Positions 1-64,000 of a DNA stretch of 64,000 nt are shown one piece after another. This DNA is from a virus. Taxonomy: Duplodnaviria > Heunggongvirae > Uroviricota > Caudoviricetes. The stretch lies in IMG/VR virus record IMGVR_UViG_3300035682_000012, positions 6,073-70,072 of that record. One strand, given 5' to 3'. The translations under genes and the position numbers were made by a program. The notes under the pieces are model-generated. The model ran no database searches and had not been told where the DNA came from. It worked only from the letters and a program-made list of their open reading frames with translations. The first letter of the stretch is position 1. Every line of letters starts with the position of its first letter.

Positions 1-352
1 TTAGTGGTAATCTTAGTAGAATATACCGCAATCTCTCTATCTACCTGTTGTAATTTTAAGTTCTGTTGTTGGAACGCATTTGAAAGATAACCAAATATAC
101 CCGCCGATGTAATTACCATCAATAATGCAACTGCCGATACCAAATACCACTTATTAAATCCACCTATATCATTCCACTTTTGTTTTAGATAAGTTGCTGC
201 TACTAATTTGGCAAATTCCAATGAACCTGCCATTACCATTACAGATAAAGCTGCTCCACTAAATAGAACACCCAATCCCGTTACTGAAAAGTACGCAGCA
301 CACCCAGCAATGATTAATGCGGATATTCCTACTAACCATTTTAACCAATTCA
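1..352 (-). CDS. membrane protein, 3' end outside window (start ATG at 352; MNWLKWLVGISALIIAGCAAYFSV...)
   Basis: Open minus-strand frame running off the window start; several hydrophobic helices; not in the ORF table because it has no in-window stop. Confidence 0.45.
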
Positions 353-535
353 TTATCCCTCTCTTTCTAAGTCAATTAAATCATTAACCTTGCCTAATGC
401 AAACAATACTTCATCAAACATTTTGACTGCATCTATGTTTGTGATTTGTTTACTACCTTCTGCTGCTTGTTTTAAGAAGTTTGTTCTAATTTCAATTGCT
501 TCTAAACTTTTTCTGATTTGTTCTTTGTATCTCAT
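353..535 (-). CDS. hypothetical protein (60 aa)
   Basis: Minus-strand ORF packed between neighbours; charged, helical sequence. Confidence 0.4.
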   Translation of the reverse strand: MRYKEQIRKSLEAIEIRTNFLKQAAEGSKQITNIDAVKMFDEVLFALGKVNDLIDLEREG

Positions 536-547
536 ACACTTTATTTT

Positions 548-1384
548 TTATAAATATTTGTTATTTAGAAATCCAACTATACCATTCGCCCATAGTTGGT
601 GAGCTTGAAAGCCAGGATGTCCATCATTTATTACATCAACCCCAATTTCATCGAATATTCTTGTTTTAGTTTTTTCACTTAATGTAACGATATTATTTTC
701 AATTTCACCATTAATTTGTAATTTTAAAATTCTATTATTACGAAAATTTGGAATAAATTTATTAAAATCAATTTGGCTAATAAAATAAGTGTAATTACCC
801 GATATGTAATATTCTATATTATGTAATTCAAAAAATGAACATAATCCTAAATATTTTTTAGCAGTTTCTAACTCCCATTGAATTGGATTTATAAAATTAT
901 TTGAATATTGTTTAATTATAGGAGTAATAGTATCTTTGTAGAATTCATCTTTTATTTGACCCTCATTAATCCAATTGAATGCAGTGTGTACACCTTCTAC
1001 TTTTCCATTACTATCATAATTAGTATTTGCAATTAAATATTTATTGTATTTGTTTGAAAACACATCTAATCTATTTATCGCATCAGGTAATTCTAATATG
1101 AATAGGGTTTTTTTAACTTCATCTAATGTATTTTTTAGAATGTAATCATATACTTTTCTAATAATTCTATCCGTACCACTACCACACTTTGCATCATTTA
1201 TTATTTTAATCGCCAATTGCTTTCCAACTAATGTAGGATAACAAACATCTACTTGTGATTCATATTCGAATCCGTATTGTTCTTTATATGCTGCTCTAAC
1301 GTGTTCTTTCTTTGCTTCAAATCCACCACCTTCGGTAAACGAGCAACCATTAAAATATATTTGATTAAATTTATCTTGTATCAT
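548..1384 (-). CDS. SGNH/GDSL-like hydrolase, paralog 1
   Basis: N-terminal block I 'IYFNGCSFTEGGGF'; C-terminal block V 'NDGHPG' (DxxH); same architecture as 7 other ORFs in the window. Confidence 0.6.
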   Translation of the reverse strand: MIQDKFNQIYFNGCSFTEGGGFEAKKEHVRAAYKEQYGFEYESQVDVCYPTLVGKQLAIKIINDAKCGSGTDRIIRKVYDYILKNTLDEVKKTLFILELPDAINRLDVFSNKYNKYLIANTNYDSNGKVEGVHTAFNWINEGQIKDEFYKDTITPIIKQYSNNFINPIQWELETAKKYLGLCSFFELHNIEYYISGNYTYFISQIDFNKFIPNFRNNRILKLQINGEIENNIVTLSEKTKTRIFDEIGVDVINDGHPGFQAHQLWANGIVGFLNNKYL

Positions 1385-1436
1385 AAAAAAAGGTAGTCTT
1401 TGTGACTACCTTTCAAATATACGAAATATAACTGAG

Positions 1437-1844
1437 TTATCCAACTTTAATGGATACTTTTTTTGGCTTCTTTTCTTCTATCTTAGGTAAAGAGATATGT
1501 AATATACCATCTTTTACCGTTGCTAATGTAGCACTAAGGTCCCAATTAGTTCCAATATTTAACATTTCATCAACAGGAAGTGCAATTGCATTCCAAATTT
1601 TATCATCGGTTTCTTTTTCTATTGATTTTACTTTAATAAAGTTTTGCTCAATTGTAATTTCTAATGTTTCCTTTGTTTGGCCAGGAACTGCTAATCCAAT
1701 TCGTAAGATATCTTCGTTTATATCAACTACTACTTGTTTGTGATTTGAAGTAGCTGTTCTTGTTTTTCTGGCCGCTGTCCAGTTTTGGTATGCATCATCT
1801 ACAAACCAATCGTTTAATAATCTGTCAAATTCATTAATAATCAT
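1437..1844 (-). CDS. Hsp20/alpha-crystallin small heat-shock protein
   Basis: C-terminal 'VKDGILHISLPKIEEKKPKKVSIKV' matches the sHSP 'G-V-L-x-[IV]-x-LPK ... I-x-I' signature; 135 aa. Confidence 0.7.
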   Translation of the reverse strand: MIINEFDRLLNDWFVDDAYQNWTAARKTRTATSNHKQVVVDINEDILRIGLAVPGQTKETLEITIEQNFIKVKSIEKETDDKIWNAIALPVDEMLNIGTNWDLSATLATVKDGILHISLPKIEEKKPKKVSIKVG

Positions 1845-1918
1845 AATTTAATTTTTTTTTGTTAATAATATTCTATATAGTTCAAATACTATACCATTGG
1901 GTTTAATCTGACAATTTG

Positions 1919-2593
1919 TTAGAATTTACCAACATTAAATGAAAATTTGTCATCTTTTACCGACTGTCTTTCAATTACCGTACTCATATGGTCTGCCCAA
2001 TGCATAATGTATTGAATATTTGATTTAAGATATTTTGATGTATCATATACTTTATAATATTTTTCATTGTCCTCATCGTATAGACCATCCGTAAGTTTTA
2101 TACCAAAATATTCGTTCTCATTAATTACAATACCATATTTGGATAATGTAAATAATGTTCTATCAGTTATTGCCATAAAAGAGTTTTTTTCATTTCTTTT
2201 GTATAACTCACCTCTATTTTCAATATGCCATTTAGAATCATTTGGTGCATAATGTAGTTCTTCTTTAGTACCCAATTTACCCAAATCATGATGTATTGCA
2301 ACAAATAGTAATTCTTCTTCGGTGAAATCACATACTCCACCCGCTTCTTCAAATGTTTTTTTCATTTTTAATGCGTTCTTACATACATTAAAGATATGGT
2401 CAATATACCCACCCTCATATGCATTGTGATAGTTTTTATTACCACTTGCAGGTGATACCATTAAGTTTCCACCTAATTCATCATCCGAGTACATAAACAA
2501 AAGTTTTTCTAATCTTTCGCCTGTAAAATATTTGTTAACGATGGCTAGAAACTTATCGTAGTTTGCTTTTAATTCTGCTTCTGTTTTTTTCAT
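1919..2593 (-). CDS. HD-domain phosphohydrolase-like protein
   Basis: 'GGYIDHIFNV' ... 'LLFVAIHHDLGKLG' fits the H...HD metal-binding motifs. Confidence 0.55.
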   Translation of the reverse strand: MKKTEAELKANYDKFLAIVNKYFTGERLEKLLFMYSDDELGGNLMVSPASGNKNYHNAYEGGYIDHIFNVCKNALKMKKTFEEAGGVCDFTEEELLFVAIHHDLGKLGTKEELHYAPNDSKWHIENRGELYKRNEKNSFMAITDRTLFTLSKYGIVINENEYFGIKLTDGLYDEDNEKYYKVYDTSKYLKSNIQYIMHWADHMSTVIERQSVKDDKFSFNVGKF

Positions 2594-2895
2594 TTTGTTA
2601 AATTTTCTTTTGTTAAGATTTTATATAAAAGTTCAATTTCTTCTTCGGTTTCTAACATTGGTAAATTATCAAATAGGGTTATTAAATATTCACCTTCATT
2701 TATTTCCATAGCTTTCCACTCGTCACTTGCGATAGATATCATTGTAGGTCTATTAATAGTTTTAAGCTCATCACCATTGGGTAGTGGTATAATCCAATAA
2801 TAATAATTATTTTCACCATCACTTTCTTCTATTTTAATTGCATTCCATCTTTTAAAAGAATGGTCGGTAATTGGTGTTTGTGGCATTGTTATCAT
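2590..2895 (-). CDS. hypothetical protein (101 aa)
   Basis: Minus-strand ORF, 4 bp overlap (ATGA) with its upstream neighbour. Confidence 0.5.
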   Translation of the reverse strand: MITMPQTPITDHSFKRWNAIKIEESDGENNYYYWIIPLPNGDELKTINRPTMISIASDEWKAMEINEGEYLITLFDNLPMLETEEEIELLYKILTKENLTK

Positions 2896-2919
2896 AAATC
2901 AAATATACAACTTTTTTTC

Positions 2920-3528
2920 CTAATCACAAATTATTCTAATAGATTTTTGTATTGAATCTATTTTTACATCTGAAAATAATTTTGAGTTTGGTATTTCAAT
3001 TGTGAATTTTGCTTTTCCTATAATTGTAATCGTATCACCTTTCATTTTATATATTGGTGCACCCATTGTATTTACCTCACCTGAAAAATATCCTAATTGT
3101 GATGTACCATTTACAATAGGAATTAATTCATCTTTTTGATTAATTAATGTCGGCAATTGTGATATTTGTAATTGACCGGTGTATGGATTAAAATAGGTTT
3201 TAACGATACTACCAACCGAATCACCGGCTTTTAAAAGCCAATAGTGAGAACTACTCCATTCTATTCTACCTGTAACAGGTGAAGGTATTTGATTAGGTTT
3301 ACCATCTACTAAAAATTTACCAGTAATTCTACTTAACGTTTGATTTGTTGTTGTAGATAATACTAAATGATAAAATCCATTATTATCCAATAATAAACTT
3401 TGTTTACCATTTGAATTTAATGCTGAATCAATTGTAAATGAAATAGTGTGTTGTGGTGGAATAGGTGTAACAATATCTTTATTACACGAACATAGTAAAA
3501 CTATGCCAATTAAGGATAAAATCTTCAT
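2920..3528 (-). CDS. predicted lipoprotein (signal peptide + lipobox 'LLCSCNKD')
   Basis: N-terminus MKILSLIGIVLLCSC; promoter-like motif AAAGATACGA 27 nt upstream. Confidence 0.55.
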   Translation of the reverse strand: MKILSLIGIVLLCSCNKDIVTPIPPQHTISFTIDSALNSNGKQSLLLDNNGFYHLVLSTTTNQTLSRITGKFLVDGKPNQIPSPVTGRIEWSSSHYWLLKAGDSVGSIVKTYFNPYTGQLQISQLPTLINQKDELIPIVNGTSQLGYFSGEVNTMGAPIYKMKGDTITIIGKAKFTIEIPNSKLFSDVKIDSIQKSIRIICD

Positions 3529-3553
3529 ATCTTAGGGTTTAATGTTTATACTT

Positions 3554-3563
3554 AAAGATACGA
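3554..3563 (-). promoter_or_regulatory. promoter-like motif AAAGATACGA (TCGTATCTTT on the coding strand)
   Basis: 27 nt upstream of the ATG at 3528; same motif at 25716, 29257, 32276, 45554, 53937, 62027 and variants at 1415, 19131, 19864, 60004. Confidence 0.5.
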
Positions 3564-3583
3564 AATTATTAGGACTTTACCAA

Positions 3584-4360
3584 TTATTTTAGAATATTTG
3601 TTGTAATTAATTGATTATTAACAAGATATGTATATAATTTTTTTGAATATTCTTTATTATGTATGTATCCTGGATGTGCACCATCAATACCATAATCTAT
3701 AAATGGATAAAATTCACCATCAAATCTATTATTATCATTATAATCATTAGTTGCATACCATCCATTCCAAACCCAATTACATTGTTTTGATTCTAAAAAT
3801 AATTTTATTAATTGATGGTTTTTATACCAATTGATAAAATTGTTTGATTTATTTAATAAAGTAAGATGTGCATTATGTTCATTTACACCATTTTCGGTTT
3901 CTTTAAAATACCCCCAACTTTTATGGTGGAATGGTTCTATACCACCTTCATTGGTATAAAATTCTCGTCTATGTGATTCGGTATACATAATTAAAACTAA
4001 ATCAGGTTTTACTAAATCGTAATATGTCATCAAACAACGGGTGATATAATCATTACTTCTACCACCACATCCGAAATTTAAATCAACTCCATTTGGTATT
4101 AATTTACACAATTGATGTGACCATGTTTCGTTATCATTTACACCAACTCCCTCAGTAATAGAACAACCTAATGACATTACCTTAAACCCTTCTTTTTTTA
4201 TACTAGCTCCTCTAAACCCCAATTCATTATAAGTGTAAGTGCAATTTCCTGTAATATCTGAACCCGAATCTTTATATGTTTGATTAACTCTTTCACTTAA
4301 ATTGTTTCTAAACGATGATATTTCAAATCCTTCAGGATTCCAATATTCTAATGGTTTCAT
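3584..4360 (-). CDS. SGNH-like hydrolase, paralog 2
   Basis: 'VMSLGCSITEGVGV' (block I), 'GCGGRSNDY', C-terminal 'DGAHPGYIH' (DxxH). Confidence 0.5.
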   Translation of the reverse strand: MKPLEYWNPEGFEISSFRNNLSERVNQTYKDSGSDITGNCTYTYNELGFRGASIKKEGFKVMSLGCSITEGVGVNDNETWSHQLCKLIPNGVDLNFGCGGRSNDYITRCLMTYYDLVKPDLVLIMYTESHRREFYTNEGGIEPFHHKSWGYFKETENGVNEHNAHLTLLNKSNNFINWYKNHQLIKLFLESKQCNWVWNGWYATNDYNDNNRFDGEFYPFIDYGIDGAHPGYIHNKEYSKKLYTYLVNNQLITTNILK

Positions 4361-4914
4361 ATTAATTTATCTATTTTAAATTCTTTCTCTAATGTTGTAC
4401 AATATATACTCATTTCTCTAATTTCAATTTCCTGAGGTTGTTTTATTAACCAATTTATCATTTTTGCAAGATTTTCAGTATCTAATTTATTTAAACTTTC
4501 AAACCCCGTATGTGTTGATAGTGTAGATGGATATAAATTTATAACTCTAACTTTTTTATTTTTATAATTTGTAATGGTATTTAAAGATACTTTTTTTAAT
4601 TCTTTTTTATTATTTGCATATTCAGGAGACCAATCGGATGAATGATAAACACAACTACTATTCATATTAATAATTGTTTTTGGTAAAAATTTCCATTTGT
4701 CAAAAATTAATTCAAATAATATTGTTTGATAATTTTTTTCATATGCGTTGTTTATAAAAACATCACAATTTTCTAATTGTTCAATAATTTTATTTGGGGT
4801 TTTTATATTAAAACCATTACTTCTACTAAATCCTATAACATCGTATTCTTTTATTAAATTTAAATAAATATCATTTCCAATTCCCTCTGAGTGGCCTGTG
4901 ATTGCAATTTTCAT
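4357..4914 (-). CDS. short-chain dehydrogenase/reductase-like NAD(P)-binding protein
   Basis: N-terminal Rossmann motif 'MKIAITGHSEGIGNDI' (TGxxxGIG); 185 aa. Confidence 0.5.
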   Translation of the reverse strand: MKIAITGHSEGIGNDIYLNLIKEYDVIGFSRSNGFNIKTPNKIIEQLENCDVFINNAYEKNYQTILFELIFDKWKFLPKTIINMNSSCVYHSSDWSPEYANNKKELKKVSLNTITNYKNKKVRVINLYPSTLSTHTGFESLNKLDTENLAKMINWLIKQPQEIEIREMSIYCTTLEKEFKIDKLI

Positions 4915-5432
4915 ATTAGTGACGTTTTTGGGAAATCTAAATTATTAATATGTAAAAATCCAATTATACTCCATCTTTCACCTTTTATTATTTTTTTTAC
5001 TTCATGCATTCTTTGACTAGGAAAAGTATATATGTTACCTGTTTCTTTTGGTAATTGTTCTTTTGGATTATATAAAACAAATTCTCCTCCATCATAATCA
5101 TTGTTTAAACATACTCCCACATTGTGTATTTGTGTTTTATAATATGTGTCGGTGTGTTTTTCAAATTGTTGGCCTTCAATATATTTGTGTATGTATATTT
5201 TATCTAATTCTTTTTTTATTTTTAAATTAGTTTTATTTGTAAAATACATGTGAATTTTATCAAATACCCATTGAGTTTTTTCGTTTCTATTAATTAACCA
5301 CACATCATAGTTTACCTTAAAAGTTTTATCATTATTGGAATATTCATGTTTACCAAAAGAATCTAATTGTTCTAATTCCTTTGATAAATTGATTATGTAA
5401 GTACATTCCTCTTTACTAAATACGATTTTCAT
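4911..5432 (-). CDS. 2OG-Fe(II) oxygenase superfamily protein
   Basis: 'FEKHTDTYY' (HxD) ... 'RMHEVKKIIKGERWSIIGF' (distal His plus 2OG-binding Arg). Confidence 0.55.
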   Translation of the reverse strand: MKIVFSKEECTYIINLSKELEQLDSFGKHEYSNNDKTFKVNYDVWLINRNEKTQWVFDKIHMYFTNKTNLKIKKELDKIYIHKYIEGQQFEKHTDTYYKTQIHNVGVCLNNDYDGGEFVLYNPKEQLPKETGNIYTFPSQRMHEVKKIIKGERWSIIGFLHINNLDFPKTSLI

Positions 5433-6607
5433 TAAATTAAAGTTTTAGGAATTGTTAAATTTTGAACATCACATATTTTATTTAAAAAAAGTTCTTTATA
5501 TATTTGTTTTCTATATTGAAAATCAAAATATAATTTTTGATTAAATTTACATATATCCAAAACCTCTTTACTATTATAAACATTTGATAATTCTAATGCA
5601 CTATCTATAATTTTTTTTATTTTATCTTTACCATTCATTTCATCATAATCCTCGTTGATTACTGAATTAAATGTTTTAAATCCCATATCTCTTAATGTTT
5701 TAAGATAGTGTTTTGATGGCGCATATATAACAAAGGGAACGCCTAAATAAATTGGTTTCCATGTTTTTTCCGTAATATGAATTCTATTGTCATATAACAT
5801 CGTTTCACTTATAATATTAACTTTACTTTGATAATACCAGTTTGGATTTATTATATGTAAATTCTCTTCCTGCATAATTACATCAGTAGTGTATGATACA
5901 TCATCTTCCAATTGAATTGATTTAAAAGCATTTACGTCTATATTGTATTCTAATATCAATTCTTTATTTATATTATTGATGGATACGAAATTCTTTATCC
6001 AAGTAAATCTGGTATCATTTAGTAATCCCCTATTATACAATTCTTCAATAATTTTATATTTTTTATCAGTCATTCTTCTATTTAAACATAAGAATTTTTT
6101 ATTAGGTATTGTTTTATTATTGGTTACAATATCTTTAATATATTTGTTTAGGTTATCATATGTTGCTAAGAAAAAATGTGGAAAAAATAAAGTATTCAAT
6201 ACAAATTTATCATATTTTATTTTGTGAAACCCAACTTTAGAAAAATCATTGTTTATAACAATTAATTTATTAATATCAAATTTATTATTGTTTAATATAT
6301 TAAGAAACTTTGAAAATACTTCATCTTTAAAAAGCTCGGCCTCGCCTCCATCTGCAATAAAATAAAAATTTTTACTTTGTAATTTAGTTAACAATGCTAT
6401 AAATTCAATAGAATGTGTATGTGCTGTGTTTTTATTATGTGGAACCGTCCATTCGTTTTCTAATAAAAAAACTAAAAAATTTAATTTTGTAGTGTCTATG
6501 GTATTGGTATCAATATTATTGAATAAGATACTATTATCTATTTTTTCAATTGAATTTCTAATGTTTGTATTTGGTAGAATATCACTATACCAAAATTGAA
6601 TTTTCAT
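5432..6607 (-). CDS. GT10-family (alpha-1,3-fucosyltransferase-like) glycosyltransferase, paralog
   Basis: 'VNIISETMLYDNRIHITEKTWKPIYLGVPFVIYAP' matches the FucT motif 'FENS..DY[IV]TEK.W....G.VPVV'. Confidence 0.55.
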   Translation of the reverse strand: MKIQFWYSDILPNTNIRNSIEKIDNSILFNNIDTNTIDTTKLNFLVFLLENEWTVPHNKNTAHTHSIEFIALLTKLQSKNFYFIADGGEAELFKDEVFSKFLNILNNNKFDINKLIVINNDFSKVGFHKIKYDKFVLNTLFFPHFFLATYDNLNKYIKDIVTNNKTIPNKKFLCLNRRMTDKKYKIIEELYNRGLLNDTRFTWIKNFVSINNINKELILEYNIDVNAFKSIQLEDDVSYTTDVIMQEENLHIINPNWYYQSKVNIISETMLYDNRIHITEKTWKPIYLGVPFVIYAPSKHYLKTLRDMGFKTFNSVINEDYDEMNGKDKIKKIIDSALELSNVYNSKEVLDICKFNQKLYFDFQYRKQIYKELFLNKICDVQNLTIPKTLI

Positions 6608-7651
6608 TTATATTAAAGTTTTATTTGTAGTATCAATAAACTCATATAAATTATGGAATAGATTTTGATTTTTCCATATTTTATTAAATTCTTTTTTAAA
6701 TAATTCATGTTCCGGATGTTCCGTATCCCATACCTGTTTTAATTTGAATTCACCCTCAGAAAATGTTCCCCAATTAGTTATCTTACCAAAAAACACATTT
6801 ACTTTTTTACCAAAAATAGAATACATTAAATTATAAAATGTTTCCATCTCCATATAGTTACTATCTTGTACAACAAAAGATGTCTTTACACTTATTTTTG
6901 GTAAGGTATTAATGAATTTTAAATTGTTCATTAAGTTTTCCCAATTACCACCTATCCTTGTTTTATTTTCATATGTGTCTTTAGTCCCAGCATCTATACT
7001 AATTTCACAACTTGTTACATATTTGTGCACATTTGGCATACTATCCCACATTTCTTTATTCCACATAGATGCGTTTGTATGTAAATGTATTCTTACTAAT
7101 TGAGGATATTTTTTAGGATTAAAATTTCTTAAATAGTTTCTAAATCCAACTGAAACAAATGGGTCTCCTGAACCTGTAATGTATAAAGTTTTCACGTGTT
7201 TTGAATAATATGTATCAATATCTTCAATCGTTTTTTCAACTCGCTTTATACCTTCACTATTTTCAACAATCAAATCAACTCTACATGATGGACATTTGTA
7301 ATTACAAGTTCTATCGAAATTCATTACCAAATATTCAGGTGTATTATTTTTTATAATTGGACTATTAATGTTTGAATTTGATTTTAAAATAACTGGGCCT
7401 GATGTCACTCCAAAATTTACTAATTTATTTAAATAAGGACAAAGCTCTTTACTACAATATTTAAACGAACCGTCTAAAATAGAATTTCTAATATCTACAA
7501 CCGGTTTACTATTATAAACATCTTTTAGTGGTATTTCACTAAGTTCTACTTTGTTTGATAACCAAGATGGACAACAAACAAAACAAACATTATTATGTAT
7601 TTCTAATGAGGTGAATGGTACGTTACATGTATAATTTTTTAAATCTACCAT
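6608..7651 (-). CDS. radical SAM enzyme
   Basis: 'CNYKCPSC' (CX3CX2C) followed by 'YITGSGDPF' glycine-rich SAM motif; extra N-terminal Cys cluster. Confidence 0.7.
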   Translation of the reverse strand: MVDLKNYTCNVPFTSLEIHNNVCFVCCPSWLSNKVELSEIPLKDVYNSKPVVDIRNSILDGSFKYCSKELCPYLNKLVNFGVTSGPVILKSNSNINSPIIKNNTPEYLVMNFDRTCNYKCPSCRVDLIVENSEGIKRVEKTIEDIDTYYSKHVKTLYITGSGDPFVSVGFRNYLRNFNPKKYPQLVRIHLHTNASMWNKEMWDSMPNVHKYVTSCEISIDAGTKDTYENKTRIGGNWENLMNNLKFINTLPKISVKTSFVVQDSNYMEMETFYNLMYSIFGKKVNVFFGKITNWGTFSEGEFKLKQVWDTEHPEHELFKKEFNKIWKNQNLFHNLYEFIDTTNKTLI

Positions 7652-7704
7652 AATATAGTATCACAAAAATCATTTGTTAATATCTTTTTATATATTGTCA
7701 TATA

Positions 7705-8397
7705 CTATATTAATTGGTTTCTTTTCTCAAATGGTTTTTCAAATTTTTCCCAAACAAACGATTTTAATTCATCATTTATTATTAATTTATTTGTTCTTTT
7801 TGTTGATTTGTTTTTATTTTCTAATATCAATCTTTCACCAAATTTATTTTCAATAAAATCTACAAATTTATCTATGTCTTTAATATCAAACTCATATGTA
7901 CATTTTTTATTACTTTTCCAATATTGTTCAGAAATCAATGTGGTACTAATTAATAAGTTAGGCATATTGTTAATTTCTACTAATTTCTCTTGTCCCGGTT
8001 TTAAAAAATTGTTAATACATTTTAAAGTTCCGGTTTCTGTTGCTAAATGTAAATTATTAATAAAATTATTGTCAAATATGGTATAAATAATTTCGTTAGT
8101 TAAATCTTCCCATTTACATATTGGTTCAAATGGAAGTTCATATTCAATTATATCCCAAATATGGTTTATTGAACTCAACCATTTATCAAACCAATCTCTA
8201 GTAATACACACACTTTCTTTATTTCCAAAATATTTTAAAGATGCATCTAACGATACGTGAATATGTTTATTATGTGTTGATTCTCTATGGTATTTTTCTG
8301 ATTTTATTTTAGAATCTAATATTGCGTTTTCTATTGAAACACTAGCACACTTAGGTGTAATTATCCATATAATATTATCATTTATTAAATAAGACAT
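7705..8397 (-). CDS. sulfotransferase-like protein (tentative)
   Basis: 'IITPKCASVSI' resembles the 5'-PSB P-loop (PK.G[ST]T); 'ITRDWFDKWLSS' resembles the 3'-PB RDP.xR..S motif. Confidence 0.4.
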   Translation of the reverse strand: MSYLINDNIIWIITPKCASVSIENAILDSKIKSEKYHRESTHNKHIHVSLDASLKYFGNKESVCITRDWFDKWLSSINHIWDIIEYELPFEPICKWEDLTNEIIYTIFDNNFINNLHLATETGTLKCINNFLKPGQEKLVEINNMPNLLISTTLISEQYWKSNKKCTYEFDIKDIDKFVDFIENKFGERLILENKNKSTKRTNKLIINDELKSFVWEKFEKPFEKRNQLI

Positions 8398-8399
8398 TA

Positions 8400-8717
8400 T
8401 TATAACATTGTTTTATTGTTTTTAGAATTAGTGATATATCCATATTTAATAAAATGTTCTGTTTCTACATCCTTCCACTTATGTAATGGACATGAACCTT
8501 TTTTATCTAAATGTGTTTTTTTAGTATATACTTTTGCGGATAGTGGACATCCACATTGACCACATTTTAATGACCACTCTTTTCCATTTAAAATTTCCTG
8601 TTTATGTGGACACGTTATACATATTGCAAATCTATTATCTGCTAATTCCTTTTGTTCTGGTGTATGATTTATTTTACTATACCACGCACCTATAATTTCT
8701 TTAAAATCTAATTTCAT
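8400..8717 (-). CDS. Cys-rich zinc-binding protein (105 aa)
   Basis: 'CITCPHK ... CGQCGCPL ... CPLH' cysteine clusters. Confidence 0.5.
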   Translation of the reverse strand: MKLDFKEIIGAWYSKINHTPEQKELADNRFAICITCPHKQEILNGKEWSLKCGQCGCPLSAKVYTKKTHLDKKGSCPLHKWKDVETEHFIKYGYITNSKNNKTML

Positions 8718-8718
8718 A

Positions 8719-9300
8719 TTATAATAATGTTTTTTTGTAATCTTTTTTTTCTATCAATTTTACCCAATTAACTAAAGTATAACGAGTGCCACTTTTTATC
8801 ATCTGTACCCTATGTTCAATATTAGATAAAAATAGTATTAAATTACCCGTACCCTTTTCAATTGTTAATATTTCATTTTTTTCATCTTTTATTTGTAAAT
8901 CACCTTCTTTATAATCATCATTTAATTGTATTACTAATGAACAATATCTATCATAATCTGATACCTTATCTTCAATCACATCTTTGTGCCAATTAAAATG
9001 TCCACCCGGATGATATTCAGTAAACTGAAATTGACTTTCTTCAAAATCTAAATCAAACCCCTTAACAAAAATATGTTTATTTAATAATTTACTCATTTTT
9101 TCTAATAAAAATGGAAATTTTTTATAGTATGGGTAAAATACTTGATTTGATTTTCTAACATCTGTGTTAATATTATCGTCCATATAATCGGTAACAATTT
9201 TTGATGGGACTAATTCTAATTCTTTTAATGAAAAATCTAATATCTGATTACATTCTTCTTTTGTTAAGAAGGTGGGTTCTATTGTATATGTAAATGCCAT
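8719..9300 (-). CDS. 2OG-Fe(II) oxygenase (prolyl 4-hydroxylase-like)
   Basis: 'YHPGGHFNWHKDV' (HxD) ... 'IEHRV' second His. Confidence 0.6.
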   Translation of the reverse strand: MAFTYTIEPTFLTKEECNQILDFSLKELELVPSKIVTDYMDDNINTDVRKSNQVFYPYYKKFPFLLEKMSKLLNKHIFVKGFDLDFEESQFQFTEYHPGGHFNWHKDVIEDKVSDYDRYCSLVIQLNDDYKEGDLQIKDEKNEILTIEKGTGNLILFLSNIEHRVQMIKSGTRYTLVNWVKLIEKKDYKKTLL

Positions 9301-9312
9301 AACTTATTTATA

Positions 9313-9843
9313 TTATAATAATGATTTTGTTTTTTTGGTGTTATAGTTAACCGGCATCCAATGTAAAAAAAATTGTAACACTCTTTCATTTTCATTACAA
9401 ATTAATATGTCTCTCCAATGTATTGTTTTATCCGCATCAAATAATAGGATACCATCGCCTGCATTTATATTAAAACAATGTGGTTGGTTATTAATTTCCG
9501 CACAAATGGGCCATTCTTTATCAATAGTGGATTCTAAACATATAGACATTGTAACACTAATATCCGTTCTATCTATGTGTTTTTCTAAATAAGAATTATT
9601 TTTATATTGTCTAACATATGTGTTAACATTTGTTAAATCATCTATATTACAATTAATTTCTAAAATTTTTGATTTTAACGTATCCAAATATGTGTTGAAT
9701 ATGTACGAAGGTTCGAATCCATACGAATAACCAGTATCTTTTGGTATATCAAAAGAAGCGTTAATCTTTTTTTCAATATCGAATTGGTTTGTAAGATTAA
9801 TACATTCTTCTTTTGTTAATATACCTTTTATAAGGTGTATCAT
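9313..9843 (-). CDS. probable 2OG-Fe(II) oxygenase-like protein
   Basis: 'LEKHIDRTD' (HxD) and a later 'IHWRD'; adjacent to another oxygenase. Confidence 0.4.
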   Translation of the reverse strand: MIHLIKGILTKEECINLTNQFDIEKKINASFDIPKDTGYSYGFEPSYIFNTYLDTLKSKILEINCNIDDLTNVNTYVRQYKNNSYLEKHIDRTDISVTMSICLESTIDKEWPICAEINNQPHCFNINAGDGILLFDADKTIHWRDILICNENERVLQFFLHWMPVNYNTKKTKSLL

Positions 9844-10014
9844 ATAACTAATTATTAGATGATTATTAAATCACTATGAGTTTGCGATTACTATTAAATT
9901 ACCAATTGTTGTCATTGTGGTATTTAAAGTATTGATGTCTGTATTTGATATTATGTTTGCCATTTTATTTTATTTTATACTATATTAATATATTTTTTTA
10001 GTTGATTCTTTTTA

Positions 10015-11505
10015 TTAGCAGGTGAATGAAACACACGTGCTGTAATAACAATACGGGTCATTTTTAGGACACGATTCACATGCGCTATAACAGGAACTAC
10101 ACGCCGCCCCCGGACAAGATACTGAATTATGTTCTATTGAAACGTATGATTGGTTATTGGTTGAACCCGTTGTTTTTGTTAGAAATAACATAGCCTTATC
10201 AACCGAAATAAACCATCCTGAAAATACTCGTTTGGATTGTATATTAGATACTATCGTTTTTCTTACAAACGAAATATTACCATCAGTTGTATCTAATAAT
10301 AATACCACATCACCCGCTATTAAATTAAATAAAGCGTGAAACACAACTATACCTTCTCTTTCTATTAAATATCTTGAACCCATAGTATCTTCCCAAGTAC
10401 TATTATCTTCAAATGTTAGTGTATTTAAAAAAGTTAAAACATTTACTTTTTGTTTATTAGTAACAATATTATTAGAATAAATTGCGGTTGATGCTAATGT
10501 ATTATAGTCTAATGAACCAAATGTATTTGTTATATACCTATCAATGTTAAGTCCATTTTCATTTGGTATCTCTATTGTTTTAATAACGTCACCAATCTGC
10601 AATTCTAATGCGGTTTTAAATGTACCATCGGATAGTTCAACTTCATCGGTATCTACTAATTTAGGTAACCATGGTGTATTTGCCACTGTGTTATAGCTTG
10701 ATTTAAAGTTTGTATCTACTTCAAATGTAGTTGAATTATATGTTACATTATCTAATAACATATTTTGATTTAATTTTGTATATTGTCCTATTTGAATTGA
10801 CTCTAATGTTGCTGGATATAAAATATTTAAACTTCTTAATACAAACGAATGTCCCTCCCATTTTTTAGTAGGGTTATATAGATATTCCATTAAAAAATAA
10901 TCAGATGTTACGTTTTCTAATACTACATCTAATTCTGTTTGATTTGATACTTTATAAAATTTAGGATATTGTTCTTTATCATATCCCGGATATCTAGCTT
11001 TTAAAATAAAATTAGGATGCTCTCCATTATCATTAATATTTGTAATATTATTAACTAATGTGTTTGATTCATTCATATATGCAAATTGTGAACCAAAGGT
11101 TGAATCCTTTATTAAATTCATAAAGTTCACTTTATCTCTACAATATGTATCATCTACTAATGCGGTTGTATCATATGCACTTCTAATAATTAAAGTTTCT
11201 GCATTATCATCAATATATGGAATAGTAATTGCCGATTCACCAACTATATGAAATGCGTATATTATACTATTATTATCACAATACGTTTTTAGTTTTGCAT
11301 CCAATTTTTCTAACTGTCCGATGTAATGAATAGATGTAAAATTATTGGCTTTAATAAACGCGTCAAGTGCTGTTAAATCTAAACAATCGATATCTTCTTC
11401 TACTTTTTCAGGGCCATCCCAACCTACCGCTGTATTGATTTCAATTGGTTTTAAATTACCATCTTTGTCGTACATAAAGTCCGAACCTATTAATACTGTT
11501 CTCAT
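10015..11505 (-). CDS. hypothetical protein with Cys-rich C-terminus (496 aa)
   Basis: Long clean ORF; C-terminal 'SCPGAACSSCYSACESCPKNDPYCYYSTCVSFTC'. Confidence 0.55.
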   Translation of the reverse strand: MRTVLIGSDFMYDKDGNLKPIEINTAVGWDGPEKVEEDIDCLDLTALDAFIKANNFTSIHYIGQLEKLDAKLKTYCDNNSIIYAFHIVGESAITIPYIDDNAETLIIRSAYDTTALVDDTYCRDKVNFMNLIKDSTFGSQFAYMNESNTLVNNITNINDNGEHPNFILKARYPGYDKEQYPKFYKVSNQTELDVVLENVTSDYFLMEYLYNPTKKWEGHSFVLRSLNILYPATLESIQIGQYTKLNQNMLLDNVTYNSTTFEVDTNFKSSYNTVANTPWLPKLVDTDEVELSDGTFKTALELQIGDVIKTIEIPNENGLNIDRYITNTFGSLDYNTLASTAIYSNNIVTNKQKVNVLTFLNTLTFEDNSTWEDTMGSRYLIEREGIVVFHALFNLIAGDVVLLLDTTDGNISFVRKTIVSNIQSKRVFSGWFISVDKAMLFLTKTTGSTNNQSYVSIEHNSVSCPGAACSSCYSACESCPKNDPYCYYSTCVSFTC

Positions 11506-11541
11506 AATTTTATTTTTTCCTTATTATTTCTTATAAATATA

Positions 11542-11934
11542 CTAACTTTGTAATTTAGTAGTTCTTTTAGTATATTTTCTTTTTGGTTTTGGTAGCGATG
11601 AATTATCAATAGATGTGATTAAATCCCTTATTGCACCACATTGTTCGTATTGCTCTTTAGATACAAAGTAATCCATCATTTTATTTAGAAGGTCCTTATA
11701 TTCACTCTTATCGATAGTAGCAAACATTTTACTATCGGTGAACTTAATGATAGCAACTTCTTCTAAATTTTCTTCAATTGCACCTTTTAATATTTGTAAA
11801 ATCCAGGGATATAAGGTATCACCATTCATAGAAATATAGTTAGAAACAGCGGGAGATGCATCTTCATCAAAGTATTTTCTCCAATTAGTTTTTGCGTACA
11901 TATCGGTAATTTTTAATAATTTGTTAATATCCAT
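11542..11934 (-). CDS. hypothetical protein (130 aa)
   Basis: Minus-strand ORF. Confidence 0.5.
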   Translation of the reverse strand: MDINKLLKITDMYAKTNWRKYFDEDASPAVSNYISMNGDTLYPWILQILKGAIEENLEEVAIIKFTDSKMFATIDKSEYKDLLNKMMDYFVSKEQYEQCGAIRDLITSIDNSSLPKPKRKYTKRTTKLQS

Positions 11935-11944
11935 GTATAACTAT

Positions 11945-12673
11945 TTAATTTGTACGAACTACATCTTTTAAATAATCATCCATACTCGTAACTCTAGTTG
12001 TTACCGGCTTTACTACATCGGTTGAAGCTGGTAAATTTTCTACTATTACACTACCATCTTTGTTTTGATAAGTTTGTATTTTTGAAATTCCAGTAACTCT
12101 TGTAGTAGTATCTTCGAATAGAAATCTAATTTGATTTATAATAGCTTCATCATTTAAAATTGTTGAATCATTATTAATGTAAAATTGATATTCTACACTT
12201 TGTACACCCGCTTGAGTAAATCTACTACCCACCCCTGCTTTACTAACTGAATTGACTTGAATTGTTGATACTGAACCACTAACTGAACCCGATGGATTGG
12301 CGGCGGTAACAATACTACCACTATACGAAATTGTATTTGTTTCTACATCAGATGCAAACTTATTTTTATTATATGCTATAGCTCTAGATATATCTAATTG
12401 GACTGAAATTATATCTTTAATAGTATAATATGGATTGCCTTCATCATACGCTTTCTTTAATGCGGAAAATATATGAGATGGTATGTAAATTGAATTACCT
12501 ACACTTATAGTAAAATTAATATTATTAGAATCAAACACTTTATAGGTAATAGTATTAGGGTCTATGGTCGGTAATTCAATAAAGTTTTTGTCAAACACAC
12601 CCGTTAAAAGTGCAGTTGATTTATTCTTTATTGAATAACTACCATAATCATTTACTATTTCTCTACTAAACAT
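11945..12673 (-). CDS. hypothetical protein (start at internal ATG, MFSREIV...)
   Basis: The ORF-table N-terminal extension overlaps a small basic ORF in another frame; ATG at 12673 sits 2 nt after that ORF's stop. Confidence 0.5.
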   Translation of the reverse strand: MFSREIVNDYGSYSIKNKSTALLTGVFDKNFIELPTIDPNTITYKVFDSNNINFTISVGNSIYIPSHIFSALKKAYDEGNPYYTIKDIISVQLDISRAIAYNKNKFASDVETNTISYSGSIVTAANPSGSVSGSVSTIQVNSVSKAGVGSRFTQAGVQSVEYQFYINNDSTILNDEAIINQIRFLFEDTTTRVTGISKIQTYQNKDGSVIVENLPASTDVVKPVTTRVTSMDDYLKDVVRTN

Positions 12674-12674
12674 T

Positions 12675-12800
12675 TTATCTTCCTTGTCCTTTGTACGCCT
12701 TTGGACGTGGACTGTGTTTGTTATAAGATTTCTTTGCCGAACCGGATTTACGAGAACCAAATGAAACCTTTGATGATGTTAATGAACCTTTCTTTGCCAT
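12675..12800 (-). CDS. small basic protein (41 aa, MAKKGSLTSSKVSFGSRKSGSAKKSYNKHSPRPKAYKGQGR)
   Basis: Short ORF below the table cutoff; Lys/Arg/Ser-rich; tightly coupled to the downstream gene. Confidence 0.35.
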   Translation of the reverse strand: MAKKGSLTSSKVSFGSRKSGSAKKSYNKHSPRPKAYKGQGR

Positions 12801-12842
12801 AAATTGTTACTCCTTTGTTTAGGAATAAATATATGGAAATAA

Positions 12843-13088
12843 TTAATTCGTTGTATAAGCTACTTCATCTTTAAGGTATTTCTTAAGTGTATCGAACTCC
12901 TCTGCTTTTTCTGATACTGTCATTCTCAAACTACTAAAGATAACTTTTAAATCATCTATTGTTTGAATTTTGTTATCCCAATCAAACTCATACCAGTTAA
13001 TAGGTTGAGGTGTCGGTTGTGGTTCTTGTACCTGTGTTTCTTCAATTGGAAACAACTCTAATTGTTCTAATTCTTTTTTCTTTGCCAT
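12843..13088 (-). CDS. hypothetical protein (81 aa)
   Basis: Minus-strand ORF. Confidence 0.5.
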   Translation of the reverse strand: MAKKKELEQLELFPIEETQVQEPQPTPQPINWYEFDWDNKIQTIDDLKVIFSSLRMTVSEKAEEFDTLKKYLKDEVAYTTN

Positions 13089-13090
13089 TT

Positions 13091-13363
13091 TTATTTTATT
13101 TTATTAATGATTGTATTAAATTCTTGTCTTTCTATCTTATCTGCGTTATACATTTCAAATTCATCCTTATCCTTATCGTTTCTTAAACAAATGATATGAT
13201 ATTCATTATTCATATCCGATTTGTATATTACATCTTTAACATATCCAAATTCAGCATCATCCATTGAAGCTCTAAACCTCATTACGAATATTGGTTTAGG
13301 TTTATGGACGATATTTGGATTCACACTCATTGGTGGCGGGATTGGTATTGAATTTCCGAACAT
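13091..13363 (-). CDS. hypothetical protein (90 aa)
   Basis: ATG at 13363, immediately preceded by a CCCCCAACCCCC tract. Confidence 0.5.
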   Translation of the reverse strand: MFGNSIPIPPPMSVNPNIVHKPKPIFVMRFRASMDDAEFGYVKDVIYKSDMNNEYHIICLRNDKDKDEFEMYNADKIERQEFNTIINKIK

Positions 13364-13434
13364 AGGATTGAGAGAGGGGGTTGGGGGTGAGAGTAGTCGT
13401 TTTTAGCTTTTTTCGTAAATCGTATTTGTATATA

Positions 13435-14496
13435 TTATTTCTTTAGGTCTTTAATCTTTCCTTTACGCACTTTTGTTTTATCTAACTTAACTACCTCTTT
13501 AGTTTTATTATCAATTTGCCATTTACCCATTACCTTTTCGGTTACCTTTTGGTTTGGTTTCTTTGCATATGGTGCAAAAATTGCTTTACCATCAAATCCA
13601 CCATCATTAGATACCTCACCACTTTCCATATCTACTACATCATTAGCAAACTTAACGGGTTGGTGTTTCTCTTTTACTTCTTCATTATATCTCGCTACCG
13701 CTTTGATTAACTTTTCTTTGATTGGATTTTCGATATTGAATTCTATATTTGCTACATCGGCGTTTAAGATACCTAATTGCTCATCGATGTTATCCATTTT
13801 TAAATCAATATCTACCATTCGGTCTTTGATAAGTGCAATGGAATCATTGATACTATTAAGGATTGTATTCGATTCATAATCATATCCTTTAATGTTATCA
13901 TCCCAATCGTAAGTGTAGTGTGTACCTTCGTTACCATTTTGACCAATGATATCCATTCTTCGTTCCGCTTCCCTTTCCATTTCGTCTTCGGCATACTTTC
14001 TCATTTCTTCAACGGCATCTATATTACGTTCTTCTTCTATTGGTGTTTCACTTTCCCAATCTTTAAATTGACCTTCGTAATCTTCTTTATCATTTTCATC
14101 TATCATTTCATCATCTTCATCACCCCATTCTTTAAATTCGTGTCCTTCACTATCGGCGGTCCAACTACCAAAACCATTTTTAGCTTTCCATTCATCTAAT
14201 CTATCTTTAGGGGTACTATGACGAAGGTCCGTATATGTATCCTCATCATCAAACTTCCATTCCTCTAATTTTTCTTTTAGGTCTTCTCTTTCGTTGTCGT
14301 GAATATCGGCGGAAAGTTGTTTGATTACATCATTCCAAGAACTCATTTCAAAGCCGGAAGCAATGGTGAGACCTTTAAAAATTTCCATTAATTCACTTAA
14401 ATCAAAATCGGAGTGGTCTAATTCAATAGTTACAGTTTTACCATACATAGAAGCGGTAAACTTAGCGGGTGGGTTGGGTGTGTTAGAATATATCAT
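13435..14496 (-). CDS. highly acidic (D/E-rich) protein, 353 aa
   Basis: Long ORF, low-complexity acidic middle, C-terminal lysine-rich tail. Confidence 0.55.
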   Translation of the reverse strand: MIYSNTPNPPAKFTASMYGKTVTIELDHSDFDLSELMEIFKGLTIASGFEMSSWNDVIKQLSADIHDNEREDLKEKLEEWKFDDEDTYTDLRHSTPKDRLDEWKAKNGFGSWTADSEGHEFKEWGDEDDEMIDENDKEDYEGQFKDWESETPIEEERNIDAVEEMRKYAEDEMEREAERRMDIIGQNGNEGTHYTYDWDDNIKGYDYESNTILNSINDSIALIKDRMVDIDLKMDNIDEQLGILNADVANIEFNIENPIKEKLIKAVARYNEEVKEKHQPVKFANDVVDMESGEVSNDGGFDGKAIFAPYAKKPNQKVTEKVMGKWQIDNKTKEVVKLDKTKVRKGKIKDLKK

Positions 14497-14558
14497 TATA
14501 GTATTTTTATGTTACTATAAAGATAGTGAAAAGAAATGGAATAAAAAAATAAAATACT

Positions 14559-15752
14559 CTAAAACTTTAAGTGTTCTCGTAAGTGTGTATCAAATATAAG
14601 CCCATTACAATACTCTCTATTCTCATCCGCGATACCCATAGCAACCTCAATACGTTCTTTCCACTCACTATCACTCATATCCCTTAGCCACTCTATATTA
14701 CGGATTAAAGCGGGAATCCAACTACTATCGTATTGTTCAATCCGTTTTGAAATATCCCAATTAAAGTATATATCCCATAACTCATCCGTATATAGAGAAC
14801 GATAGGGAGTAAGTAAATTGCTTTCCATTAACTTATGTGCTAGAGGGTCAGTATGTATAAAGGGTTTACCTAAGTATAATAGCTTAATAGTTTTCTCATT
14901 GAACTTAATAAGATGTAAATGGGGAGATATAATAGGGAATGTTTCATACACTACTTCCATCTGAGAGTGTATAGTATGTTCTAAAAATTGATGTGTATAT
15001 GTGTTTCCATTCACTCCATTGTTTTGATTAGGATTAGCTAACTGAGGATTAAAATGGGGAGAAGTGTAGTTTAATAACGGCAAGTGTACTTTATTATATG
15101 TAGGTATAGTATTCGTTGTAAACTTTAATTCTACCTTATCATTTTGGAGAAAGTGTTTTGCTAATCCTATCCTTACCCTATCCGTCAACTTATTAATATG
15201 TAGACCTACTCTATGCTTTTTAGGATGATGTTTAAATACCTCACTACCATAGAAAAATATCTCACCCGGAAATTGGCCATTGTTATAATAGCTTTGTAAT
15301 GCTACCTTATTAGAAAAGATAAAATTATTGTATTTGATTAGGGGTATATCCCAAATTATCTTTACACCCTTCATTTTCTCTATTCGTTCTAATAAAGTAG
15401 TTGATGTTCTTGTTTCATTCAACATAAAATAATCTTCGGTATGTTTTGCTACAACAATTAGGACCTTTGTAGTTTCATCTAAACCCTCTAACCTATCTAA
15501 TAGAGGAAGGTAATCCGATTCCATTACACCGATAGATATGAGTAATACATTAACCCAACCCGGTCTAAATGTGCTTGTAGTGATATGTGTTAGATTATTA
15601 TATTCCCATAAGAAGTTATACCCATCTAATCTAAAATTACGGGTAGTATGGTTAGAGGACCCGAGACGGGATATATTTTTTATCTCATCCTTTGTCCAAA
15701 AATAGGGTTCTATTGATTGCCAATCCGCAATGAAGTTTACATTTATATCCAT
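14559..15752 (-). CDS. GT10-family fucosyltransferase-like glycosyltransferase, paralog
   Basis: 'EVVYETFPI ... FNEKTIKLLYLGKPFIHTDP' FucT-like motif; clear paralog of 15743..17029. Confidence 0.55.
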   Translation of the reverse strand: MDINVNFIADWQSIEPYFWTKDEIKNISRLGSSNHTTRNFRLDGYNFLWEYNNLTHITTSTFRPGWVNVLLISIGVMESDYLPLLDRLEGLDETTKVLIVVAKHTEDYFMLNETRTSTTLLERIEKMKGVKIIWDIPLIKYNNFIFSNKVALQSYYNNGQFPGEIFFYGSEVFKHHPKKHRVGLHINKLTDRVRIGLAKHFLQNDKVELKFTTNTIPTYNKVHLPLLNYTSPHFNPQLANPNQNNGVNGNTYTHQFLEHTIHSQMEVVYETFPIISPHLHLIKFNEKTIKLLYLGKPFIHTDPLAHKLMESNLLTPYRSLYTDELWDIYFNWDISKRIEQYDSSWIPALIRNIEWLRDMSDSEWKERIEVAMGIADENREYCNGLIFDTHLREHLKF

Positions 15753-17029
15753 CCTAATTCTTTTATCCTACCAAATATTGAGGTGTTATAATATACATCT
15801 TCGAAGTGTTTAATATTTTCTTTAGCGATAAGGTTTGCCTCATTTATCAAATCGTTATATTCCATTTCATCCATATCTAACAATTGTTGGATTCTCTCAA
15901 ACAATAAATCTAACCACATTGTGTTACCTACCTCTATGTAAGTATCTTTATTGAAATAACTAGCATTATACATTTGTAATAACTCCGGTCCTAATAAGCA
16001 ATCATATTGTTTAAACCCATACTCTTTTACTAAATGATACATAACAGGATCAGTATTAATAAAAGGTTTACCTAATAAAATATTCTTTAATATTTTTTCA
16101 GTAGGTTTTCTATGTGCCTTTGATGTTTCTTTGGTATTAGTTTCATATACTATATCGATATCTGAATTGATAAATAGTTTAGCTAACCCTAAGAAATAAT
16201 TTGGTGGGTGATACCCATGCTCTGCGTTTTTGTTTGGATTGTACCTTAGTGTACTACTTCGTTCTATAAAGTAAGAATCATGCTCCATATACTTTTCTAA
16301 TGGATAATTAGTTTCACTTAATAATCTATTATGATGTACGAACTGATGTTTATAGTTAATAGTTAAAAACATTTTAGGATGTGATATATAATCCGTAGTA
16401 ACAAATAGTTTAACCAGTCTATACCTTTCACCGATACCATTACCGATTGTACCCATATGAAACCCAATTCGTTTATCTTTTTTTAATCTACTGAATACAT
16501 CTTTGTTATAATAGAAATTAGTAATACCATCCCCACTCATTTCTTTTTGTAAATTAATATAATCGTAGAAATATATTTTAGGTTCAAACACTGCCGTCTC
16601 TGTATTAATCAATGGTGCGTTATGTATAACCTTTATATTATTACATTTAGAAATTTTATCAAACATTATATCCTCAATCTCACCTCTAATACTAAATATG
16701 TTTTGTTCTAAATTACCCCCAATGATTATAATTTTTACGTCCGTATTGATATATTTGTTTACTAAATCACATAATGGTTGATAATCCTCTGCAAACATTC
16801 CTATCTTTATAATATGAATTGTGTCACTACATAAATCCGTATCAGGTATAGGTTTACCTACAACGTGCTCAATGGTATATCCACCCCACTCACATTTTTG
16901 TTCCATAAAATTTTTGGTAAGGTCTTTGATTTCATCCAATTCTGCGTATGTGAAAAGTAACCCATTATCCTGCCGTTGATAGAAATTTATTTTCTTCATT
17001 GTAACATATTTAGTTTGTGTACTACACAT
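15743..17029 (-). CDS. GT10-family fucosyltransferase-like glycosyltransferase, paralog
   Basis: 'DIVYETNTKE ... PTEKILKNILLGKPFINTDP ... EYGFKQY'. Confidence 0.55.
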   Translation of the reverse strand: MCSTQTKYVTMKKINFYQRQDNGLLFTYAELDEIKDLTKNFMEQKCEWGGYTIEHVVGKPIPDTDLCSDTIHIIKIGMFAEDYQPLCDLVNKYINTDVKIIIIGGNLEQNIFSIRGEIEDIMFDKISKCNNIKVIHNAPLINTETAVFEPKIYFYDYINLQKEMSGDGITNFYYNKDVFSRLKKDKRIGFHMGTIGNGIGERYRLVKLFVTTDYISHPKMFLTINYKHQFVHHNRLLSETNYPLEKYMEHDSYFIERSSTLRYNPNKNAEHGYHPPNYFLGLAKLFINSDIDIVYETNTKETSKAHRKPTEKILKNILLGKPFINTDPVMYHLVKEYGFKQYDCLLGPELLQMYNASYFNKDTYIEVGNTMWLDLLFERIQQLLDMDEMEYNDLINEANLIAKENIKHFEDVYYNTSIFGRIKELGWI

Positions 17030-17183
17030 ATAAGTATATGATTTTCCTATACGTGAAAATTTTAACCTTACAATATTTGTGTACTAGGCTCACATATAAA
17101 AAAAATTTAATTTGTCGCATTACAAGAAATGGAGAAGTCGTATTTTTGATATCACATTTTGTGACATCAAAATTTTGGGCATG

Positions 17184-17211
17184 AAAAAACCGGATAGATT
17201 TCTCTACCCGG
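17184..17211 (-). terminator. rho-independent terminator downstream of the histone-like gene
   Basis: Minus-strand RNA CCGGGUAGA-GAAA-UCUAUCCGG (9 bp stem with one G-U pair, GNRA loop) followed by UUUUUU. Confidence 0.6.
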
Positions 17212-17245
17212 CCCTTACACTATGAAAAACTAACCAATAAAATTT

Positions 17246-17701
17246 CTATTCAAACTCTGCTTCTATTTCCTTAGCTACTGCTCTGCTCTTTTTAGCAGTT
17301 GTTATAGCGTGTTCGTTAGTTCTTAGTAAAATCTCTTGTCCTATGTACCTATTGGCTAGATTCTCGTTTACAAATCTCTTTAGTGTTCTACTCTTATATA
17401 CTACACTATATACGTCTTGCATTAAGTTTTCTGAGTAGTTACTTACTATCTTATATAGTTTTTCGTACTTTTGTCTTATTGTCTCTCTCTTTGTTAGTTT
17501 CTTAGCTATTTGTTTTTTAGCTACCGCCTTTGTTTGTTTCTTAGCTACTACTTTTTTAGCTACAACTTTTTTCTTAGGTACTGCTTTCTTTACTACCTTC
17601 TTAGCTACTACTTTCTTTGCTACTACCTTCTTTTTAGGTGTTGCTTTCTTTGTTACTGACTTAGTTACTTTCTTTGCTTTCATTGTTACTTTCTTACTCA
17701 T
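17246..17701 (-). CDS. histone H1-like lysine-rich DNA-binding protein
   Basis: Reiterated 'KKVVAKKVVAKKVVKKAVPKKKVVAKKVVAKK' in the N-terminal half, helical C-terminal half. Confidence 0.65.
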   Translation of the reverse strand: MSKKVTMKAKKVTKSVTKKATPKKKVVAKKVVAKKVVKKAVPKKKVVAKKVVAKKQTKAVAKKQIAKKLTKRETIRQKYEKLYKIVSNYSENLMQDVYSVVYKSRTLKRFVNENLANRYIGQEILLRTNEHAITTAKKSRAVAKEIEAEFE

Positions 17702-17757
17702 AATGTTATTGTTTATATGTTATTGTTTTAAAGAATTTATTTTTGTTACCGGTCCTA

Positions 17758-18048
17758 TTAGTTAAGTCCGTATTGTGTTAATATGTTATTGCCTTCAGCT
17801 ACCCGCTCTATTTTTTTGTTACGTTGCTTTACTACATCATTCATTGCCTCACCCATTGCCATAGTCATACCCATCATTTCGGGAGTCGATTGAAAGGGAC
17901 CATTTTCATCATTGAATAATTTTTCAAGTGTTTGTATCGTAGCTTCGGCGGTATGTTTAGGTGTCCTGTCACTATGTACTATTGCTACTAATACTGAATA
18001 CAATTGGCTTATTGCATTTTGTTCGTTTGTTAGTTCTCTTTTACTCAT
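17758..18048 (-). CDS. hypothetical protein (96 aa)
   Basis: Minus-strand ORF. Confidence 0.5.
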   Translation of the reverse strand: MSKRELTNEQNAISQLYSVLVAIVHSDRTPKHTAEATIQTLEKLFNDENGPFQSTPEMMGMTMAMGEAMNDVVKQRNKKIERVAEGNNILTQYGLN

Positions 18049-18239
18049 ATGTTATTATTTTATAGTTTTACTCATTGTTTGTAATGCAGTGTATAAGTTT
18101 AATAGCTTATCCAATTGCTCATTGCTCAAATTGTTCATTGCTTTACAATCTGATTCTAATGCTATACCCATTGTTAATACTACCATTTTCAATTGCTTCT
18201 TACTCATTGTAATTGTGATGTCGCTTCTTTTCATGTTGA

Positions 18240-18569
18240 TTATTTATGTGTTGAATTTAATTTATAAGATTTTTGTTGTAAGAACTCAGTCTCTATTGTA
18301 TGTGCTAGTTTCTTACCTTTGACTACATCCAGTATCCATACATTGTAAACATCAGCACCATACTTACGCATGTCCTTATGTAATAACCAAGTACATTCAC
18401 CGGTCCTAGCTTTACTCATATGTTTTTGAAATCTACGATTAGCTGCATATCGGACCGACTTAGTATGATAAAATTGTGATAAACTAGTAACACCTATATA
18501 ACACGCACCAGTGATAGTGTTTTCTATTTCGTATATTAAGTGCTTGCTATCCTTTCTTGTCTTAACCAT
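18240..18569 (-). CDS. GIY-YIG domain protein (109 aa)
   Basis: 'HLIYEIENTITGACYIGVTS' (GIY..YIG) plus downstream Arg/Glu/Asn consistent with the GIY-YIG nuclease core. Confidence 0.6.
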   Translation of the reverse strand: MVKTRKDSKHLIYEIENTITGACYIGVTSLSQFYHTKSVRYAANRRFQKHMSKARTGECTWLLHKDMRKYGADVYNVWILDVVKGKKLAHTIETEFLQQKSYKLNSTHK

Positions 18570-18707
18570 ATTACTTGCTTTTAATTGTTTGAATAATTGT
18601 TTTGATTAATACCGACCCGAATAAACAAAGTGCGGTGATAATGATAAACTCTAAAATTGAAATTGATTGACCCATAGTTGATAAAAATTGATTGATTAAA
18701 AAATTGA

Positions 18708-19112
18708 TTAAGCCCAGTACATTATAAGGATATTCTCGACCTGCTTATTACCTAATCCCATCGCCTTCAATTCACGTTTAACCGATGGTATAAATTTCTT
18801 ATCAATCTGCCCGTAGCTCATAGGGTAGTCAGAAATGATACGAGTAATTTGAGCAGACTCTTTTTTCAACATACTAAAAAACGCACACGCCTTTAAAATT
18901 TCGGGTTTGTTTCTACATACTACCTTATGCATACGACCCATAAAATCCTTAAACATTACTATTGAATTAGGTTTTACCGCGTTACTCATTTTAGTAGCAG
19001 AAAAATTAACATAAACAGGTCTCTCGTTACGAGCAGTACTATAAGCTTTGTCAGTAAATTCATTTGTCATTTTGTTATTCATATATAAAATTTTTGTTAT
19101 GTGAGGAGTCAA
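18708..19112 (-). CDS. hypothetical protein (134 aa)
   Basis: Minus-strand ORF, preceded by repeated intergenic element C. Confidence 0.5.
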   Translation of the reverse strand: MTPHITKILYMNNKMTNEFTDKAYSTARNERPVYVNFSATKMSNAVKPNSIVMFKDFMGRMHKVVCRNKPEILKACAFFSMLKKESAQITRIISDYPMSYGQIDKKFIPSVKRELKAMGLGNKQVENILIMYWA

Positions 19113-19378
19113 ACCTTCGACTCAATACATAAAGATAACCCTTTTTCGTGGACTTTTAACACGTTTTAGGTACTATTTTAAAAATTCTTTATTGACTATC
19201 AACGAGTTACGTCACCAAATATGTGGGACCGGCATAAGTCATTGACGCTGAACCACTTACATATGCTACTGAAAATCAATGACTTATGTATTTCACCCCT
19301 TCATATTAGAAAAAATCTAAATATATTCAATTTTATTAGATAATTTTCATTTCAAAGCGGTGCTATTTTAAATAATAT

Positions 19379-19744
19379 CTAACGAAACAAATCTCGTTTA
19401 CATTTCCATTTCAATTTATCCGCGAGTTCATTGGCTTGAATCTCAAATGGATTTTCATGGTAATCAAATTTTTCATCGTATTCGTAGTATTTCTTTGTAC
19501 TTTGTTTGTAGTGTGCCCATTCATGTATAATAGTATGAATGATATCAATTACAGATTTATGATTGCTTTTATAAACTGAAATTATATTATCTTCGAAATC
19601 ATAATCACCACTACTATCGTCCTCTGCAATCGTTGCCCACTCTAATGCCGGCAAAGTGTGTCTTCTATAATTCAGACCAGCATTACGTTTGCACCAATTC
19701 ATAACTCTTAGAGCATCCTTTCTTTTGAATTGTTTTATTGTCAT
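19379..19744 (-). CDS. HExxH-motif protein (putative zinc metallopeptidase-like)
   Basis: 'IIHTIIHEWAHYKQ'. Confidence 0.45.
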   Translation of the reverse strand: MTIKQFKRKDALRVMNWCKRNAGLNYRRHTLPALEWATIAEDDSSGDYDFEDNIISVYKSNHKSVIDIIHTIIHEWAHYKQSTKKYYEYDEKFDYHENPFEIQANELADKLKWKCKRDLFR

Positions 19745-20346
19745 TTCGGTCAGTTTTAAAATAAACGGGTTAGGTGGTCGCTATTTTGAAGGGGTAAGTA
19801 TAAAGGGAGTAACCAAGCAACCATTTGAGAATAGTATTTATTCTGTCCTAACCCGTTATAACTAAGATACGATAATTTATTTAATCTACCAAATTATATT
19901 GAATCTTTTTGTGTGGGGTATGTGTGTAAAAATAGTCTCTAAAAAATTTTGCGGTCCGACTGAATGGATGGATAAGGTCTAAATGCCGTTGTGATACCTA
20001 TTGTTTCCTTTCCATTCTCTTTGTAACCCTTATTAGTGTTATATTGTGGGGGTTTGTGGGTATAAGTGGGAAATTATTGTACGATGGACCTTATTATTGC
20101 GTTATTTGGTATCAATATACATAAATAGGGATATGATACACTTATACCCGTTATTTGATACCATCTAATAAATGATACTATCTAATTCTTTTACTTCGCT
20201 CCTTATCCCATTGGTAAGTAAAGAAAGCTATGAATAGGGGTGTTATAATCCATTGATACCATTCTACCTTTGTTAATTGTGTAAAGTACAAAAGGAACAT
20301 AATTGTATTTAGTATTGCGAGTGTGAGTGATATGTTTTTATTCATA

Positions 20347-20673
20347 TTAATTATTCATTTGTAGTATTAACTCTATATTGTGTAGAAACATATCTTTCCA
20401 ACGGATTTGTGCAATTGTTAATTGTTTTCTACGTTGTGGCTCTAACATATTGTATAAGGTATAGTAATTATAAGTGTCCATACCTTTACCTTTTACTTTA
20501 TTCCTTTGTAGTATTAAGATTTCATCCCCTTTTGTAAATGTGTTATTAGTAGAATGGATATTGATTTGATAATAGTCTTCGTATTCATATACACCTTCTA
20601 TATTATACCCATCAGTTGTACGATGTAATACCCTTTCACCTTTCAGTTTACTTCTATTGTGTATTGTTAGCAT
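20347..20673 (-). CDS. MLTIKN-family small protein
   Basis: N-terminus MLTIHNRSKLKG; ~105 aa like its paralogs. Confidence 0.6.
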   Translation of the reverse strand: MLTIHNRSKLKGERVLHRTTDGYNIEGVYEYEDYYQINIHSTNNTFTKGDEILILQRNKVKGKGMDTYNYYTLYNMLEPQRRKQLTIAQIRWKDMFLHNIELILQMNN

Positions 20674-20775
20674 ATCCTTTACTTTATTAGTTTTATTATT
20701 TCTATATACACTACTATCATTATTAGTGTTATTATCATTACGCTTATAGTTAGTGTTAGTAGTGACATAGTATTC

Positions 20776-21024
20776 TTATACATTCCTTAGTTCCATACAT
20801 ACACTACATACATTATCTGAATCCTTTTTTATATTATGTATATTACAATATTGGGTTTCTTTACTATGTGTATTATATGTATTGTTATCTGAACTACCGC
20901 TACTATTTCCTTTGCCACTTTTTTCTCTTATCCAATTATACATCCAATCGTTTTGATTACTCATATCGATTATTTTTATATCTTTTTCCGTGTATCTATA
21001 ATTCATATCAATTATTTTTTCCAC
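20776..21024 (-). CDS. hypothetical protein (82 aa), C-terminal CxxC
   Basis: Minus-strand ORF. Confidence 0.45.
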   Translation of the reverse strand: MEKIIDMNYRYTEKDIKIIDMSNQNDWMYNWIREKSGKGNSSGSSDNNTYNTHSKETQYCNIHNIKKDSDNVCSVCMELRNV

Positions 21025-21311
21025 TCACCACTCTTTAATAAGTTTGTTATATAATCCATACTTTGTAATGTAGTAAGGTATACGGGTGCATCATACGTTT
21101 TACCTTTGTATATTACACACGTTGGATGCCATACCATACTACCATTATCTAATTCTAACTTATTCATATTATCTACGTTTGATTTGTTTATTGATTATCT
21201 TATTAAGGTATATAGTTGATACCCTACTTGCCTTACCCCTTTGCCTTATACCCCATATTAAATTATTGATTAAGAATATACTCTTTATACTATGTGCTCT
21301 ATTCATATTAA

Positions 21312-21641
21312 TTACATTTCAATTATTGTTTTCAATTCATACATCATACTATCCATCGTATCAATATTTTCTATTCTTATTATACATCTATTCAATACAC
21401 CTATTACGATATCAATAGAAGTTATCATATATTCATACTCACTCGCTCCATCCGGCCTTTCACGTCCTATCTTCATTGTCAATTCATTATTATGATTTTT
21501 TGAGAATGCATCGCTGGTCCCTATAATTATTTCATATGCCGATTTGTTTTCCCTTACATCTAATATCTTCCATGATTCGGTCATAGAATGTGTCATAATA
21601 TATTGACCTTTTAATTTCTTATAGTTTTGTATTGTTAGCAT
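21312..21641 (-). CDS. MLTIKN-family small protein (true start at internal MLTIQNYKKLKG)
   Basis: The ORF-table extension overlaps the next paralog; internal ATG gives a ~110 aa family-sized protein. Confidence 0.55.
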   Translation of the reverse strand: MLTIQNYKKLKGQYIMTHSMTESWKILDVRENKSAYEIIIGTSDAFSKNHNNELTMKIGRERPDGASEYEYMITSIDIVIGVLNRCIIRIENIDTMDSMMYELKTIIEM

Positions 21642-21646
21642 AAGGT

Positions 21647-21925
21647 TTATATTATATTTGCCATAAAATGTGTCATAGTTAGTAAAAACTTTTTGCAATC
21701 CAATACATCCTTTTTTTGTACCCACATTTGCTGCCCTTCATATGTCATACAATAGTAATCCTTATATGGATGATTGATTTGTGGTGGGTGTATACGGCTT
21801 AGAGTGACCTTATTTAGTGGGTATCCGTTATCAATCCAAAATACATACGCCCAATCAATTTCTTGCACTCTAACATTTACCTTTGTATAATTTCTTATCC
21901 TATCTATGTTATGTATTGTCAACAT
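21647..21925 (-). CDS. MLTIKN-family small protein
   Basis: MLTIHNIDRIRNY. Confidence 0.6.
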   Translation of the reverse strand: MLTIHNIDRIRNYTKVNVRVQEIDWAYVFWIDNGYPLNKVTLSRIHPPQINHPYKDYYCMTYEGQQMWVQKKDVLDCKKFLLTMTHFMANII

Positions 21926-22246
21926 TTATATTGCGTTTAATATTTGCTCAATTTCATTCCTAAATTTCTCGGGTGTGTTTAACCTTTCTTTTATATAATG
22001 AAATAGTAATCCATCAATTTCAATTCCATAAACATAACAATCTTTATTTTGGCTGTTATCAAACACTATACGTCCCTTTTTATGTAGGGTTATATTTTTT
22101 CTTACCAAATGTGGCGGTGATACCTCTCTTATTGAAAAATGTGTAACCTCACTCGTAGTATTATCCCAACCTTTGAAATACCATCCTTTGCCTTTTACAT
22201 TTAATGAATACCCATTTATTTTATGGATGTTTTTAAGTATTAGCAT
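21926..22246 (-). CDS. MLTIKN-family small protein
   Basis: MLILKNIHKINGY. Confidence 0.6.
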   Translation of the reverse strand: MLILKNIHKINGYSLNVKGKGWYFKGWDNTTSEVTHFSIREVSPPHLVRKNITLHKKGRIVFDNSQNKDCYVYGIEIDGLLFHYIKERLNTPEKFRNEIEQILNAI

Positions 22247-22550
22247 CTTCGTCTCTTTTTATATTTGCAATTATACAATTCATATAATAGATTAGCCCTA
22301 CGGGTGATATATCAATAGGGCGTATTAGGACCTCATATAATTTACCATTACGATTTGTTTTCATTCTATACATGCCCATTACTTCATCCTTATTCCTATC
22401 AAATGTAACGTACCATTGTGTTGATTTGTAATGGCCTACATTAGTTAGTACAAATTGATATTCGGTAGGGGCTTCAATTGCTTCATACACTTCCCACTTA
22501 TCCGTTATTTGTTTGCCGTTAATTTTTTCTATGTTTCTTATCTTTAGCAT
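22233..22550 (-). CDS. MLTIKN-family small protein
   Basis: MLKIRNIEKINGK. Confidence 0.6.
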   Translation of the reverse strand: MLKIRNIEKINGKQITDKWEVYEAIEAPTEYQFVLTNVGHYKSTQWYVTFDRNKDEVMGMYRMKTNRNGKLYEVLIRPIDISPVGLIYYMNCIIANIKRDEDANT

Positions 22551-22551
22551 A

Positions 22552-22851
22552 TTATTTCATTATCATTTCAACCGCTCTTATAAAAGTTTGTTTATTACTT
22601 ATTTGTTCTACCTTTAATAACATACTATTAATAGGAGTAGCTTCATTCCATATTATATAACCCTTATCCGTTTTAAATCTATTCAATACAATTTTAATAT
22701 CACTATACGTTTTATTTATATGTCTCAAATGAATATGATATTGTTCGTTACCCTCTTGATTCCAACTCCATGTGTTAAGTACATAATAAACTCCCGTACC
22801 ACCATCAATTCTTTGATTGATTAGTGTAAACATATTTTCTATTGTTAGCAT
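22552..22851 (-). CDS. MLTIKN-family small protein (start at internal MLTIENMF)
   Basis: Family N-terminus at an internal ATG; the conserved 'attgttagcat' on the + strand marks the start. Confidence 0.55.
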   Translation of the reverse strand: MLTIENMFTLINQRIDGGTGVYYVLNTWSWNQEGNEQYHIHLRHINKTYSDIKIVLNRFKTDKGYIIWNEATPINSMLLKVEQISNKQTFIRAVEMIMK

Positions 22852-22922
22852 TGTATATATAGTTTTTACTATCAAAAAAATTTAGGTAACGACACTTTTT
22901 TCCCCCAACCCCCGCCCGCCGT

Positions 22923-23099
22923 TATTTACTTATTCTTTTGTTTATTAAATTCTTCTATTAAACTTTCTATCATATCATCCCCTAAATGAATATTATGTAA
23001 GAATTTAATCATAGAATATTGTGCTAAATACATTGATGTGGATACTTTTTTATCCCCGTCTACTAATTCTATTCTAATTTGTGCTTCTGTATTTTCCAT
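22923..23099 (-). CDS. small hypothetical protein (58 aa, MENTEAQIRIELVDG...)
   Basis: ORF just below the table cutoff, filling the gap between two family members. Confidence 0.35.
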
Positions 23100-23110
23100 A
23101 TTATTTTGTT

Positions 23111-23434
23111 TTATTTACTGAAACTATCTAATTGTCCGCCTAACATACCAGGAAACATTTTGAAATCTAATAAACCTTTTGTTAGTGTTACACAATTACT
23201 ATTTTGGTCATTATACATTCGCCATTCGTTTGCTGTACTATCGAATTCATTATATCTTAATATTTTAAATTTTATATACTTTGGATGCTTTACTCCGAAT
23301 GATTTACCATAATCAAATCTAACTTTGATATTATAATCATATTTTAGTTCCTCTATACTCATTACTACCCAATGTGCATGCACTGTCTCTATTTTAGTTC
23401 CTTCTATCTTTTGTATATTACCTATTTTTAGCAT
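23111..23434 (-). CDS. MLTIKN-family small protein
   Basis: MLKIGNIQKIEGT. Confidence 0.6.
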   Translation of the reverse strand: MLKIGNIQKIEGTKIETVHAHWVVMSIEELKYDYNIKVRFDYGKSFGVKHPKYIKFKILRYNEFDSTANEWRMYNDQNSNCVTLTKGLLDFKMFPGMLGGQLDSFSK

Positions 23435-23435
23435 A

Positions 23436-23747
23436 CTATTCGTTTAACATTTTATCAATTGCTTGCTTTATAAAGTACGGGCTTATTTGATGTAAACTTA
23501 ACCACCTATTTATTTTAGTTTGGTCAAAATCTTTATACAATCTATAAACAGGTTCGTTTCTACCGCTTACATATTGGCTCTCTCTATTCAAATAAAATAT
23601 ATTTTGTATTTTACCATTTATAGAAACAGCAAATCCATATACATCTTTATAAGTATCAACTGCTTCAGTTGCCTTAATTATATGCCATTTGTAAGGTAGT
23701 GGTGATGTTATGTTTATTATCTTATCTATGTTTTGTATTTTTAGCAT
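23436..23747 (-). CDS. MLTIKN-family small protein
   Basis: MLKIQNIDKIINI. Confidence 0.6.
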   Translation of the reverse strand: MLKIQNIDKIINITSPLPYKWHIIKATEAVDTYKDVYGFAVSINGKIQNIFYLNRESQYVSGRNEPVYRLYKDFDQTKINRWLSLHQISPYFIKQAIDKMLNE

Positions 23748-23758
23748 ATCATTTTTAT

Positions 23759-24073
23759 TTAACCTAATGCAACTAATCTTAACTTGTCAATGAATATATC
23801 CATATTACCAATTTCTTTTGGTGTTATGTAGTATATGTGTCCCGTGCTACTATGTAATTTATAATCATAGTTACCATCACGTCCCACCTCATCCCTATCT
23901 AATGTGACCGTTATTGCCCATTTTCTATTAGTTAATTCAAATATGTATTTATGGTTTTTTGTAGTGAACATTGCTCCATCCATATCAAATTTTTCCTCAA
24001 CCCTTTCTACATAAAAGTTTTTCTTACCGAGTGTTTTATGCTGTATCTTATTTATGTTTTGTATTCGTAGCAT
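23759..24073 (-). CDS. MLTIKN-family small protein
   Basis: MLRIQNINKIQHK. Confidence 0.6.
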   Translation of the reverse strand: MLRIQNINKIQHKTLGKKNFYVERVEEKFDMDGAMFTTKNHKYIFELTNRKWAITVTLDRDEVGRDGNYDYKLHSSTGHIYYITPKEIGNMDIFIDKLRLVALG

Positions 24074-24074
24074 A

Positions 24075-24317
24075 CTATTTATTTAAAAACCATTTTCCAA
24101 ATTTGAATATCATTTTGAAAATACCAATTATTAAAATCATAGGTATTATCACCGGCCAAAATATAGAGAATGCAGTAAATGCTTGTTCATTACTATCCCA
24201 GTCATCCCATTCCATTTTACGATTATCATAATCAAATCCAATTTTCACTCCAAAGTATTTGAAAAATGTTAGTGTCAATAAAAATCCTATTATGTATATT
24301 GTTATTATTGTTATCAT
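24075..24317 (-). CDS. small membrane protein (80 aa, 2 TM)
   Basis: Hydrophobic segments IITIYIIGFLLTLTFF and WPVIIPMILIIGIF. Confidence 0.5.
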   Translation of the reverse strand: MITIITIYIIGFLLTLTFFKYFGVKIGFDYDNRKMEWDDWDSNEQAFTAFSIFWPVIIPMILIIGIFKMIFKFGKWFLNK

Positions 24318-24526
24318 ATGTTATTCCATTTATTTGCGAAGTTATTATCATTTTTAAGTAAATAATCAAACTCTTCTATTTTTAATATTCTAAATTTTCC
24401 GGTAGAGTCTTCCACTAACCAATTATCATAAAGCCAATCATCTAAATCACCTACATCTGATTTTCTCCATAGTTCGTCCATTCCGTTACCATAGTTATCA
24501 TATAGTGTTTCTAATGCTGTTTTCAT
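24314..24526 (-). CDS. hypothetical protein (70 aa)
   Basis: Minus-strand ORF, ATGA overlap with the next gene. Confidence 0.5.
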   Translation of the reverse strand: MKTALETLYDNYGNGMDELWRKSDVGDLDDWLYDNWLVEDSTGKFRILKIEEFDYLLKNDNNFANKWNNI

Positions 24527-24654
24527 TTTATTTCTTCGATTTTGATGCTTTAATCAATTTTGATGCTTTAATCAATAGTATTGTTATCCATACTACTGCC
24601 GTCAATACACATGCTATTTCTACTATCAATGCTATCGTTGCTATTGTTTTCATT

Positions 24655-25524
24655 CTATATAAATTTTATTATTGCTAAATCTTTTTGTTTTGCTTCTACC
24701 ATTATGTCCACTATGTTGCCGTATGTTTCAGGAATCCTTTCAATGAAATCACTATGTGCCTGTGGCTTACTACCCATCTTACTTTCAGAATAGTGAACTG
24801 CCGGTGTTATACCTTTCGGCCATGTACTCATAGCTAACTCTAATGCATCTTGCTCACTTAAATTTCCGGTATTGAATGTGTGATGATGATAATCAAATAC
24901 AATAGGTATCTTTATTGCATTGTGAATATACATTAAGTCTTTAACTGAATACATACTCGCCTTATCGTCATTCTCAATTGTTAATCTGCTCTTTACTGAA
25001 TCAGATAGTAGTTTAAAATTATCTATGAACCTATCCATCGCACTTTGCTTATCACCATACACTCCGTTACAATGTATATTGATTTTATTGTAAGGTGTTT
25101 TAGATAATCCTATCGCATCCATCAACCTACCATGCACTTCTAAATCATTTATTGTATTTTGTACTACCGCTTCTTTTGGTGAAACTAATACATTAAAAGG
25201 ACCTGGATGAAATGATAATCTTTGTCCATACTTTGTTGCTTTATCACCACATCTTTTTAGTATGATTGCAATTTCATTCCAATCTTTTAATTGTTCAAAT
25301 TGATATTCAGTAGCCCATGGCATCATATCGGAACTCATACGATACATCTTAATACCATTCTGCTCATTCCATTCTATAATCCGTTCTAAGTCCGCTACAT
25401 TTTGTATAACACAATCCGATACATAATCCAGTCCCTTTTCTAAAAAAGTTCTCTTAATCATTGTTCGGTTTGTAGTGACCTTTTTACCCAAACTCATATT
25501 AATACATGCATATCCTAAATTCAT
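24655..25524 (-). CDS. uvdE: UV DNA damage endonuclease (UvdE/Uve1 family)
   Basis: 'TIENDDK', 'VFDYHHH', 'MVEAKQKDLAI' and the overall TIM-barrel UVDE layout, co-linear with bacterial UvdE. Confidence 0.88.
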   Translation of the reverse strand: MNLGYACINMSLGKKVTTNRTMIKRTFLEKGLDYVSDCVIQNVADLERIIEWNEQNGIKMYRMSSDMMPWATEYQFEQLKDWNEIAIILKRCGDKATKYGQRLSFHPGPFNVLVSPKEAVVQNTINDLEVHGRLMDAIGLSKTPYNKINIHCNGVYGDKQSAMDRFIDNFKLLSDSVKSRLTIENDDKASMYSVKDLMYIHNAIKIPIVFDYHHHTFNTGNLSEQDALELAMSTWPKGITPAVHYSESKMGSKPQAHSDFIERIPETYGNIVDIMVEAKQKDLAIIKFI

Positions 25525-25694
25525 ACTTTCTTTGTTTTTCGTTTGAGTAATTCGGTTTCTATTTTAGATATTCTACCTTCCATAGAATGTATTTTAAATC
25601 TATGTATGAAATTACCTAATATTGTTTTAGGTATTCTAGCTTGCTCTGCAATCAATGATGCTTTCATTGCTCTTAGAATTTTTCTTAGTGCCAT
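25521..25694 (-). CDS. small protein (57 aa, MALRKILRAMKASLIAEQARIPK...)
   Basis: The ORF-table start is TTG-derived; the internal ATG at 25694 lies 24 nt downstream of the promoter-like motif. Confidence 0.45.
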   Translation of the reverse strand: MALRKILRAMKASLIAEQARIPKTILGNFIHRFKIHSMEGRISKIETELLKRKTKKV

Positions 25695-25715
25695 ACTATG
25701 AATTAGTTTATACTT

Positions 25716-25725
25716 AAAGATACGA
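25716..25725 (-). promoter_or_regulatory. promoter-like motif AAAGATACGA
   Basis: 24 nt upstream of the ATG at 25694. Confidence 0.5.
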
Positions 25726-25796
25726 AATATATATGAAACTATCAAAAAAAAATTAGGTTAAACGACCTTCGCTCAACCCCCGCCCCTTCCCGCTGA

Positions 25797-26180
25797 TTAT
25801 ATTGTTTGCATACAAATTATAATCTTATCCGTTGTGTCAAACTCATCTTTATTTAACCATAATGTGTGACCATTATATTCCAGTATATAACATCCATTTT
25901 CGGTTTGCTTTCTATGTAATAAGAAAGTTTCTATTTGGCTCATTTCTTTATTAGCCAATGTAAATTCATAATGATATTGATTCTCGTTTGCACCAATTAC
26001 TTTTAACCAATCACTATATTCTTGTCCGATTAATTGTTGCGGATTTTTTATTGTTAGCATATTATTTTGTTTTATCATTCGGTCATCAAACACACTCATA
26101 TCACATACATCGCACCAGTCAGTATCATCATAGTTAATTGGATTGTTGCATCTAATACAATCATGTACATTCATATCCAT
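25797..26180 (-). CDS. zinc-ribbon N-terminal extension fused to an MLTIKN-family domain
   Basis: 'CIRCNN ... CDVCDMS' (2x CxxC) in frame upstream of 'MLTIKNPQQLIG'. Confidence 0.5.
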   Translation of the reverse strand: MDMNVHDCIRCNNPINYDDTDWCDVCDMSVFDDRMIKQNNMLTIKNPQQLIGQEYSDWLKVIGANENQYHYEFTLANKEMSQIETFLLHRKQTENGCYILEYNGHTLWLNKDEFDTTDKIIICMQTI

Positions 26181-26500
26181 TTCATTTTTGATATATCTTG
26201 AATAATTGCATTCATATCAGTTGCTACCCAATTCCAATTCTTTATTAATACCTTATCTATATAACGAGTTTCTGTTGTCCTATAAACGTAACTATTAATT
26301 ATACCCCACATACCATACTTACCCTCAGGATTAGCTTCTCTTGCTAAATAGATAGAACACAATGGTATGCAATCCTTATCCCTTATTCTAAATTCATATA
26401 CCAATTTTTTTTCCTCTACATCATATATGGTGCAACGTTCAAACAGGAAAAAATCACTTTCTGTCATTGGGTTACCTATATAATTCTTTATTGTTAGCAT
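26171..26500 (-). CDS. MLTIKN-family small protein
   Basis: MLTIKNYIGNP. Confidence 0.6.
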   Translation of the reverse strand: MLTIKNYIGNPMTESDFFLFERCTIYDVEEKKLVYEFRIRDKDCIPLCSIYLAREANPEGKYGMWGIINSYVYRTTETRYIDKVLIKNWNWVATDMNAIIQDISKMKWI

Positions 26501-26501
26501 A

Positions 26502-26798
26502 CTATTTAATTATAAGTTCGGTAATTCGTTTTATCATTTTCCGCTTTGTATCGATTTTATTCTTTGCTAATAAACTTCGTTGAACATTTCCATTCTTATC
26601 CCAATACCATAATTCATATAATGCCGTGTCACCTCGTCCAATTGGTGTCCGCTCTAAACTCATTTCAAATCCAATGTTATGGTTATTAGCCACTACTATT
26701 CTATATTGAGTTTCAGTTTCCTCAACATTATGGATAAATACAGTCGTATCTCTAATCTTTGTATTTACAATTTCAATATAATTCTTAATTGTTAGCAT
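26502..26798 (-). CDS. MLTIKN-family small protein (start at internal MLTIKNYIEI)
   Basis: Internal ATG gives the family N-terminus. Confidence 0.55.
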   Translation of the reverse strand: MLTIKNYIEIVNTKIRDTTVFIHNVEETETQYRIVVANNHNIGFEMSLERTPIGRGDTALYELWYWDKNGNVQRSLLAKNKIDTKRKMIKRITELIIK

Positions 26799-27085
26799 AT
26801 CAATCCGTTTATACACCTAACTACATATCGCATATTTTTTAGTTGGTCTTTTGTTATTGCCATATACTCCGTACCATATGTTAGTATGAACAATCCAATA
26901 GGTGTAGGTTTGCGGCTTATAGTACAATATATAAAATAGTTATAACCACGATTATTTATACTGATATGATAATGATTGAGTGAACTTCTAATTTTATTTA
27001 TAGACCAACCATTCCCTACATCTGATAATACAATGTTCTCACTATTTTTTATCGTTATCCGATTTTGTTTCAATGTTGGCTGCAT
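26792..27085 (-). CDS. divergent MLTIKN-family member (..NRITIKNSENI..)
   Basis: Family-like length and 'ITIKN' near the N-terminus. Confidence 0.45.
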   Translation of the reverse strand: MQPTLKQNRITIKNSENIVLSDVGNGWSINKIRSSLNHYHISINNRGYNYFIYCTISRKPTPIGLFILTYGTEYMAITKDQLKNMRYVVRCINGLIC

Positions 27086-27329
27086 TTAAAAGTTCAGTTA
27101 GTAATTTATTACCATTAACATCTTTTTTCTTACTAAGATTAGTATTAATTTCTGATAAAATTTCTACACCCTTTGTGCTATCATGTTCTTTGATACCCGC
27201 TAACTTTTGTAAATGTTCTACAACTTCCGGTTCAGGTGCATACACTTTTGGATTCAATAAACGTTTTTGTTCTTGCTTTGCACCTACTAACCAACCGATA
27301 ATAAATGCCATAATTAATAATACTATCAT
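27042..27329 (-). CDS. small single-pass membrane protein
   Basis: N-terminal TM MIVLLIMAFIIGWLVGA. Confidence 0.5.
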   Translation of the reverse strand: MIVLLIMAFIIGWLVGAKQEQKRLLNPKVYAPEPEVVEHLQKLAGIKEHDSTKGVEILSEINTNLSKKKDVNGNKLLTELLNAANIETKSDNDKK

Positions 27330-27332
27330 AAT

Positions 27333-27638
27333 TTATTTCTTTTTATGTTTTTCTTTTAATGTTGTTATAATCACATTACGAACTTCTGCTTCAAATTCCT
27401 TACTATGTTCTCTCGCATAATCCGTTTGTGTTTTTGGTTTACTACCAATTGAGCCCATTGTGTCATCATTTAGTGAACTAGTTTTATACGGGTAAACTGC
27501 TCCTGTAATTTCCATATCAAAATACCCACCATCTTTTTTAATTTGATTGGTTAATTGTTTTGTACCTTGTTTTATTCCTACCATAAATGCAACACACCAT
27601 ACAATAATCAATACAATTAGTGTTATTATAATTTCCAT
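27333..27638 (-). CDS. small single-pass membrane protein
   Basis: N-terminal TM MEIIITLIVLIIVWCVAFMVGI. Confidence 0.5.
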   Translation of the reverse strand: MEIIITLIVLIIVWCVAFMVGIKQGTKQLTNQIKKDGGYFDMEITGAVYPYKTSSLNDDTMGSIGSKPKTQTDYAREHSKEFEAEVRNVIITTLKEKHKKK

Positions 27639-27979
27639 AACTTAGTTTTTTTCTTTTTTGGTTTAACAAATAAATTTATACCAATACCATGTTCATCACC
27701 CGATACTAAATCGTATGAACTATAAAGATATATTTTTTTATTCTTTTTATCAATGATTGCCCTATCAATATAAATCATTTGATATTGTTCATTCGTTTCC
27801 TTTTCAATTCTATTTTTCCAATGTTCTCTTTGCCATTCAACCAAATCTCTAAATTGATTGTAATGTATTGTGTCTCTATTTGGATACTGTGCATTTACTA
27901 AGCATACCCACAATAACGATACTAATAAAATTGCTATTACTTTTTTCATATTACTTTGTTTTACTTTTTTTGTTCTCAC
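27626..27979 (-). CDS. secreted/periplasmic small protein with signal peptide
   Basis: 'MKKVIAILLVSLLWVCLVNAQ' signal-peptide-like N-terminus. Confidence 0.5.
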   Translation of the reverse strand: MRTKKVKQSNMKKVIAILLVSLLWVCLVNAQYPNRDTIHYNQFRDLVEWQREHWKNRIEKETNEQYQMIYIDRAIIDKKNKKIYLYSSYDLVSGDEHGIGINLFVKPKKKKTKLWKL

Positions 27980-28060
27980 TTATTTTTTCATCTAATATTG
28001 TTATGCCAAATATAAGAATTGTCATTCCGCAAAATACAATCATTGAGTAATCCATATCAT

Positions 28061-28381
28061 TTAGTTTTTATGTGCTATACCTTTTTTATTAAATAAGTCA
28101 TCGTAGCTACCACTTTCGTTTTCAATAACTTCATCTTGTTCTAGTGAACCCATAACCCTTACTGCTTCTACAAATCCTTCGGTGAATATTAACTTTTCAT
28201 TTTCATCGCTACCACTATAAAATTGTGCAGCAAATCCAGTTAATGTTTCTAAGTTTTCGATTTGTTCTTTTAACTTATCCACACGTACTTGCTTAGACCA
28301 TTTACCCATATTGTTTACTGATTCATAGTATTTCCAATATTCTAATTCCTCTTTTAGTTTTTTTAATGCTTTTGTTTCCAT
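28061..28381 (-). CDS. hypothetical coiled-coil protein (106 aa)
   Basis: Minus-strand ORF. Confidence 0.5.
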   Translation of the reverse strand: METKALKKLKEELEYWKYYESVNNMGKWSKQVRVDKLKEQIENLETLTGFAAQFYSGSDENEKLIFTEGFVEAVRVMGSLEQDEVIENESGSYDDLFNKKGIAHKN

Positions 28382-28397
28382 TGTATTTTTATTAATG

Positions 28398-29039
28398 TTA
28401 AAAAGGATTTGATGGTGTATGTAATTTTAATTCATCAATTTGTCTTTGTAACTCTTTTATTGTATCTACTATTGAACCATGTGTATATGTTGTATTACCA
28501 TTAGTGTAAACAATATTAGTTCCATTTGTAGTTATACCGGGTGAATGAACACCATGTGTTGGTGCTGATGTTAATTGTCTACTTAACATTTCATCAATTA
28601 TTTCCTCATACCTTACTCTAAATAAAGCAATAGTTCTAATATCAACTAATTCTATTTTGTGTTTTATATTCAAGCCGTTGCCATCCAATAATTTAAGTAT
28701 GTGTTCACCATACGCAGGTGTTATGCCCCCACACCCCAATAATAATTCTAAATGCCATTTTGGTTTTTGTGGTAAGTTTAAATTTAATACATCTGCATAA
28801 TAACATTCACCTGTTGCATTATGTATTGGATTAACTATCGTATAACCTTTGTATGTAAACCCACTAGTCTTATCCCAATTCTTAATTTTCATAGGTTTCT
28901 TTAATTTACTTTTATTTGTTGGTACATCTTTGCCACCCCATACTCCTAATAAACAACTGATATGGTCATAATTAACTAAGTAATCATAATCCGTATTAGA
29001 TGTATCATTGCCACATATACTACATACCCATTGATTCAT
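28398..29039 (-). CDS. hypothetical protein (213 aa), N-terminal CxxC
   Basis: Minus-strand ORF. Confidence 0.5.
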   Translation of the reverse strand: MNQWVCSICGNDTSNTDYDYLVNYDHISCLLGVWGGKDVPTNKSKLKKPMKIKNWDKTSGFTYKGYTIVNPIHNATGECYYADVLNLNLPQKPKWHLELLLGCGGITPAYGEHILKLLDGNGLNIKHKIELVDIRTIALFRVRYEEIIDEMLSRQLTSAPTHGVHSPGITTNGTNIVYTNGNTTYTHGSIVDTIKELQRQIDELKLHTPSNPF

Positions 29040-29250
29040 TTCGTTTTGTTTTATACAAAGATACTAAATGAATTATCAATATTGTACTATTCACCACTAT
29101 AACCGGATTATCATTTCGTATAATTCCGTATGACATCCATAATACGCAACCAATTGAGTTTAATATTCTCAATAGTTTCATATTCTTAGCCATCATTGAT
29201 ATTAATGTAACTATTGTAGCCACATATCCTAGTATTTCTATTGTATTCAT
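29020..29250 (-). CDS. small membrane protein (start at internal MNTIEILGYVATIV)
   Basis: 2-3 hydrophobic helices; ATG at 29250 immediately downstream of the AAAGATACGA motif. Confidence 0.5.
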   Translation of the reverse strand: MNTIEILGYVATIVTLISMMAKNMKLLRILNSIGCVLWMSYGIIRNDNPVIVVNSTILIIHLVSLYKTKRNESMGM

Positions 29251-29284
29251 ATACTTAAAGATACGAAAAATTACCCATTTTACC

Positions 29285-29313
29285 AAAGAAAAAGGGTACT
29301 TTTTATGTACCCC
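29285..29313 (-). terminator. rho-independent terminator
   Basis: Minus-strand GGGUAC-AUAAAAA-GUACCC followed by UUUUUCUUU, just downstream of the stop of 29380..30177. Confidence 0.5.
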
Positions 29314-29379
29314 TTACTGCTATTGACTTGCATGACATGCAACATATTAAATATTTTTGTTATATGAGACTTTTACGGA

Positions 29380-30177
29380 CTATAAAGAATATCCATATAA
29401 TTGTGTTTCTATTTTAATAATAGGTATTTTTCCTATAATTGCACGGAGTTTTGGAGTATCTAATTCAATTCTGCTATTAGTATGATGATGACCTTTGTCT
29501 AAAATTGATTTAATTGCCAAATATAAAAAATTAAAATGTTTTTTTGATTCTATATCCATAGATACAAATTCTGGTATTAAATCTAATATTAGTTTGCATT
29601 CGTAATCCGTTTTAGGTAACGATAAATCTAAAAGATTACCATGCGAATATTGATATGTATTTGTAAAATTTTCTAAAAATGTTGAAATCATTTCCATATT
29701 TAGAAATGTATAATTAGTATTATATCCTTTAAAAAGAGAATCTTTTATTGATTTTGAATCAAAATTAAACTTATTTCGTTCAAACGCTAAAATTTCAAAT
29801 ATTTGTGGTTGATAATGTGTATCATCTATTTCGTACATTATCTTAGTATAGTTATTGATATATGATTCTATATCAGGTATGTTATATTTCTTTTTTAAAT
29901 TTAAAACATTTTCCGGTCCATCAATTGAATTCATAAACCAATTATACGTTGTAATAAATCTATCTATTGGATTTCTTGTAAAAATATAAAATTGCGTTTT
30001 TTCATCAAATGGATTAGGTGAATTATATAATATAGTAGCCTCCTCATATTTTATATTATTGTAATTAAAAAATAACATAAAGGTATTTATCATTTGTAAA
30101 CTACCTGTTTTATTAGTAAATTGTAGTGCAATATTATAATCTGGTAAAAAATATCCTTTCATTATAATATATCCCAA
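29380..30177 (-). CDS. sulfotransferase-like protein (carbohydrate-sulfotransferase-type motifs)
   Basis: 'FTNKTGSLQ' (5'-PSB-like) and 'IFTRNPIDRFITTYNWF' matching the 3'-PB 'RNPxDRxxSxY' signature. Confidence 0.5.
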   Translation of the reverse strand: MGYIIMKGYFLPDYNIALQFTNKTGSLQMINTFMLFFNYNNIKYEEATILYNSPNPFDEKTQFYIFTRNPIDRFITTYNWFMNSIDGPENVLNLKKKYNIPDIESYINNYTKIMYEIDDTHYQPQIFEILAFERNKFNFDSKSIKDSLFKGYNTNYTFLNMEMISTFLENFTNTYQYSHGNLLDLSLPKTDYECKLILDLIPEFVSMDIESKKHFNFLYLAIKSILDKGHHHTNSRIELDTPKLRAIIGKIPIIKIETQLYGYSL

Positions 30178-30989
30178 TTTTCATTTACATATCCATATAA
30201 AAACTCAGCAAACTTTATGTTGCCGAAATAACCAGGATGTAAATCGTTTAATATATCAGCACCTAATTCATCCTTTATAGTATATCCGTTTTTCATTATC
30301 CAATGATGAAAATCAGTATGCCCTTCTATATTTAATTCGTTTGATAATAATGATTTATCCAAAACACCTTTTAGTTTTTGACCACCTTCAAAATATATAA
30401 ATTTAATTTTATGGTATTTTAAAAATGTCAATAACATCTCTGCCTCTCTATTCATTTTAGCAACTTCAATATCATAATCTATAAAGTTATCTAAGTATTT
30501 TTCTAATGCACCATCTTTATTTGTATTTTTAAAATCACCATGGTGCCCATCCATATAATACCCACGTGTTGCGTATATATGGTCTCTTACACCATTCTCA
30601 TTAACTGAATGATTTACTACTACCCAACTATTTAGATTGGTTGAATACATATCTAATCTATGAAAGTATGCGGGTAATTCTAATAACAATAGTAACTTAT
30701 CTTTTTTATCCCAATTTCTTTTTACAAAATCAAATGCCTCTCTAACTGCTCTACCAGTTCCACCACCACTTGCTGCTTTGTTTTCTACCTTACATCCTAG
30801 CATATCTGCTAATCTACTAGCATATGTAACTTCTAATTGATTATCCCACCATACATTGTATTTTTCTTTGTAGATATCACGTACTAATGTTACCTTATCG
30901 TCTGCATACTTAATAGTTTCTAATCCGCCACCTGCACTATGTGAACATCCGGTTGCAAATACGATTTCTATATTATGTTTGTTTGTCAT
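30162..30989 (-). CDS. SGNH/GDSL-like hydrolase, paralog 3
   Basis: 'FATGCSHSAGGGLE' block I; C-terminal 'NDLHPGYFG' (DxxH). Confidence 0.6.
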   Translation of the reverse strand: MTNKHNIEIVFATGCSHSAGGGLETIKYADDKVTLVRDIYKEKYNVWWDNQLEVTYASRLADMLGCKVENKAASGGGTGRAVREAFDFVKRNWDKKDKLLLLLELPAYFHRLDMYSTNLNSWVVVNHSVNENGVRDHIYATRGYYMDGHHGDFKNTNKDGALEKYLDNFIDYDIEVAKMNREAEMLLTFLKYHKIKFIYFEGGQKLKGVLDKSLLSNELNIEGHTDFHHWIMKNGYTIKDELGADILNDLHPGYFGNIKFAEFLYGYVNENWDIL

Positions 30990-31198
30990 ATAAATTTTTT
31001 ACATCTTTCAATTGAATCATTTTCTGCTCTTACTTTTGCACGATACATTATTCTAACAATAGCACCTAATTGTTCATCGGTTAAATCATCATCTAATATT
31101 ATTTCTTTACGAATTAATAATGTTTCTTTAGCTTCCTCTGCCCATGCTATTATTTCTTTTGCGTAATGTTTTTCCATATTAATTAAACCATTTATCAA
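30986..31198 (-). CDS. hypothetical protein (70 aa)
   Basis: Minus-strand ORF with ATGA overlap. Confidence 0.45.
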   Translation of the reverse strand: MINGLINMEKHYAKEIIAWAEEAKETLLIRKEIILDDDLTDEQLGAIVRIMYRAKVRAENDSIERCKKFI

Positions 31199-31439
31199 AT
31201 TCAGTTGGCTCTGGTCTGTCTACTTTCTTTGTTATCTTTCTTGTTTTTACAAAAGGTTCATCACTCTTAACACCATCCATTTGTTTAGGGTTTGATTTCT
31301 TTACCTTTACCTTTTCTGGATTCAATTCTGCTCTTAATTGAATTTTCTCTCGCATAGTTAAATCTGTCATTCTATGGTATTGTTTTAAATCCAATGCCGA
31401 TTCAACTATATAATATCCTTCCTTATCTTGCTTCAACAT
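31179..31439 (-). CDS. hypothetical protein (86 aa)
   Basis: Minus-strand ORF. Confidence 0.45.
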   Translation of the reverse strand: MLKQDKEGYYIVESALDLKQYHRMTDLTMREKIQLRAELNPEKVKVKKSNPKQMDGVKSDEPFVKTRKITKKVDRPEPTEFDKWFN

Positions 31440-31704
31440 TTGTTTCGGTTTTAGTCATTTGTTTATGTATTCTCGCTGCGATTTCATATTGCTCATTCTC
31501 TACACATACCGCTAACATATCAGGTAACATACTTTCATCAAATTCTAATTGGTTTTGTTCATCTGTATTTTGATTATATAATGCAATCAATTCATTCATT
31601 ACTCCTTCCATAAACTCACTATCCTTTAATGTGTTTATAAGTTGCTGCATAAATACTTTTCTTATTTCACCATCCCCTTTGTGTTTGTTACGTCTACTTT
31701 TCAT
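31423..31704 (-). CDS. hypothetical protein (93 aa)
   Basis: Minus-strand ORF. Confidence 0.45.
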   Translation of the reverse strand: MKSRRNKHKGDGEIRKVFMQQLINTLKDSEFMEGVMNELIALYNQNTDEQNQLEFDESMLPDMLAVCVENEQYEIAARIHKQMTKTETNVEAR

Positions 31705-31705
31705 A

Positions 31706-32260
31706 TTAGCTATTGGTTGTATCGGTTAATGGAACTATTGATTGTCTATTGTTATCACCATCGGTTATAACTCTGATTGAATTGATTTCAGCTAAATCGG
31801 TTAAAGTGACCTTTTCTATATTAATACCCCACTCTTTAACTTTAGCACCAATTGTTTTGGTTAATTCAACTTCTATATCAATCAAGTCTTCCCAATTTCG
31901 TTCCTCAATAATTTCTCTAATCATTGCACCCGTTGTGTCTACCAATACATCAGTCGGGTGTGCTAACTTAGTTAAAAACAAATATGCATCTGCAATATCA
32001 TACCTAACAATTGCTCTTACTACTATATTTCTATAATCTAATGATGTGATTGATTGTGGATGCAAATGTATTGATTGTGTTACAATGGTTTGATGCCATA
32101 CTGAATCTACAAATGGTATTTTCCAATGTAAACCCGGATCTTTTATATCATTAAACTTACCGAATCTTAATACCAATGCCTTTTCCCACATATCCACTAC
32201 GAATACGGGCATTATTGAATGTCCAAATTGTTGTATTACTGCTATTAATTTATCAAACAT
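31706..32260 (-). CDS. SPFH/band-7 (stomatin/prohibitin-like) domain protein
   Basis: 'EKALVLRFGKF' near the N-terminus and 'GINIEKVTLTDL' resemble HflK/C-stomatin core motifs; promoter-like motif 20 nt upstream. Confidence 0.6.
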   Translation of the reverse strand: MFDKLIAVIQQFGHSIMPVFVVDMWEKALVLRFGKFNDIKDPGLHWKIPFVDSVWHQTIVTQSIHLHPQSITSLDYRNIVVRAIVRYDIADAYLFLTKLAHPTDVLVDTTGAMIREIIEERNWEDLIDIEVELTKTIGAKVKEWGINIEKVTLTDLAEINSIRVITDGDNNRQSIVPLTDTTNS

Positions 32261-32275
32261 AACCTTTATTTTTAT

Positions 32276-32285
32276 AAAGATACGA
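32276..32285 (-). promoter_or_regulatory. promoter-like motif AAAGATACGA
   Basis: About 18 nt upstream of the ATG at 32260. Confidence 0.5.
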
Positions 32286-32378
32286 TAAATTATTCAAACT
32301 ACCAAATGTTATTGTGATTTTCTATTCTTAGCCTTTACATCTATTGTACCTTTGGTATTAGTTTTACCAACTGAATTG

Positions 32379-32648
32379 TTAGATACTATCTTGTTCTGCT
32401 TCTTCTTGTCGGACTTCATTATGTTCTGCAATAGGATGTCCTTTTGACTCATTGATTTGCTCATATTCTAAATCTTGTATTGTTTCTAAAAATATATAAT
32501 CGTTGGATGTTTTGGGTCTTAATATGTAATCAGCTTCGTAATATTCTTTGGCTAATTCTAAATCATTTATGCGTTCACCATCGATTGTTTTTTTAACGAT
32601 ATATAGTTTATCATTAAACTTCATCAATTGTCTATTTAATTGAAACAT
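32379..32648 (-). CDS. hypothetical protein (89 aa)
   Basis: Minus-strand ORF. Confidence 0.45.
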   Translation of the reverse strand: MFQLNRQLMKFNDKLYIVKKTIDGERINDLELAKEYYEADYILRPKTSNDYIFLETIQDLEYEQINESKGHPIAEHNEVRQEEAEQDSI

Positions 32649-32649
32649 A

Positions 32650-32892
32650 TTATTTAGATTTTGTTTCTTTTGCTTTTTGTTCTGCTAAATAATCACCTAA
32701 TACTTTACTGCCTCTTTTAGTAGTCATTAATTCTTTTTGTGAAACTCTTATACCATTACGATATACTCTTAGTTCTAGCTCCTCGCCATTTTTTAACATA
32801 AAGAAATGATATTCAGGCTTAAAGAATTGCTTTATTTTTCTAAATATATTCATAATGTAAATATACAATAAGTTATCCATTATACCAAACAA
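32650..32892 (-). CDS. hypothetical protein (80 aa)
   Basis: Minus-strand ORF. Confidence 0.45.
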   Translation of the reverse strand: MFGIMDNLLYIYIMNIFRKIKQFFKPEYHFFMLKNGEELELRVYRNGIRVSQKELMTTKRGSKVLGDYLAEQKAKETKSK

Positions 32893-32942
32893 AAATAGGG
32901 GTATTTTTTAATTACCCCTATTGTTAATATAAATATATAATA

Positions 32943-33281
32943 TTATTCAGTTACTTCTTCTACTGGAATTTCTACAACTGGTCCAACACCTGTCTCATGT
33001 ACATCATCTGCATGCACACCATTCACATCTTTATCCCAAACAAAACAATATCCAGGGTTTGCTACTGATGCTGCTGATGCTTTTACTTTATCATTTGGAG
33101 TGATAACTAAGTATCTGTCGGTTTCAAACTCATCCATACTTAACACAGCTGCTGTGAATATAGTTCCATCTTCATTTACTAATGTAACACCAACTTGTCC
33201 AGCTTGATACAATGCTTCATTTGCATCTGATAATTCTCTGAATCCAGCGTATTTAACTTCTCTTGTTATTAATTCTGACAT
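32943..33281 (-). CDS. hypothetical protein (112 aa)
   Basis: Minus-strand ORF; noticeably less AT-rich codon usage than its neighbours. Confidence 0.5.
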   Translation of the reverse strand: MSELITREVKYAGFRELSDANEALYQAGQVGVTLVNEDGTIFTAAVLSMDEFETDRYLVITPNDKVKASAASVANPGYCFVWDKDVNGVHADDVHETGVGPVVEIPVEEVTE

Positions 33282-33284
33282 TTT

Positions 33285-34079
33285 TTAATCTCCTTTTTCT
33301 TTTATATAAGTATTATGATTTATGTAATTAAGTATGTTTTTGGCTATAAATTTATGTCCAGTTTCTCCAAAATGTGAATCTTTTACTATTTTATTAGTTT
33401 CAAATTCAATAATCAAATCAGTATTCCAATCTATATGATTACTACATTCATATGCCGTTTCTACAATTCCTCTGTCACATTCAAATTTAATTAAATTAGG
33501 AAAATTTAATATAGATGTATTTTCTTTTATACACTGCTCTATATTTGGATAACTCCATAAAAATACATTTTTAGTTACATTACTTTTAATGTAATTTAAT
33601 AATGATAATATTATTACAACAGAATTTATCGATATCCAATCTTCAAAATCTAAATGTGCCATATAAAATTGACGATATTTATCATTATCATATTTTAAAC
33701 TACCGCCGGCTTGAAATGCAGTAGTTTCCCACTTTCCTTCATTGTTTTTATACGGAACTTCAAATCTATGATAATGTGTTAATTGAAATAATACAACATC
33801 ATTTTCTTTTATATTTGGTAGGTCTTTTAATAGCTTTTTAAATTGTTGTGAATTACTATCACCACCTTCTGCTCTTAATATCCAATCTAAGTTCAATTCA
33901 TTTGCTATTATTTCAAAAAATGGCATTCCCTTTCTACCTAACCATTTGGTATAGTCAGTTTCCATAAAATTAATATCATTCTTTATTCTAGGTAATCCTG
34001 GATCTTCAAAGTGTGAATATCCTAATAGATTGCCGGCACTATGTGAACATCCATATATGTATAACTTATCCATTTTCAT
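33285..34079 (-). CDS. SGNH/GDSL-like hydrolase, paralog 4
   Basis: 'YIYGCSHSAGN' block I; C-terminal 'DSHFGETGH'. Confidence 0.6.
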   Translation of the reverse strand: MKMDKLYIYGCSHSAGNLLGYSHFEDPGLPRIKNDINFMETDYTKWLGRKGMPFFEIIANELNLDWILRAEGGDSNSQQFKKLLKDLPNIKENDVVLFQLTHYHRFEVPYKNNEGKWETTAFQAGGSLKYDNDKYRQFYMAHLDFEDWISINSVVIILSLLNYIKSNVTKNVFLWSYPNIEQCIKENTSILNFPNLIKFECDRGIVETAYECSNHIDWNTDLIIEFETNKIVKDSHFGETGHKFIAKNILNYINHNTYIKEKGD

Positions 34080-34749
34080 TTATGTATTTGTGTATCATTT
34101 CTGCAACTCGTCTATGTGATTCCGTACTCATATGACCATCTTGCATTTCACCACTTTCCGCCAAAGTTGTTAATTTATAATGCTTAGTGTATCTACCCAA
34201 TGTATTAAATTGTTCATCACCAAATTTTATTGTAACTTTTGAATTTACATCCTCTCTAAAAAAGTATTCGTAATCTTTACACATCCAATCTTCATAGAAA
34301 AACACATAATATTTAAATCCAATCAATTTACTTAATTCTTTTAAGAAAATATGTGTTTGTATTATTGGATGTTGTGATTTTAGGTCTGTAATTTTATACC
34401 AACTTTCATTATTAATATCATTTGGATTTGGATTAATTCCTTTACGTTCTGCCCATGCACCGTTGTATATTTCTTTTTGCTGTGTATCATACCAAACGGA
34501 CCTACTAAAATGTGTAAATTGTACTATTAGTAAATCATCTTTTTTTATGTTATTGATATTTTTAAAGATTTCGGTAACAATACTATCATTACCTTGTCCA
34601 CTCTTATCCGGTTGATTATATTTTAAATCAAACCATTCACTTAAATATTTTCCATATGGTTTTATACCATCGGTTTTTGCTTCATCTTTCCAAATAGTAG
34701 TAGAATGTGAACATCCAAATATCCAAATATTATTTTGTTCCATTTTCAA
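34066..34749 (-). CDS. SGNH/GDSL-like hydrolase, paralog 5
   Basis: 'WIFGCSHSTT' block I; C-terminal 'DGHMSTESH'. Confidence 0.6.
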   Translation of the reverse strand: MKMEQNNIWIFGCSHSTTIWKDEAKTDGIKPYGKYLSEWFDLKYNQPDKSGQGNDSIVTEIFKNINNIKKDDLLIVQFTHFSRSVWYDTQQKEIYNGAWAERKGINPNPNDINNESWYKITDLKSQHPIIQTHIFLKELSKLIGFKYYVFFYEDWMCKDYEYFFREDVNSKVTIKFGDEQFNTLGRYTKHYKLTTLAESGEMQDGHMSTESHRRVAEMIHKYINENG

Positions 34750-35461
34750 AATATTTTATTATAATATCTGCCCAAAGTTTGTGACCGGGTGCACCAAAAT
34801 GTCCATCGGGAACCTCACCATTTGTTTCTTGTGCTAATGCCATTTTATTATCATATACAAATGAACTAAATTTTTTATATTTATCTGGTATTAAAAATAC
34901 GTCGGTATCTACACCATCTAATATATCATTATCATGTGTCCATATACATACATTATCACATATCGAATTTAATAAATATTTTACTGCTTTGATTTGTCGA
35001 ATCAATCTATCTTTAAATACTTTATTATTTCTATTGTTTACAATTTCTAATAATCCTTGTCTACTTAAAGCATTATTTTGAAATACAATATCCGATGTTG
35101 TTGATATACTATTTATGTTAGTTGGTGATAATATATTATTTATGAAAACATCAAATCTTTCAAAATAAGATATTCCAATTATAATATAATCATCTTTCTT
35201 TATATCTTTTATATGTGTAAATACATTATCAAATATCATTTCATTTGATGCACCACCACTAGCTGTATTGATTAATTCTAAATTGAAATGGTTAGACACA
35301 TAATCAGGATAGATTAGAATTTCCTCTCCATCCTGTTTGTTTAAATATTTTCTATACGAAATCGTAGTTGGTGAATATGGGTTTTCTTTAGGTGACCGAA
35401 TACACCCATCACCTGCGGTAAACGAATCACCGAAGCACCATAATTTATTTTGTGTAACCAT
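34730..35461 (-). CDS. SGNH/GDSL-like hydrolase, paralog 6
   Basis: 'WCFGDSFTAGDG' (canonical GDS block); C-terminal 'DGHFGAPGH'. Confidence 0.65.
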   Translation of the reverse strand: MVTQNKLWCFGDSFTAGDGCIRSPKENPYSPTTISYRKYLNKQDGEEILIYPDYVSNHFNLELINTASGGASNEMIFDNVFTHIKDIKKDDYIIIGISYFERFDVFINNILSPTNINSISTTSDIVFQNNALSRQGLLEIVNNRNNKVFKDRLIRQIKAVKYLLNSICDNVCIWTHDNDILDGVDTDVFLIPDKYKKFSSFVYDNKMALAQETNGEVPDGHFGAPGHKLWADIIIKYFENGTK

Positions 35462-35478
35462 TATTTAGTATTAATATA

Positions 35479-35745
35479 CTACCATTCAATCAACTTAGCA
35501 ATAGGCCATGCTGGATTTGAAATACTTACTAAATGTGCTTCTTCTACTAATCTTTCTTTTAATTCATCATCTTCGATGTCTAAAAAATTAACATGTTCGT
35601 ATTTCACTAATTCGTCTTCAGCAATTGTTATTGTTGAAAATGTATTATCTTTATTTAATACAATAAGTCCAAATAATTTTGCTTCTACTAATTCTACATT
35701 TCCAGCGTGCTCTAAAAATGGTCCAAATGCTTCTAAATTTATCAT
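35479..35745 (-). CDS. hypothetical protein (start at internal MINLEAFG)
   Basis: The ORF-table extension overlaps the kinase gene; the internal ATG removes the overlap. Confidence 0.45.
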   Translation of the reverse strand: MINLEAFGPFLEHAGNVELVEAKLFGLIVLNKDNTFSTITIAEDELVKYEHVNFLDIEDDELKERLVEEAHLVSISNPAWPIAKLIEW

Positions 35746-35780
35746 TTTGTTTTGTTTTATATAAATATATGTTTTTATTA

Positions 35781-36512
35781 TTACAATGTAACTACACCAC
35801 GTTTTTGTACAACTTTTGTTGCACAATCATTTGCGTATTCAATACTAACTTCTATACTTTTTGTTTTTAAATAACTAACTACTAATGAAGCCATAAAGGT
35901 ATCACCTGCACCACTCAAATCTCTAACCTCAATATCGTTGTTAACCGGATATGTAATACCATCATACATTGCACCTCGTTCACTCATTGTTATAATTAAT
36001 CTTTCTCGCCACATTTCGTATTCCTGTCCTTTACAATTTTCCCACTCAACTTCATTTATCTTAATGAATGTATAATTACGCATTTCTGCTGATAATGGTT
36101 TCTTTGTATCTATAAAAGTTAATGGATGTGAATCACTAATCAATTTCAAATCTGATAATGATAGAAATCCTTTGTCATAATCACTTACAATAACTGCATC
36201 ATAATCATTGAATGGAACTCTTTTTACATCAAATGAATTACTAACCTTATCATTACTATCAATTCTGATAATCATATGATTTGCTTTTTCCTCTACATAT
36301 CTAGTCTTTGTAATTTGTTCTTTGTTAGTAACCAACTCAACTTTCTCAGCTCCCAACGATTTAAGATTAGCTACTACATTACCACTCATACCCATATTGG
36401 TAATTGTTCTACTCGGTTCAAATATTGGCACAGGTCCTTCGGGACATAATCTTTTACAATAACCATATACAAATACATCAGTACAACTATCACCGATAAC
36501 TAAAACTTTCAT
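35781..36512 (-). CDS. pfkB-family carbohydrate kinase (HldE/RfaE kinase-domain-like)
   Basis: N-terminal 'KVLVIGDSCTDVF ... PEGPVPI' and C-terminal 'DLSGAGDTFMASLV' pfkB signature. Confidence 0.65.
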   Translation of the reverse strand: MKVLVIGDSCTDVFVYGYCKRLCPEGPVPIFEPSRTITNMGMSGNVVANLKSLGAEKVELVTNKEQITKTRYVEEKANHMIIRIDSNDKVSNSFDVKRVPFNDYDAVIVSDYDKGFLSLSDLKLISDSHPLTFIDTKKPLSAEMRNYTFIKINEVEWENCKGQEYEMWRERLIITMSERGAMYDGITYPVNNDIEVRDLSGAGDTFMASLVVSYLKTKSIEVSIEYANDCATKVVQKRGVVTL

Positions 36513-36568
36513 AATAACGATTTCCTATAAGTATTAATATGTTCAAAAAAATGATTAGCCATTCGTTG
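36508..36568. repeat. 61 bp direct repeat (copy 1), spanning the end and junction of SGNH paralogs
   Basis: 'ttcataataacgatttcctataagtattaatatGttcaaaaaaatgattagccattcgttg', identical except for one base to 37271..37331. Confidence 0.7.
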
Positions 36569-37282
36569 GTTAAACTTTTTTAGTATTTCTACTGACATGA
36601 TTTGTTGTCCTTTTACACCAATATGTCCATCTTGCATCTTACCATTACTTTCATCGGAAATAGTTGCTTTGTGTTCTTTGAAACAATCCTCTCCACCTAT
36701 ATATTTGTTCTCAAATTTAAGAAAGTATGGTTTTTTTAGAATTTCAATTTCATGTATATTTGGAGAATCTGGAGATTCTAAACACCAAAATACAACATTT
36801 TTTGTTTTTAGTAAATTTATTAATTTTTCAAATCTATTAAGTTGTCTGTGTTTGTATGCCGGTAATCCTGCAAAATAAACTGCAAAATCTACTAATGTTT
36901 CGTGTTTATGGTCAGTCATATCATCATCACCTATTAAGTTTACGTTAATATGTCTACTATCATCATATCTAACAATTGTATGTAAAAAACTAAATGAGCT
37001 TTTGTGTGGAACATCAAATCTACTATAATATGTAGCTTGGATTACAACATAATCGTTTTCTCCAATCTTATCTGCGTTATTTAAAATGTTGTCCAATATA
37101 TAGTCATTGGATGCACCTACTCTAGCGTGATTATGTAGTTCCAAATTTAATTCATGTGCTACTATTTCACACCAATATCTTTTATCAATATCATCGGATA
37201 AAGTAACTTCATAGAATGGGTCAGAATTATTAAAGCCGTGCCCATGTGAAAAACTATCACCGAAAATCCATAACTTATTCAT
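36509..37282 (-). CDS. SGNH/GDSL-like hydrolase, paralog 7
   Basis: 'WIFGDSFSHGHG' block I; 'DGHIGVKGQ'; C-terminal 'MANHFFEHINTYRKSLL' shared with paralog 8. Confidence 0.65.
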   Translation of the reverse strand: MNKLWIFGDSFSHGHGFNNSDPFYEVTLSDDIDKRYWCEIVAHELNLELHNHARVGASNDYILDNILNNADKIGENDYVVIQATYYSRFDVPHKSSFSFLHTIVRYDDSRHINVNLIGDDDMTDHKHETLVDFAVYFAGLPAYKHRQLNRFEKLINLLKTKNVVFWCLESPDSPNIHEIEILKKPYFLKFENKYIGGEDCFKEHKATISDESNGKMQDGHIGVKGQQIMSVEILKKFNQRMANHFFEHINTYRKSLL

Positions 37283-37331
37283 AATAACGATTTCCTATAA
37301 GTATTAATATATTCAAAAAAATGATTAGCCA
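37271..37331. repeat. 61 bp direct repeat (copy 2)
   Basis: See copy 1; encodes the shared C-terminus '...MANHFFE[HY]INTYRKSLL' plus the gene junction. Confidence 0.7.
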
Positions 37332-37950
37332 TTCGTTGATGTCCTAACTCATTAAAATGTTTATCAATATTACCATTCGGTTCTATAATATGTTGTTCCT
37401 CTAATTGGTCTTGCCACTTTGTATAAAACGAATAGTTTGTAAATTCGTTTGTTGAATTGGGTGCAGGTATAAAAGTAATAATCTCTTTGTATTTTTTAAA
37501 ATCTGAATGAACTTGTCCTTCTGCACTCCAATAGTAAATTGATATTTTTTTTTTAATACACCAATTGTTTACTTGTTTATTAAACCAATTATAATTAACC
37601 TTCCTCATTTCTACTAAATTATCTGCAAATGTTCCACCATTAGAATGTCTACTAAAATAAGCTTCTAAATCTATTAATTGTGCTTTTGTTGGATAAATAT
37701 TATACCTATCAAAGAATGTAAATTCAAATACAACCTTATCGCCTGGCTGAATTTCATCTCTCCTATCTATGAATTGCAATATAGATACCCAATTACATTG
37801 TCCAGGACGTGCACTATTTACTAATTCTAAATCTAATTTATCCGCCAATACATACGGCCAACTAATTCTTAATGTATCTTCATCAGTAGGTTGAATCAAA
37901 TTCATTCCGGTTGAAAACGAACAGCCAAATACCCAAAGTTTATTTTTCAT
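37279..37950 (-). CDS. SGNH/GDSL-like hydrolase, paralog 8
   Basis: 'WVFGCSFSTGMN'; C-terminal 'GHQRMANHFFEYINTYRKSLL'. Confidence 0.6.
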   Translation of the reverse strand: MKNKLWVFGCSFSTGMNLIQPTDEDTLRISWPYVLADKLDLELVNSARPGQCNWVSILQFIDRRDEIQPGDKVVFEFTFFDRYNIYPTKAQLIDLEAYFSRHSNGGTFADNLVEMRKVNYNWFNKQVNNWCIKKKISIYYWSAEGQVHSDFKKYKEIITFIPAPNSTNEFTNYSFYTKWQDQLEEQHIIEPNGNIDKHFNELGHQRMANHFFEYINTYRKSLL

Positions 37951-38092
37951 TATCGTTCCAATTTAAAAAATCTTCACCTTTGTAATCGGGATGATTTTCT
38001 TTCATATAATCAATTCCCCTTACCCAAAAAAATGAAACGATTGCAGCCATTATAAAGCTGCAACCGATTCCTATTACATAACTCATTATCAT
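37948..38092 (-). CDS. small membrane protein (48 aa)
   Basis: Short ORF below cutoff, MIMSYVIGIGCSFIMAAIVSFFWV; its stop overlaps the ATG of the next gene. Confidence 0.3.
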
Positions 38093-38095
38093 ATC

Positions 38096-38806
38096 TTATT
38101 CTTTTATTTCTATTGAATTCCAATCATTTGTTTCAGTGTCCCATATCCAAATAGGATTAGCTAATACATAACGAATGTTTAATAACGATGCATTCAAACT
38201 TATCATACCCTCTAACGGCACTTCGGTTTCCTCTTTAATCATTCCACCACATTCATGTATGTGTCCAAATACGTGGACCTTAGGGTGTATGTCATTGATT
38301 CTATACGCTAACATCTCACATCCTACATTATAGTTGCCTCTCACACTCACATCAAATCTACCATATCTAGGTGTATGTGTCACTAACAAATCTACACTTC
38401 CGTCAGTTGGTACTTTTTGCCATACCGAATCTAATTCTGCATTTCTTTGTTTCATAAATGCCCACATACCAAATACAGGAGACCATGGACTACCATAGAT
38501 ACCTAACCCATCGATGTTTATAAAACTATCTTCTAAATAGGTAACTCCATAATTATTTGCCAATAACCAATTACGCCTATCGGTTTGCTGTAATACAAAA
38601 TCATGATTGCCCGCTACTAATACTTTATGTTTTGCATTTTGTTTACTAAACCAATTCATAAATAAATCAGTTTCTTCAAATTCACCATAACGAGTACAAT
38701 CCCCACTATGTACAATAATATCTACATACGGCAATTCACCATATAATTCAGTAATCTCAAGGTGTCTACCATGAGTGTCACTTAGGAACATTATTTTCAT
38801 AACCAA
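38096..38806 (-). CDS. calcineurin-like metallophosphoesterase
   Basis: 'MFLSDTHG' (DxH), 'HSGDCT' (GD), 'VAGNHDF' (GNHD/E), 'GHIHE'. Confidence 0.75.
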   Translation of the reverse strand: MVMKIMFLSDTHGRHLEITELYGELPYVDIIVHSGDCTRYGEFEETDLFMNWFSKQNAKHKVLVAGNHDFVLQQTDRRNWLLANNYGVTYLEDSFINIDGLGIYGSPWSPVFGMWAFMKQRNAELDSVWQKVPTDGSVDLLVTHTPRYGRFDVSVRGNYNVGCEMLAYRINDIHPKVHVFGHIHECGGMIKEETEVPLEGMISLNASLLNIRYVLANPIWIWDTETNDWNSIEIKE

Positions 38807-39935
38807 TTAATTTTTCTATTTCTAATATTGTATTGGTAGGATTAAAGCCTTCCATTATAAATTTATAATTCTTTTCTAATCTTTGTTGAACATTATCCGA
38901 TTCATATATTGCTTTAACTTCATCAATTGATAATTCATTGATTCGTTTTAAAGCATCTACAAATATTTCTATTCTTTCAGTTTCCGTTTTATTATCATCC
39001 CATCCAATTTCTAATCCAAATACATCTTCAAATGTTTCGATTCCATATCCTCTTAATGCTGAGTTAAACCCATTACATTGTAAAGATAAGAATATATTTT
39101 TACATAACCAAGATCTAATTGTTTTTTCTGTCAACCTTAAATCATCACCACTATCACCACTACTTTCAATAGTAAATGAAATATATGAATCTAATGAGTT
39201 TGTATTAATAGTATTATACATATCATTTGTATCTGAGCTTTGTATCTGTCCTAATGCTACCGCATCTTTGTTCTCATATATAAAAAACTCATTTACAAAT
39301 TGATTTAAGTATTCGGTATCAATTATTAAATCATCATTACCACTACGTCCCCCACCCGGTCTATTTCTATAATTAATAAAATCTTGTATTGTAGAAAGAT
39401 TACCAAACGTATCTTTTTTTATTATATTACCAAATGTATAATAACATTGGCTTAATTGAATATCTGCTTTTTTTAGCAATTCAAATATTTTAAGTCTTCG
39501 TAAATTTATAGACCTATTAAAGAAATTAAACTTCTTTGTTCTATTATTGTTTGGTATATAGGCTACTTTTGAAAATAAGTTTGTAAATGGATAACATCTA
39601 TTTTTAAATGATAAATCATTTTCAATACTATACACATCTAAATGCGTTGTTAAGAAATATATAGTATGATTTGTATTTCTACTTTCTATAATTGCTTTAC
39701 GCCTATGTTCATTACAATATTCATGTTTAATAAACAAAAATATATTTAATTTTATATTTGGATTTACCGATTTGTTTATATTATCAATTGTATCTAATGT
39801 AGTAAATAATACATCATTATCTTTAAGATTACCAATGTAACTAAAATCATTATGTTGTAATTCTATAAGATTATATCCAATTGATTCAAAATATTTAAAA
39901 TCTAAACCATAAATAGAATCGTAATAAAATGTCAT
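38778..39935 (-). CDS. GT10-family fucosyltransferase-like glycosyltransferase, divergent paralog
   Basis: 'FTIESSGDSGDDLRLTEKTIRSWLCKNIFLSLQ ... GYGIETF'. Confidence 0.45.
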   Translation of the reverse strand: MTFYYDSIYGLDFKYFESIGYNLIELQHNDFSYIGNLKDNDVLFTTLDTIDNINKSVNPNIKLNIFLFIKHEYCNEHRRKAIIESRNTNHTIYFLTTHLDVYSIENDLSFKNRCYPFTNLFSKVAYIPNNNRTKKFNFFNRSINLRRLKIFELLKKADIQLSQCYYTFGNIIKKDTFGNLSTIQDFINYRNRPGGGRSGNDDLIIDTEYLNQFVNEFFIYENKDAVALGQIQSSDTNDMYNTINTNSLDSYISFTIESSGDSGDDLRLTEKTIRSWLCKNIFLSLQCNGFNSALRGYGIETFEDVFGLEIGWDDNKTETERIEIFVDALKRINELSIDEVKAIYESDNVQQRLEKNYKFIMEGFNPTNTILEIEKLIGYENNVPK

Positions 39936-39936
39936 T

Positions 39937-40134
39937 TTATATTTTTAAATCTTTAATCGTATCAACTATATCTGCTTCATCTTTATAAATTTCATATACC
40001 TTATCCAATGCTTCATTATAGGCTGCTTCTGCTATTTTGTGTGCATCATCTAATTTAATATATGAAAATGTATCACCATCTTTGTTTTTAAGCGAAAGGA
40101 AGCCAGTTGCTTTTAATTTGTTTTCCCATTTCAT
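39937..40134 (-). CDS. hypothetical protein (65 aa)
   Basis: Minus-strand ORF. Confidence 0.45.
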   Translation of the reverse strand: MKWENKLKATGFLSLKNKDGDTFSYIKLDDAHKIAEAAYNEALDKVYEIYKDEADIVDTIKDLKI

Positions 40135-40309
40135 ATGTACTACTTTTTTGAATAAGTATCATCCTTTGTAAGTTTCCGTAATAAATCTTGCTGACCTTTT
40201 GTAAAGTTTCCTTTATCCGTCAGATGTTTATCTAATGATTCTAATAATTTAAGTTTACGGGTAAAGTAATCTCTCGCTTGCTCTAATAATAATCTATCAT
40301 ATCTGCTCA

Positions 40310-41521
40310 TTAATTAAATGTTTTAGTTATAGGGTCTTGTTTCCAATGATATATTTTTCCATTTATAGTAATACCATCTAAATAATAAACATTATCTTTC
40401 TGATATAAATTTAATTTGGACATCCATGCTTTTGAATTAGTTTGATATGTTATAATATTGTTTTCTTTAAACGTTTTATAATTATCAGTTGTTTTATACA
40501 CACTTAATTGAAATCCATTATACCAATTAGTACCACTATCGATTGTTCTATTTAATATTATTTCAGTTGTACCATCATTATCGATGTCGGCTGCTACAAT
40601 ATCCAATACCAATGCCCATCCATTTATATTTGGTTCACATATAATTGTATTGTTACTAAATTCATTATTATTATTCCAAAATATAGTAGATTTAGAATAC
40701 CTATCTGAATTTGGGAATCCTTCAAACCCAGTCATTATAATATCCAATTGATTATCTTCATTTACATCTAATATTTCAATTGTTAAATAACCGGATGCTC
40801 CTTTATATTTCCAATCGGTTGCATTAAAACTACCATTGCCACTACCATATAAAACTTTAATGCTATTTCCGGCAGTTACAACGATATCAATATTACCATC
40901 TTTATTTAAGTCACCACTTGCTCCCCCATGCCAAAAGGATTTACCAATATCAGGTAATGTTCCTATTTTATATTTGCCTGTTTTTTTGTCACTTAATAAC
41001 AATGTGTTGTTTTCGCCTGGCCAATAGTTATTACTTTCATATCCATGATTACATAAAAACAAATCCGGTAAACTATCATTATTAAAATCACCAACAATTG
41101 TTTTTCTTGTTGTTTGATTACCGGTGTAGTCACTCGGTAACATACTATTATCACTAATATATGTTTTACCTTTATTTATAAACACATCTGGTTTTGAATT
41201 AAATTCGCCATCCGATGTGTATGGATAAAAAATATCTTCTAATCCATCGTTATTCATATCTACATATACCCAACCATTATTACTATTACCATTGTATTTT
41301 CCAATATTCCTAATACCAAGGTTTGTTCTAAGTGAATCAATATTGATAAAGTTTTTTGTATTTTTTAATTCATATGATGTCTTACCATAATATATAATTT
41401 TTGGTAATTCAGTCGGTGTTAATACAATCGGTGTTACTACAATTGGTGGTATCACACTCGGTATAGTTTTATTACAACTAACCGCTATAACTAATATAAT
41501 TCCTAATACTATATTTTTCAT
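40310..41521 (-). CDS. exported FG-GAP/VCBS-repeat (integrin-alpha-like beta-propeller) lipoprotein
   Basis: Signal peptide plus 'AVSCNKT' lipobox; repeated 'DxNxDGxxD' blades (DMNNDGLEDIF, DFNNDSLPDLF, DLNKDGNIDIV, DVNEDNQLDII, DIDNDGTTEII). Confidence 0.6.
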   Translation of the reverse strand: MKNIVLGIILVIAVSCNKTIPSVIPPIVVTPIVLTPTELPKIIYYGKTSYELKNTKNFINIDSLRTNLGIRNIGKYNGNSNNGWVYVDMNNDGLEDIFYPYTSDGEFNSKPDVFINKGKTYISDNSMLPSDYTGNQTTRKTIVGDFNNDSLPDLFLCNHGYESNNYWPGENNTLLLSDKKTGKYKIGTLPDIGKSFWHGGASGDLNKDGNIDIVVTAGNSIKVLYGSGNGSFNATDWKYKGASGYLTIEILDVNEDNQLDIIMTGFEGFPNSDRYSKSTIFWNNNNEFSNNTIICEPNINGWALVLDIVAADIDNDGTTEIILNRTIDSGTNWYNGFQLSVYKTTDNYKTFKENNIITYQTNSKAWMSKLNLYQKDNVYYLDGITINGKIYHWKQDPITKTFN

Positions 41522-42078
41522 ATCATTTTATTATTATTACGATACCTGTTATTATTATTTAACAATTCACTTGCTTTTAAATTATTAACATCTATATTTA
41601 GATATTCACATAATTTTTTAAGTTCGGTTTTTGTTTTAAAAATGCCTTCATATGTTATATGAAATGCATCTATACTAACGATATCTTTATTTTGTTTAAT
41701 AAATTCTCTTTCTATTCTATGTATTTCATATATTCTGTCTGAAATCCATTTATCATTTATTTTATATTTTGAATGATAATCATAATTTGGTTTTTCATCA
41801 CAATATAATAAACTAACTGCACTATCAAATGTATCAGTACGTGTTAGTGTTATTACTTTATCAAACTTTGATATATAATTTGGTATATCTTTAATATGAT
41901 GATGTATTTCTTTAACAATAAAGTTATTACTATTTAACTCAAACTCAACCGGAAATAGTGGATTATGTAATTCGTTTATTGTTTTGTACCCCAACTCTAT
42001 TCCCAACCATTTTAATAAAGTTGTAGAACCACTCCTCATATTAGCAATAATTAATATTCTCATACTAATTTTTAACAA
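41518..42078 (-). CDS. sulfotransferase-family protein
   Basis: 'ILIIANMRSGSTTLLKWL' matches the PAPS 5'-phosphosulfate-binding P-loop ([PR]SGST.L). Confidence 0.5.
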   Translation of the reverse strand: MLKISMRILIIANMRSGSTTLLKWLGIELGYKTINELHNPLFPVEFELNSNNFIVKEIHHHIKDIPNYISKFDKVITLTRTDTFDSAVSLLYCDEKPNYDYHSKYKINDKWISDRIYEIHRIEREFIKQNKDIVSIDAFHITYEGIFKTKTELKKLCEYLNIDVNNLKASELLNNNNRYRNNNKMI

Positions 42079-42415
42079 ATAATTGAATACCTACTATTAC
42101 AAATCCCAATCCTAAACATAATGCATTCTTTAAACTTAATGGCTCTTTGAATAAAAAGTGTGACATCAAGGTAAATATAATTACACCGATACCAAATCCT
42201 AACAAACGAGAAGGCCATATCTGCCCACCAAACCCAGCTATGAATGAGTTTACACTTTGTATGTAAACCCATCCTAGTGGTAATGATGCTAATATAACCA
42301 ACCATTGATACTTCTCATACCAACCATACTTGTAACTACCTTGTAATTGTAAGAATGTACCAATCTGTCCTAAGATACCAAATAAGATACCTATGATTAT
42401 TTTATTATAATTCAT
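42065..42415 (-). CDS. 4-TM small membrane transporter-like protein (SMR/EamA-like)
   Basis: 116 aa, four hydrophobic helices, Gly-rich motifs similar to ArnE/EmrE-type proteins. Confidence 0.35.
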   Translation of the reverse strand: MNYNKIIIGILFGILGQIGTFLQLQGSYKYGWYEKYQWLVILASLPLGWVYIQSVNSFIAGFGGQIWPSRLLGFGIGVIIFTLMSHFLFKEPLSLKNALCLGLGFVIVGIQLFVKN

Positions 42416-43034
42416 TTGTTATATATTTTCTTTTCAAAATACATTCGTAATAATCCACAACCTCATCTTTGCCATCTTTACTACGAACCCATTTTTGTCC
42501 AAATTCTTTTTTACATTGCTCTATTCTCTCTCTCTTTGATTTAGTTTTATCGGTATGGTTTTTATAATATAACCAACTTGTCCAATAGTGGTCGTGGTAA
42601 GGACTATAAATTGTTATTGCTATTTGATAACCAAAGAACACAAACGAAAATACAGGGTTCCATTCAAATCTATAATCGGTATCAGTCCACTTTATTTTCC
42701 AACCCAACCCACAATAACTGAATCCTACTTTAAGTGGTACTGCAAAGTTATAGTTTTTCTTTTCTTCAAATAACTCCTCAAAAGATTTTATCTTACGAGC
42801 ATGCGTAGGATTTAATTCATTGTATTTCTTTTGTGTTGCTATTTCCGATGTAACCGCTGCAGTTATCAGTTTATTATTTCCTTTAACCCATTTTCTAGGA
42901 AAGAAATAAGGAACACCTATTGCTATTTTACCAGCATAGAAACCAACTTTAAATGGTTTGAATGGTGAGTTTAATATTCCCAACCAACTGAAACGATTTA
43001 TTAAGTATTTTAATTCAAATTTTAACTTATTCAT
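42405..43034 (-). CDS. hypothetical protein (209 aa)
   Basis: Minus-strand ORF. Confidence 0.5.
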   Translation of the reverse strand: MNKLKFELKYLINRFSWLGILNSPFKPFKVGFYAGKIAIGVPYFFPRKWVKGNNKLITAAVTSEIATQKKYNELNPTHARKIKSFEELFEEKKNYNFAVPLKVGFSYCGLGWKIKWTDTDYRFEWNPVFSFVFFGYQIAITIYSPYHDHYWTSWLYYKNHTDKTKSKRERIEQCKKEFGQKWVRSKDGKDEVVDYYECILKRKYITNEL

Positions 43035-43039
43035 ATTAC

Positions 43040-43270
43040 CTATTTTTTATTTTCAATGTTTTTATTATGGAGTTCAACAAAATACTCCGCAATATGTTTA
43101 TGCAACTCCCCAGATCCAACTATCCAATATTCATCTTGACTATCCCCATCATCAAAAAGTATAGGTTCAATAGGCTTTATAGTCCTACACCAACATCTTT
43201 CTCCTTGATTACAAGTGCCTATTTGCCATTTAATAGTAAGTGCTTTTTGTTCTGCTTCTTCAAATTTCAT
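43040..43270 (-). CDS. hypothetical protein (76 aa)
   Basis: Minus-strand ORF. Confidence 0.45.
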   Translation of the reverse strand: MKFEEAEQKALTIKWQIGTCNQGERCWCRTIKPIEPILFDDGDSQDEYWIVGSGELHKHIAEYFVELHNKNIENKK

Positions 43271-43292
43271 ACTATCTATTTAATTTTGTTAT

Positions 43293-43508
43293 TTAATATA
43301 CTTCAATATCATTTAGTTCAACTAATTCACCTTGAGTATGTCTATATACCCTATCAAAAAATTCTCCTAACAATTTATAATCCTCAGGAATCATATGACA
43401 AAAATCAAATGCGGGAATTGCATCATGAATTTTACCTTGAACCACTTTATCCCGTTTATCATCTGGTTTGTATTCAAACACAATATGACCTCTAAAAATA
43501 TATTTCAT
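43293..43508 (-). CDS. hypothetical protein (71 aa)
   Basis: Minus-strand ORF. Confidence 0.45.
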   Translation of the reverse strand: MKYIFRGHIVFEYKPDDKRDKVVQGKIHDAIPAFDFCHMIPEDYKLLGEFFDRVYRHTQGELVELNDIEVY

Positions 43509-43509
43509 A

Positions 43510-44034
43510 CTATCTATTTAATTTTGTTATACATTCATCAATCTTATTTCTTAACTTACCTTTGAATTGCATTTCACCATTTACTTTTACGTGTCTCCAT
43601 TGTGGGATATTCATAAACTTAAAGTGTAATGCTACATTCAAATCATCAATTGCTATCCAATTACTAATCTTATTATCTTTAACCCACTTTGCTATTTGTG
43701 CCGCTCTCATATAATCATTTGAACATCTACTCATCTTATCCCACAGGTATTGATATGTTGTTGTATCAATTAAATGTGAACGATGTATTCCATAGTGTTG
43801 AAATATTGCACGCATCTGGTCAAATGAAAAATGATTTCTCCAATCTGAGCTCAATACTAACTCAGCATTTGTTTCATCTAATATAGTTTTCAATGCTTCA
43901 CATTCAGGTATATCCCAAGCATATGGTATTGTAAATGGTGATACATTTCCTTCATCAATTATAACCTTTCCATCACCCCAATTTCCCCACGCTAAAGGCC
44001 CATCTACATCTATGAATATTATTTTCTTTCTCAT
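43510..44034 (-). CDS. HAD-superfamily phosphatase-like protein
   Basis: N-terminal 'KIIFIDVDGPL' (HAD motif I DxD) and later 'IAIDDL'. Confidence 0.45.
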   Translation of the reverse strand: MRKKIIFIDVDGPLAWGNWGDGKVIIDEGNVSPFTIPYAWDIPECEALKTILDETNAELVLSSDWRNHFSFDQMRAIFQHYGIHRSHLIDTTTYQYLWDKMSRCSNDYMRAAQIAKWVKDNKISNWIAIDDLNVALHFKFMNIPQWRHVKVNGEMQFKGKLRNKIDECITKLNR

Positions 44035-44037
44035 AAC

Positions 44038-45147
44038 TTATTCGTATTCGTTTCTATCAATATTAATTACATATGGAAAACGGGGAATACCATCAGGTGT
44101 TAAATTAAAATACTTAATCGTTGCTTGCTTACCGATTAGTTTCTTTTTACTCTTTAACATTTCAGCCGTTTCATCCCATGTTCCTTTTACATTTGATTTG
44201 AAAGGTTTTCCATCAATCGTTTCAAATACCATATAACCAGCAGTGCCGGTTCTATTACCCTCACCCTCTACAATATCTAAGATAGTATATTCATCATCAA
44301 CAAACGATTTGTGTTTTAATAAATTCTTACTTCGTTTGTTTTCATACTTACCATCTATTCTTAAGATTTGACCTTCATAACCTTGTTCTACATATCCACC
44401 ATATAATTCCTCAACCATATCTGCATTATCAACTTTATATGTTTGTACTATTCTACAATACTTACCTACTTGTGAAAATGTTTCAAATAGTATTCCTAAA
44501 TCATACATTCTTTTTACAAAGTTATTATCTGAACTAGGTAAATCGTATATGTGATACTCTATACTTTTTTCACTTTCAATTAAATCCTCTTTAGTTGGTT
44601 TTGTTTTTTTAACCAAAGATACAATCTTATTGAAATCATTAGCGAACTTATCGGCATATAACTCACCATCTAATATCAAATCAGGATTCATTACAAATAC
44701 ATGCCATAAGCTATACATGATATGTTGCGCTGAAAGAATAGGTTTACCATTTCTGCTAAACATACCATCTTTTGTCACTATACAACGAATACCATCTAAC
44801 TTAGCTTGCGAATAAATTGGATATGTAACTTTATCTTTACAATCCTCCCACTTTGCAGCTAACATTGGTTCAAAGTATTGTGTTTTGTTTATGTGTTTAA
44901 TATTCTCAAAGTAACCACTCTCTAATTTCTTAGTTCGTTTAGCTACCGCCTCTGCCATCGTTTGTTCTTTATCCGTAGTTTCATTTGCTCTACCAATATT
45001 CTTACCATAACAAATTGTCCACTCATTCGTAGTAATAGCACCGCCAACTTGTCCACTATGGGTTCGGTATTTATTACCTACTACTTCAATTGTCCATTCT
45101 TGCGTTGCACCGGTCTTTGTTTTTTTGTAAATTGTTTCTAATTTCAT
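44038..45147 (-). CDS. ATP-dependent DNA ligase
   Basis: Motif I 'AKLDGIR', motif III 'LILDGELY', motif IV 'EGQILR', motif V 'NLLKHK'. Confidence 0.85.
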   Translation of the reverse strand: MKLETIYKKTKTGATQEWTIEVVGNKYRTHSGQVGGAITTNEWTICYGKNIGRANETTDKEQTMAEAVAKRTKKLESGYFENIKHINKTQYFEPMLAAKWEDCKDKVTYPIYSQAKLDGIRCIVTKDGMFSRNGKPILSAQHIMYSLWHVFVMNPDLILDGELYADKFANDFNKIVSLVKKTKPTKEDLIESEKSIEYHIYDLPSSDNNFVKRMYDLGILFETFSQVGKYCRIVQTYKVDNADMVEELYGGYVEQGYEGQILRIDGKYENKRSKNLLKHKSFVDDEYTILDIVEGEGNRTGTAGYMVFETIDGKPFKSNVKGTWDETAEMLKSKKKLIGKQATIKYFNLTPDGIPRFPYVINIDRNEYE

Positions 45148-45164
45148 ATTTTAGGTTTTATATT

Positions 45165-45503
45165 TTATTTACGTTTATCATATTCGGCATCTAAAATCCC
45201 TTGCATTGAAGCTAAGAAATTCTTTTTATCTAGTAATCTATCTTTCGGCCATGCTGTAATTGAAATAAATTTATCATAGTGTTCATAACATACGCAAATA
45301 TTATAACCAAATTCCCCTGCTTTTCTTTCAATTTGAATAGCGGCACCAACACTATCTTTACTATTACTATTTCTACTTAAACGAATATTATAATGGTCTG
45401 CGTTTATGTGATGTTCACTAGCACCACATACTTCTACTCCCAAGACTTCCCATTTTCCAATGTATGTATTTTTTAATTTTTCTATATTATTTAGTGTTAG
45501 CAT
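45165..45503 (-). CDS. MLTIKN-family small protein
   Basis: MLTLNNIEKLKNTY. Confidence 0.55.
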   Translation of the reverse strand: MLTLNNIEKLKNTYIGKWEVLGVEVCGASEHHINADHYNIRLSRNSNSKDSVGAAIQIERKAGEFGYNICVCYEHYDKFISITAWPKDRLLDKKNFLASMQGILDAEYDKRK

Positions 45504-45530
45504 ATATTATGATTTTTTATTATATGAGTA

Positions 45531-45655
45531 GTCATTCTCTCAACTCAATACATAAAGATACGACTTTATATTGAATTGGCAATGCCCAAAGTGAACTAAT
45601 TTTAAAAGTTTTTATTGAGAATCAACTAGTTACGTCAATATAACCTTATCATATT
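45531..45655. repeat. ~120 bp repeated intergenic element, copy A
   Basis: 'cattctctcaactcaatacataaagatacgactttatattg...caaagtgaactaattttaa...ttacgtcaatat' aligns along its length with copies at 53911..54035 and (more loosely) 19111..19230. Confidence 0.55.
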
Positions 45656-45683
45656 AGTATTTTTTATTATATGATACCTAATA

Positions 45684-46007
45684 TTATTTAAAATTATAGT
45701 TATCCAATTTTGCTAAACATTTTGTTATCATAGTTGCCAAATCAGCTGCACTTCTAACATCTGAATTATCTATTTCGACTTCGGTAGCTGCTGCCCATCC
45801 CATAACATATAGTTTATAATTACCTTGTGGTTTTTTATCTCTGTCTAAATAAACTTCACAATCCGGTTTGCCCGCACCATCATCTTTAAATACAAATACA
45901 TAAGAATCATAATTCATTCTTTGATTATGTAGATTATAAAATTCTTTTATGGTTCGGCTATTACAAGTATAACCAACCATTTTTTCTATGTTTTTTATTG
46001 TAAGCAT
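45684..46007 (-). CDS. MLTIKN-family small protein (start at internal MLTIKNIEKM)
   Basis: Internal ATG. Confidence 0.55.
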   Translation of the reverse strand: MLTIKNIEKMVGYTCNSRTIKEFYNLHNQRMNYDSYVFVFKDDGAGKPDCEVYLDRDKKPQGNYKLYVMGWAAATEVEIDNSDVRSAADLATMITKCLAKLDNYNFK

Positions 46008-46008
46008 A

Positions 46009-46272
46009 TTATAATTTTTCAAGTTTAGCAATTACATCCATTACATCTTCGGGTCTTAAATAACCAAGTACATCATTCGTAATCGGCGTATCGTAACATA
46101 TTTCACCATCTTTGAAAATAGCTAATTCATACAATCCGATATCACCACCATACGAGTGCGGACTTTGTACTACTGATACTTCATATCCATTATCTAATTT
46201 AGTTCTACTTACAATACCAAACTCAGCACCCATAGGGTTTGTTTTAAATTCAATATCTTTAAATGTTTTCAT
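46009..46272 (-). CDS. hypothetical protein (87 aa)
   Basis: Minus-strand ORF. Confidence 0.45.
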   Translation of the reverse strand: MKTFKDIEFKTNPMGAEFGIVSRTKLDNGYEVSVVQSPHSYGGDIGLYELAIFKDGEICYDTPITNDVLGYLRPEDVMDVIAKLEKL

Positions 46273-46325
46273 AATTTGTTTTATTTAATCTATAAAGGTA
46301 GTTAATTTTTCTGATACTACCAAAT

Positions 46326-46676
46326 CTATTTATATGCTTTAATAGGTTTAATTTTCATTTGCCAATTATTGTTACCCGCCATTTGGCATATCATATAACC
46401 AAACCAATCTTTGTTTTTAATACAATTCAAAGTCACTTCGGTTCTTAAATGAGATGCGTGTGTTTGATACATAACATAGTTACCACTATATTTTGCACTG
46501 CTATCCCTTAATAGAGTAAATCCAATGTAATCTTGTATTGTTCCATTTTGTTTTATCAATGAAACTGTTATTGCATACTTTTCCGTACCTTCGTTTATAT
46601 CCTCAATGGATAATGTATAACCATCACATTCAATATAATTACCTTTAAGTTCATTAAAGTTTTTAATGGTTAGCAT
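46326..46676 (-). CDS. MLTIKN-family small protein
   Basis: MLTIKNFNELKGNY. Confidence 0.6.
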   Translation of the reverse strand: MLTIKNFNELKGNYIECDGYTLSIEDINEGTEKYAITVSLIKQNGTIQDYIGFTLLRDSSAKYSGNYVMYQTHASHLRTEVTLNCIKNKDWFGYMICQMAGNNNWQMKIKPIKAYK

Positions 46677-46679
46677 ACA

Positions 46680-47207
46680 CTATGGTTTAAGTTGTTTAAT
46701 ATGTTTACAAGTTTGTGGTGTTTCTTTACTATACTGATATGCAGGACAAGTACAACTCCAATCACTAGTTCCAAGTACATTTTCGGTCACTTCATATGTT
46801 GTATTAGGACCTGAACTACTCGCTACACTATGTTTAATTTCAGTTAACGTCATATCAGTCATACCCATTGTATCAGGTTGTACCACTTCTAAATTAACTT
46901 TATTTGCCACATCATACATACTATCGATAACAAATTCCTTAAATCGTTCTATCGTTAGAATTGAATCTTTTACGATAGGCATATCTTCATGTATATACCA
47001 ACCATCCATACCATCACCAATTGCACATATTTTAACATTGTATTGGTTTTTATCCCAATTCATTTCAAACAATACACAATTTTTCCAACTTCCATCGTAT
47101 CGTTGCTGAACAAAGAATCCCTCTTTACATACATCAATTTCAATTTCAGTATTTCCAAATTTAATTTTTTCGTTATCTACTTTGTGAAAGTTTTCTGGCT
47201 TTTTCAT
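46680..47207 (-). CDS. SWIM zinc-finger protein
   Basis: C-terminal 'CTCPAYQYSKETPQTCKHI' (CxCx(n)CxH). Confidence 0.55.
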   Translation of the reverse strand: MKKPENFHKVDNEKIKFGNTEIEIDVCKEGFFVQQRYDGSWKNCVLFEMNWDKNQYNVKICAIGDGMDGWYIHEDMPIVKDSILTIERFKEFVIDSMYDVANKVNLEVVQPDTMGMTDMTLTEIKHSVASSSGPNTTYEVTENVLGTSDWSCTCPAYQYSKETPQTCKHIKQLKP

Positions 47208-47608
47208 ATTTTATAAATTTTAATTTTTCTTAATTTAGTTTGTTTATCGTTTGCTCCAATTAATATATCAATTCGTTTCGTATATCGTTTGTTCATTACA
47301 TCGTGAACTCTATATGTACCATCATATTTGCCGGCACCAACAATTCTAATCTTTTGTCCAAACTTATATTTCTTTTTTAAATCTCTACTAACTGCAATAA
47401 TTCTATGTTTCTTTGGATTAGTAATCTTAAATCCACTCGCAGTTATATTTGGTGTACTATCCGTTTCGGCTGCATTTGCTTTATATGTGGTTAGTGTCAC
47501 TATTTCGGGAGTAATCGTTTCAATCATTGTGTTGATTCTTAATTCCTCTCGTTCCATTTCGTAAGGTAAACATACCATTGCGATTGCTAGTATTATATTG
47601 TAATTCAT
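47204..47608 (-). CDS. 3D-domain (MltA-like) protein with N-terminal membrane anchor
   Basis: N-terminal TM; 'ITASGF ... IIAVSRDL ... GQKIRIVGAGKYDGTYRVHDVMNKRYTKRIDILI' resembles the 3D-domain core. Confidence 0.4.
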   Translation of the reverse strand: MNYNIILAIAMVCLPYEMEREELRINTMIETITPEIVTLTTYKANAAETDSTPNITASGFKITNPKKHRIIAVSRDLKKKYKFGQKIRIVGAGKYDGTYRVHDVMNKRYTKRIDILIGANDKQTKLRKIKIYKI

Positions 47609-47611
47609 AAC

Positions 47612-47941
47612 TTATAATAATTTAGGTGTCCATTCATCCGTTAGTAATTTAAGTTTGTTCATTAGACTATTTATATTCACTATGTCCTCATGCTTTATCC
47701 AATAGGGATATCTTACACAATATGCTTCGTTACTCCATTTTCCAATTGTGTAATAACCATCCGATATAGCTGATGGGTTAAGTTCTACCGGCCTTCTATT
47801 TAATATAATGATATGTCTCATATTACCTCGCCATACATTAATTCTATATTCATCTCTCCTTTCATCAATATCTTCAATGTAGTTTTTATCATCCCATTGT
47901 TTACGGAATAGTTTTTCAAAGTTCTTAATTGTTAGTTTCAT
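47612..47941 (-). CDS. MLTIKN-family small protein (start at internal MKLTIKNFEKL)
   Basis: Internal ATG. Confidence 0.5.
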   Translation of the reverse strand: MKLTIKNFEKLFRKQWDDKNYIEDIDERRDEYRINVWRGNMRHIIILNRRPVELNPSAISDGYYTIGKWSNEAYCVRYPYWIKHEDIVNINSLMNKLKLLTDEWTPKLL

Positions 47942-48302
47942 AATATTTTCTTTTATGTCTTTCTTCAAATTTATCCTCTACTAATTGTGCTGCTTTCTTA
48001 TACCCTTTATCTAATAGTAATATGATTGAATACATATCAGCCGCAACTTCATCACTTTCGTTTCTATCCTTTGTGTGTTTCAACATTATGTGTGCTACTT
48101 CATGTGCTTCTACCCACCACAATTCATCTTTGGTCAATTTCACTTCACCATCTATGAATACACAACCCGAACTTGTCTCAGCGAAACCAAAACCACATTG
48201 TTCAAATAGTGGTTTCATTACTTCATATCGGTAGTCATCTTTGGTTAGTATTGCAACTGCAACATCACTTTTGAACTCACTAAAATATGTTTTTGTTTTC
48301 AT
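47925..48302 (-). CDS. HExxH-motif protein (ImmA/IrrE-like metallopeptidase, tentative)
   Basis: 'WWVEAHEVAHIMLKH'. Confidence 0.4.
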   Translation of the reverse strand: MKTKTYFSEFKSDVAVAILTKDDYRYEVMKPLFEQCGFGFAETSSGCVFIDGEVKLTKDELWWVEAHEVAHIMLKHTKDRNESDEVAADMYSIILLLDKGYKKAAQLVEDKFEERHKRKYYETNN

Positions 48303-48667
48303 TAACTTTTAATTAAATCGTTAAGCATACTTTGAATATTTACTACCGATGATATTCTTTCCTTATCATATCCTTTATGGAATAAAGGTAGATATGAACC
48401 ATTCGGTCGTTTTTCAAATAACTGAACTTCAATGTGATTACTTCCATTGTTTAATGTAATATCCATTCTCATTATTTCCGGTACTGCAAATGTTGTTGGT
48501 AACCAGTTGAAATGAACTCCATATTTTTTATATGTCCCATCATTTCCTAAATCGGTCACTTTGGTGCATACATATTGTTGTGTATTTGCGGAGAACACAC
48601 CAATAGTAAATACCTTATCCATTAGCATCATTGGTCCTCTTTCTTTCTTTGGAAATATTTTTTTCAT
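48302..48667 (-). CDS. hypothetical protein (121 aa)
   Basis: Minus-strand ORF. Confidence 0.5.
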   Translation of the reverse strand: MKKIFPKKERGPMMLMDKVFTIGVFSANTQQYVCTKVTDLGNDGTYKKYGVHFNWLPTTFAVPEIMRMDITLNNGSNHIEVQLFEKRPNGSYLPLFHKGYDKERISSVVNIQSMLNDLIKS

Positions 48668-48685
48668 AACTTATTGTTTTTAATG

Positions 48686-48901
48686 TTATCTATATAATGT
48701 TACAAACTCGCCGAACTCTCTATCAAACACTTCTAATAAATGTTCGTAATTACCTTTCATCATTTCTGCTTGAATAGCTTTACCATCTAATCCTAATTGC
48801 TTAGCTAATCTACTAGCCATACCAATCAATACAAACGCGTTACCATCAGGTCCCGTCAAATCAATTTCAATTCCCAATTTTTCATTTTTACTTTTTATCA
48901 T
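48686..48901 (-). CDS. hypothetical protein (71 aa)
   Basis: Minus-strand ORF. Confidence 0.45.
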   Translation of the reverse strand: MIKSKNEKLGIEIDLTGPDGNAFVLIGMASRLAKQLGLDGKAIQAEMMKGNYEHLLEVFDREFGEFVTLYR

Positions 48902-48996
48902 AACTTTTTATTTTATTTGTGACTCTTTCCATTTCATGATGTTGTTTTATCCACTCTCTAAGAATGAATAGAACTTTTGTTATTATTGTTTTCATA

Positions 48997-49374
48997 TTAC
49001 CACCAACTTGTGTAATATACTGTCTTACCATTTGCTATTGCTTCCCTTGCTTTAGTAACAAATAACAAATCGTTTTCATTTTCTTCATCACCATTAGAAC
49101 TCTCACCAAAAAAGAAACCGGATGTATCAGGCAAATTACCTTCTCTAATATCCGCTTCTAATGCATCTAAATCAAAAGTATCTAATACAACACAATCACC
49201 ATTAAAACTATCCGATGTTCCACCCTTTGTATCATATATAGATTGCATCCAACCATGTAAGTTAGGATGTTTACGCCAATAGAAAACTTCCTCTGGTTTA
49301 AAATTCTTAGTTTCAAAGTCTACATCCGTTTTCGGTTTTGCGTTAGTAGAAAACGCGTACATGTCTAATCCCAT
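48997..49374 (-). CDS. hypothetical protein (125 aa)
   Basis: Minus-strand ORF. Confidence 0.5.
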   Translation of the reverse strand: MGLDMYAFSTNAKPKTDVDFETKNFKPEEVFYWRKHPNLHGWMQSIYDTKGGTSDSFNGDCVVLDTFDLDALEADIREGNLPDTSGFFFGESSNGDEENENDLLFVTKAREAIANGKTVYYTSWW

Positions 49375-49378
49375 AATT

Positions 49379-49711
49379 TTACTTTTTATTTTTTATTGAT
49401 ATAATATGTTTACAATCTTTACCACGTCCGAAACCATGTGCCGGGCAACTACAAGTCCAAATACCTTCATCATTTACTACCTTATATACATTACCTTTAC
49501 TACCATTTACTTTAAACTCTTTTAGTTTTGTTTTTATTAGTTTAGGTTTTTTACCATACTCAATTTTATGCCATAATGTTTCTAACTCACTCCATTGATA
49601 ATTTCTATTTACTTTAACCCAGCCATCACCATCGGAACTACATATAACATACCATTGTTTATCAAAGATTCCTTGATATGAAACAGGTGGGAAATGTGAT
49701 TTAAATTTCAT
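49379..49711 (-). CDS. SWIM zinc-finger protein
   Basis: 'WTCSCPAHGFGRGKDCKHI'. Confidence 0.55.
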   Translation of the reverse strand: MKFKSHFPPVSYQGIFDKQWYVICSSDGDGWVKVNRNYQWSELETLWHKIEYGKKPKLIKTKLKEFKVNGSKGNVYKVVNDEGIWTCSCPAHGFGRGKDCKHIISIKNKK

Positions 49712-49721
49712 AACTTATTTT

Positions 49722-50057
49722 TTAATATTGATAATCTGCAATCTTTTCAACTGCGGTGTCAATCGTGTCAATCAAACTATCAATGTAAACCATATCAAAT
49801 GTTTTCTTAATTGAACTATCTGCATTAATTAAGTGTACCTCAAATGTATCACTCCAATCTAATGTAATTAATACCCATCCTTTGTGATGATGTCCACTAA
49901 CTTTAAATAATAAACCTTTATTATCTAAACTACTCATTTCACACATTCCCCAACTCCATACAACAGGACCAACGGAACGAATATTGGTTAATAACTCTGA
50001 TACATTAAACTCTCTTTTAAGTAAAGAGAATGAAACTGATTTGATTTTACTTGTCAT
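49722..50057 (-). CDS. hypothetical protein (111 aa)
   Basis: Minus-strand ORF. Confidence 0.5.
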   Translation of the reverse strand: MTSKIKSVSFSLLKREFNVSELLTNIRSVGPVVWSWGMCEMSSLDNKGLLFKVSGHHHKGWVLITLDWSDTFEVHLINADSSIKKTFDMVYIDSLIDTIDTAVEKIADYQY

Positions 50058-50212
50058 AACTTATTTTATTTTCTTTGAATACTCTTTGTTTATTATTATT
50101 GTTTCTATATCCGTATTAGTGGTCAATTGTGTAATATGTGAATAAGATAATTTGTTTATATTTACCCTATCACCTAACTTTGTCACTATGGTTATATCGT
50201 AATATGTTTTCA

Positions 50213-50617
50213 TTAGTCTAAATGATTTCTACCACCAGCTCCCATTGAACCAAATGTTGCCGTACTCATAAATGTTTCAATACCATGTTTCTTAAATGGT
50301 TTTTCTTTCTTTGGTTTGATACCCATCTTACGATTGTATCTTTGTGTGAATAACAATAACAAATCATAGAACCTATCTTTCCAAAACTCTATTGCTTTTG
50401 TTTCTACCTTATCGTACCTATCAACACGCTTTGCTCTACCATATTTAGTAACAATAGGCTCACCCCAAACAGGTGTATAACATTTCACTTTTGTTTCACC
50501 TTCCATATCCTTCTTTGTTAAGTATGTTAAGGCTTCATTACATAAGTCTAAGGCTTCTTTATGATAACCTGCTTTGCTCATCCATTTTGATTTCTCAATC
50601 GATTCTATTAAGTTCAT
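50213..50617 (-). CDS. hypothetical protein (134 aa)
   Basis: Minus-strand ORF. Confidence 0.5.
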   Translation of the reverse strand: MNLIESIEKSKWMSKAGYHKEALDLCNEALTYLTKKDMEGETKVKCYTPVWGEPIVTKYGRAKRVDRYDKVETKAIEFWKDRFYDLLLLFTQRYNRKMGIKPKKEKPFKKHGIETFMSTATFGSMGAGGRNHLD

Positions 50618-50618
50618 A

Positions 50619-50834
50619 TTAATTATTTTTAAAGTTTAAGTTAGAATATTTTTTCATATCGTATTGTCTCATTAAGTCACCAGCATTTAGTTTCAATGTT
50701 GGGTCCTCATATGATTGAGATATATTTAACTCCCGCATCCAATTCTGAAATTCTAAACTGCCCATTGTTTCTTCTCGTTGTTCTTCAATTTCTCTCATTT
50801 TAAGAAAGAATTTCATTTTAATTGTATCTAACAT
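50619..50834 (-). CDS. hypothetical protein (71 aa)
   Basis: Minus-strand ORF. Confidence 0.45.
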   Translation of the reverse strand: MLDTIKMKFFLKMREIEEQREETMGSLEFQNWMRELNISQSYEDPTLKLNAGDLMRQYDMKKYSNLNFKNN

Positions 50835-50835
50835 T

Positions 50836-51030
50836 TTATTTGTTTTTATTTTTAAAAATTGCTTCTGTAATTATTAAGTAATACCATCTCGGTAAGTAAA
50901 ATAAACATTTAATGAATACATAAAGATTGTATTTTACATCATGTTCTAATGCTCTACCTTTCATTTGTTTTTTGATTGTAAATAGCAACGGAAATAACGC
51001 TACTAAATACCATAATAAAAATGTTCTCAT
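50836..51030 (-). CDS. small membrane protein (64 aa)
   Basis: MRTFLLWYLVALFPLLFTI hydrophobic N-terminus. Confidence 0.45.
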   Translation of the reverse strand: MRTFLLWYLVALFPLLFTIKKQMKGRALEHDVKYNLYVFIKCLFYLPRWYYLIITEAIFKNKNK

Positions 51031-51031
51031 A

Positions 51032-51718
51032 TTAACATCCCCTCAATGCATACTTGCCGTTTAATTGTTTAGCTAAATACCAACCACGCTTTGCTGAATG
51101 TTTTGTTAATGATTGATGATGATGAATAAAACTGCCACCATTCAATATCGTTTTGTTACCCCTAATATCAACATCATAGTACGTTTTCAATTCAGTAAAA
51201 CTTGCATCAAATCTATTATTCATAAACTGCCATATTTGTTTTGTAATCTGCCCATATGGTTGATTAGAACGTGGATGCACTTTTGGTGTGTTTGTCACTA
51301 CGGCTTTTTGTTTGTTTTGATAATATAAATTCATTATTGTTTGATACACATTGCTACCTTTACCTTGTATCGTATTGTAATATCCATCTGCTAAACCCAA
51401 TTTCATATTACCTAACATACGAGCAATAACTACATTATTATCATTCAACTTCATATTCTGTCTATGAATACCTTTTGAACTATTGTAGTTTGGATTCTTA
51501 GGATGCAAATAGATGTCAATGTATGTTGCTTTACGCCAAGGTACATCATTTTGTTTACCAACACTCCAATTTGTTACTACTGATTTTCGGTTATTATGTC
51601 TACCTTTCAATACTACCCAACCAAAGATTTGCTCTAATACTTTTTTAATTTCGATAACTTGCTCCTCACTTTTCATTGGGATAGTTGCGATAAAGGTTTT
51701 TGTTCTATTGATACTCAT
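51032..51718 (-). CDS. hypothetical protein (228 aa)
   Basis: Minus-strand ORF. Confidence 0.5.
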   Translation of the reverse strand: MSINRTKTFIATIPMKSEEQVIEIKKVLEQIFGWVVLKGRHNNRKSVVTNWSVGKQNDVPWRKATYIDIYLHPKNPNYNSSKGIHRQNMKLNDNNVVIARMLGNMKLGLADGYYNTIQGKGSNVYQTIMNLYYQNKQKAVVTNTPKVHPRSNQPYGQITKQIWQFMNNRFDASFTELKTYYDVDIRGNKTILNGGSFIHHHQSLTKHSAKRGWYLAKQLNGKYALRGC

Positions 51719-51728
51719 GTTGTTTGTT

Positions 51729-52079
51729 TTATTTTATATAAGAAGGTCCGTACTCACCCCATTGTGCAGTTCCATCTATTATGTTACCACGTGCATGTTT
51801 TGCTGGTGCTTTCCAAGTTGCCGGTTTCAATAAGTCACCTTTCTTAATCGGTGCACCTTTCAAATCACCATCCACTCTACTAATGAAACCCCAACAAGTA
51901 GTTCCAGTCCATAAACGGATATACTTATTACCAATTTCAACTACTAACTCCTTATATTGTCTAACCATATCAGCAGTAGTATAATACTTTAATCGTTTTG
52001 CATTCACTTCATCAATAAATGTGGCAACAATAGGATTGCCTTTAAGATACTCTATTGCTTTTGCATCGGTTGTTCTCAT
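51729..52079 (-). CDS. hypothetical protein (116 aa)
   Basis: Minus-strand ORF. Confidence 0.5.
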   Translation of the reverse strand: MRTTDAKAIEYLKGNPIVATFIDEVNAKRLKYYTTADMVRQYKELVVEIGNKYIRLWTGTTCWGFISRVDGDLKGAPIKKGDLLKPATWKAPAKHARGNIIDGTAQWGEYGPSYIK

Positions 52080-52080
52080 A

Positions 52081-52569
52081 TTATCTATTTTGGTTTAATG
52101 TGAATAATTTTTTATTGTTATATCTTTGTTCATCTTGTTTTAGAGTATCTGCATAATTATTGAATGCACTATAATCTCTTTGTTTAGCATCTTCATCTGC
52201 ATCTTCGTTTGATATTACTCTATACTCACCATTTACTATTCTATCATCTTCGGTAAAACCCGCACCATCATATTCAGGTTCAATTTCCTCATCAATAGCA
52301 TTTTTAAGAATATCACGTTCTCTATCGTATTGTTCTGCATTAAACTTACTTACATATTCTAATGCTTCATCTAAACTTTTACACTCATCATATAAAGCAG
52401 TTTGTATTTTATCTCTCAATACTACTGATTTATTTAATTCATTAGTAAAGTATTCTATACTACTAATATTTGTACCCAACTCTTTTAAGTGAGATTCATT
52501 TTGTTCTACTAACTTACTAGTTGCATAATACAACTGATTCAATTCCAATAATGTTAATTCTAAATTCAT
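52081..52569 (-). CDS. acidic coiled-coil protein (162 aa)
   Basis: Minus-strand ORF. Confidence 0.5.
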   Translation of the reverse strand: MNLELTLLELNQLYYATSKLVEQNESHLKELGTNISSIEYFTNELNKSVVLRDKIQTALYDECKSLDEALEYVSKFNAEQYDRERDILKNAIDEEIEPEYDGAGFTEDDRIVNGEYRVISNEDADEDAKQRDYSAFNNYADTLKQDEQRYNNKKLFTLNQNR

Positions 52570-52827
52570 ATATTATAGTTTTTATTTATTTTTACGAGCC
52601 CAATTCTTTTGAGCTTTTTTCTTTTTGTTTGGTACAACTTTTGGTTTATACCTACCATCAAACACACCCGCTTCTTTTTGGTCACTTCGTTTGATAGTTC
52701 GTTCATACGCCGTTTTCATTATCTATCTTTTAATCTTACAAACACTTCTTTGATTTTTGGTGTTTCTAATCTTTTCAAAAATTTCTCTAATTTTTTATCT
52801 AAGAATTTCTTTTGTTTCTTTGTCATA

Positions 52828-53676
52828 CTATTTTACTTTTACTAATTTACTTTGAGCGGCTTTTGTTATCATTGGATTAACATCATACACACTAAACTTG
52901 CTATCCATAGGGATAATGAATTTGTTATGTGCAGTATCAATCTTAGTTCTAACAAACTTAAACTTCAATCCTACAATTACACCCGTCTCATCTAAGTGTC
53001 TCATATCGTATGCATCACCATCAATTACTTTATAACCCATAAATGATATTGGTAATTGTTTACCTTCAAATACCATAGCAACTCTACCTTTATTATTTTC
53101 TAATAACTCTAATGATTGTAACATATTGTAACCACTAAAAGAATAAGTCAAATCATAGTTAGAATACTTATCTAACAACTTAAAGCGATTAGCAACCTTA
53201 GTATAATCATAAAATGTCACTTCGTTGAATATATCGAAAATCACTTTACCATTGAATTTAAACAATGTTGGCTGAATATCGGATGTGCCATTTAATCTAA
53301 CTGAAAATGTAAAACCTTTAGCAATTGCATCAGCTTTAGCTTTACTAATCTCAGCTACTAACCAACCCATAAAGAACTCTCTCTGCTCAAAGAACAATTT
53401 AGTTTTTTTGATACGAGCTTTATTGATTGCGTTTTTCTTAACATCAATTCTATTGTGTCCACTTTCAGTTAAACAAGCTTCTCTACATTCAGCCGTAGAA
53501 CCCGGACAAACATTGTAACCACTTTGTTCAGCAGGAGCAAGATACAATATGTAAGTCATTTCATTGTACTTTAACCCTTTAGCGATTTTTGAACTGCTCG
53601 CTACACTACCTAAATAAGATAAACCCGTTTGCTTTTTAGCATTACCAATTGTTGTAAACTTCATTGTGTTATTCAT
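52828..53676 (-). CDS. conserved phage-type protein with N-terminal Cys cluster (CPGSTAECREACL), function unknown
   Basis: 282 aa; the pattern recalls a widespread phage protein family (GP88-like), but I cannot verify this. Confidence 0.45.
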   Translation of the reverse strand: MNNTMKFTTIGNAKKQTGLSYLGSVASSSKIAKGLKYNEMTYILYLAPAEQSGYNVCPGSTAECREACLTESGHNRIDVKKNAINKARIKKTKLFFEQREFFMGWLVAEISKAKADAIAKGFTFSVRLNGTSDIQPTLFKFNGKVIFDIFNEVTFYDYTKVANRFKLLDKYSNYDLTYSFSGYNMLQSLELLENNKGRVAMVFEGKQLPISFMGYKVIDGDAYDMRHLDETGVIVGLKFKFVRTKIDTAHNKFIIPMDSKFSVYDVNPMITKAAQSKLVKVK

Positions 53677-53729
53677 ATATTTGCTTTTAATTGTTATAGA
53701 AAAAAAATGTGGGATAAACCCACAATTTT

Positions 53730-53918
53730 TTATTTAGTTTCTTCATTATGTTTAAATACTATTTCAAACTTTCTATCTTCAATAGAAAAACTATCTAAGA
53801 CTGTTTGTAATTGTTTTGCCAGATTATCTAATTTAGATTCATCTTTAAATTCAAATTCAATGTTGAACTGAAATGTTACACTATTCATATTATAAAATTT
53901 TACTATGTGACTACCCAT
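53730..53918 (-). CDS. hypothetical protein (62 aa)
   Basis: Minus-strand ORF 21 nt downstream of the promoter-like motif in repeated element B. Confidence 0.45.
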   Translation of the reverse strand: MGSHIVKFYNMNSVTFQFNIEFEFKDESKLDNLAKQLQTVLDSFSIEDRKFEIVFKHNEETK

Positions 53919-54035
53919 TCTCTCGACTCAATACATAAAGATACGACTTTATATTGGACTTTGAACAGGCCAAAGTAACTATTTTTAGGTTTTTCAAAGA
54001 TTTTTGACTGACTATCAATGAGTTACATATATGAT
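53911..54035. repeat. ~120 bp repeated intergenic element, copy B
   Basis: Same conserved blocks as copy A. Confidence 0.55.
53937..53946 (-). promoter_or_regulatory. promoter-like motif AAAGATACGA within repeated element B
   Basis: 21 nt upstream of the ATG at 53918. Confidence 0.5.
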
Positions 54036-54178
54036 TTTTTTATATATGGGTAAAAAGTTATAGACATATATAACCCATTGAGAATCAATAAGTTATAACT
54101 CTTTGATAATCAATGGGTTAGGAATTTGAGTTATTATATTACATTTTTATATAATATCAACCCTTATTTTATGTATTA

Positions 54179-54583
54179 TTACCAGGAAATTTCCCAATCT
54201 TTAAACTCTGCCGCTAAACAATCTATTTTATAATCCATTCTGCCACCAACAACTTCCTGAATTTTATTTTTTGCTACATTTCTGATACCATTGATACCAT
54301 GTGTTAATTCTAAATTGTTTCCCTCTTTAATTCCTTTACGATAGTTCGATTCATTCTGCCAAATATGTGCATTGATTTGTGATAATACTACAATTGCTCT
54401 AATCGTTTCGCCACTAATTGGCTTGTCACTATTATCTAAACACAATTGAATATCATGTACGATATCCGCAATTTCCTGTGCGTATTCTGCTTTGTGTTCA
54501 GGAATCTTTACTTCTTTTAATTGAGCTATACTCAATCTGTCAATTAACTCCGCTAATGTTGGGAGATATTTTCTTTCACTCAT
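54179..54583 (-). CDS. hypothetical protein (134 aa)
   Basis: Minus-strand ORF, ATGA overlap with the next gene. Confidence 0.5.
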   Translation of the reverse strand: MSERKYLPTLAELIDRLSIAQLKEVKIPEHKAEYAQEIADIVHDIQLCLDNSDKPISGETIRAIVVLSQINAHIWQNESNYRKGIKEGNNLELTHGINGIRNVAKNKIQEVVGGRMDYKIDCLAAEFKDWEISW

Positions 54584-55677
54584 AGTTGTATGTTTTTTAA
54601 ATAACGAATTAATGTATTTCTATTGTGTTCAAATTCTTCAAAGTTATCATAATAAATACTATGTAAATCGGAGTATGATAAACTAGCAAATTCATTTACC
54701 TTAGTATTAAATGCATCTAAATCATATCCCATATTATTACAATGATACAAAGGACATTCAAATGAAAATCCTAAATGCTTACTAAATTGTTCCAATGTAT
54801 TTTCAGGCCCCCAAAAACTAAATGGATTCATAAACATTAATGGCTTATAAATCTTTTCTGAATAGTGTAGTATATTACTTCTATCTGCGTATGGATGTAC
54901 GGGTGTACGTGAACTAAATCCTTCCGTTATAATTTCAAAGTAAGTATTATGAAAATGCGTTACGTTTGTATTTTGTGGTTGAAAGTAAACAGGATTTGCT
55001 ATATGTTTAATATCATTTTCAAATACATAACTTGCATTGTTATCACCATCTAATTCTATTGGTAATACTTTATATGCATCTGATTTTAAAATGTATTCCA
55101 TATCCGAATTACTCACATCATACATTCTACTATCAAACTTGTCATTAGCCAATGTCCAATTAAAACTAACTAAACCATCATCTAAATTATTATTGTTGTA
55201 TAATGATTCAAATATTTTAAACCTTTCAGTTCTCATATGATGATTAAGAAACAAATATTTCTTTAATCGTTTCTTAGTTCTTAATACATCCCATTGTATA
55301 AATTTGTTTGATTGTATAAACCCATCTTTTGTAAAGTTGTCTGCTAATTGTAAGGCGTGTAATGGAAAAAATACATGCGATTTGAATTGACAATTGAGTA
55401 TGTTTACCGTCAGTATTTTAAGATTAAACCCACTCAACTCTGCTTCTAATCGTTTATAGGTATTTACATCAATATAACTTTCAGTAGAAATAAAATCTAA
55501 ATATACGTTTTCAATGTTTTGTTTTTTTATGAATAATTCAATACGTTCAATTTTAGGACGAGATGAATCTTCCATTATACTTAATACTAAACATTCTTTT
55601 GTAGGTTTTATATAACCACATGGTAAATGGTCATATTCTACAAACTCTTTATTCTCATATCTAAAATATTTATTCAA
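54580..55677 (-). CDS. GT10-family fucosyltransferase-like glycosyltransferase, paralog
   Basis: 'YFEIITEGFSS ... HYSEKIYKPLMFMNPFSF ... HLGFSF'. Confidence 0.5.
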   Translation of the reverse strand: MNKYFRYENKEFVEYDHLPCGYIKPTKECLVLSIMEDSSRPKIERIELFIKKQNIENVYLDFISTESYIDVNTYKRLEAELSGFNLKILTVNILNCQFKSHVFFPLHALQLADNFTKDGFIQSNKFIQWDVLRTKKRLKKYLFLNHHMRTERFKIFESLYNNNNLDDGLVSFNWTLANDKFDSRMYDVSNSDMEYILKSDAYKVLPIELDGDNNASYVFENDIKHIANPVYFQPQNTNVTHFHNTYFEIITEGFSSRTPVHPYADRSNILHYSEKIYKPLMFMNPFSFWGPENTLEQFSKHLGFSFECPLYHCNNMGYDLDAFNTKVNEFASLSYSDLHSIYYDNFEEFEHNRNTLIRYLKNIQL

Positions 55678-56926
55678 CTGAAAACAATTTTATAGTATTA
55701 ATCTTTTCTTTCTCTATTAGTTTAACTAAAACATGATAGTTGTACTCACAATTAAAATAAGTTTCATCAACCAGTTCTCTTAACGTTTCTATATCCATAC
55801 TTGCTAAGTTATCCAATATGGATAAAAATTTAGCAAACCTTCGTTTATAAAATATAGCTTTTGCGTTATCCTCATGTCTAACCTCGTCCATTATCTCATA
55901 AAATTCGGTAGTATCATCTAATATACTTGCATCATATAATTGTGGGAACAACTTAAATCCATATTCCTCTAATCCTTTATAGATACCCGCACTACCAAAT
56001 ATCAAAAATGGTTTCTTACATACGATAGGTCTAAATGCCTTCTCAGTTAGTGAACAAAAATCAACCGGGTCACTTAGTGTTTCTATTACCAAATCAATTA
56101 ATGCGTTATTATTCTTTTCAAAGTTTACCCACTTACAATTGTAATAGTGTCCACCTTCTAATTCATTTTGAAATACTCTAACAGGAAATTGAAATGAATC
56201 ATCTATATCATCCAATAGTTTTTTATTACCATCTCGTTCCCTTTCTGAATATGTGATATACTTTTTACCATCATCCCAATGTCTAAAAAAGAAAGTTGCT
56301 TCACACTTACTTAACATCCTATTATCTAATAAGTGTTTGTATAAGTGCATTCTTGCTTCTCTCGGTTGGTTGTTAGTAGTATAGAAATGTTTTTGTGCAT
56401 TTGAACTATTAACTACAATATTTTCTGCTTCTATTTTCTCTATATTGTTTTCCAAAAAGTAAGGTAAACATCCTAAGTTATAGATTACATTTATATTTTC
56501 CCAATCATGCGACCAATTCTTTGATGCGATACTAATAAATACCTTATCAATTTGGTCACCGAAAAAACGATTAAGGTGAAATACCAATTCAGGTACAGGA
56601 CCACCGACAGTAAGAAAGTCCATATCCTCACCATAGAATATCAACTTCTTTATAACACCAGTCCTAAGTTTGTCTAAAATTTCTTTTGATTTCTCTAATT
56701 GTAAGAAACCAGGTATTGCAGATGAAATTGATTCAGTATAGAACATACAATAAACTTCATCATCCTCTACAAATTTTATATCACCATACTTTTGTACGCT
56801 GAATATAAATTGCTTCATATGCCCTTGTCTAATATAATTGTTTTGACCTTCCTCTGAATAGAAGTCTAAATCAACGATACCCCAACTACTTTTATATTCT
56901 GTAAACTTAATTTTAATCTCTTGCAT
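55670..56926 (-). CDS. GT10-family fucosyltransferase-like glycosyltransferase, paralog
   Basis: 'IDLVIETLSD ... LTEKAFRPIVCKKPFLIFG ... EYGFKLF'. Confidence 0.55.
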   Translation of the reverse strand: MQEIKIKFTEYKSSWGIVDLDFYSEEGQNNYIRQGHMKQFIFSVQKYGDIKFVEDDEVYCMFYTESISSAIPGFLQLEKSKEILDKLRTGVIKKLIFYGEDMDFLTVGGPVPELVFHLNRFFGDQIDKVFISIASKNWSHDWENINVIYNLGCLPYFLENNIEKIEAENIVVNSSNAQKHFYTTNNQPREARMHLYKHLLDNRMLSKCEATFFFRHWDDGKKYITYSERERDGNKKLLDDIDDSFQFPVRVFQNELEGGHYYNCKWVNFEKNNNALIDLVIETLSDPVDFCSLTEKAFRPIVCKKPFLIFGSAGIYKGLEEYGFKLFPQLYDASILDDTTEFYEIMDEVRHEDNAKAIFYKRRFAKFLSILDNLASMDIETLRELVDETYFNCEYNYHVLVKLIEKEKINTIKLFSVE

Positions 56927-57329
56927 ATGTCTTATAATAACTATATAAACTCATTAAATCGCCACCACACTTTTCTACTGCTTCATCCCAAATATTCAAA
57001 CCAAAGACGGTTTTAAAATCATGTTCTAATTTATAAAGTATCTTTTGTTCGTCTTTATGTGCTTCTAATTCTAATTTAATAGCTTTTAATCGTTTCATTC
57101 TACTTGCTTCTAATGCTGCTTCTATACGATTCTTTTCATCGGTCCCACCATAGTTATCATATGTTTGTTGATATGCCTGTTTTGCGGTTGCTCGCATTTT
57201 ATCAGCTTCACCAAACATAAACGAATAATCATAATCACCATTTTGTATCTTATCAAATAAAGGTGCTCTATCTGAAAGGGGTTTCTTTCTTTTACCTGTT
57301 GCCCACCATCTGAATTTGTTGTATGCCAT
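56913..57329 (-). CDS. hypothetical protein (138 aa)
   Basis: Minus-strand ORF. Confidence 0.5.
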   Translation of the reverse strand: MAYNKFRWWATGKRKKPLSDRAPLFDKIQNGDYDYSFMFGEADKMRATAKQAYQQTYDNYGGTDEKNRIEAALEASRMKRLKAIKLELEAHKDEQKILYKLEHDFKTVFGLNIWDEAVEKCGGDLMSLYSYYKTYARD

Positions 57330-57331
57330 AA

Positions 57332-57649
57332 CTAACCATTTAATTGAATATTCATAACTTGTCTTCGTAAGTAGATTTCGTTTAATTTATGTGTAACCTC
57401 TGATACTATTCTTTCGTCCTTTATAACTTCTGCTACCGCACTTTCAACATCGGCGGTACAAAAACGAGTATCATAGTAGGCATTTATCCTATCCATTGTT
57501 TCCTCTACTTTAGCTTCCCAATATTGCTCGGTTAATGCTGATTGTGATTCAAATTGTTCATATAAATAATCTTCATCACCACTTTCATTAATTGGTGTGT
57601 TTGTTGGTAGTTGTTGTTTGCTCATAATATTCTTTAAATTTTGTTTCAA
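57332..57649 (-). CDS. hypothetical protein (105 aa)
   Basis: Minus-strand ORF. Confidence 0.5.
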   Translation of the reverse strand: MKQNLKNIMSKQQLPTNTPINESGDEDYLYEQFESQSALTEQYWEAKVEETMDRINAYYDTRFCTADVESAVAEVIKDERIVSEVTHKLNEIYLRRQVMNIQLNG

Positions 57650-57774
57650 TAAATTCTATTGCTTCACTATCACCACTATATGCATCGTATGATGAATAAT
57701 TTTTTATAAACTTTTCAATTCCATGTGTTTCTAATTCCCACATTACGGAACTAAGGTTTGATATGTGGCAATGA

Positions 57775-58110
57775 TTAAATCCCATCTTTTAATCCTCTCT
57801 TTTTAATAAGTATATCAATAGATGCACTTTCGTTTTGTTTTATAATTGGTTTTAAACTATCATACAACCCATCTGAGAACACTTCATCCGTTCCCTTATC
57901 ACTATTTGCTACTGCCGTAGAAATGTGTGCAAATCGTTTTAATTTGTACGGAGAGAGTGGTACAATATGTTGTTTGAGACTTAGGGCTTTAGCATCCAGG
58001 TACTCGAATAATTCCGAGTCGGTCATTTGTTTTAGTTCCTCGTCTGTCTTATTAAATTCCATACTCAAATATACTAATAAATAATGAATTAAAAAAATAA
58101 AGGGGAACAT
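57775..58110 (-). CDS. hypothetical protein (111 aa)
   Basis: Minus-strand ORF. Confidence 0.5.
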   Translation of the reverse strand: MFPFIFLIHYLLVYLSMEFNKTDEELKQMTDSELFEYLDAKALSLKQHIVPLSPYKLKRFAHISTAVANSDKGTDEVFSDGLYDSLKPIIKQNESASIDILIKKRGLKDGI

Positions 58111-58132
58111 TTCTGCTCCCCGTTTGTATGTT

Positions 58133-59980
58133 TTAAACTACATTTTGTGTAGATATATTCATTAATGGATTTTCCAAATCTAAATTATCAATTGTGTTAG
58201 TACCACGTTTTGATTTAGATTTAATATGTCCTTTATGTTTAGTATTCCCAAATAATTCTGCTTTTCTCTTTGAAGCATTTCCAAATGATGGTAAAAACGA
58301 TGTGTATGAAGGCATAGTAGTTGCATCAGTCCAATTAATGTCACTAAAGTAACCATCCTCTTGCTTATTTTCCATTTTAGAAATAAAAGCACTTTTCAAA
58401 TTTTCATTAACTACATTAACAATTGTATCGTGTTTATCATGCCATCCGGTTACAAAACTATCTCCAATATGTTTGCGAAATGCTTTGTCTATATTATTCT
58501 TATCATATTGTGATTCCTTACATTTTGTTTCAATTGATTTGAAGCTTTTCAAAAAGTTAGAATCATCCATTTCTTCTTTAGAGGTAAAATATCTTCGACT
58601 AGATTGGTTTACCTTATCAAGTGTTTGTTTACCATCTTCTGTTTCCCAATAATATGTATTGATTGGATGCATTGGATTGTTATAATACTCACATATTGCA
58701 ATAAAATCAGTAATAACGTTTTCTAAATTACTTAATTCTATCTTTGGTTTCCATATTCTACCAGACGAATCCATATATTGAAATACTTTAGTTATATAGT
58801 TATATAAAAATATAGATAAAATAAACATTGATGGTTTTGATATTATCGCAGTTAACGCTTCATTATTATTTTCGTTACTTCCAATTTTGTTAAAAACTTT
58901 AGCAACTTTTAATAAATCTGATTTCATACTCTTTAAATCCGATTCGCTTATTTCACAATCTTTGCTTAAGATAGATGATAACATTTGTTGTTCATTCTTA
59001 AATCCAAATCTTTGTAATTGCTTTATATCATAATAACATGTATCTGCTATAACTGATATGAGATATTCAAATCCACCATCTTTCTTTTGAAACTTACCTG
59101 TTCCAAATTTTACTGGATTTGCTTTACCATATAACATCTCCAATATCCCACCTACTGAACTATCAGTTGTTTCTGATGCAATATTATCTCTAACAAAAAT
59201 TGTAAATGGATTCTTTGTTAACTTAAACTTATGTAGAAATTCTGACCAACTAGTGGATGAATTACTATACCATATAAATTTGGCTATATCTTCAAATGAA
59301 TCTGCTTCAGTAATTTCAATTATATTGATAGGGCATTCACTTAAATATTTTAAATATATATTCGTTGTTTCTTCAACTGAAAGTCCTTTGAATTCTTTAA
59401 TTTGTTTTGAAGGATTTGTTGAGGTACATTTTGTTTCTAAATCTTTTAAAGATTCAAATTTTATTTCCTTATCATTAACTATAAATGGTGCAAATTGAAT
59501 TTCAGCATTTGTTTTTGGTAATTTACCAGTCAAATCACTTATATATTGTGTCATTCTATGTTGCCCATTAACTGAAAAATATTTATCTTTAAATCTCTTT
59601 TCAGAAAAATAGTTAATATCATCTTTCAAATAAGCAATAGATGTATCATATATTGCCTTTTGCGATAATTCTGCATTTAATTTTGAAATTTCTTTAGTAG
59701 CTAATTCACTTTTCAATACTTTGATAATTGTTTTCGCTGAAATATAATATACCGGCGATGATGTACCAAATCCATTGGTAGCCGCCGTAACCATATTTTT
59801 ACGAACTGCTTTCTTTAGTTCTTTAATATATCTATTGATTCTAGTTGAATTAATAAATTTATCTTTATTTTCAAATATATATCTTAAATCACTACCCAAT
59901 GCTTCAACTGCAATTCTTAATGATTTTTTGATTTCTATTTTCTTTTTTCCATTTGAAATGGTAAAAATTGTTTTTAACAT
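58133..59980 (-). CDS. large hypothetical protein (615 aa) with a possible DGQHR/ParB-like 'NGQHR' motif
   Basis: 'YFSVNGQHRMTQY' at about residue 130; long clean ORF; promoter-like AAATATACGAAATATAA 28 nt upstream. Confidence 0.5.
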   Translation of the reverse strand: MLKTIFTISNGKKKIEIKKSLRIAVEALGSDLRYIFENKDKFINSTRINRYIKELKKAVRKNMVTAATNGFGTSSPVYYISAKTIIKVLKSELATKEISKLNAELSQKAIYDTSIAYLKDDINYFSEKRFKDKYFSVNGQHRMTQYISDLTGKLPKTNAEIQFAPFIVNDKEIKFESLKDLETKCTSTNPSKQIKEFKGLSVEETTNIYLKYLSECPINIIEITEADSFEDIAKFIWYSNSSTSWSEFLHKFKLTKNPFTIFVRDNIASETTDSSVGGILEMLYGKANPVKFGTGKFQKKDGGFEYLISVIADTCYYDIKQLQRFGFKNEQQMLSSILSKDCEISESDLKSMKSDLLKVAKVFNKIGSNENNNEALTAIISKPSMFILSIFLYNYITKVFQYMDSSGRIWKPKIELSNLENVITDFIAICEYYNNPMHPINTYYWETEDGKQTLDKVNQSSRRYFTSKEEMDDSNFLKSFKSIETKCKESQYDKNNIDKAFRKHIGDSFVTGWHDKHDTIVNVVNENLKSAFISKMENKQEDGYFSDINWTDATTMPSYTSFLPSFGNASKRKAELFGNTKHKGHIKSKSKRGTNTIDNLDLENPLMNISTQNVV

Positions 59981-60034
59981 ACTTTTAAATTTTAGTGTTT
60001 ATTAAATATACGAAATATAATTGGATTTACCAAA

Positions 60035-60637
60035 TTATATATTTTGTTCTTTGTATAATTTCATATACTTGTCACTCATTTTTTTGTAGTTCATTCTGAA
60101 ATTAGGGGGCATTGCTTCATAGATAGCTTTATTACTATATGGTGCGTTGCCTGGTCTACTCCATCTCTTTGAGTATCTCATATAATTGTAGAACTGAACA
60201 TATGCGTTTGCTTTTTTAATATAATCGTTAAGGTCAATTGGTAGTTTCCATTTCTTAATTAGCTTTACCGAGCGTTTCTCATTATCCAATTCTAAATCTC
60301 TACTCCATTCTATTGCTTTCTTAACACTACGAATTTTTTTACCACCCAACCAATCGTCTAAATGGGTCACTCCGGTCGAACCGGTTTTCCATATGTTAGT
60401 GCTCTTATCTTGCCATTGTGTTAAGTGTGCATATTCATGTGTTAATATACCTAACCAATCTTTACTTTTACCCGCTACTACTAATCTCATAGTTTCCTCA
60501 CAAAAGTAACCACTACATCTTATATTACCACTCAATACTAAATATTTTACAGGTCGTATTTGGCATCTAATCCCCACTTCCTTACAATGTCCTTTCACAT
60601 GATTAATGAAAGCTCTTACGTTTTTTGTTAATGCCAT
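60035..60637 (-). CDS. HExxH-motif protein (putative zinc metalloprotease, 200 aa)
   Basis: 'GILTHEYAHLTQW'. Confidence 0.45.
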   Translation of the reverse strand: MALTKNVRAFINHVKGHCKEVGIRCQIRPVKYLVLSGNIRCSGYFCEETMRLVVAGKSKDWLGILTHEYAHLTQWQDKSTNIWKTGSTGVTHLDDWLGGKKIRSVKKAIEWSRDLELDNEKRSVKLIKKWKLPIDLNDYIKKANAYVQFYNYMRYSKRWSRPGNAPYSNKAIYEAMPPNFRMNYKKMSDKYMKLYKEQNI

Positions 60638-60667
60638 TTTGTTTTATTATTAATTTAAAAAATAAAG

Positions 60668-60686
60668 GAGGGTACAAATTGTACCC
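60668..60686 (-). terminator. hairpin (GGGTAC-loop-GTACCC) followed by a T-run on the minus strand
   Basis: Near-perfect palindrome GGGTACAAATTGTACCC, then UUUAUUUUUU in minus-strand RNA; lies between the AAA gene and the HExxH gene. Confidence 0.45.
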
Positions 60687-60746
60687 CCCTTAGTTATTTA
60701 GGTATAGTCGTTATGAGTATGTATAAAACTATACCCTCATAACATA

Positions 60747-61979
60747 TTACCAAACAATAGTATCGTCATTCGCATCTTCCTCTTTCACTTCGTTGAATAA
60801 CTTTTCACCTTCATTCTCATCTACTACGAATTTTTGTATAAGTTGCTTAATGTAAGTACGCTCACTATCCATACCACCATCTTGTGAATAGAACGGGAAG
60901 ATTGCTACCTCAGCTGCTTCTAACAAACTGAAACCATCATACAACAAACCTGCCATCTCTACTGAAATACGAGTTGATACAGCAGTTGTCAATTTACCCG
61001 CCTCACCTTTGATTTGGTCTCTAGTGTGTGCCGCAATCTCTGCTACTGATTTCAAATTGTAATCATTCGTATCAGGATATAACATCTTTAACAATTCATA
61101 TTCCTGCTCAGCATTCAATACATCTACCTCAATTGTCACGAATCTATCTAACAATGCTCTATCCATTACACGCGTTGCAGTATATTCAGAACCGATGTTT
61201 GCAGTTGCAATAAAGGTAACACCTTCTGCCACCTTAACAATTGGTGAATTTTCTTGCTCATCTAATCGTAAGTATCTTTGTGTTTGGTCTAACACTGTCA
61301 TTAGGATATTAGCGGCTTCTGGATGAGCTCTACTTAATTCATCTAATAACACAACTGCGTAAGGTGTCTTAATAGCTTTAACGAATGCACTCTCACTAAA
61401 ATAAGTACCACTTGCTTTGTTAAAGTGTGTGTTACCAATTAATGCCGCCCTCGGGTCTTGCGTCGCACCTAAGTTAAAGTAATGAAACGGTCTTTTCAAT
61501 GCCGCAACTAATGCTTTAGCTGCCATTGTCTTACCACTACCCGCAGGTCCTGTCATCATAATATTTCGCGCTCGAACCGCTGAACGTAATAAATATTTCC
61601 ACTTCAACTCGTTCATAATTAAGTTAGCAGGTTTTAACGCCATACCCTCTTTATGAATGAAATCGATAACATCTTTATGCTCCGTTGGATTTTCTACGAT
61701 AGTTTCAGCGATATCCGTATTCATCGGCTTAACCAACATATCCGTATATTCTTGCATTTCTACCATACGATAGCTTTTAGCTCCGTTTTTGTTTACATGC
61801 GCACGAATTGCTTTATTTTGTGCTGATGCTTTTTTTCGTAAAGAACTACCTACTATTGTAGAATCTGAACTACTTAATACATCACCCGCAGTATTAACTA
61901 AGTTAAAACGGGATTTAAGATTTTCTACTTTGTACACTTCATTTGTGTAACCATACTCTTGTGTTGCTTTTTTACTCAT
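60747..61979 (-). CDS. MoxR/CobS-like AAA+ ATPase
   Basis: Walker A 'MMTGPAGSGKT', Walker B 'VVLLDELSRA', sensor/arginine-finger region; 410 aa. Confidence 0.8.
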   Translation of the reverse strand: MSKKATQEYGYTNEVYKVENLKSRFNLVNTAGDVLSSSDSTIVGSSLRKKASAQNKAIRAHVNKNGAKSYRMVEMQEYTDMLVKPMNTDIAETIVENPTEHKDVIDFIHKEGMALKPANLIMNELKWKYLLRSAVRARNIMMTGPAGSGKTMAAKALVAALKRPFHYFNLGATQDPRAALIGNTHFNKASGTYFSESAFVKAIKTPYAVVLLDELSRAHPEAANILMTVLDQTQRYLRLDEQENSPIVKVAEGVTFIATANIGSEYTATRVMDRALLDRFVTIEVDVLNAEQEYELLKMLYPDTNDYNLKSVAEIAAHTRDQIKGEAGKLTTAVSTRISVEMAGLLYDGFSLLEAAEVAIFPFYSQDGGMDSERTYIKQLIQKFVVDENEGEKLFNEVKEEDANDDTIVW

Positions 61980-62026
61980 AACTGAATTTTTAATGTTTAT
62001 TGTTTAATTATTGTTTGATATATCAT

Positions 62027-62036
62027 AAAGATACGA
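62027..62036 (-). promoter_or_regulatory. promoter-like motif AAAGATACGA upstream of the AAA+ ATPase gene
   Basis: 48 nt upstream of the ATG at 61979. Confidence 0.45.
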
Positions 62037-62154
62037 AATTCTGCCCACACTACCAAAACTATTTATAACCTATTGAATATCAACACATTATACACATCCA
62101 TTTAGGGTAATGTATAACACATTGATAATCAATTAGTTAAGTTTTAGTGTGTTT

Positions 62155-64000
62155 TTACGCTTTTTTCATAAAAAGCTCATTCATTGTTTTAATGATAGGA
62201 ACGATTTGTTTAACATCAATAAAACGGCTGTCACTTCCGTACATTGTTTTAAAGTTGTCAGATGAACTACTATATGAACTGCCACCAACAAAGTAACTCA
62301 TAACTTGTATACCCATATCTTTGATTTGTCCTACCATTTTCTTAGTGTGTAACAAAGCGTTTCTACCACTATAAGAACATTGTTGATTTGAGAATGTTGG
62401 CTCACCATCACATATGTTTAAGAAATAAGAATCCATATCTTTGTTGCTCTCTACAAAATGTTTAAGTATCGCTTGATAACATAAACCTTCAGGTGTTGTA
62501 CCATTGGCGTGTAATGCAGGAAACAATCTCTTAACTTTCTCAAACTTATCAAATCTACTATCATACGCAATACATATGTAAGGTTTATCACCCCACGTAC
62601 CTCTGATAGAAACTTGTACATTTAAGTTACTTACCATTGATGCTGCTTTACAAATAGCAATTGTTACGGCTAATGTATCATCCCACACACTACCACTCAT
62701 TGAACCACTACCATCAATAGTAACGTGCAACATTACTTTCTTAAACCTATCTACTTCTTTGGTACTGAATACATTTACATAATCATATCCTAATGCCGCT
62801 ACCATTCTCTTATCAATTCTACCATTCTTTTGGCGTGGATTGATTGTTTCTCTTTCCTCACTACGAACTGCAATACGCTTACCTAAAATAGTACCCATTA
62901 CGATACCTCTTTGTAAAGTATCAGCATTCCAGTTATTCCATTTATCATTCCAAAAACTAGCGAAAGGGAACGAACTATCTTGCATCAATCCTTCGGTCAT
63001 TTTCTTAGATACGATACATTGAACCGGTTGAATATATCCACCATTCTCTAATTTAGTATCACCTACGGATTGCATTTCAGTTCCACTCTCAGCCATTTGG
63101 TCTAAGGTTTCATCCTCTTTCTTAGTTAATCCTTTCTTTTTGATATTGTTATTAACGAAGTCCTTTTGCTTTTGGATTTGTTTATCCAATTGTTTCTTAG
63201 CAGTATCACTCATTAAATCTTTACCATTACCAGTTTGTGAAGCACCACTCGTAGAGTCACCTTTCTCACCCATCACAGGTGCATCACCACCACTACCACC
63301 CATTTCATCGTTTTGTTTATCACCTGCCTCTGCTCCAGTTTCATTACCTGCTTCGTTTACATCTGCAGGGTCACCATTACCCTTACCTTTACCATCTTTA
63401 CTTAAATCAACTAAGATATGTTGTAAGATAGTGTTGGTAATCTTTTCTGCTACCTCTAATGAATCGGTTGTATTTTTTAATCTACTAATATTCTTAAGGT
63501 CTAATGTTTCGTAGATTTCTTTCAAACCTTTCAATTTGTTAAGGTCAGTATTTTGATTTGTGATATTGATAATACGGAACATATACGATTGTAATGTTTC
63601 ATCCGTATATTCATCACTTATCAATCCTTTGTCAATAGTCTTATCATAGAAATACTCATCATACAATGCTCTATAATAGTCTCTATAACCTGGACAAGTA
63701 TTGTAGATATATTGGTCAATCCTTCTATCCTCTACAAAGTTTACCAATGATTTAACTACATCAAATAATTGTTCTTTGTTTCGATAATGTTGTGTACCAT
63801 CAAAAGAAGGGTCATTTACATCTAAACCCGCTGCTTTTGCAAAGTTATTAAACATTTCGGTTGGTGCAGAATAAGCAGGCATTAATTCAAAGTCCGTAAG
63901 AACAATGTGTGATGCTTCGTGCAATGCCAAACCTACCGCGATATCAAACTTTTCAGGTTTAACCTCAGCTGATAATACTACCGATTTACCATCAGTATAA
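62155..64000 (-). CDS. VWA-domain protein (CobT-like), 5' end beyond the window
   Basis: MIDAS 'VTIDGSGSMSGS'; low-complexity acidic/Gly linker; the reading frame stays open to position 64000 ('...LALHEASHIVL' contains HExxH). Confidence 0.75.
   Translation of the reverse strand, partial: YTDGKSVVLSAEVKPEKFDIAVGLALHEASHIVLTDFELMPAYSAPTEMFNNFAKAAGLDVNDPSFDGTQHYRNKEQLFDVVKSLVNFVEDRRIDQYIYNTCPGYRDYYRALYDEYFYDKTIDKGLISDEYTDETLQSYMFRIINITNQNTDLNKLKGLKEIYETLDLKNISRLKNTTDSLEVAEKITNTILQHILVDLSKDGKGKGNGDPADVNEAGNETGAEAGDKQNDEMGGSGGDAPVMGEKGDSTSGASQTGNGKDLMSDTAKKQLDKQIQKQKDFVNNNIKKKGLTKKEDETLDQMAESGTEMQSVGDTKLENGGYIQPVQCIVSKKMTEGLMQDSSFPFASFWNDKWNNWNADTLQRGIVMGTILGKRIAVRSEERETINPRQKNGRIDKRMVAALGYDYVNVFSTKEVDRFKKVMLHVTIDGSGSMSGSVWDDTLAVTIAICKAASMVSNLNVQVSIRGTWGDKPYICIAYDSRFDKFEKVKRLFPALHANGTTPEGLCYQAILKHFVESNKDMDSYFLNICDGEPTFSNQQCSYSGRNALLHTKKMVGQIKDMGIQVMSYFVGGSSYSSSSDNFKTMYGSDSRFIDVKQIVPIIKTMNELFMKKA

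Follow-up and report, generated by a model that had tools for sequence, protein, structure and literature searches.

The PeSL cassettes of T4-type phages (Arbiol et al. 2010, PMC2839356; Comeau et al. 2014, PMC4122927) are short conserved intergenic modules that span the gap between two ORFans, stop codon to start codon. Each joins a terminator-like part to a promoter and has an AT-rich tract, and poly-G is often present. They are concentrated in hyperplastic regions, and indels or replacements between related genomes fall at the cassettes, indicating modular shuffling. Runs of G are also found in two further systems. The human mitochondrial CSB II element has the form GAAGC-G5AG7-TTTGGTGG-AAA-T6-GTT and terminates transcription by both POLRMT and T7 RNA polymerase in and just after its T-tract, with both of its tracts being needed. 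The pilE G4 of Neisseria gonorrhoeae requires a G4 motif together with transcription from an adjacent (small-RNA) promoter (PMC3547852, PMC13463697). Here we compare with these systems an undescribed family of non-coding intergenic elements, 45-78 bp in length, of which three G/C tracts in a phage genome are copies and which is spread over more than 150 contigs of uncultured AT-rich phages, mostly from freshwater and in a few cases marine.

The window, i.e., the whole 64-kb stretch of DNA that was analyzed, has a G+C content of ~29% and carries essentially all its genes on the minus strand. Few of its proteins have a recognizable function, namely UvdE, an ATP-dependent DNA ligase, a MoxR-like AAA ATPase and an FG-GAP protein. 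Nothing similar to it was found among 50,697 deposited phage genomes: in searches for cultured relatives the 5-kb region around the sites gave no megablast match and a 496-aa window protein no tblastn match, and the element itself had no meaningful blastn match in the 50,697 phage records. Freshwater metagenome contigs carry proteins identical to those of the window, and one 69-kb contig is 99.96% identical to it across 11 kb and divergent beyond. The spacers repeatedly feature the promoter TTTGGTA-N13-TTTCGTATCTTTA, which displays the -33 TTTG/-7 TAnnTTTG architecture of Bacteroidota sigma-A promoters, a motif reported by Bayley et al. 2000 and Vingadassalom et al. 2005; TTTG-N19-21-TAnnTTTR occurs 20 times as against 8.3 expected. 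The sequence before the start codons is A-rich (with the A-richness at -10 to -13), G-poor and devoid of a Shine-Dalgarno motif, and the window also holds ordinary hairpin terminators whose U-run directly adjoins the stem. The Bacteroidota-type promoters, A-rich starts without Shine-Dalgarno and ordinary terminators thus point to a large phage with a Bacteroidota-like host. The large regulatory spacers at 19.2, 45.6 and 54.0 kb further show TTGA-N3-TCAA palindromes.

The three G/C tracts lie where a sequence-only reading of this DNA had placed them (Table 1). That reading had proposed an element shared by two spacers, and sites 1 and 2 are indeed full direct copies; the third copy, which it located in the opposite orientation right at the ATG of gene 13091-13363, is inverted and diverged. 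In the sense of that gene site 3 forms a C-rich leader, with the C-tract ending 12 nt before the ATG, and it shares with sites 1 and 2 the whole series of blocks, more than the 12-mer alone. Sites 1 and 2 point leftward and site 3 rightward, i.e., they are convergent. The 12-mer CCCCCAACCCCC (GGGGGTTGGGGG) occurs twice in the window as compared to 0.00 times expected (100 shuffles), and sites 1 and 2 are its two most G+C-rich 20-nt windows. When the 64 kb are scored by G4Hunter, the three highest-ranking windows fall on these sites (|score| 1.92-2.04), though a single such score is not extreme, with first-order Markov simulations reaching a mean maximum of 1.62 and a highest value of 2.20. The description of the genome as almost devoid of G/C runs was overstated: it has 11 C-runs and 4 G-runs of at least five, near the about 9 and about 1 predicted from 29% G+C. 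The non-random feature is the recurrence of paired G-runs along with the other blocks, not the number of runs. Comparable tracts are not frequent elsewhere: searching the window with an nhmmer profile of the family brought up these three copies and no others. Each site also keeps its position in related phages, site 1 in L025, L036 and L047, site 2 in L001-L010, L023, L024 and L038, and site 3 in L029, L040 and L169-L172. Both checks proposed with the earlier reading as able to refute it thus leave it standing.

Table 1. Coordinates of the three copies, their parts and their flanking genes in the window.
Feature	Position	Strand	nhmmer E	Description
Site 1, direct full copy	22868..22921	-	5e-11	Blocks: G-runs, GTCG, ACCTAAA, T7, GATAGT; minus strand 22921->22868, CGGCGGGCGGGGGTTGGGGGAAAAAAGTGTCGTTACCTAAATTTTTTTGATAGT; layout, minus: TAA-ATAA-CGGCGGGCGGGGGTTGGGGG-AAAAAAGT-GTCG-TTACCTAAA-T7-GATAGT, next ATG 16 nt on; spacer between gene 22926-23099 (stop) and paralog gene 22552-22851 (start)
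Site 1 G-runs	22902..22921	-		GG C GGG C GGGGG TT GGGGG, coding strand
Site 1 GTCG block	22890..22893	-		Invariant
Site 1 T7 + GATAGT tail	22868..22880	-		ATG 16 nt downstream
57-aa gene upstream of site 1	22926..23099	-		
Gene downstream of site 1	22552..22851	-		MLTIxN paralog family
Site 2, direct full copy	25738..25793	-	4.5e-10	Blocks: GGG AA GGGG C GGGGG TTGAG, GTCG, TTTAACCTAA, T9, GATAGT; minus strand 25793->25738, GCGGGAAGGGGCGGGGGTTGAGCGAAGGTCGTTTAACCTAATTTTTTTTTGATAGT; layout, minus: TAA-TCA-GCGGGAAGGGGCGGGGGTTGAG-CGAAG-GTCG-TTTAACCTAA-T9-GATAGT
Site 2 hairpin	25755..25779	-		11 pairs including G.U: GGGUUGAGCGA-AGG-UCGUUUAACCU, then AA + U9
Site 2 promoter	25715..25746	-		Complete, Bacteroidota-type: TTTG-N20-TATCTTTA
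Gene upstream of site 2	25797..26180	-		C-terminal part of the MLTIxN family
Site 3, inverted diverged copy	13372..13413	+	6.7e-5	Plus strand 13372-13413, GAGAGGGGGTTGGGGGTGAGAGTAGTCGTTTTTAGCTTTTTT; layout, plus: GGGGGTTGGGGG-TGAGAGTA-GTCG-TTTTTAGC-T6; blocks: G-runs 13376-13387, GTCG 13396-13399, T6 13408-13413, without GATAGT
353-aa gene upstream (gene sense) of site 3	13435..14496	-		

Scanning IMG/VR with the pattern GGGGGTTGRG-N3-10-GTCG-N6-12-TTTTTT, in which GATAGT is not required, matched 38 stretches. Three of these, from G+C-richer contigs, look like chance matches or ordinary terminators and were discarded; the 35 retained hold 36 copies on contigs of 27-34% G+C and 6-251 kb. Adding GATAGT to the pattern yielded 118 further metagenome stretches and no match in 185,579 bacterial and archaeal species (one genome each), and Rfam at its gathering threshold matched neither the window nor four loci. 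The element is accordingly a simple sequence marker, found in over 150 related contigs and in none of these cellular genomes. Individual contigs have 1-3 copies, even those of 100-250 kb. Read on the G-rich strand, the family comprises 2-3 G-runs, N3-10, GTCG, a W-rich stretch, GG/CC, A2-5, T6-9 and GATAGT. The 5' part of the 78 unique direct copies has an optional GGGG/GGG followed by C/T, then GGGGG-TT-GGGGG, 3-8 nt and GTCG, and the 3' part 5-8 W-rich nucleotides ending in GG(G)/CC(CC), A2-5, T6-9 and GATAGT; in this set the G-runs, GTCG, T-run and GATAGT blocks are fixed by the search pattern itself and the linkers vary. Copies recovered by the profile only, and thus not forced by the pattern, still display two G-runs (GGGG-YY-GGGG) along with GTCG, the T-run and GATAGT, so the conserved feature is the runs of G and not the exact 12-mer. 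The number of G-runs and the dinucleotide between them vary among copies, the minimal variants having two runs, and every direct copy has GG or CC immediately before the A-run. A long form shows an extra C/A-rich extension, TACGAAACCACAAACCACGAACCGAA, that starts right at the upstream stop codon. While the distance from the G-runs to GTCG is variable (3-10 nt), 63/78 copies have 17-18 nt between GTCG and the G of GATAGT, with mutually compensating linker lengths (r=-0.67).

Direct copies occupy the spacer between the stop codon of one gene and the start codon of the next. The distance from the former to GGGGGTTG is 1-42 nt, and the upstream gene usually belongs to a family of roughly 100-aa ORFans with the N-terminus MLTIxN, of which the window codes for at least 16 paralogs. 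At the other end, an ATG follows GATAGT at 0 nt in 13 of 43 distinct downstream contexts, whose genes are unrelated, and CATG follows it directly in seven more; sequence conservation stops sharply at this point. The sites had been described as lying immediately upstream of gene starts, but sites 1 and 2 begin 4-5 nt past the upstream stop codon (the copy at site 2 at 3 nt past that of gene 25797-26180, with its G-runs from 5 nt) and could equally be described as following a gene. The coding strand is the G-rich one in 27 of the 36 copies from the scan without the GATAGT requirement.

The other nine IMG/VR copies and site 3 have their genes on the C-rich strand. These inverted copies are a distinct subfamily with a conserved position of its own, 2-3.5 kb upstream of a conserved ~500-aa gene (10015-11505 in the window), in phages that are otherwise divergent. 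In most of them an 11-nt insert separates the T-run from TTGATAGT, and GATAGT is absent altogether from those of the site 3 type; read in the gene sense, either a canonical promoter comes after the C-tract or an ATG immediately adjoins it. In L171, AAAAACGACTACTCTCACCCCCAACCCCCTCTCTCAATCCT-ATG of site 3 is identical to the window over 41 nt as against 78% identity in the adjacent gene, so this stretch is under purifying selection. Direct and inverted copies often occur in one contig (L021/L031, L018/L039, both in L026, and the window itself). The inverted copies may terminate antisense transcripts or provide a C-rich Rho-loading site within the sense RNA, and the sense RNAs of direct and inverted copies may base-pair with each other (12 + 5 bp). 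The presence of both orientations had been taken to argue for a DNA-level role. This argument is weak, as most copies are co-oriented with their genes and the inverted ones form their own subfamily, both of which favor a transcription-linked role; nevertheless, a DNA-level role in recombination is evidenced on other grounds (see below).

An operator bound by a sequence-specific protein (repressor, activator or roadblock), with nucleic-acid structure being irrelevant, would be compatible with three invariant blocks at near-fixed spacing and would function in either orientation; moreover, TTGATAGT resembles half of the above-mentioned TTGA-N3-TCAA palindromes. We regard it as very doubtful, however, given that the element has no dyad symmetry, that the spacing between G-runs and GTCG is elastic, that the number of G-runs and their dinucleotide change while "runs of G" persist, and that no candidate binding protein emerged. 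The MLTIxN family was considered as such a candidate and rejected: the AlphaFold model of a paralog is good (pLDDT 83) and displays neither a significant match in PDB or BFVD nor a DNA-binding fold.

We tentatively favor, at somewhat less than an even chance, the proposal that the element is a mobile stop-and-restart transcription cassette, analogous to the T4 PeSLs. Such a cassette would fill two-gene spacers in the ORFan/paralog arrays of an uncultured clade of large phages with roughly 29% G+C and contigs of up to 251 kb. In its attenuator/terminator module the G-runs and GTCG would fold in the nascent RNA just upstream of A2-5/U6-9. Where the copy has a C-run partner, as in site 2 and the other CC-type copies, a plain hairpin rich in G.U pairs would form; most copies would instead adopt a small G-quadruplex, or a DNA:RNA hybrid quadruplex, with short helices closing it, in the layout of G-runs, GG-AAA and T-tract by which CSB II stops POLRMT/T7 RNA polymerase. 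Among the three sites only site 2 is both a classical hairpin terminator and a complete Bacteroidota-type promoter: it scores as an intrinsic terminator, with a fold of -17.3 kcal/mol (z=-2.6). Site 1 folds worse than its shuffles (z=+1.5), site 3 forms a hairpin, with G.U pairs, only on the antisense strand, and single-sequence folds of three family members are no better than shuffles. For the long form, RNAalifold returned a weak consensus hairpin (-7 kcal/mol) with no convincing covariation (one compensatory pair versus five breaks). We accordingly dropped a conserved RNA hairpin as an explanation for the whole family.

The CC-type copies have a C-run that can pair with the G-runs and form plain hairpins averaging -9.8 kcal/mol. 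The 58 GG-type copies, which are incapable of such pairing, average -4.7 kcal/mol when folded without the quadruplex option of ViennaRNA and -17.1 kcal/mol with it. Under this option the minimum-energy fold of all 58 includes a predicted two-tetrad G4, formed from G5-UU-G5, closed by short helices that use the GTC of GTCG and ending 3-4 nt before the U-tract, from which A2-5 separates it; as calculated from the measured spacings, ~17-22 nt lie between the last G-run and the T-run of direct copies. The G-quadruplex potential ascribed to the tracts thus stands as an in silico prediction, with G4Hunter scores of 1.9-2.0, the 58/58 predicted folds and G4-proneness as two-tetrad or hybrid G4, the hybrid criterion being taken from PMC4176368. 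The sites do not, however, have four G3 runs: each has at most three runs of at least three G, whereas the canonical motif consists of four such runs with loops of 1-7 nt. We infer that the G-run module acts as a hairpin in some copies; the others would rely on a quadruplex-type structure or on a bound factor. A more specific version would have a co-transcriptional G-quadruplex (RNA or DNA:RNA hybrid), together with the U-tract, act on the bacterial polymerase as a hairpin-less terminator or attenuator, the counterpart of CSB II by convergence, with the same G-runs constituting a recombination hotspot that diversifies the at least 16 paralogs. We hold this version to be unlikely.

The restart module of the favored cassette would consist of the T-run and TTGATAGT, which take the T-tract/-33 position of the canonical promoters of the phage; it would complete a full promoter at site 2 and directly abut the next start codon in many copies. 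At site 2 the -33 TTTG of the promoter is the TTTG within TTTTTTTTTGATAGT of the element, and TTTGATAGT-N11-TTTCGTATCTTTA is a member of a four-copy promoter repeat family (D4), the other members of which have TTTGGTA at this place. This promoter probably drives the 57-aa gene at 25521-25694 and UvdE (24655-25524). The prediction of a regulatory site is supported by the conserved intergenic family and by the terminator-like hairpin and complete host-type promoter of site 2. A perfect -7 box at N20 is found in 3/43 independent downstream contexts, the remaining 40/43 having none at the required spacing; complete Bacteroidota-type promoters are present at site 2, in L018 and in the downstream context D38. 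No -33/-7 promoter with 19-21 nt spacing was found at sites 1 and 3, and downstream of the site 1 tail no -7 box is seen at the right distance. We considered and rejected the T-run/TTTG as a mere -33 box, as it accounts for only 3/43 contexts, and likewise resemblances to sigma-54, ECF, sigma-70 and SPO1-late promoters, for which the spacing or invariant bases misfit.

The genes that abut the tail leave no room for a promoter of their own, so that the element could terminate strongly only if it restarted transcription as well. TTTTTTTG occupies the place that the -7 box has in two canonical leaderless promoters of relatives, with the form box-N4-ATG (in L018 and in the downstream context D38), so leaderless messages probably exist in this group. 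As a translation-initiation context of this phage the tail TTTTTTTGATAGT falls in the 12th percentile, and with start contexts being A-rich at -10 to -13 we discarded it as a translation-initiation region. For the abutting genes, an RNA 5' end at or near the ATG, made by initiation or processing, is a better explanation than ribosome loading on the tail.

These observations also bear on a specialized promoter, in which a phage factor or a modified host polymerase would read the G-runs/GTCG along with the T-run and start at or right after GATAGT, so that a small class of genes would have mRNAs with a short leader or none. The T4 middle promoters offer a loose comparison, in that MotA bound to a box near -30 takes the place of -35 recognition. 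The ATG or CATG abutting GATAGT in unrelated contexts, the sharp end of conservation there, the near-fixed GTCG-GATAGT distance with its compensating linkers, the leaderless promoters of L018 and D38 and the poor translation-initiation tail, which leaderless mRNAs would not need, all fit such a promoter. Against it, there is no TA at -7 and the TTG of the G-runs, which we examined and rejected as a -33 box for TTTTTTTG as a -7 box, lies 21-26 nt away rather than 20; 1-3 copies per contig are few for a promoter class; L001 and L048 have a canonical terminator hairpin immediately 3' of the element; and in site 3 and the other inverted copies the G-rich strand offers no gene that could be driven. 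While it remains live, we deem this promoter rather unlikely.

Since one sequence is repeated at several junctions and across many genomes, the stop-and-restart cassette would also be a point of crossover by homologous recombination; such recombination would shuffle the flanking genes and admit endonuclease gene cassettes. Clustering of the flanks gave 36 upstream and 43 downstream contexts joined many-to-many, with one upstream context joining 13 downstream and one downstream context five upstream. All four combinations of prefix and linker type are present, as expected of crossovers within an invariant core. Gene-sized indels fall exactly at the edges of the element (L048/L012, L018, L001/L043, L025/window and L170/window). 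In L048, GATAGT is followed by a hairpin terminator and a promoter (both canonical), a 293-aa endonuclease VII-like gene and a second, degenerate element, relative to which L012 has the empty site; in L018, a 194-aa endonuclease gene lies between two copies. The inserted genes of L048 and L018 match phage endonuclease families (E=5e-11 and 2e-14, respectively). In L001 a terminator-promoter-233-aa gene cassette follows GATAGT where L043 has a 29-nt leader; Pfam and PHROGs gave no support for NUMOD4/HNH in this 233-aa protein, and its assignment as such an endonuclease was withdrawn. Likewise, the 57-aa gene at the 5' edge of site 1 in the window is absent from the same junction in L025, and L170 has an additional 70-aa gene exactly where, in the window, the 353-aa gene stops and the site 3 spacer begins. 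This indel and mosaic behavior is that described for the PeSL cassettes of T4-type phages.

The many-to-many flanks and mosaic elements, the endonuclease-like genes directly 3' of GATAGT in several relatives, the two orientations, often within one contig, and the setting amid at least 16 paralogs would also suit a primarily DNA-level recombination site, i.e., an endonuclease target or a pilE-like G4 hotspot that diversifies the MLTIxN arrays; pilE itself, with its G4 motif and adjacent-promoter transcription, is a precedent (PMC3547852, PMC13463697). However, three different genes inserted at one point speak against the specificity of a single enzyme, L001 is a simple insertion downstream of the element without a second copy, strong co-orientation with genes is needless for a DNA site, homologous exchange in any conserved 45-bp repeat would yield the same mosaic, and no recombinase or invertase was seen among the window proteins scanned. 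Such a site is also a live alternative, though decidedly unlikely. A MITE was ruled out, as aligned ends compared by inspection show no terminal inverted repeats (ACGAAACCAC and the reverse complement of GATAGT match at 4/10 positions) and the flanks no target-site duplication. The element also has no dyad symmetry of the kind seen in integron attC or serine-invertase sites; TTTTTGATA presumably resembles one hix/gix half-site.

The CSB II-parallel layout, with the low copy number and high conservation of the element, might alternatively signify a primer site, in which transcripts stopped at the T-tract and anchored by a hybrid quadruplex/R-loop would prime phage replication. This is most improbable: sites 1 and 2 converge with site 3, where divergent leading-strand starts would point apart, the copies lie at hypervariable gene junctions and the cumulative GC skew shows no switch across the window. 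The convergent sites and unswitched skew likewise led us to set aside a replication origin.

Several observations weigh against the stop-and-restart cassette. Most copies lack a hairpin, site 1 folding less well than shuffled sequence and the long-form consensus being weak; the A2-5 gap intervenes before the U-tract; a complete promoter is seen in 3/43 contexts; and the tail is a poor initiation context. Further, quadruplex termination is documented for single-subunit polymerases, no site offers four G3 runs and inverted copies cannot act alike on sense transcripts. The cassette also leaves the invariance of GTCG, the exact GATAGT/ATG junctions and the role of the inverted copies unaccounted for. 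If it is nonetheless correct, a clade of abundant uncultured freshwater phages punctuates its early/ORFan arrays with one portable 45-78 bp module, which would combine transcription control with a seam for gene exchange and the entry of homing-endonuclease cassettes.

With respect to known systems, site 2 and the other CC-type copies resemble intrinsic terminators, in that a stop codon directly precedes a G.U hairpin and this in turn a U-run; sites 1 and 3 and the majority GG-type copies differ from these in lacking a stable hairpin and in the A residues before the U-tract. Similarly, the T-run and TTTGATAGT occupy the T-tract/-33 position of a Bacteroidota sigma-A promoter, but a -7 box at the spacing needed is lacking from 40/43 downstream contexts. 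The pilE G4, like the element, is a G-run motif beside promoter-like sequence, and in both cases the members of a variable gene family are exchanged there by recombination. However, pilE features a classical four-run G3 motif at a single locus and gene conversion, whereas the element has 2-3 runs, several loci and whole-gene shuffling.

In CSB II as in the element, the non-template strand carries G-runs, which are followed by ~11-17 nt with GG-AAA at their end, by a T6-7 tract and then by G: the human GAAGC-GGGGGAGGGGGGG-TTTGGTGG-AAA-TTTTTT-GTT can be set beside the phage GAAGGGGC-GGGGGTTGGGGG-TGAGTCGTTTAAGG-AAA-TTTTTTT-GATAGT. Neither has a hairpin, and a T-tract ~10-20 nt downstream is found in the direct copies only. 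In contrast to CSB II, which acts on single-subunit polymerases and makes a replication primer, the element presumably meets the multi-subunit enzyme of the host, has shorter G-runs (4-6) and contains the invariant GTCG. The similarity may be convergent or coincidental; still, the arrangement of G-runs, GG-AAA and T-tract is a testable candidate for quadruplex-dependent termination outside mitochondria.

The element comes closest to the PeSLs: it shares with them the stop-to-start intergenic placement in ORFan regions and the indels and replacements between related genomes. PeSLs differ in their stable poly-G/poly-C stem-loop, full sigma-70 promoter and about 50 copies per genome, whereas most copies here have neither a C-run partner nor a -7 box, there are 1-3 per contig, the hosts use Bacteroidota-type promoters and the phages have no detectable relation to T4. 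A stem-loop is confined to CC-type copies such as site 2, and the complete promoter TTTG-N20-TAnnTTTR to site 2 and 3/43 downstream contexts. As both are missing in most copies, we consider the family a PeSL-like variant and not a member of the PeSLs. If the stop-and-restart cassette is right, the idea of mobile regulatory cassettes would extend from T4-like coliphages to an unrelated group with Bacteroidota-type promoters.

Two repeat families of the window (see table below), with the sequence TTTGGTA...TCGTATCTTTA, are canonical Bacteroidota-type promoters, and TTTG-N19-21-TAnnTTTR occurs 20 times in the window as against 8.3 expected. Across all predicted gene starts of the window, the sequence 5′ of the start codon is A-rich with a peak at -10 to -13 (59-72% A), a T occupies position -1 in 65% of cases, and a Shine-Dalgarno signal is absent. 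Such start contexts are consistent with a Bacteroidota host. A further set of repeats occupies long spacers, each copy of which carries TTGA-N3-TCAA palindromes (TTGATAGTCAA, TTGATTCTCAA) upstream of AAAGTCGTATCTTTATGTATTGAGTCGAGAGA; from their appearance they look like operator-controlled strong promoters. These share TGAGTCG with the main type of the G-run-bearing intergenic element.

Direct and inverted copies of the element coexist within single genomes, namely in the window (inverted at 13372-13413, direct at 22868-22921 and 25738-25793) and in relatives represented by the loci L018/L039, L021/L031 and L026. The sense transcripts of the two orientations would be complementary to each other both in the 12-nt G/C tract and in GUCGU/ACGAC, and it is possible that such pairs allow RNA-RNA interaction or act as an inversion substrate. 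In divergent phages, inverted copies are followed, 2-3.5 kb further downstream in gene sense, by a gene for a conserved ~500-aa protein, which has no family match. Just upstream of the UvdE gene is a 57-aa gene predicted to be transcribed from the promoter at the direct copy 25738-25793. Its product has a helix-turn-helix-like stretch (SLIAEQARIPKTILGNFI) and no match in Pfam or PHROGs, and could be a small regulator.

Coordinates of features in the window and in related stretches (L handles)
Feature	Position	Remark
Regulatory repeat, ~100-170 nt	window 19081-19181, 45504-45604, 53887-53987 (also 61980-62154)	3 or 4 copies, long spacers
Promoter repeat, first family	window 3544-3583, 25706-25745, 29247-29286, 62017-62056	
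Promoter repeat, second family	window 19864-19901, 32277-32314, 60005-60042	
MLTIxN paralog arrays	window 20347-27085, 45165-46676	
151-aa lysine-rich protein	window 17246-17701	KKVTKSVTKKATPKKKVVAKK...
Departure of L001 contig from window	L001 11321-15369 vs window 24204	
61-nt direct repeat	window 36508-36568, 37278-37338	98% identical
Free-standing endonuclease-like genes	L048 4155-5036, L018 7536-8120, L001 13043-13744	directly 3′ of element
57-aa gene	window 25521-25694	
~500-aa protein (MRTVLLGTDF...IEINT...)	window 10015-11505	homologues in L021, L034, L040

The window also codes for at least 16 paralogs of a ~100-aa ORFan family, which show only 15-24% pairwise identity around an invariant N-terminal M-L-(T/K)-I-x-N. 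The family has no match in Pfam or PHROG, and its AlphaFold model (pLDDT 83), an antiparallel sheet with a C-terminal helix, found no significant structural match in PDB or BFVD. The related contig L001 matches the window at 99.96% identity for 11.3 kb and then diverges inside the small-gene array; past this point, part of an 80-aa gene is repeated (95.6% identity), followed by unrelated genes and another copy of the element. Elsewhere, two neighbouring ~250-aa genes share the 61-nt repeat at their 5′ ends, a sign that partial duplication or gene conversion took place here recently. The lysine-rich protein, whose coding DNA is built from tandem 15- and 45-nt repeats, looks like a histone H1-like or DNA-coating-like protein.

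Among the genes following the element in relatives, that of L048 matches phrog_1035/3322 (endonuclease VII-like) and that of L018 the phrog_1111 endonuclease, while the L001 gene encodes a 233-aa protein without family assignment. Some of these endonuclease-like inserts come with a hairpin terminator and a canonical promoter of their own, a combination that constitutes a second, conventional module resembling the promoter-early stem-loop (PeSL) cassettes of T4-type phages.

What the first reader, a model, noticed from the sequence alone, without database searches (positions are those of the whole stretch)
58133..64000. Terminal module: DGQHR-like 615 aa protein, HExxH protein, MoxR/CobS-like AAA+ ATPase, VWA (CobT-like) protein carrying an HExxH motif
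The AAA+ ATPase (Walker A GPAGSGKT, Walker B LLDELSRA) and the downstream-encoded VWA/MIDAS protein (DGSGSMSG) form the classic MoxR-VWA or CobS-CobT pair. Here the VWA partner additionally has 'LHEASH' near its truncated N-terminus. The module is flanked by a 200 aa HExxH protein ('HEYAH') and a 615 aa protein with 'VNGQHR', which recalls the DGQHR motif of DndB/ParB-like DNA-modification-associated proteins. In phages CobS/CobT-like pairs are seen but functionally unexplained. The combination with a ParB/DndB-like protein and metalloprotease motifs could mark a chaperone/activation or DNA-modification-related system.
Basis: partly seen in the sequence, partly recalled or inferred. Interest (0 to 1): 0.65.

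Follow-up and report, generated by a model that had tools for sequence, protein, structure and literature searches.

The report
Phage cobST pair plus mobile nuclease
The four neighbouring phage genes are not one system: two form the well-known, widely conserved phage "CobS/CobT-like" ATPase–adaptor pair, and the other two are swappable accessory genes, one of which looks like a very divergent GmrSD-type (ParB-fold plus HNH) DNA nuclease.

Summary
All four ORFs and every quoted motif are present as described. The VWA gene is cut by the window end; its full 714-aa form was recovered from the source contig.

The VWA protein and the MoxR-class AAA+ ATPase are a genuine pair, next to each other in 16 of 17 related phage loci. 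The "extra" HExxH is not extra. The protein is collinear with CobT: a zincin-like N-domain, a disordered acidic linker, a conserved pre-VWA segment and a MIDAS VWA. CobT's own N-domain has an M48C-peptidase-like fold, and phage cobT is often misannotated as a peptidase.

The 200-aa HExxH protein is a DUF6782-like accessory gene found only in one subclade, and a terminator separates it from the ATPase.

The 615-aa protein matches no DndB, ParB or DGQHR HMM. Its model's top hits by two methods are the DUF262–DUF1524 proteins BrxU and SspE. It belongs to a tiny family (about 12 clusters in 1.8 billion proteins). It sits in a hypervariable slot where relatives carry other ParB-fold proteins, and its homologues lie in at least five unrelated contexts.

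The pair is ordinary; the nuclease is a modestly novel variant.

The parts
62155..64000 (-). CobT-like adaptor gene. Residues 101-714 of 714 are in the window; the first 100 residues lie beyond the window end. Domains: zincin-like N-domain, disordered linker, pre-VWA conserved segment, MIDAS VWA domain.
63907..63924 (-). LHEASH (H127-E128-x-x-H131 of the full protein), the zincin motif in the helix that follows a small beta-sheet. A candidate third metal ligand lies in VEDRRID at 63715-63735.
   Evidence: Invariant in 26 homologues. Model: helix 64-86, strands 92-109, helix 115-134. This is the same order as the CobT_N M48C-like fold described in 10.64898/2026.07.21.739949.
63136..63411 (-). 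Low-complexity acidic/Gly-rich linker (aa 297-388), predicted disordered.
   Evidence: pLDDT 23-39. Length-variable and unconserved in alignment A4. Corresponds to the ~90-residue disordered linker of CobT.
62779..62865 (-). Strongly conserved (22 of 29 positions invariant) segment RSEERETINPRQKNGRIDKRMVAALGYDY (aa 479-507), just before VWA strand beta1. Inferred to be the 'shaft/finger' that enters the AAA+ pore.
   Evidence: Invariant columns R479 to Y507 with pLDDT below 50 for 480-518 in isolation. The position matches the CobT shaft (Q373-R413, before MIDAS D422) and the NorD finger. This is inference.
62692..62715 (-). MIDAS motif DGSGSMSG. Further MIDAS residues lie in GTTPEG (62485-62502) and CDGEP (62398-62412).
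62026..62057 (-). Bipartite promoter-like motif TTTGGTA-N15-CGTATCTTTA, 48 nt upstream of the AAA+ ATG.
   Evidence: There are seven such bipartite copies in the window, all on the coding strand. The CGTATNTTT core occurs 11 times on the minus strand and 3 times on the plus strand.
60747..61979 (-). MoxR-class AAA+ ATPase (phage 'CobS-like', 410 aa). Walker A at 61527-61550, Walker B at 61326-61349.
   Evidence: AAA_5 9e-19 and CbbQ_C 5e-5. phrog_249 4.5e-30. Best solved relative is NorQ, 9e-10. It follows the VWA gene in 16 of 17 related loci.
60665..60691 (-). Intrinsic-terminator-like hairpin (12-bp stem, 6 GC pairs, then TTATTTTTT) between the AAA+ stop codon and the 200-aa gene.
60035..60637 (-). 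200-aa DUF6782-like putative zincin (HEYAH at 60425-60439; LELDNEKR at 60272-60295). An accessory gene.
   Evidence: DUF6782 6e-4, below cut-off; 6 of 8 family members hit it. Invariant H67 E68 H71 Q74 E116 D118 E120 R122. Present only where VWA identity is 65% or more. Homologues in jumbo phages are not next to AAA+/VWA.
60003..60034 (-). Second copy of the bipartite promoter-like motif (TTTGGTA-N15-CGTATATTTA), 24 nt upstream of the 615-aa gene's ATG.
58133..59980 (-). 615-aa GmrSD-like protein: ParB/DUF262-fold N-domain, roughly 290-aa helical linker, C-terminal HNH-like motif.
59555..59572 (-). V-NGQHR (aa 137-142), counterpart of DGQQR/DGQHR. RINRY (59828-59842) and FIWYSNSSTSW (59246-59278) are further invariant blocks.
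   Evidence: Invariant. The strand-GQHR-helix arrangement appears in the model. hhalign to a DUF262+HNH phage family aligns exactly this motif, E=0.0025.
58142..58237 (-). C-terminal HNH-like motif H-K-G-H585...KSKRGTN...N599-L-D-L-E...N608 (family consensus HRGHxxAKSKGGSNKxENLELENxxIN).
   Evidence: G584, H585, N599, E603 and N608 are invariant. Pfam HNH is the only hit to the 37-39-aa fragments (E 0.012 and 0.037, below cut-off). hhalign E=0.0072 to the HNH of the L017 family. The region did not fold in the AF2 model (pLDDT about 30).
58102..58121 (-). Terminator-like hairpin immediately after the 615-aa gene, overlapping the start of the conserved 111-aa gene.

Best explanation
The region holds three juxtaposed units, not one system.

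(1) A conserved core pair of this clade of large uncultured phages. It consists of a MoxR-class AAA+ ATPase (410 aa) and a CobT-type adaptor (714 aa). By analogy with CobS-CobT and NorQ-NorD, the ATPase forms a hexameric ring. The adaptor's strongly conserved pre-VWA segment inserts into the pore. Its zincin-like N-domain and MIDAS face hold a client protein. ATP hydrolysis then twists or pulls the adaptor to remodel the client, for example to insert a metal or cofactor. The client is unknown.

(2) An accessory 200-aa DUF6782-like HExxH protein, probably a small zinc hydrolase, with no obligatory link to the pair.

(3) A mobile stand-alone 615-aa nuclease of GmrSD/BrxU/SspE architecture. A ParB/Srx-fold N-domain (NGQHR) binds and hydrolyses NTP. 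It gates a C-terminal HNH-type DNA nuclease through a long helical linker. It sits in a hypervariable slot where sister phages carry other ParB-fold proteins. Its most likely role is a phage-borne conflict nuclease that cuts DNA differing from the phage's own, such as competitor-phage or host DNA.

Shown: domain content, conservation, synteny and transcription signals. Inferred: pore insertion, client remodelling, NTP gating, nuclease activity and target.
For: Pair:
- AAA_5 9e-19, CbbQ_C 5e-5, phrog_249 4.5e-30 and NorQ 9e-10.
- The AAA+ gene lies directly downstream of the VWA gene in 16 of 17 distinct related loci (VWA identity 48-96%). It is also adjacent in the 484-kb phage LR756508.
- The VWA protein has more than 4500 homologues, at least 55% identical among the best 120.
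- Its architecture is collinear with CobT.

Split of the region:
- A terminator lies at 60665-60691, and promoter-like motifs precede the AAA+ and 615-aa genes.
- In the 48-51%-identity clade the gene right after AAA+ is the homologue of window 57775-58110. Everything between is therefore inserted material.

615-aa protein:
- Foldseek rank 1 is SspE, aligned over the full length.
- It has an invariant NGQHR plus invariant H585, N599 and N608.
- Sub-threshold Pfam hits are GmrSD_N (E=0.044, the best-scoring of four weak hits on the P0014 N-fragment; none on the window protein's own fragment) and HNH (0.012).
- Two collinear domain-wise hhalign matches score E 0.0025 and 0.0072.
- The same slot in L017 holds a DUF262-HNH protein: HNH 5.9e-9 is above the Pfam cut-off; GmrSD_N 1.6e-5 (25.6 bits) is below its 33.2-bit cut-off, though PF03235 is precomputed for about a third of that family (13 of 41). 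In L014 and L012 the slot holds a ParB-like protein, PHROG 7e-11.
Against: - No HMM library (Pfam, NCBIfam, PADLOC, PHROGs) places the 615-aa protein in DUF262, DUF1524, DndB or ParB_N at significance.
- Full-length profile-profile probability is only 4.6%.
- The HNH-like tail is unfolded in the model, and a Gly replaces the acidic residue that precedes the catalytic His in GmrD.
- The VWA N-domain model is low confidence (pLDDT 50-69). Its zincin fold therefore rests on motif, secondary-structure order and analogy.
- No client for the ATPase pair was identified.
- No biochemical activity is shown for any of the four proteins.
Confidence: 0.68

Rival explanations
1. One reading: the four genes form one chaperone/activation or DNA-modification-related system. 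In it the MoxR-VWA machine and the metalloprotease motifs act on or with the ParB/DndB-like protein.
For: The genes are adjacent on the same strand in this phage and in 8 near-identical contigs. One relative (L018) has VWA, AAA+, the 200-aa gene and a 615-family gene within 8 kb.
Against: - The 615-family gene is absent from 16 of 17 other VWA/AAA+ loci. The 200-aa gene is absent from the 48-58%-identity clade.
- 615-family homologues sit beside GNAT/AsnB/HD, Pribosyltran/SnoaL_2, HAD_SAK_2 and other genes, with no AAA+/VWA nearby.
- Jumbo-phage homologues of the 200-aa gene are not near an AAA+/VWA pair.
- A terminator and separate promoter-like motifs divide the region.
Confidence: 0.06
2. 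The pair is a true cobaltochelatase CobS/CobT auxiliary metabolic gene pair. It would dock onto host CobN and boost cobalamin synthesis during infection, as proposed for cobST in tailed viruses.
For: PHROG annotations (phrog_249 'porphyrin biosynthesis', phrog_5298 'cobalamin biosynthesis protein'). The architecture is collinear with CobT. The literature proposal is in PMC8651126, and cobS/cobT are called classic AMGs in PMC7029224.
Against: - TIGR01650 CobS scores 18 bits against a cut-off of 558; GvpN, NorQ and CbbQ score better.
- Pfam CobT_C scores only E=0.15, and there is no hit to the CobT N-domain model.
- No CobN-sized ORF exists in the 64-kb window; the largest ORF is 615 aa.
- The likely host is Bacteroidota, judged from the promoter type and from SusC/TonB-like genes on sister contigs. 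From my own knowledge, that group contains many B12 auxotrophs.
- The HExxH..E triad is invariant here, which a pure docking domain would not need.
Confidence: 0.2
3. The 615-aa gene is a selfish free-standing homing endonuclease (HNH), not a conflict weapon. The ParB-like domain would serve DNA recognition, and the gene would spread by cutting alleles that lack it.
For: Patchy presence in a fixed intergenic slot between conserved genes, and occurrence in at least five different contexts in related phages. HNH-like motif. Own promoter and terminator.
Against: - At 615 aa, with a conserved NTPase-type motif and a long helical linker, it matches the GmrSD architecture rather than the short free-standing phage HNH homing endonucleases (the length comparison is my own knowledge).
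- Family members are 36-44% identical along their full length with many invariant residues, which indicates sustained selection on the whole protein.
- The same slot holds ParB-fold proteins without any recognisable HNH (L014, L012, L020).
Confidence: 0.2
4. The 615-aa protein is a DndB/DGQHR-type regulator or accessory of a DNA-modification pathway, with no nuclease role.
For: The NGQHR motif resembles DGQHR. DGQHR and DGQQR domains are related (PMC4619093).
Against: No hit to the DGQHR/DndB models in Pfam, NCBIfam or PADLOC. No Pfam family of a dnd/ssp gene was recorded among the called genes within 10 kb either side. The protein is about 250 aa longer than DndB (own knowledge) and carries a conserved HNH-like C-terminus. 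The top structural hits are the nuclease-bearing BrxU and SspE.
Confidence: 0.05
5. The VWA adaptor's N-domain is a catalytically active zinc protease. The pair would then be an AAA+-driven protease that cleaves a host or phage target, possibly together with the 200-aa zincin.
For: H127, E128, H131 and E190/D191 are invariant across 26 homologues. The 200-aa neighbour has a complete HExxH...E-x-D-x-E signature.
Against: Bona fide CobT_N has the same peptidase-like fold but acts as a docking domain. The N-domain model is low confidence. hhalign finds no relation between the 200-aa protein and the VWA N-domain beyond the 12-residue HExxH helix.
Confidence: 0.15

Closest known systems
CobS-CobT of the aerobic cobaltochelatase, and the phage 'cobST' gene pair
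   Same: A MoxR-class AAA+ ATPase sits next to an adaptor built as peptidase(M48C)-like N-domain, about 90-aa disordered linker, pore-inserting segment and MIDAS VWA. The pair is conserved as a two-gene cluster in many tailed phages (PMC8651126; 10.64898/2026.07.21.739949).
   Different: The curated CobS and CobT models are not met (TIGR01650 18 of 558 bits; CobT_C E=0.15). Gene order here is adaptor then ATPase. The ATPase has a roughly 130-aa N-terminal extension. The HExxH..E triad is invariant. No CobN gene is in the window.
NorQ-NorD (MoxR AAA+ / VWA metal-insertion chaperone; PDB 9qh4, 9qh8)
   Different: No sequence-level similarity of the adaptor to NorD was detected; its N-terminal domain here carries a zincin-type HExxH motif. 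The client here is unknown and there is no nitric oxide reductase context.
GmrSD-family type IV restriction enzymes (BrxU 7p9k; Eco94GmrSD) and SspE (6jiv): DUF262 + helical linker + DUF1524/HNH
   Different: There is no significant HMM match. The motif is NGQHR instead of DGQQR. Two long helices (aa 82-125) are inserted in the N-domain. Gly replaces Asp/Glu before the catalytic His. The gene is encoded by a lytic-looking large phage rather than a bacterial defence island. It belongs to a family of only about 12 sequence clusters.
DndB / DGQHR-domain proteins (TIGR03187, PF14072)
   Same: A pentapeptide of the same type (xGQHR) in a ParB-related fold.
   Different: No HMM match, no dnd genes nearby, about 250 aa longer, and an additional HNH-like C-terminus.
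DUF6782 putative metallopeptidases (for the 200-aa protein)
   Same: The HExxH helix region aligns (aa 34-77 to profile positions 60-106). 6 of 8 family members give sub-threshold hits.
   Different: The scores are below the gathering threshold (19.5 vs 27 bits) and only about a fifth of the profile is matched. The family is otherwise seen in jumbo phages as 'hypothetical protein'.

Membership tests
GmrSD / DUF262-DUF1524 nucleases | Significant match to the DUF262 (PF03235 GmrSD_N) HMM | tested here: not met
   No hit for the 615-aa protein at E<=1. The best sub-threshold result is the distant member P0014, 14.3 bits against a cut-off of 33.2. PADLOC gave none.
GmrSD / DUF262-DUF1524 nucleases | ParB/Srx-fold N-terminal domain | tested here: met
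GmrSD / DUF262-DUF1524 nucleases | Invariant DGQQR (gamma-phosphate/hydrolysis) motif after a beta-strand | tested here: met
   A variant, NGQHR, is invariant in 11 of 11 members and follows strand 134-138. hhalign aligns it to the DGQQR of a DUF262-HNH family. G, the first Q and R are kept; D becomes N and the second Q becomes H.
GmrSD / DUF262-DUF1524 nucleases | Alpha-helical linker of 200-400 residues between the domains | tested here: met
   The model is almost entirely helical from about aa 247 to 537.
GmrSD / DUF262-DUF1524 nucleases | C-terminal HNH (DUF1524) with the (E/D)-H ... N-L-x-L-L-x3-N motifs | tested here: inconclusive
   H585, N599-L-x-L-E and N608 are invariant. Pfam HNH scores 16.2 bits against a cut-off of 21.4. 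hhalign E=0.0072. The acidic residue before His is replaced by Gly, and the region is unfolded in the model.
GmrSD / DUF262-DUF1524 nucleases | NTP-dependent cleavage of modified DNA | not testable with these tools
   Requires biochemistry.
DndB / DGQHR domain | Match to TIGR03187 / PF14072 / the PADLOC DndB models | tested here: not met
   no hit at E<=1.
DndB / DGQHR domain | Genomic association with dnd/ssp phosphorothioation genes | tested here: not met
   None among the called genes within 10 kb either side.
CobS (cobaltochelatase ATPase subunit) | Equivalog model TIGR01650 at or above cut-off | tested here: not met
   18 bits against 558.55. GvpN, NorQ and CbbQ score higher.
CobS (cobaltochelatase ATPase subunit) | Works with a CobN subunit | tested here: inconclusive
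   No ORF longer than 615 aa exists in the 64-kb window. The rest of the contig and the host were not examined.
CobT (cobaltochelatase adaptor) | Pfam CobT / CobT_C match | tested here: not met
   CobT_C E=0.15 (12 bits against 21) on the truncated protein and no hit on the full-length one. phrog_5298 scores only 3e-5.
CobT (cobaltochelatase adaptor) | Architecture: M48C-like N-domain, about 90-aa disordered linker, shaft, MIDAS VWA | tested here: met
   compared with the description in 10.64898/2026.07.21.739949. The N-domain fold is low confidence.
MoxR AAA+ / VWA partner systems | AAA_5-type MoxR ATPase with a CbbQ_C-type lid | tested here: met
   AAA_5 9.3e-19 (68 bits, cut-off 22); CbbQ_C 23.9 bits (cut-off 20.6).
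MoxR AAA+ / VWA partner systems | Conserved adjacency to a VWA protein with an intact MIDAS (DxSxS...T...D) | tested here: met
   16 of 17 related loci. D529, S531, S533, T601/T602 and D631 are invariant.
DUF6782 metallopeptidase (200-aa protein) | HMM match at or above the gathering score | tested here: not met
   19.5 bits against 27. 6 of 8 relatives are sub-threshold, best E 1.8e-5.

The most novel reading that the evidence does not exclude
In this widespread clade of large uncultured phages, the position just downstream of the cobST-like pair is a diversity hot spot. It exchanges unrelated ParB-fold NTPase-nuclease genes: the 615-aa family, a DUF262-HNH family, ParB_N proteins with a different N-terminal module, and other orphans. 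The 615-aa family would be a previously unrecognised, phage-specific branch of GmrSD-like modification-dependent nucleases used for phage-versus-phage (or phage-versus-host-DNA) warfare.
Probability: 0.3. Interest if true: 0.6.

Novelty: new variant of a known kind. Interest (0 to 1): 0.38.

Why it matters
The AAA+/VWA pair adds little. It is one more example of the long-known but functionally unresolved phage 'cobST' pair. The recent CobST and NorQD structures now explain its odd 'peptidase' motif as part of the adaptor's docking domain. The invariant HExxH..E triad and the likely B12-auxotrophic host do sharpen the question of what the pair really remodels in phages.

The more useful result concerns the 615-aa orphan. 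It appears to be a GmrSD-type nuclease so divergent that every HMM library misses it. It sits in a slot where sister phages carry other ParB-fold proteins. If confirmed, type IV-like nucleases would be carried and rapidly exchanged by lytic phages themselves, and current defence-gene catalogues would under-count them.

Tried and rejected
- DNA and protein searches of 50,697 phage records with the region and the 615-aa protein gave only a 7% DNA hit and no protein hit.
- Pfam, PHROGs, NCBIfam and PADLOC on the 615-aa protein gave nothing meaningful. The phrog_20804 'thioredoxin' hit (14 residues) and the alcohol dehydrogenase hit were dismissed as noise.
- PDB sequence searches with the 615 family, VWA family and 200-aa family profiles found nothing.
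- The profile search of 1.84 billion representatives found only the family itself, with no bridge to DUF262.
- Full-length hhalign against a DUF262-HNH phage family gave only 4.6% probability.
- I tested whether the 200-aa zincin is a duplicate of the VWA N-domain. hhalign aligns only 12 residues around HExxH, so this was rejected.
- I tested whether the 219-aa HEICH protein downstream of AAA+ in L013 is a 200-aa homologue. At 22% identity with the motif out of register, it was not accepted.
- A T-arm-like hairpin upstream of the VWA gene is not a tRNA (ARAGORN found none; Rfam matched only a 17-nt T-loop fragment).
- The sigma-70 promoter scan was no better than shuffles.
- The afdb50 fold library was unavailable.
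- The PHROG and Pfam survey of the 20 largest other ORFs was mostly empty.

Full report
**Observation.** All genes in the 64-kb window lie on the minus strand and G+C is about 29%. The four ORFs are at the stated coordinates and every quoted motif is present. Reading the VWA frame to base 63999 shows no stop, so the gene is truncated by the window end. An exact-protein look-up found the source contig (JGI 3300042888 Ga0453674_0000106, 100 kb) and seven near-identical contigs from other samples. The full VWA protein is 714 aa (L001:7681-9825), and its first 100 residues lie outside the window.

**The AAA+/VWA pair: identity.**
- The 410-aa protein is a MoxR-class AAA+ ATPase. It scores AAA_5 9e-19, CbbQ_C 5e-5 and phage 'CobS' phrog_249 4.5e-30, and its best solved relative is NorQ at 9e-10.
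- It does not meet the curated CobS equivalog: TIGR01650 gives 18 bits against a cut-off of 558.
- The 714-aa protein has more than 4500 homologues, at least 55% identical among the best 120.

**The AAA+/VWA pair: adaptor architecture.** An alignment of 26 VWA homologues and an AF2 model show five regions:
1. An N-domain (about aa 64-296) built as helix, small beta-sheet, then a helix carrying the invariant H127-E-A-S-H131, followed by the invariant E190-D-R-R-I-D195.
2. A length-variable, acidic/Gly-rich disordered linker (aa 297-388).
3. A conserved helical/strand extension.
4. A strongly conserved segment (aa 479-507; 22 of 29 positions invariant), within a stretch (480-518) that is low-confidence in isolation.
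5. A VWA domain with an intact MIDAS.

**Co-occurrence.** I fetched 17 distinct related loci carrying a VWA homologue (48-96% identity), plus further loci that duplicate the window's own phage, and searched all fetched loci with the window proteins.
- The AAA+ gene lies immediately downstream of the VWA gene in 16 of the 17 loci. In the remaining one it is 2.4 kb away.
- In the 484-kb phage LR756508 the two genes are adjacent in the opposite order. In Microcystis phage Mel-JY01 they are 13 kb apart.
- The 200-aa gene is present only where VWA identity is 65% or more.
- The 615-aa family is present in only one other locus (L018, 30% identity).
- In the most distant clade, the gene directly after AAA+ is the homologue of window 57775-58110. 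Everything between AAA+ and that gene is therefore inserted, variable material.

**The variable slot.** Directly upstream of that conserved ~100-aa gene, different phages carry different content:
- the 615/628-aa family (the window and L018);
- a 466-aa protein with Pfam HNH (5.9e-9) plus GmrSD_N (1.6e-5, below the Pfam cut-off) (L017);
- 429/437-aa ParB-like proteins (PHROG 7e-11; L012 and L014);
- a 514-aa distant relative of the latter (L016);
- a 427-aa orphan with a ParB-like G-x-x-R-R motif, recognised by eye only (L020);
- nothing (L019 and L029).

**Transcription signals.** A strong terminator-like hairpin (60665-60691) separates the AAA+ gene from the 200-aa gene, and another follows the 615-aa gene. 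A bipartite motif, TTTGGTA-N15-CGTATCTTTA, occurs seven times in the window, always on the coding strand. Two of these copies lie 48 nt before the AAA+ ATG and 24 nt before the 615-aa ATG.

**The 200-aa protein.** Its family, which includes homologues in Xanthomonas and Stenotrophomonas jumbo phages and in a 642-kb uncultured phage, keeps H-E-x-x-H-x-x-Q and E-x-D-x-E-x-R invariant. Six of eight members give sub-threshold DUF6782 ('putative metallopeptidase') hits. In the two jumbo phages whose neighbourhood was inspected (XacN1 and RAS14) the gene is not near any AAA+/VWA pair. hhalign finds no relation to the VWA N-domain beyond the HExxH helix. It is best read as an independent small zincin-like accessory protein.

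**The 615-aa protein: sequence evidence.**
- It has no significant hit in Pfam, NCBIfam, PADLOC, PHROGs, PDB sequences or 50,697 phage genomes.
- The family is tiny: 11 clusters among 5.8 billion sequences and 12 representatives among 1.84 billion.
- The alignment shows an invariant N138-G-Q-H-R142, further invariant blocks (RINRY and IW.SN.ST.W), and a C-terminal block with consensus H-R-G-H585-x2-A-K-S-K-G-G-S-N-K-x-E-N599-L-E-L-E-N-x3-N608.
- Pfam HNH is the only hit to the isolated C-terminal fragments, at E 0.012 and 0.037.
- Pfam GmrSD_N is the top hit to the N-fragment of the most distant member, at E 0.044.
- Domain-wise hhalign against a 25-member phage DUF262-HNH family aligns the two expected motifs in collinear order, with E 0.0025 and 0.0072. 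The full-length probability is only 4.6%.

**The 615-aa protein: structural evidence.** An AF2 model (pLDDT 75; the last 58 residues are unfolded) places NGQHR at a strand-to-helix junction, followed by about 290 residues of helices.
- Foldseek's only hit below E=1 is SspE, aligned over the full length (E 1.4e-2, probability 0.54).

**The 615-aa protein: comparison with the family definition.** The defining description of GmrSD is a ParB/Srx-fold DUF262 with DGQQR (related to DGQHR), a 200-400-residue helical linker, and a DUF1524 HNH with (E/D)H...LGNLxLLxxxN (PMC4619093). BrxU is only 13% identical to GmrSD (PMC8565348). Together the evidence supports a very divergent GmrSD-like architecture.

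Three differences remain: D becomes N in the pentapeptide, a two-helix insertion lies in the N-domain, and Gly replaces the acidic residue before the catalytic His. I therefore describe it as GmrSD-like and do not file it as a demonstrated member.

**Mobility of the 615-aa family.** Homologues lie next to GNAT/AsnB/HD/RNR genes (L009), a homologue of window 28398-29039 (L010), Pribosyltran/SnoaL_2 (P0006), HAD_SAK_2 (L038) and other genes (L036). None has an AAA+/VWA gene among the neighbours visible on these mostly 2-9-kb contigs. The gene is therefore a stand-alone, mobile accessory gene.

**Mechanism.**
- For the pair, the steps are inferred by analogy with CobST and NorQD. A hexameric ATPase ring engages the adaptor's residues 479-518 in its pore. 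The N-domain and MIDAS face hold a client. ATP hydrolysis remodels the client. The client is unknown.
- A true cobaltochelatase role is possible but weakened by four observations: the curated CobS and CobT models are not met, no CobN-sized ORF is in the window, the host is probably Bacteroidota, and the zinc-ligand triad is invariant.
- For the 615-aa protein I infer NTP binding and hydrolysis at the NGQHR site, which gates an HNH-type DNA nuclease as in BrxU.
- Given its mobility and the swap slot, its most likely role is in genome conflict, cutting competitor-phage or host DNA. A selfish homing-endonuclease role is the main alternative.

**Verdict.** The pair is an ordinary member of a known, functionally unresolved phage gene pair. 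The four-gene 'module' does not exist as a unit. The 615-aa protein is a modestly novel, highly divergent variant of the GmrSD-type nucleases.

Noticed in passing
window minus strand, first base of the CGTAT core at 62035, 60012, 32284, 29265, 25724, 3562, 1423 (the TTTGGTA box is about 15 nt upstream of each): A bipartite motif, TT(T/G)GGTA-N15-CGTAT(C/A)TTT(A/G), occurs seven times, always on the coding strand. In five of the seven copies it lies 16-48 nt upstream of a start codon; the copies at 29265 and 25724 fall inside ORFs as called, roughly 200 nt from the next start. The CGTATNTTT core is found 11 times on the minus strand and 3 times on the plus strand. It resembles the Bacteroidota -33 TTTG / -7 TAnnTTTG promoter type (own knowledge) and may mark one temporal class of phage promoters.
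   Followed up: partly
window 45532-45562 and 53915-53945 (minus strand): A 31-nt identical sequence, CAATATAAAGTCGTATCTTTATGTATTGAGT, occurs twice, 51 nt and 261 nt upstream of ORF starts. It is a variant of the promoter-like motif without the TTTGGTA box, and may be a second regulatory class.
   Followed up: no
slot between the 200-aa gene (or Band7 cassette) and the conserved ~100-aa 'ELFEYLD' gene: window 58133-59980; L014:12855-14168; L012:14926-16215; L016:6765-8309; L017:4869-6269; L018:16258-18144; L020:13721-15004; empty in L019 and L029: At least five non-homologous large genes alternate at the same position in sister phages. Four or five of them carry a ParB-fold type motif (NGQHR, DGQQR, EGHHR, G-M-T-R-R). 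This looks like a gene-swap hot spot for ParB-fold proteins.
   Followed up: partly
L012:1-1469 and L014:1-2525: Sister phage contigs (165 kb and 85 kb) carry a large SusC/TonB-dependent-receptor-like gene (CarboxypepD_reg, Plug, TonB_dep_Rec beta-barrel) on the same strand, just upstream of the conserved Endonuclease_NS gene. This is unusual cargo for a phage and hints at a Bacteroidota host. It is absent at that position in the window's phage.
   Followed up: no
L001:7615-7645 (just beyond the window end, about 40 nt upstream of the VWA start codon): A hairpin, GGTAGGGGTTCGATTCCCCTAC, has a perfect tRNA T-loop consensus. ARAGORN finds no tRNA and Rfam matches only 17 nt to the tmRNA T-arm (E 0.034). 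It could be a tRNA remnant, a tRNA-like element or simply a terminator.
   Followed up: partly
L001:6552-6968 (outside the window, about 700 nt upstream of the VWA gene); also L012, L014, L018-L021, L029, L030 and (42% identity) L032: A 138-aa cREC_REC protein ('cyclic-phosphate processing receiver domain', 7.9e-22) is conserved upstream of the VWA gene in most relatives. It comes together with a CTP_transf_like, Cupin_2, 4Fe-4S ferredoxin, DUF4494 and Endonuclease_NS gene block. A functional link to the AAA+/VWA pair was not examined.
   Followed up: no
window 60700-60746 (minus strand), directly after the AAA+ stop codon: A second inverted repeat, TTATGAG-GGTATAGTTTTATACATA-CTCATAA, precedes the terminator hairpin. 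Its function is unknown.
   Followed up: no
L012:12050-13656, L016:5007-6616, L018:14182-16173, L019:10680-13059: A cassette of three or four small membrane-like ORFs plus a Band_7/SPFH lipoprotein (phrog_200, 1.9e-50) is inserted after the 200-aa gene in several sister phages. It is absent from the window.
   Followed up: no
window 24655-25524, 6608-7651, 40310-41521, 44038-45147: Among otherwise orphan ORFs the window encodes a UvdE UV-damage endonuclease (3e-64), a radical SAM protein, an FG-GAP repeat protein and an ATP-dependent DNA ligase. Fourteen of the 20 largest other ORFs have no PHROG or Pfam match.
   Followed up: no
L014:11679-12239, L017:3587-4156, L020:12405-13055: In some sister phages a 186-216-aa DUF1281_C (Api92-like ferredoxin-like domain) gene is inserted between the AAA+ gene and the 200-aa gene. 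This further shows that the junction after AAA+ accepts insertions.
   Followed up: no
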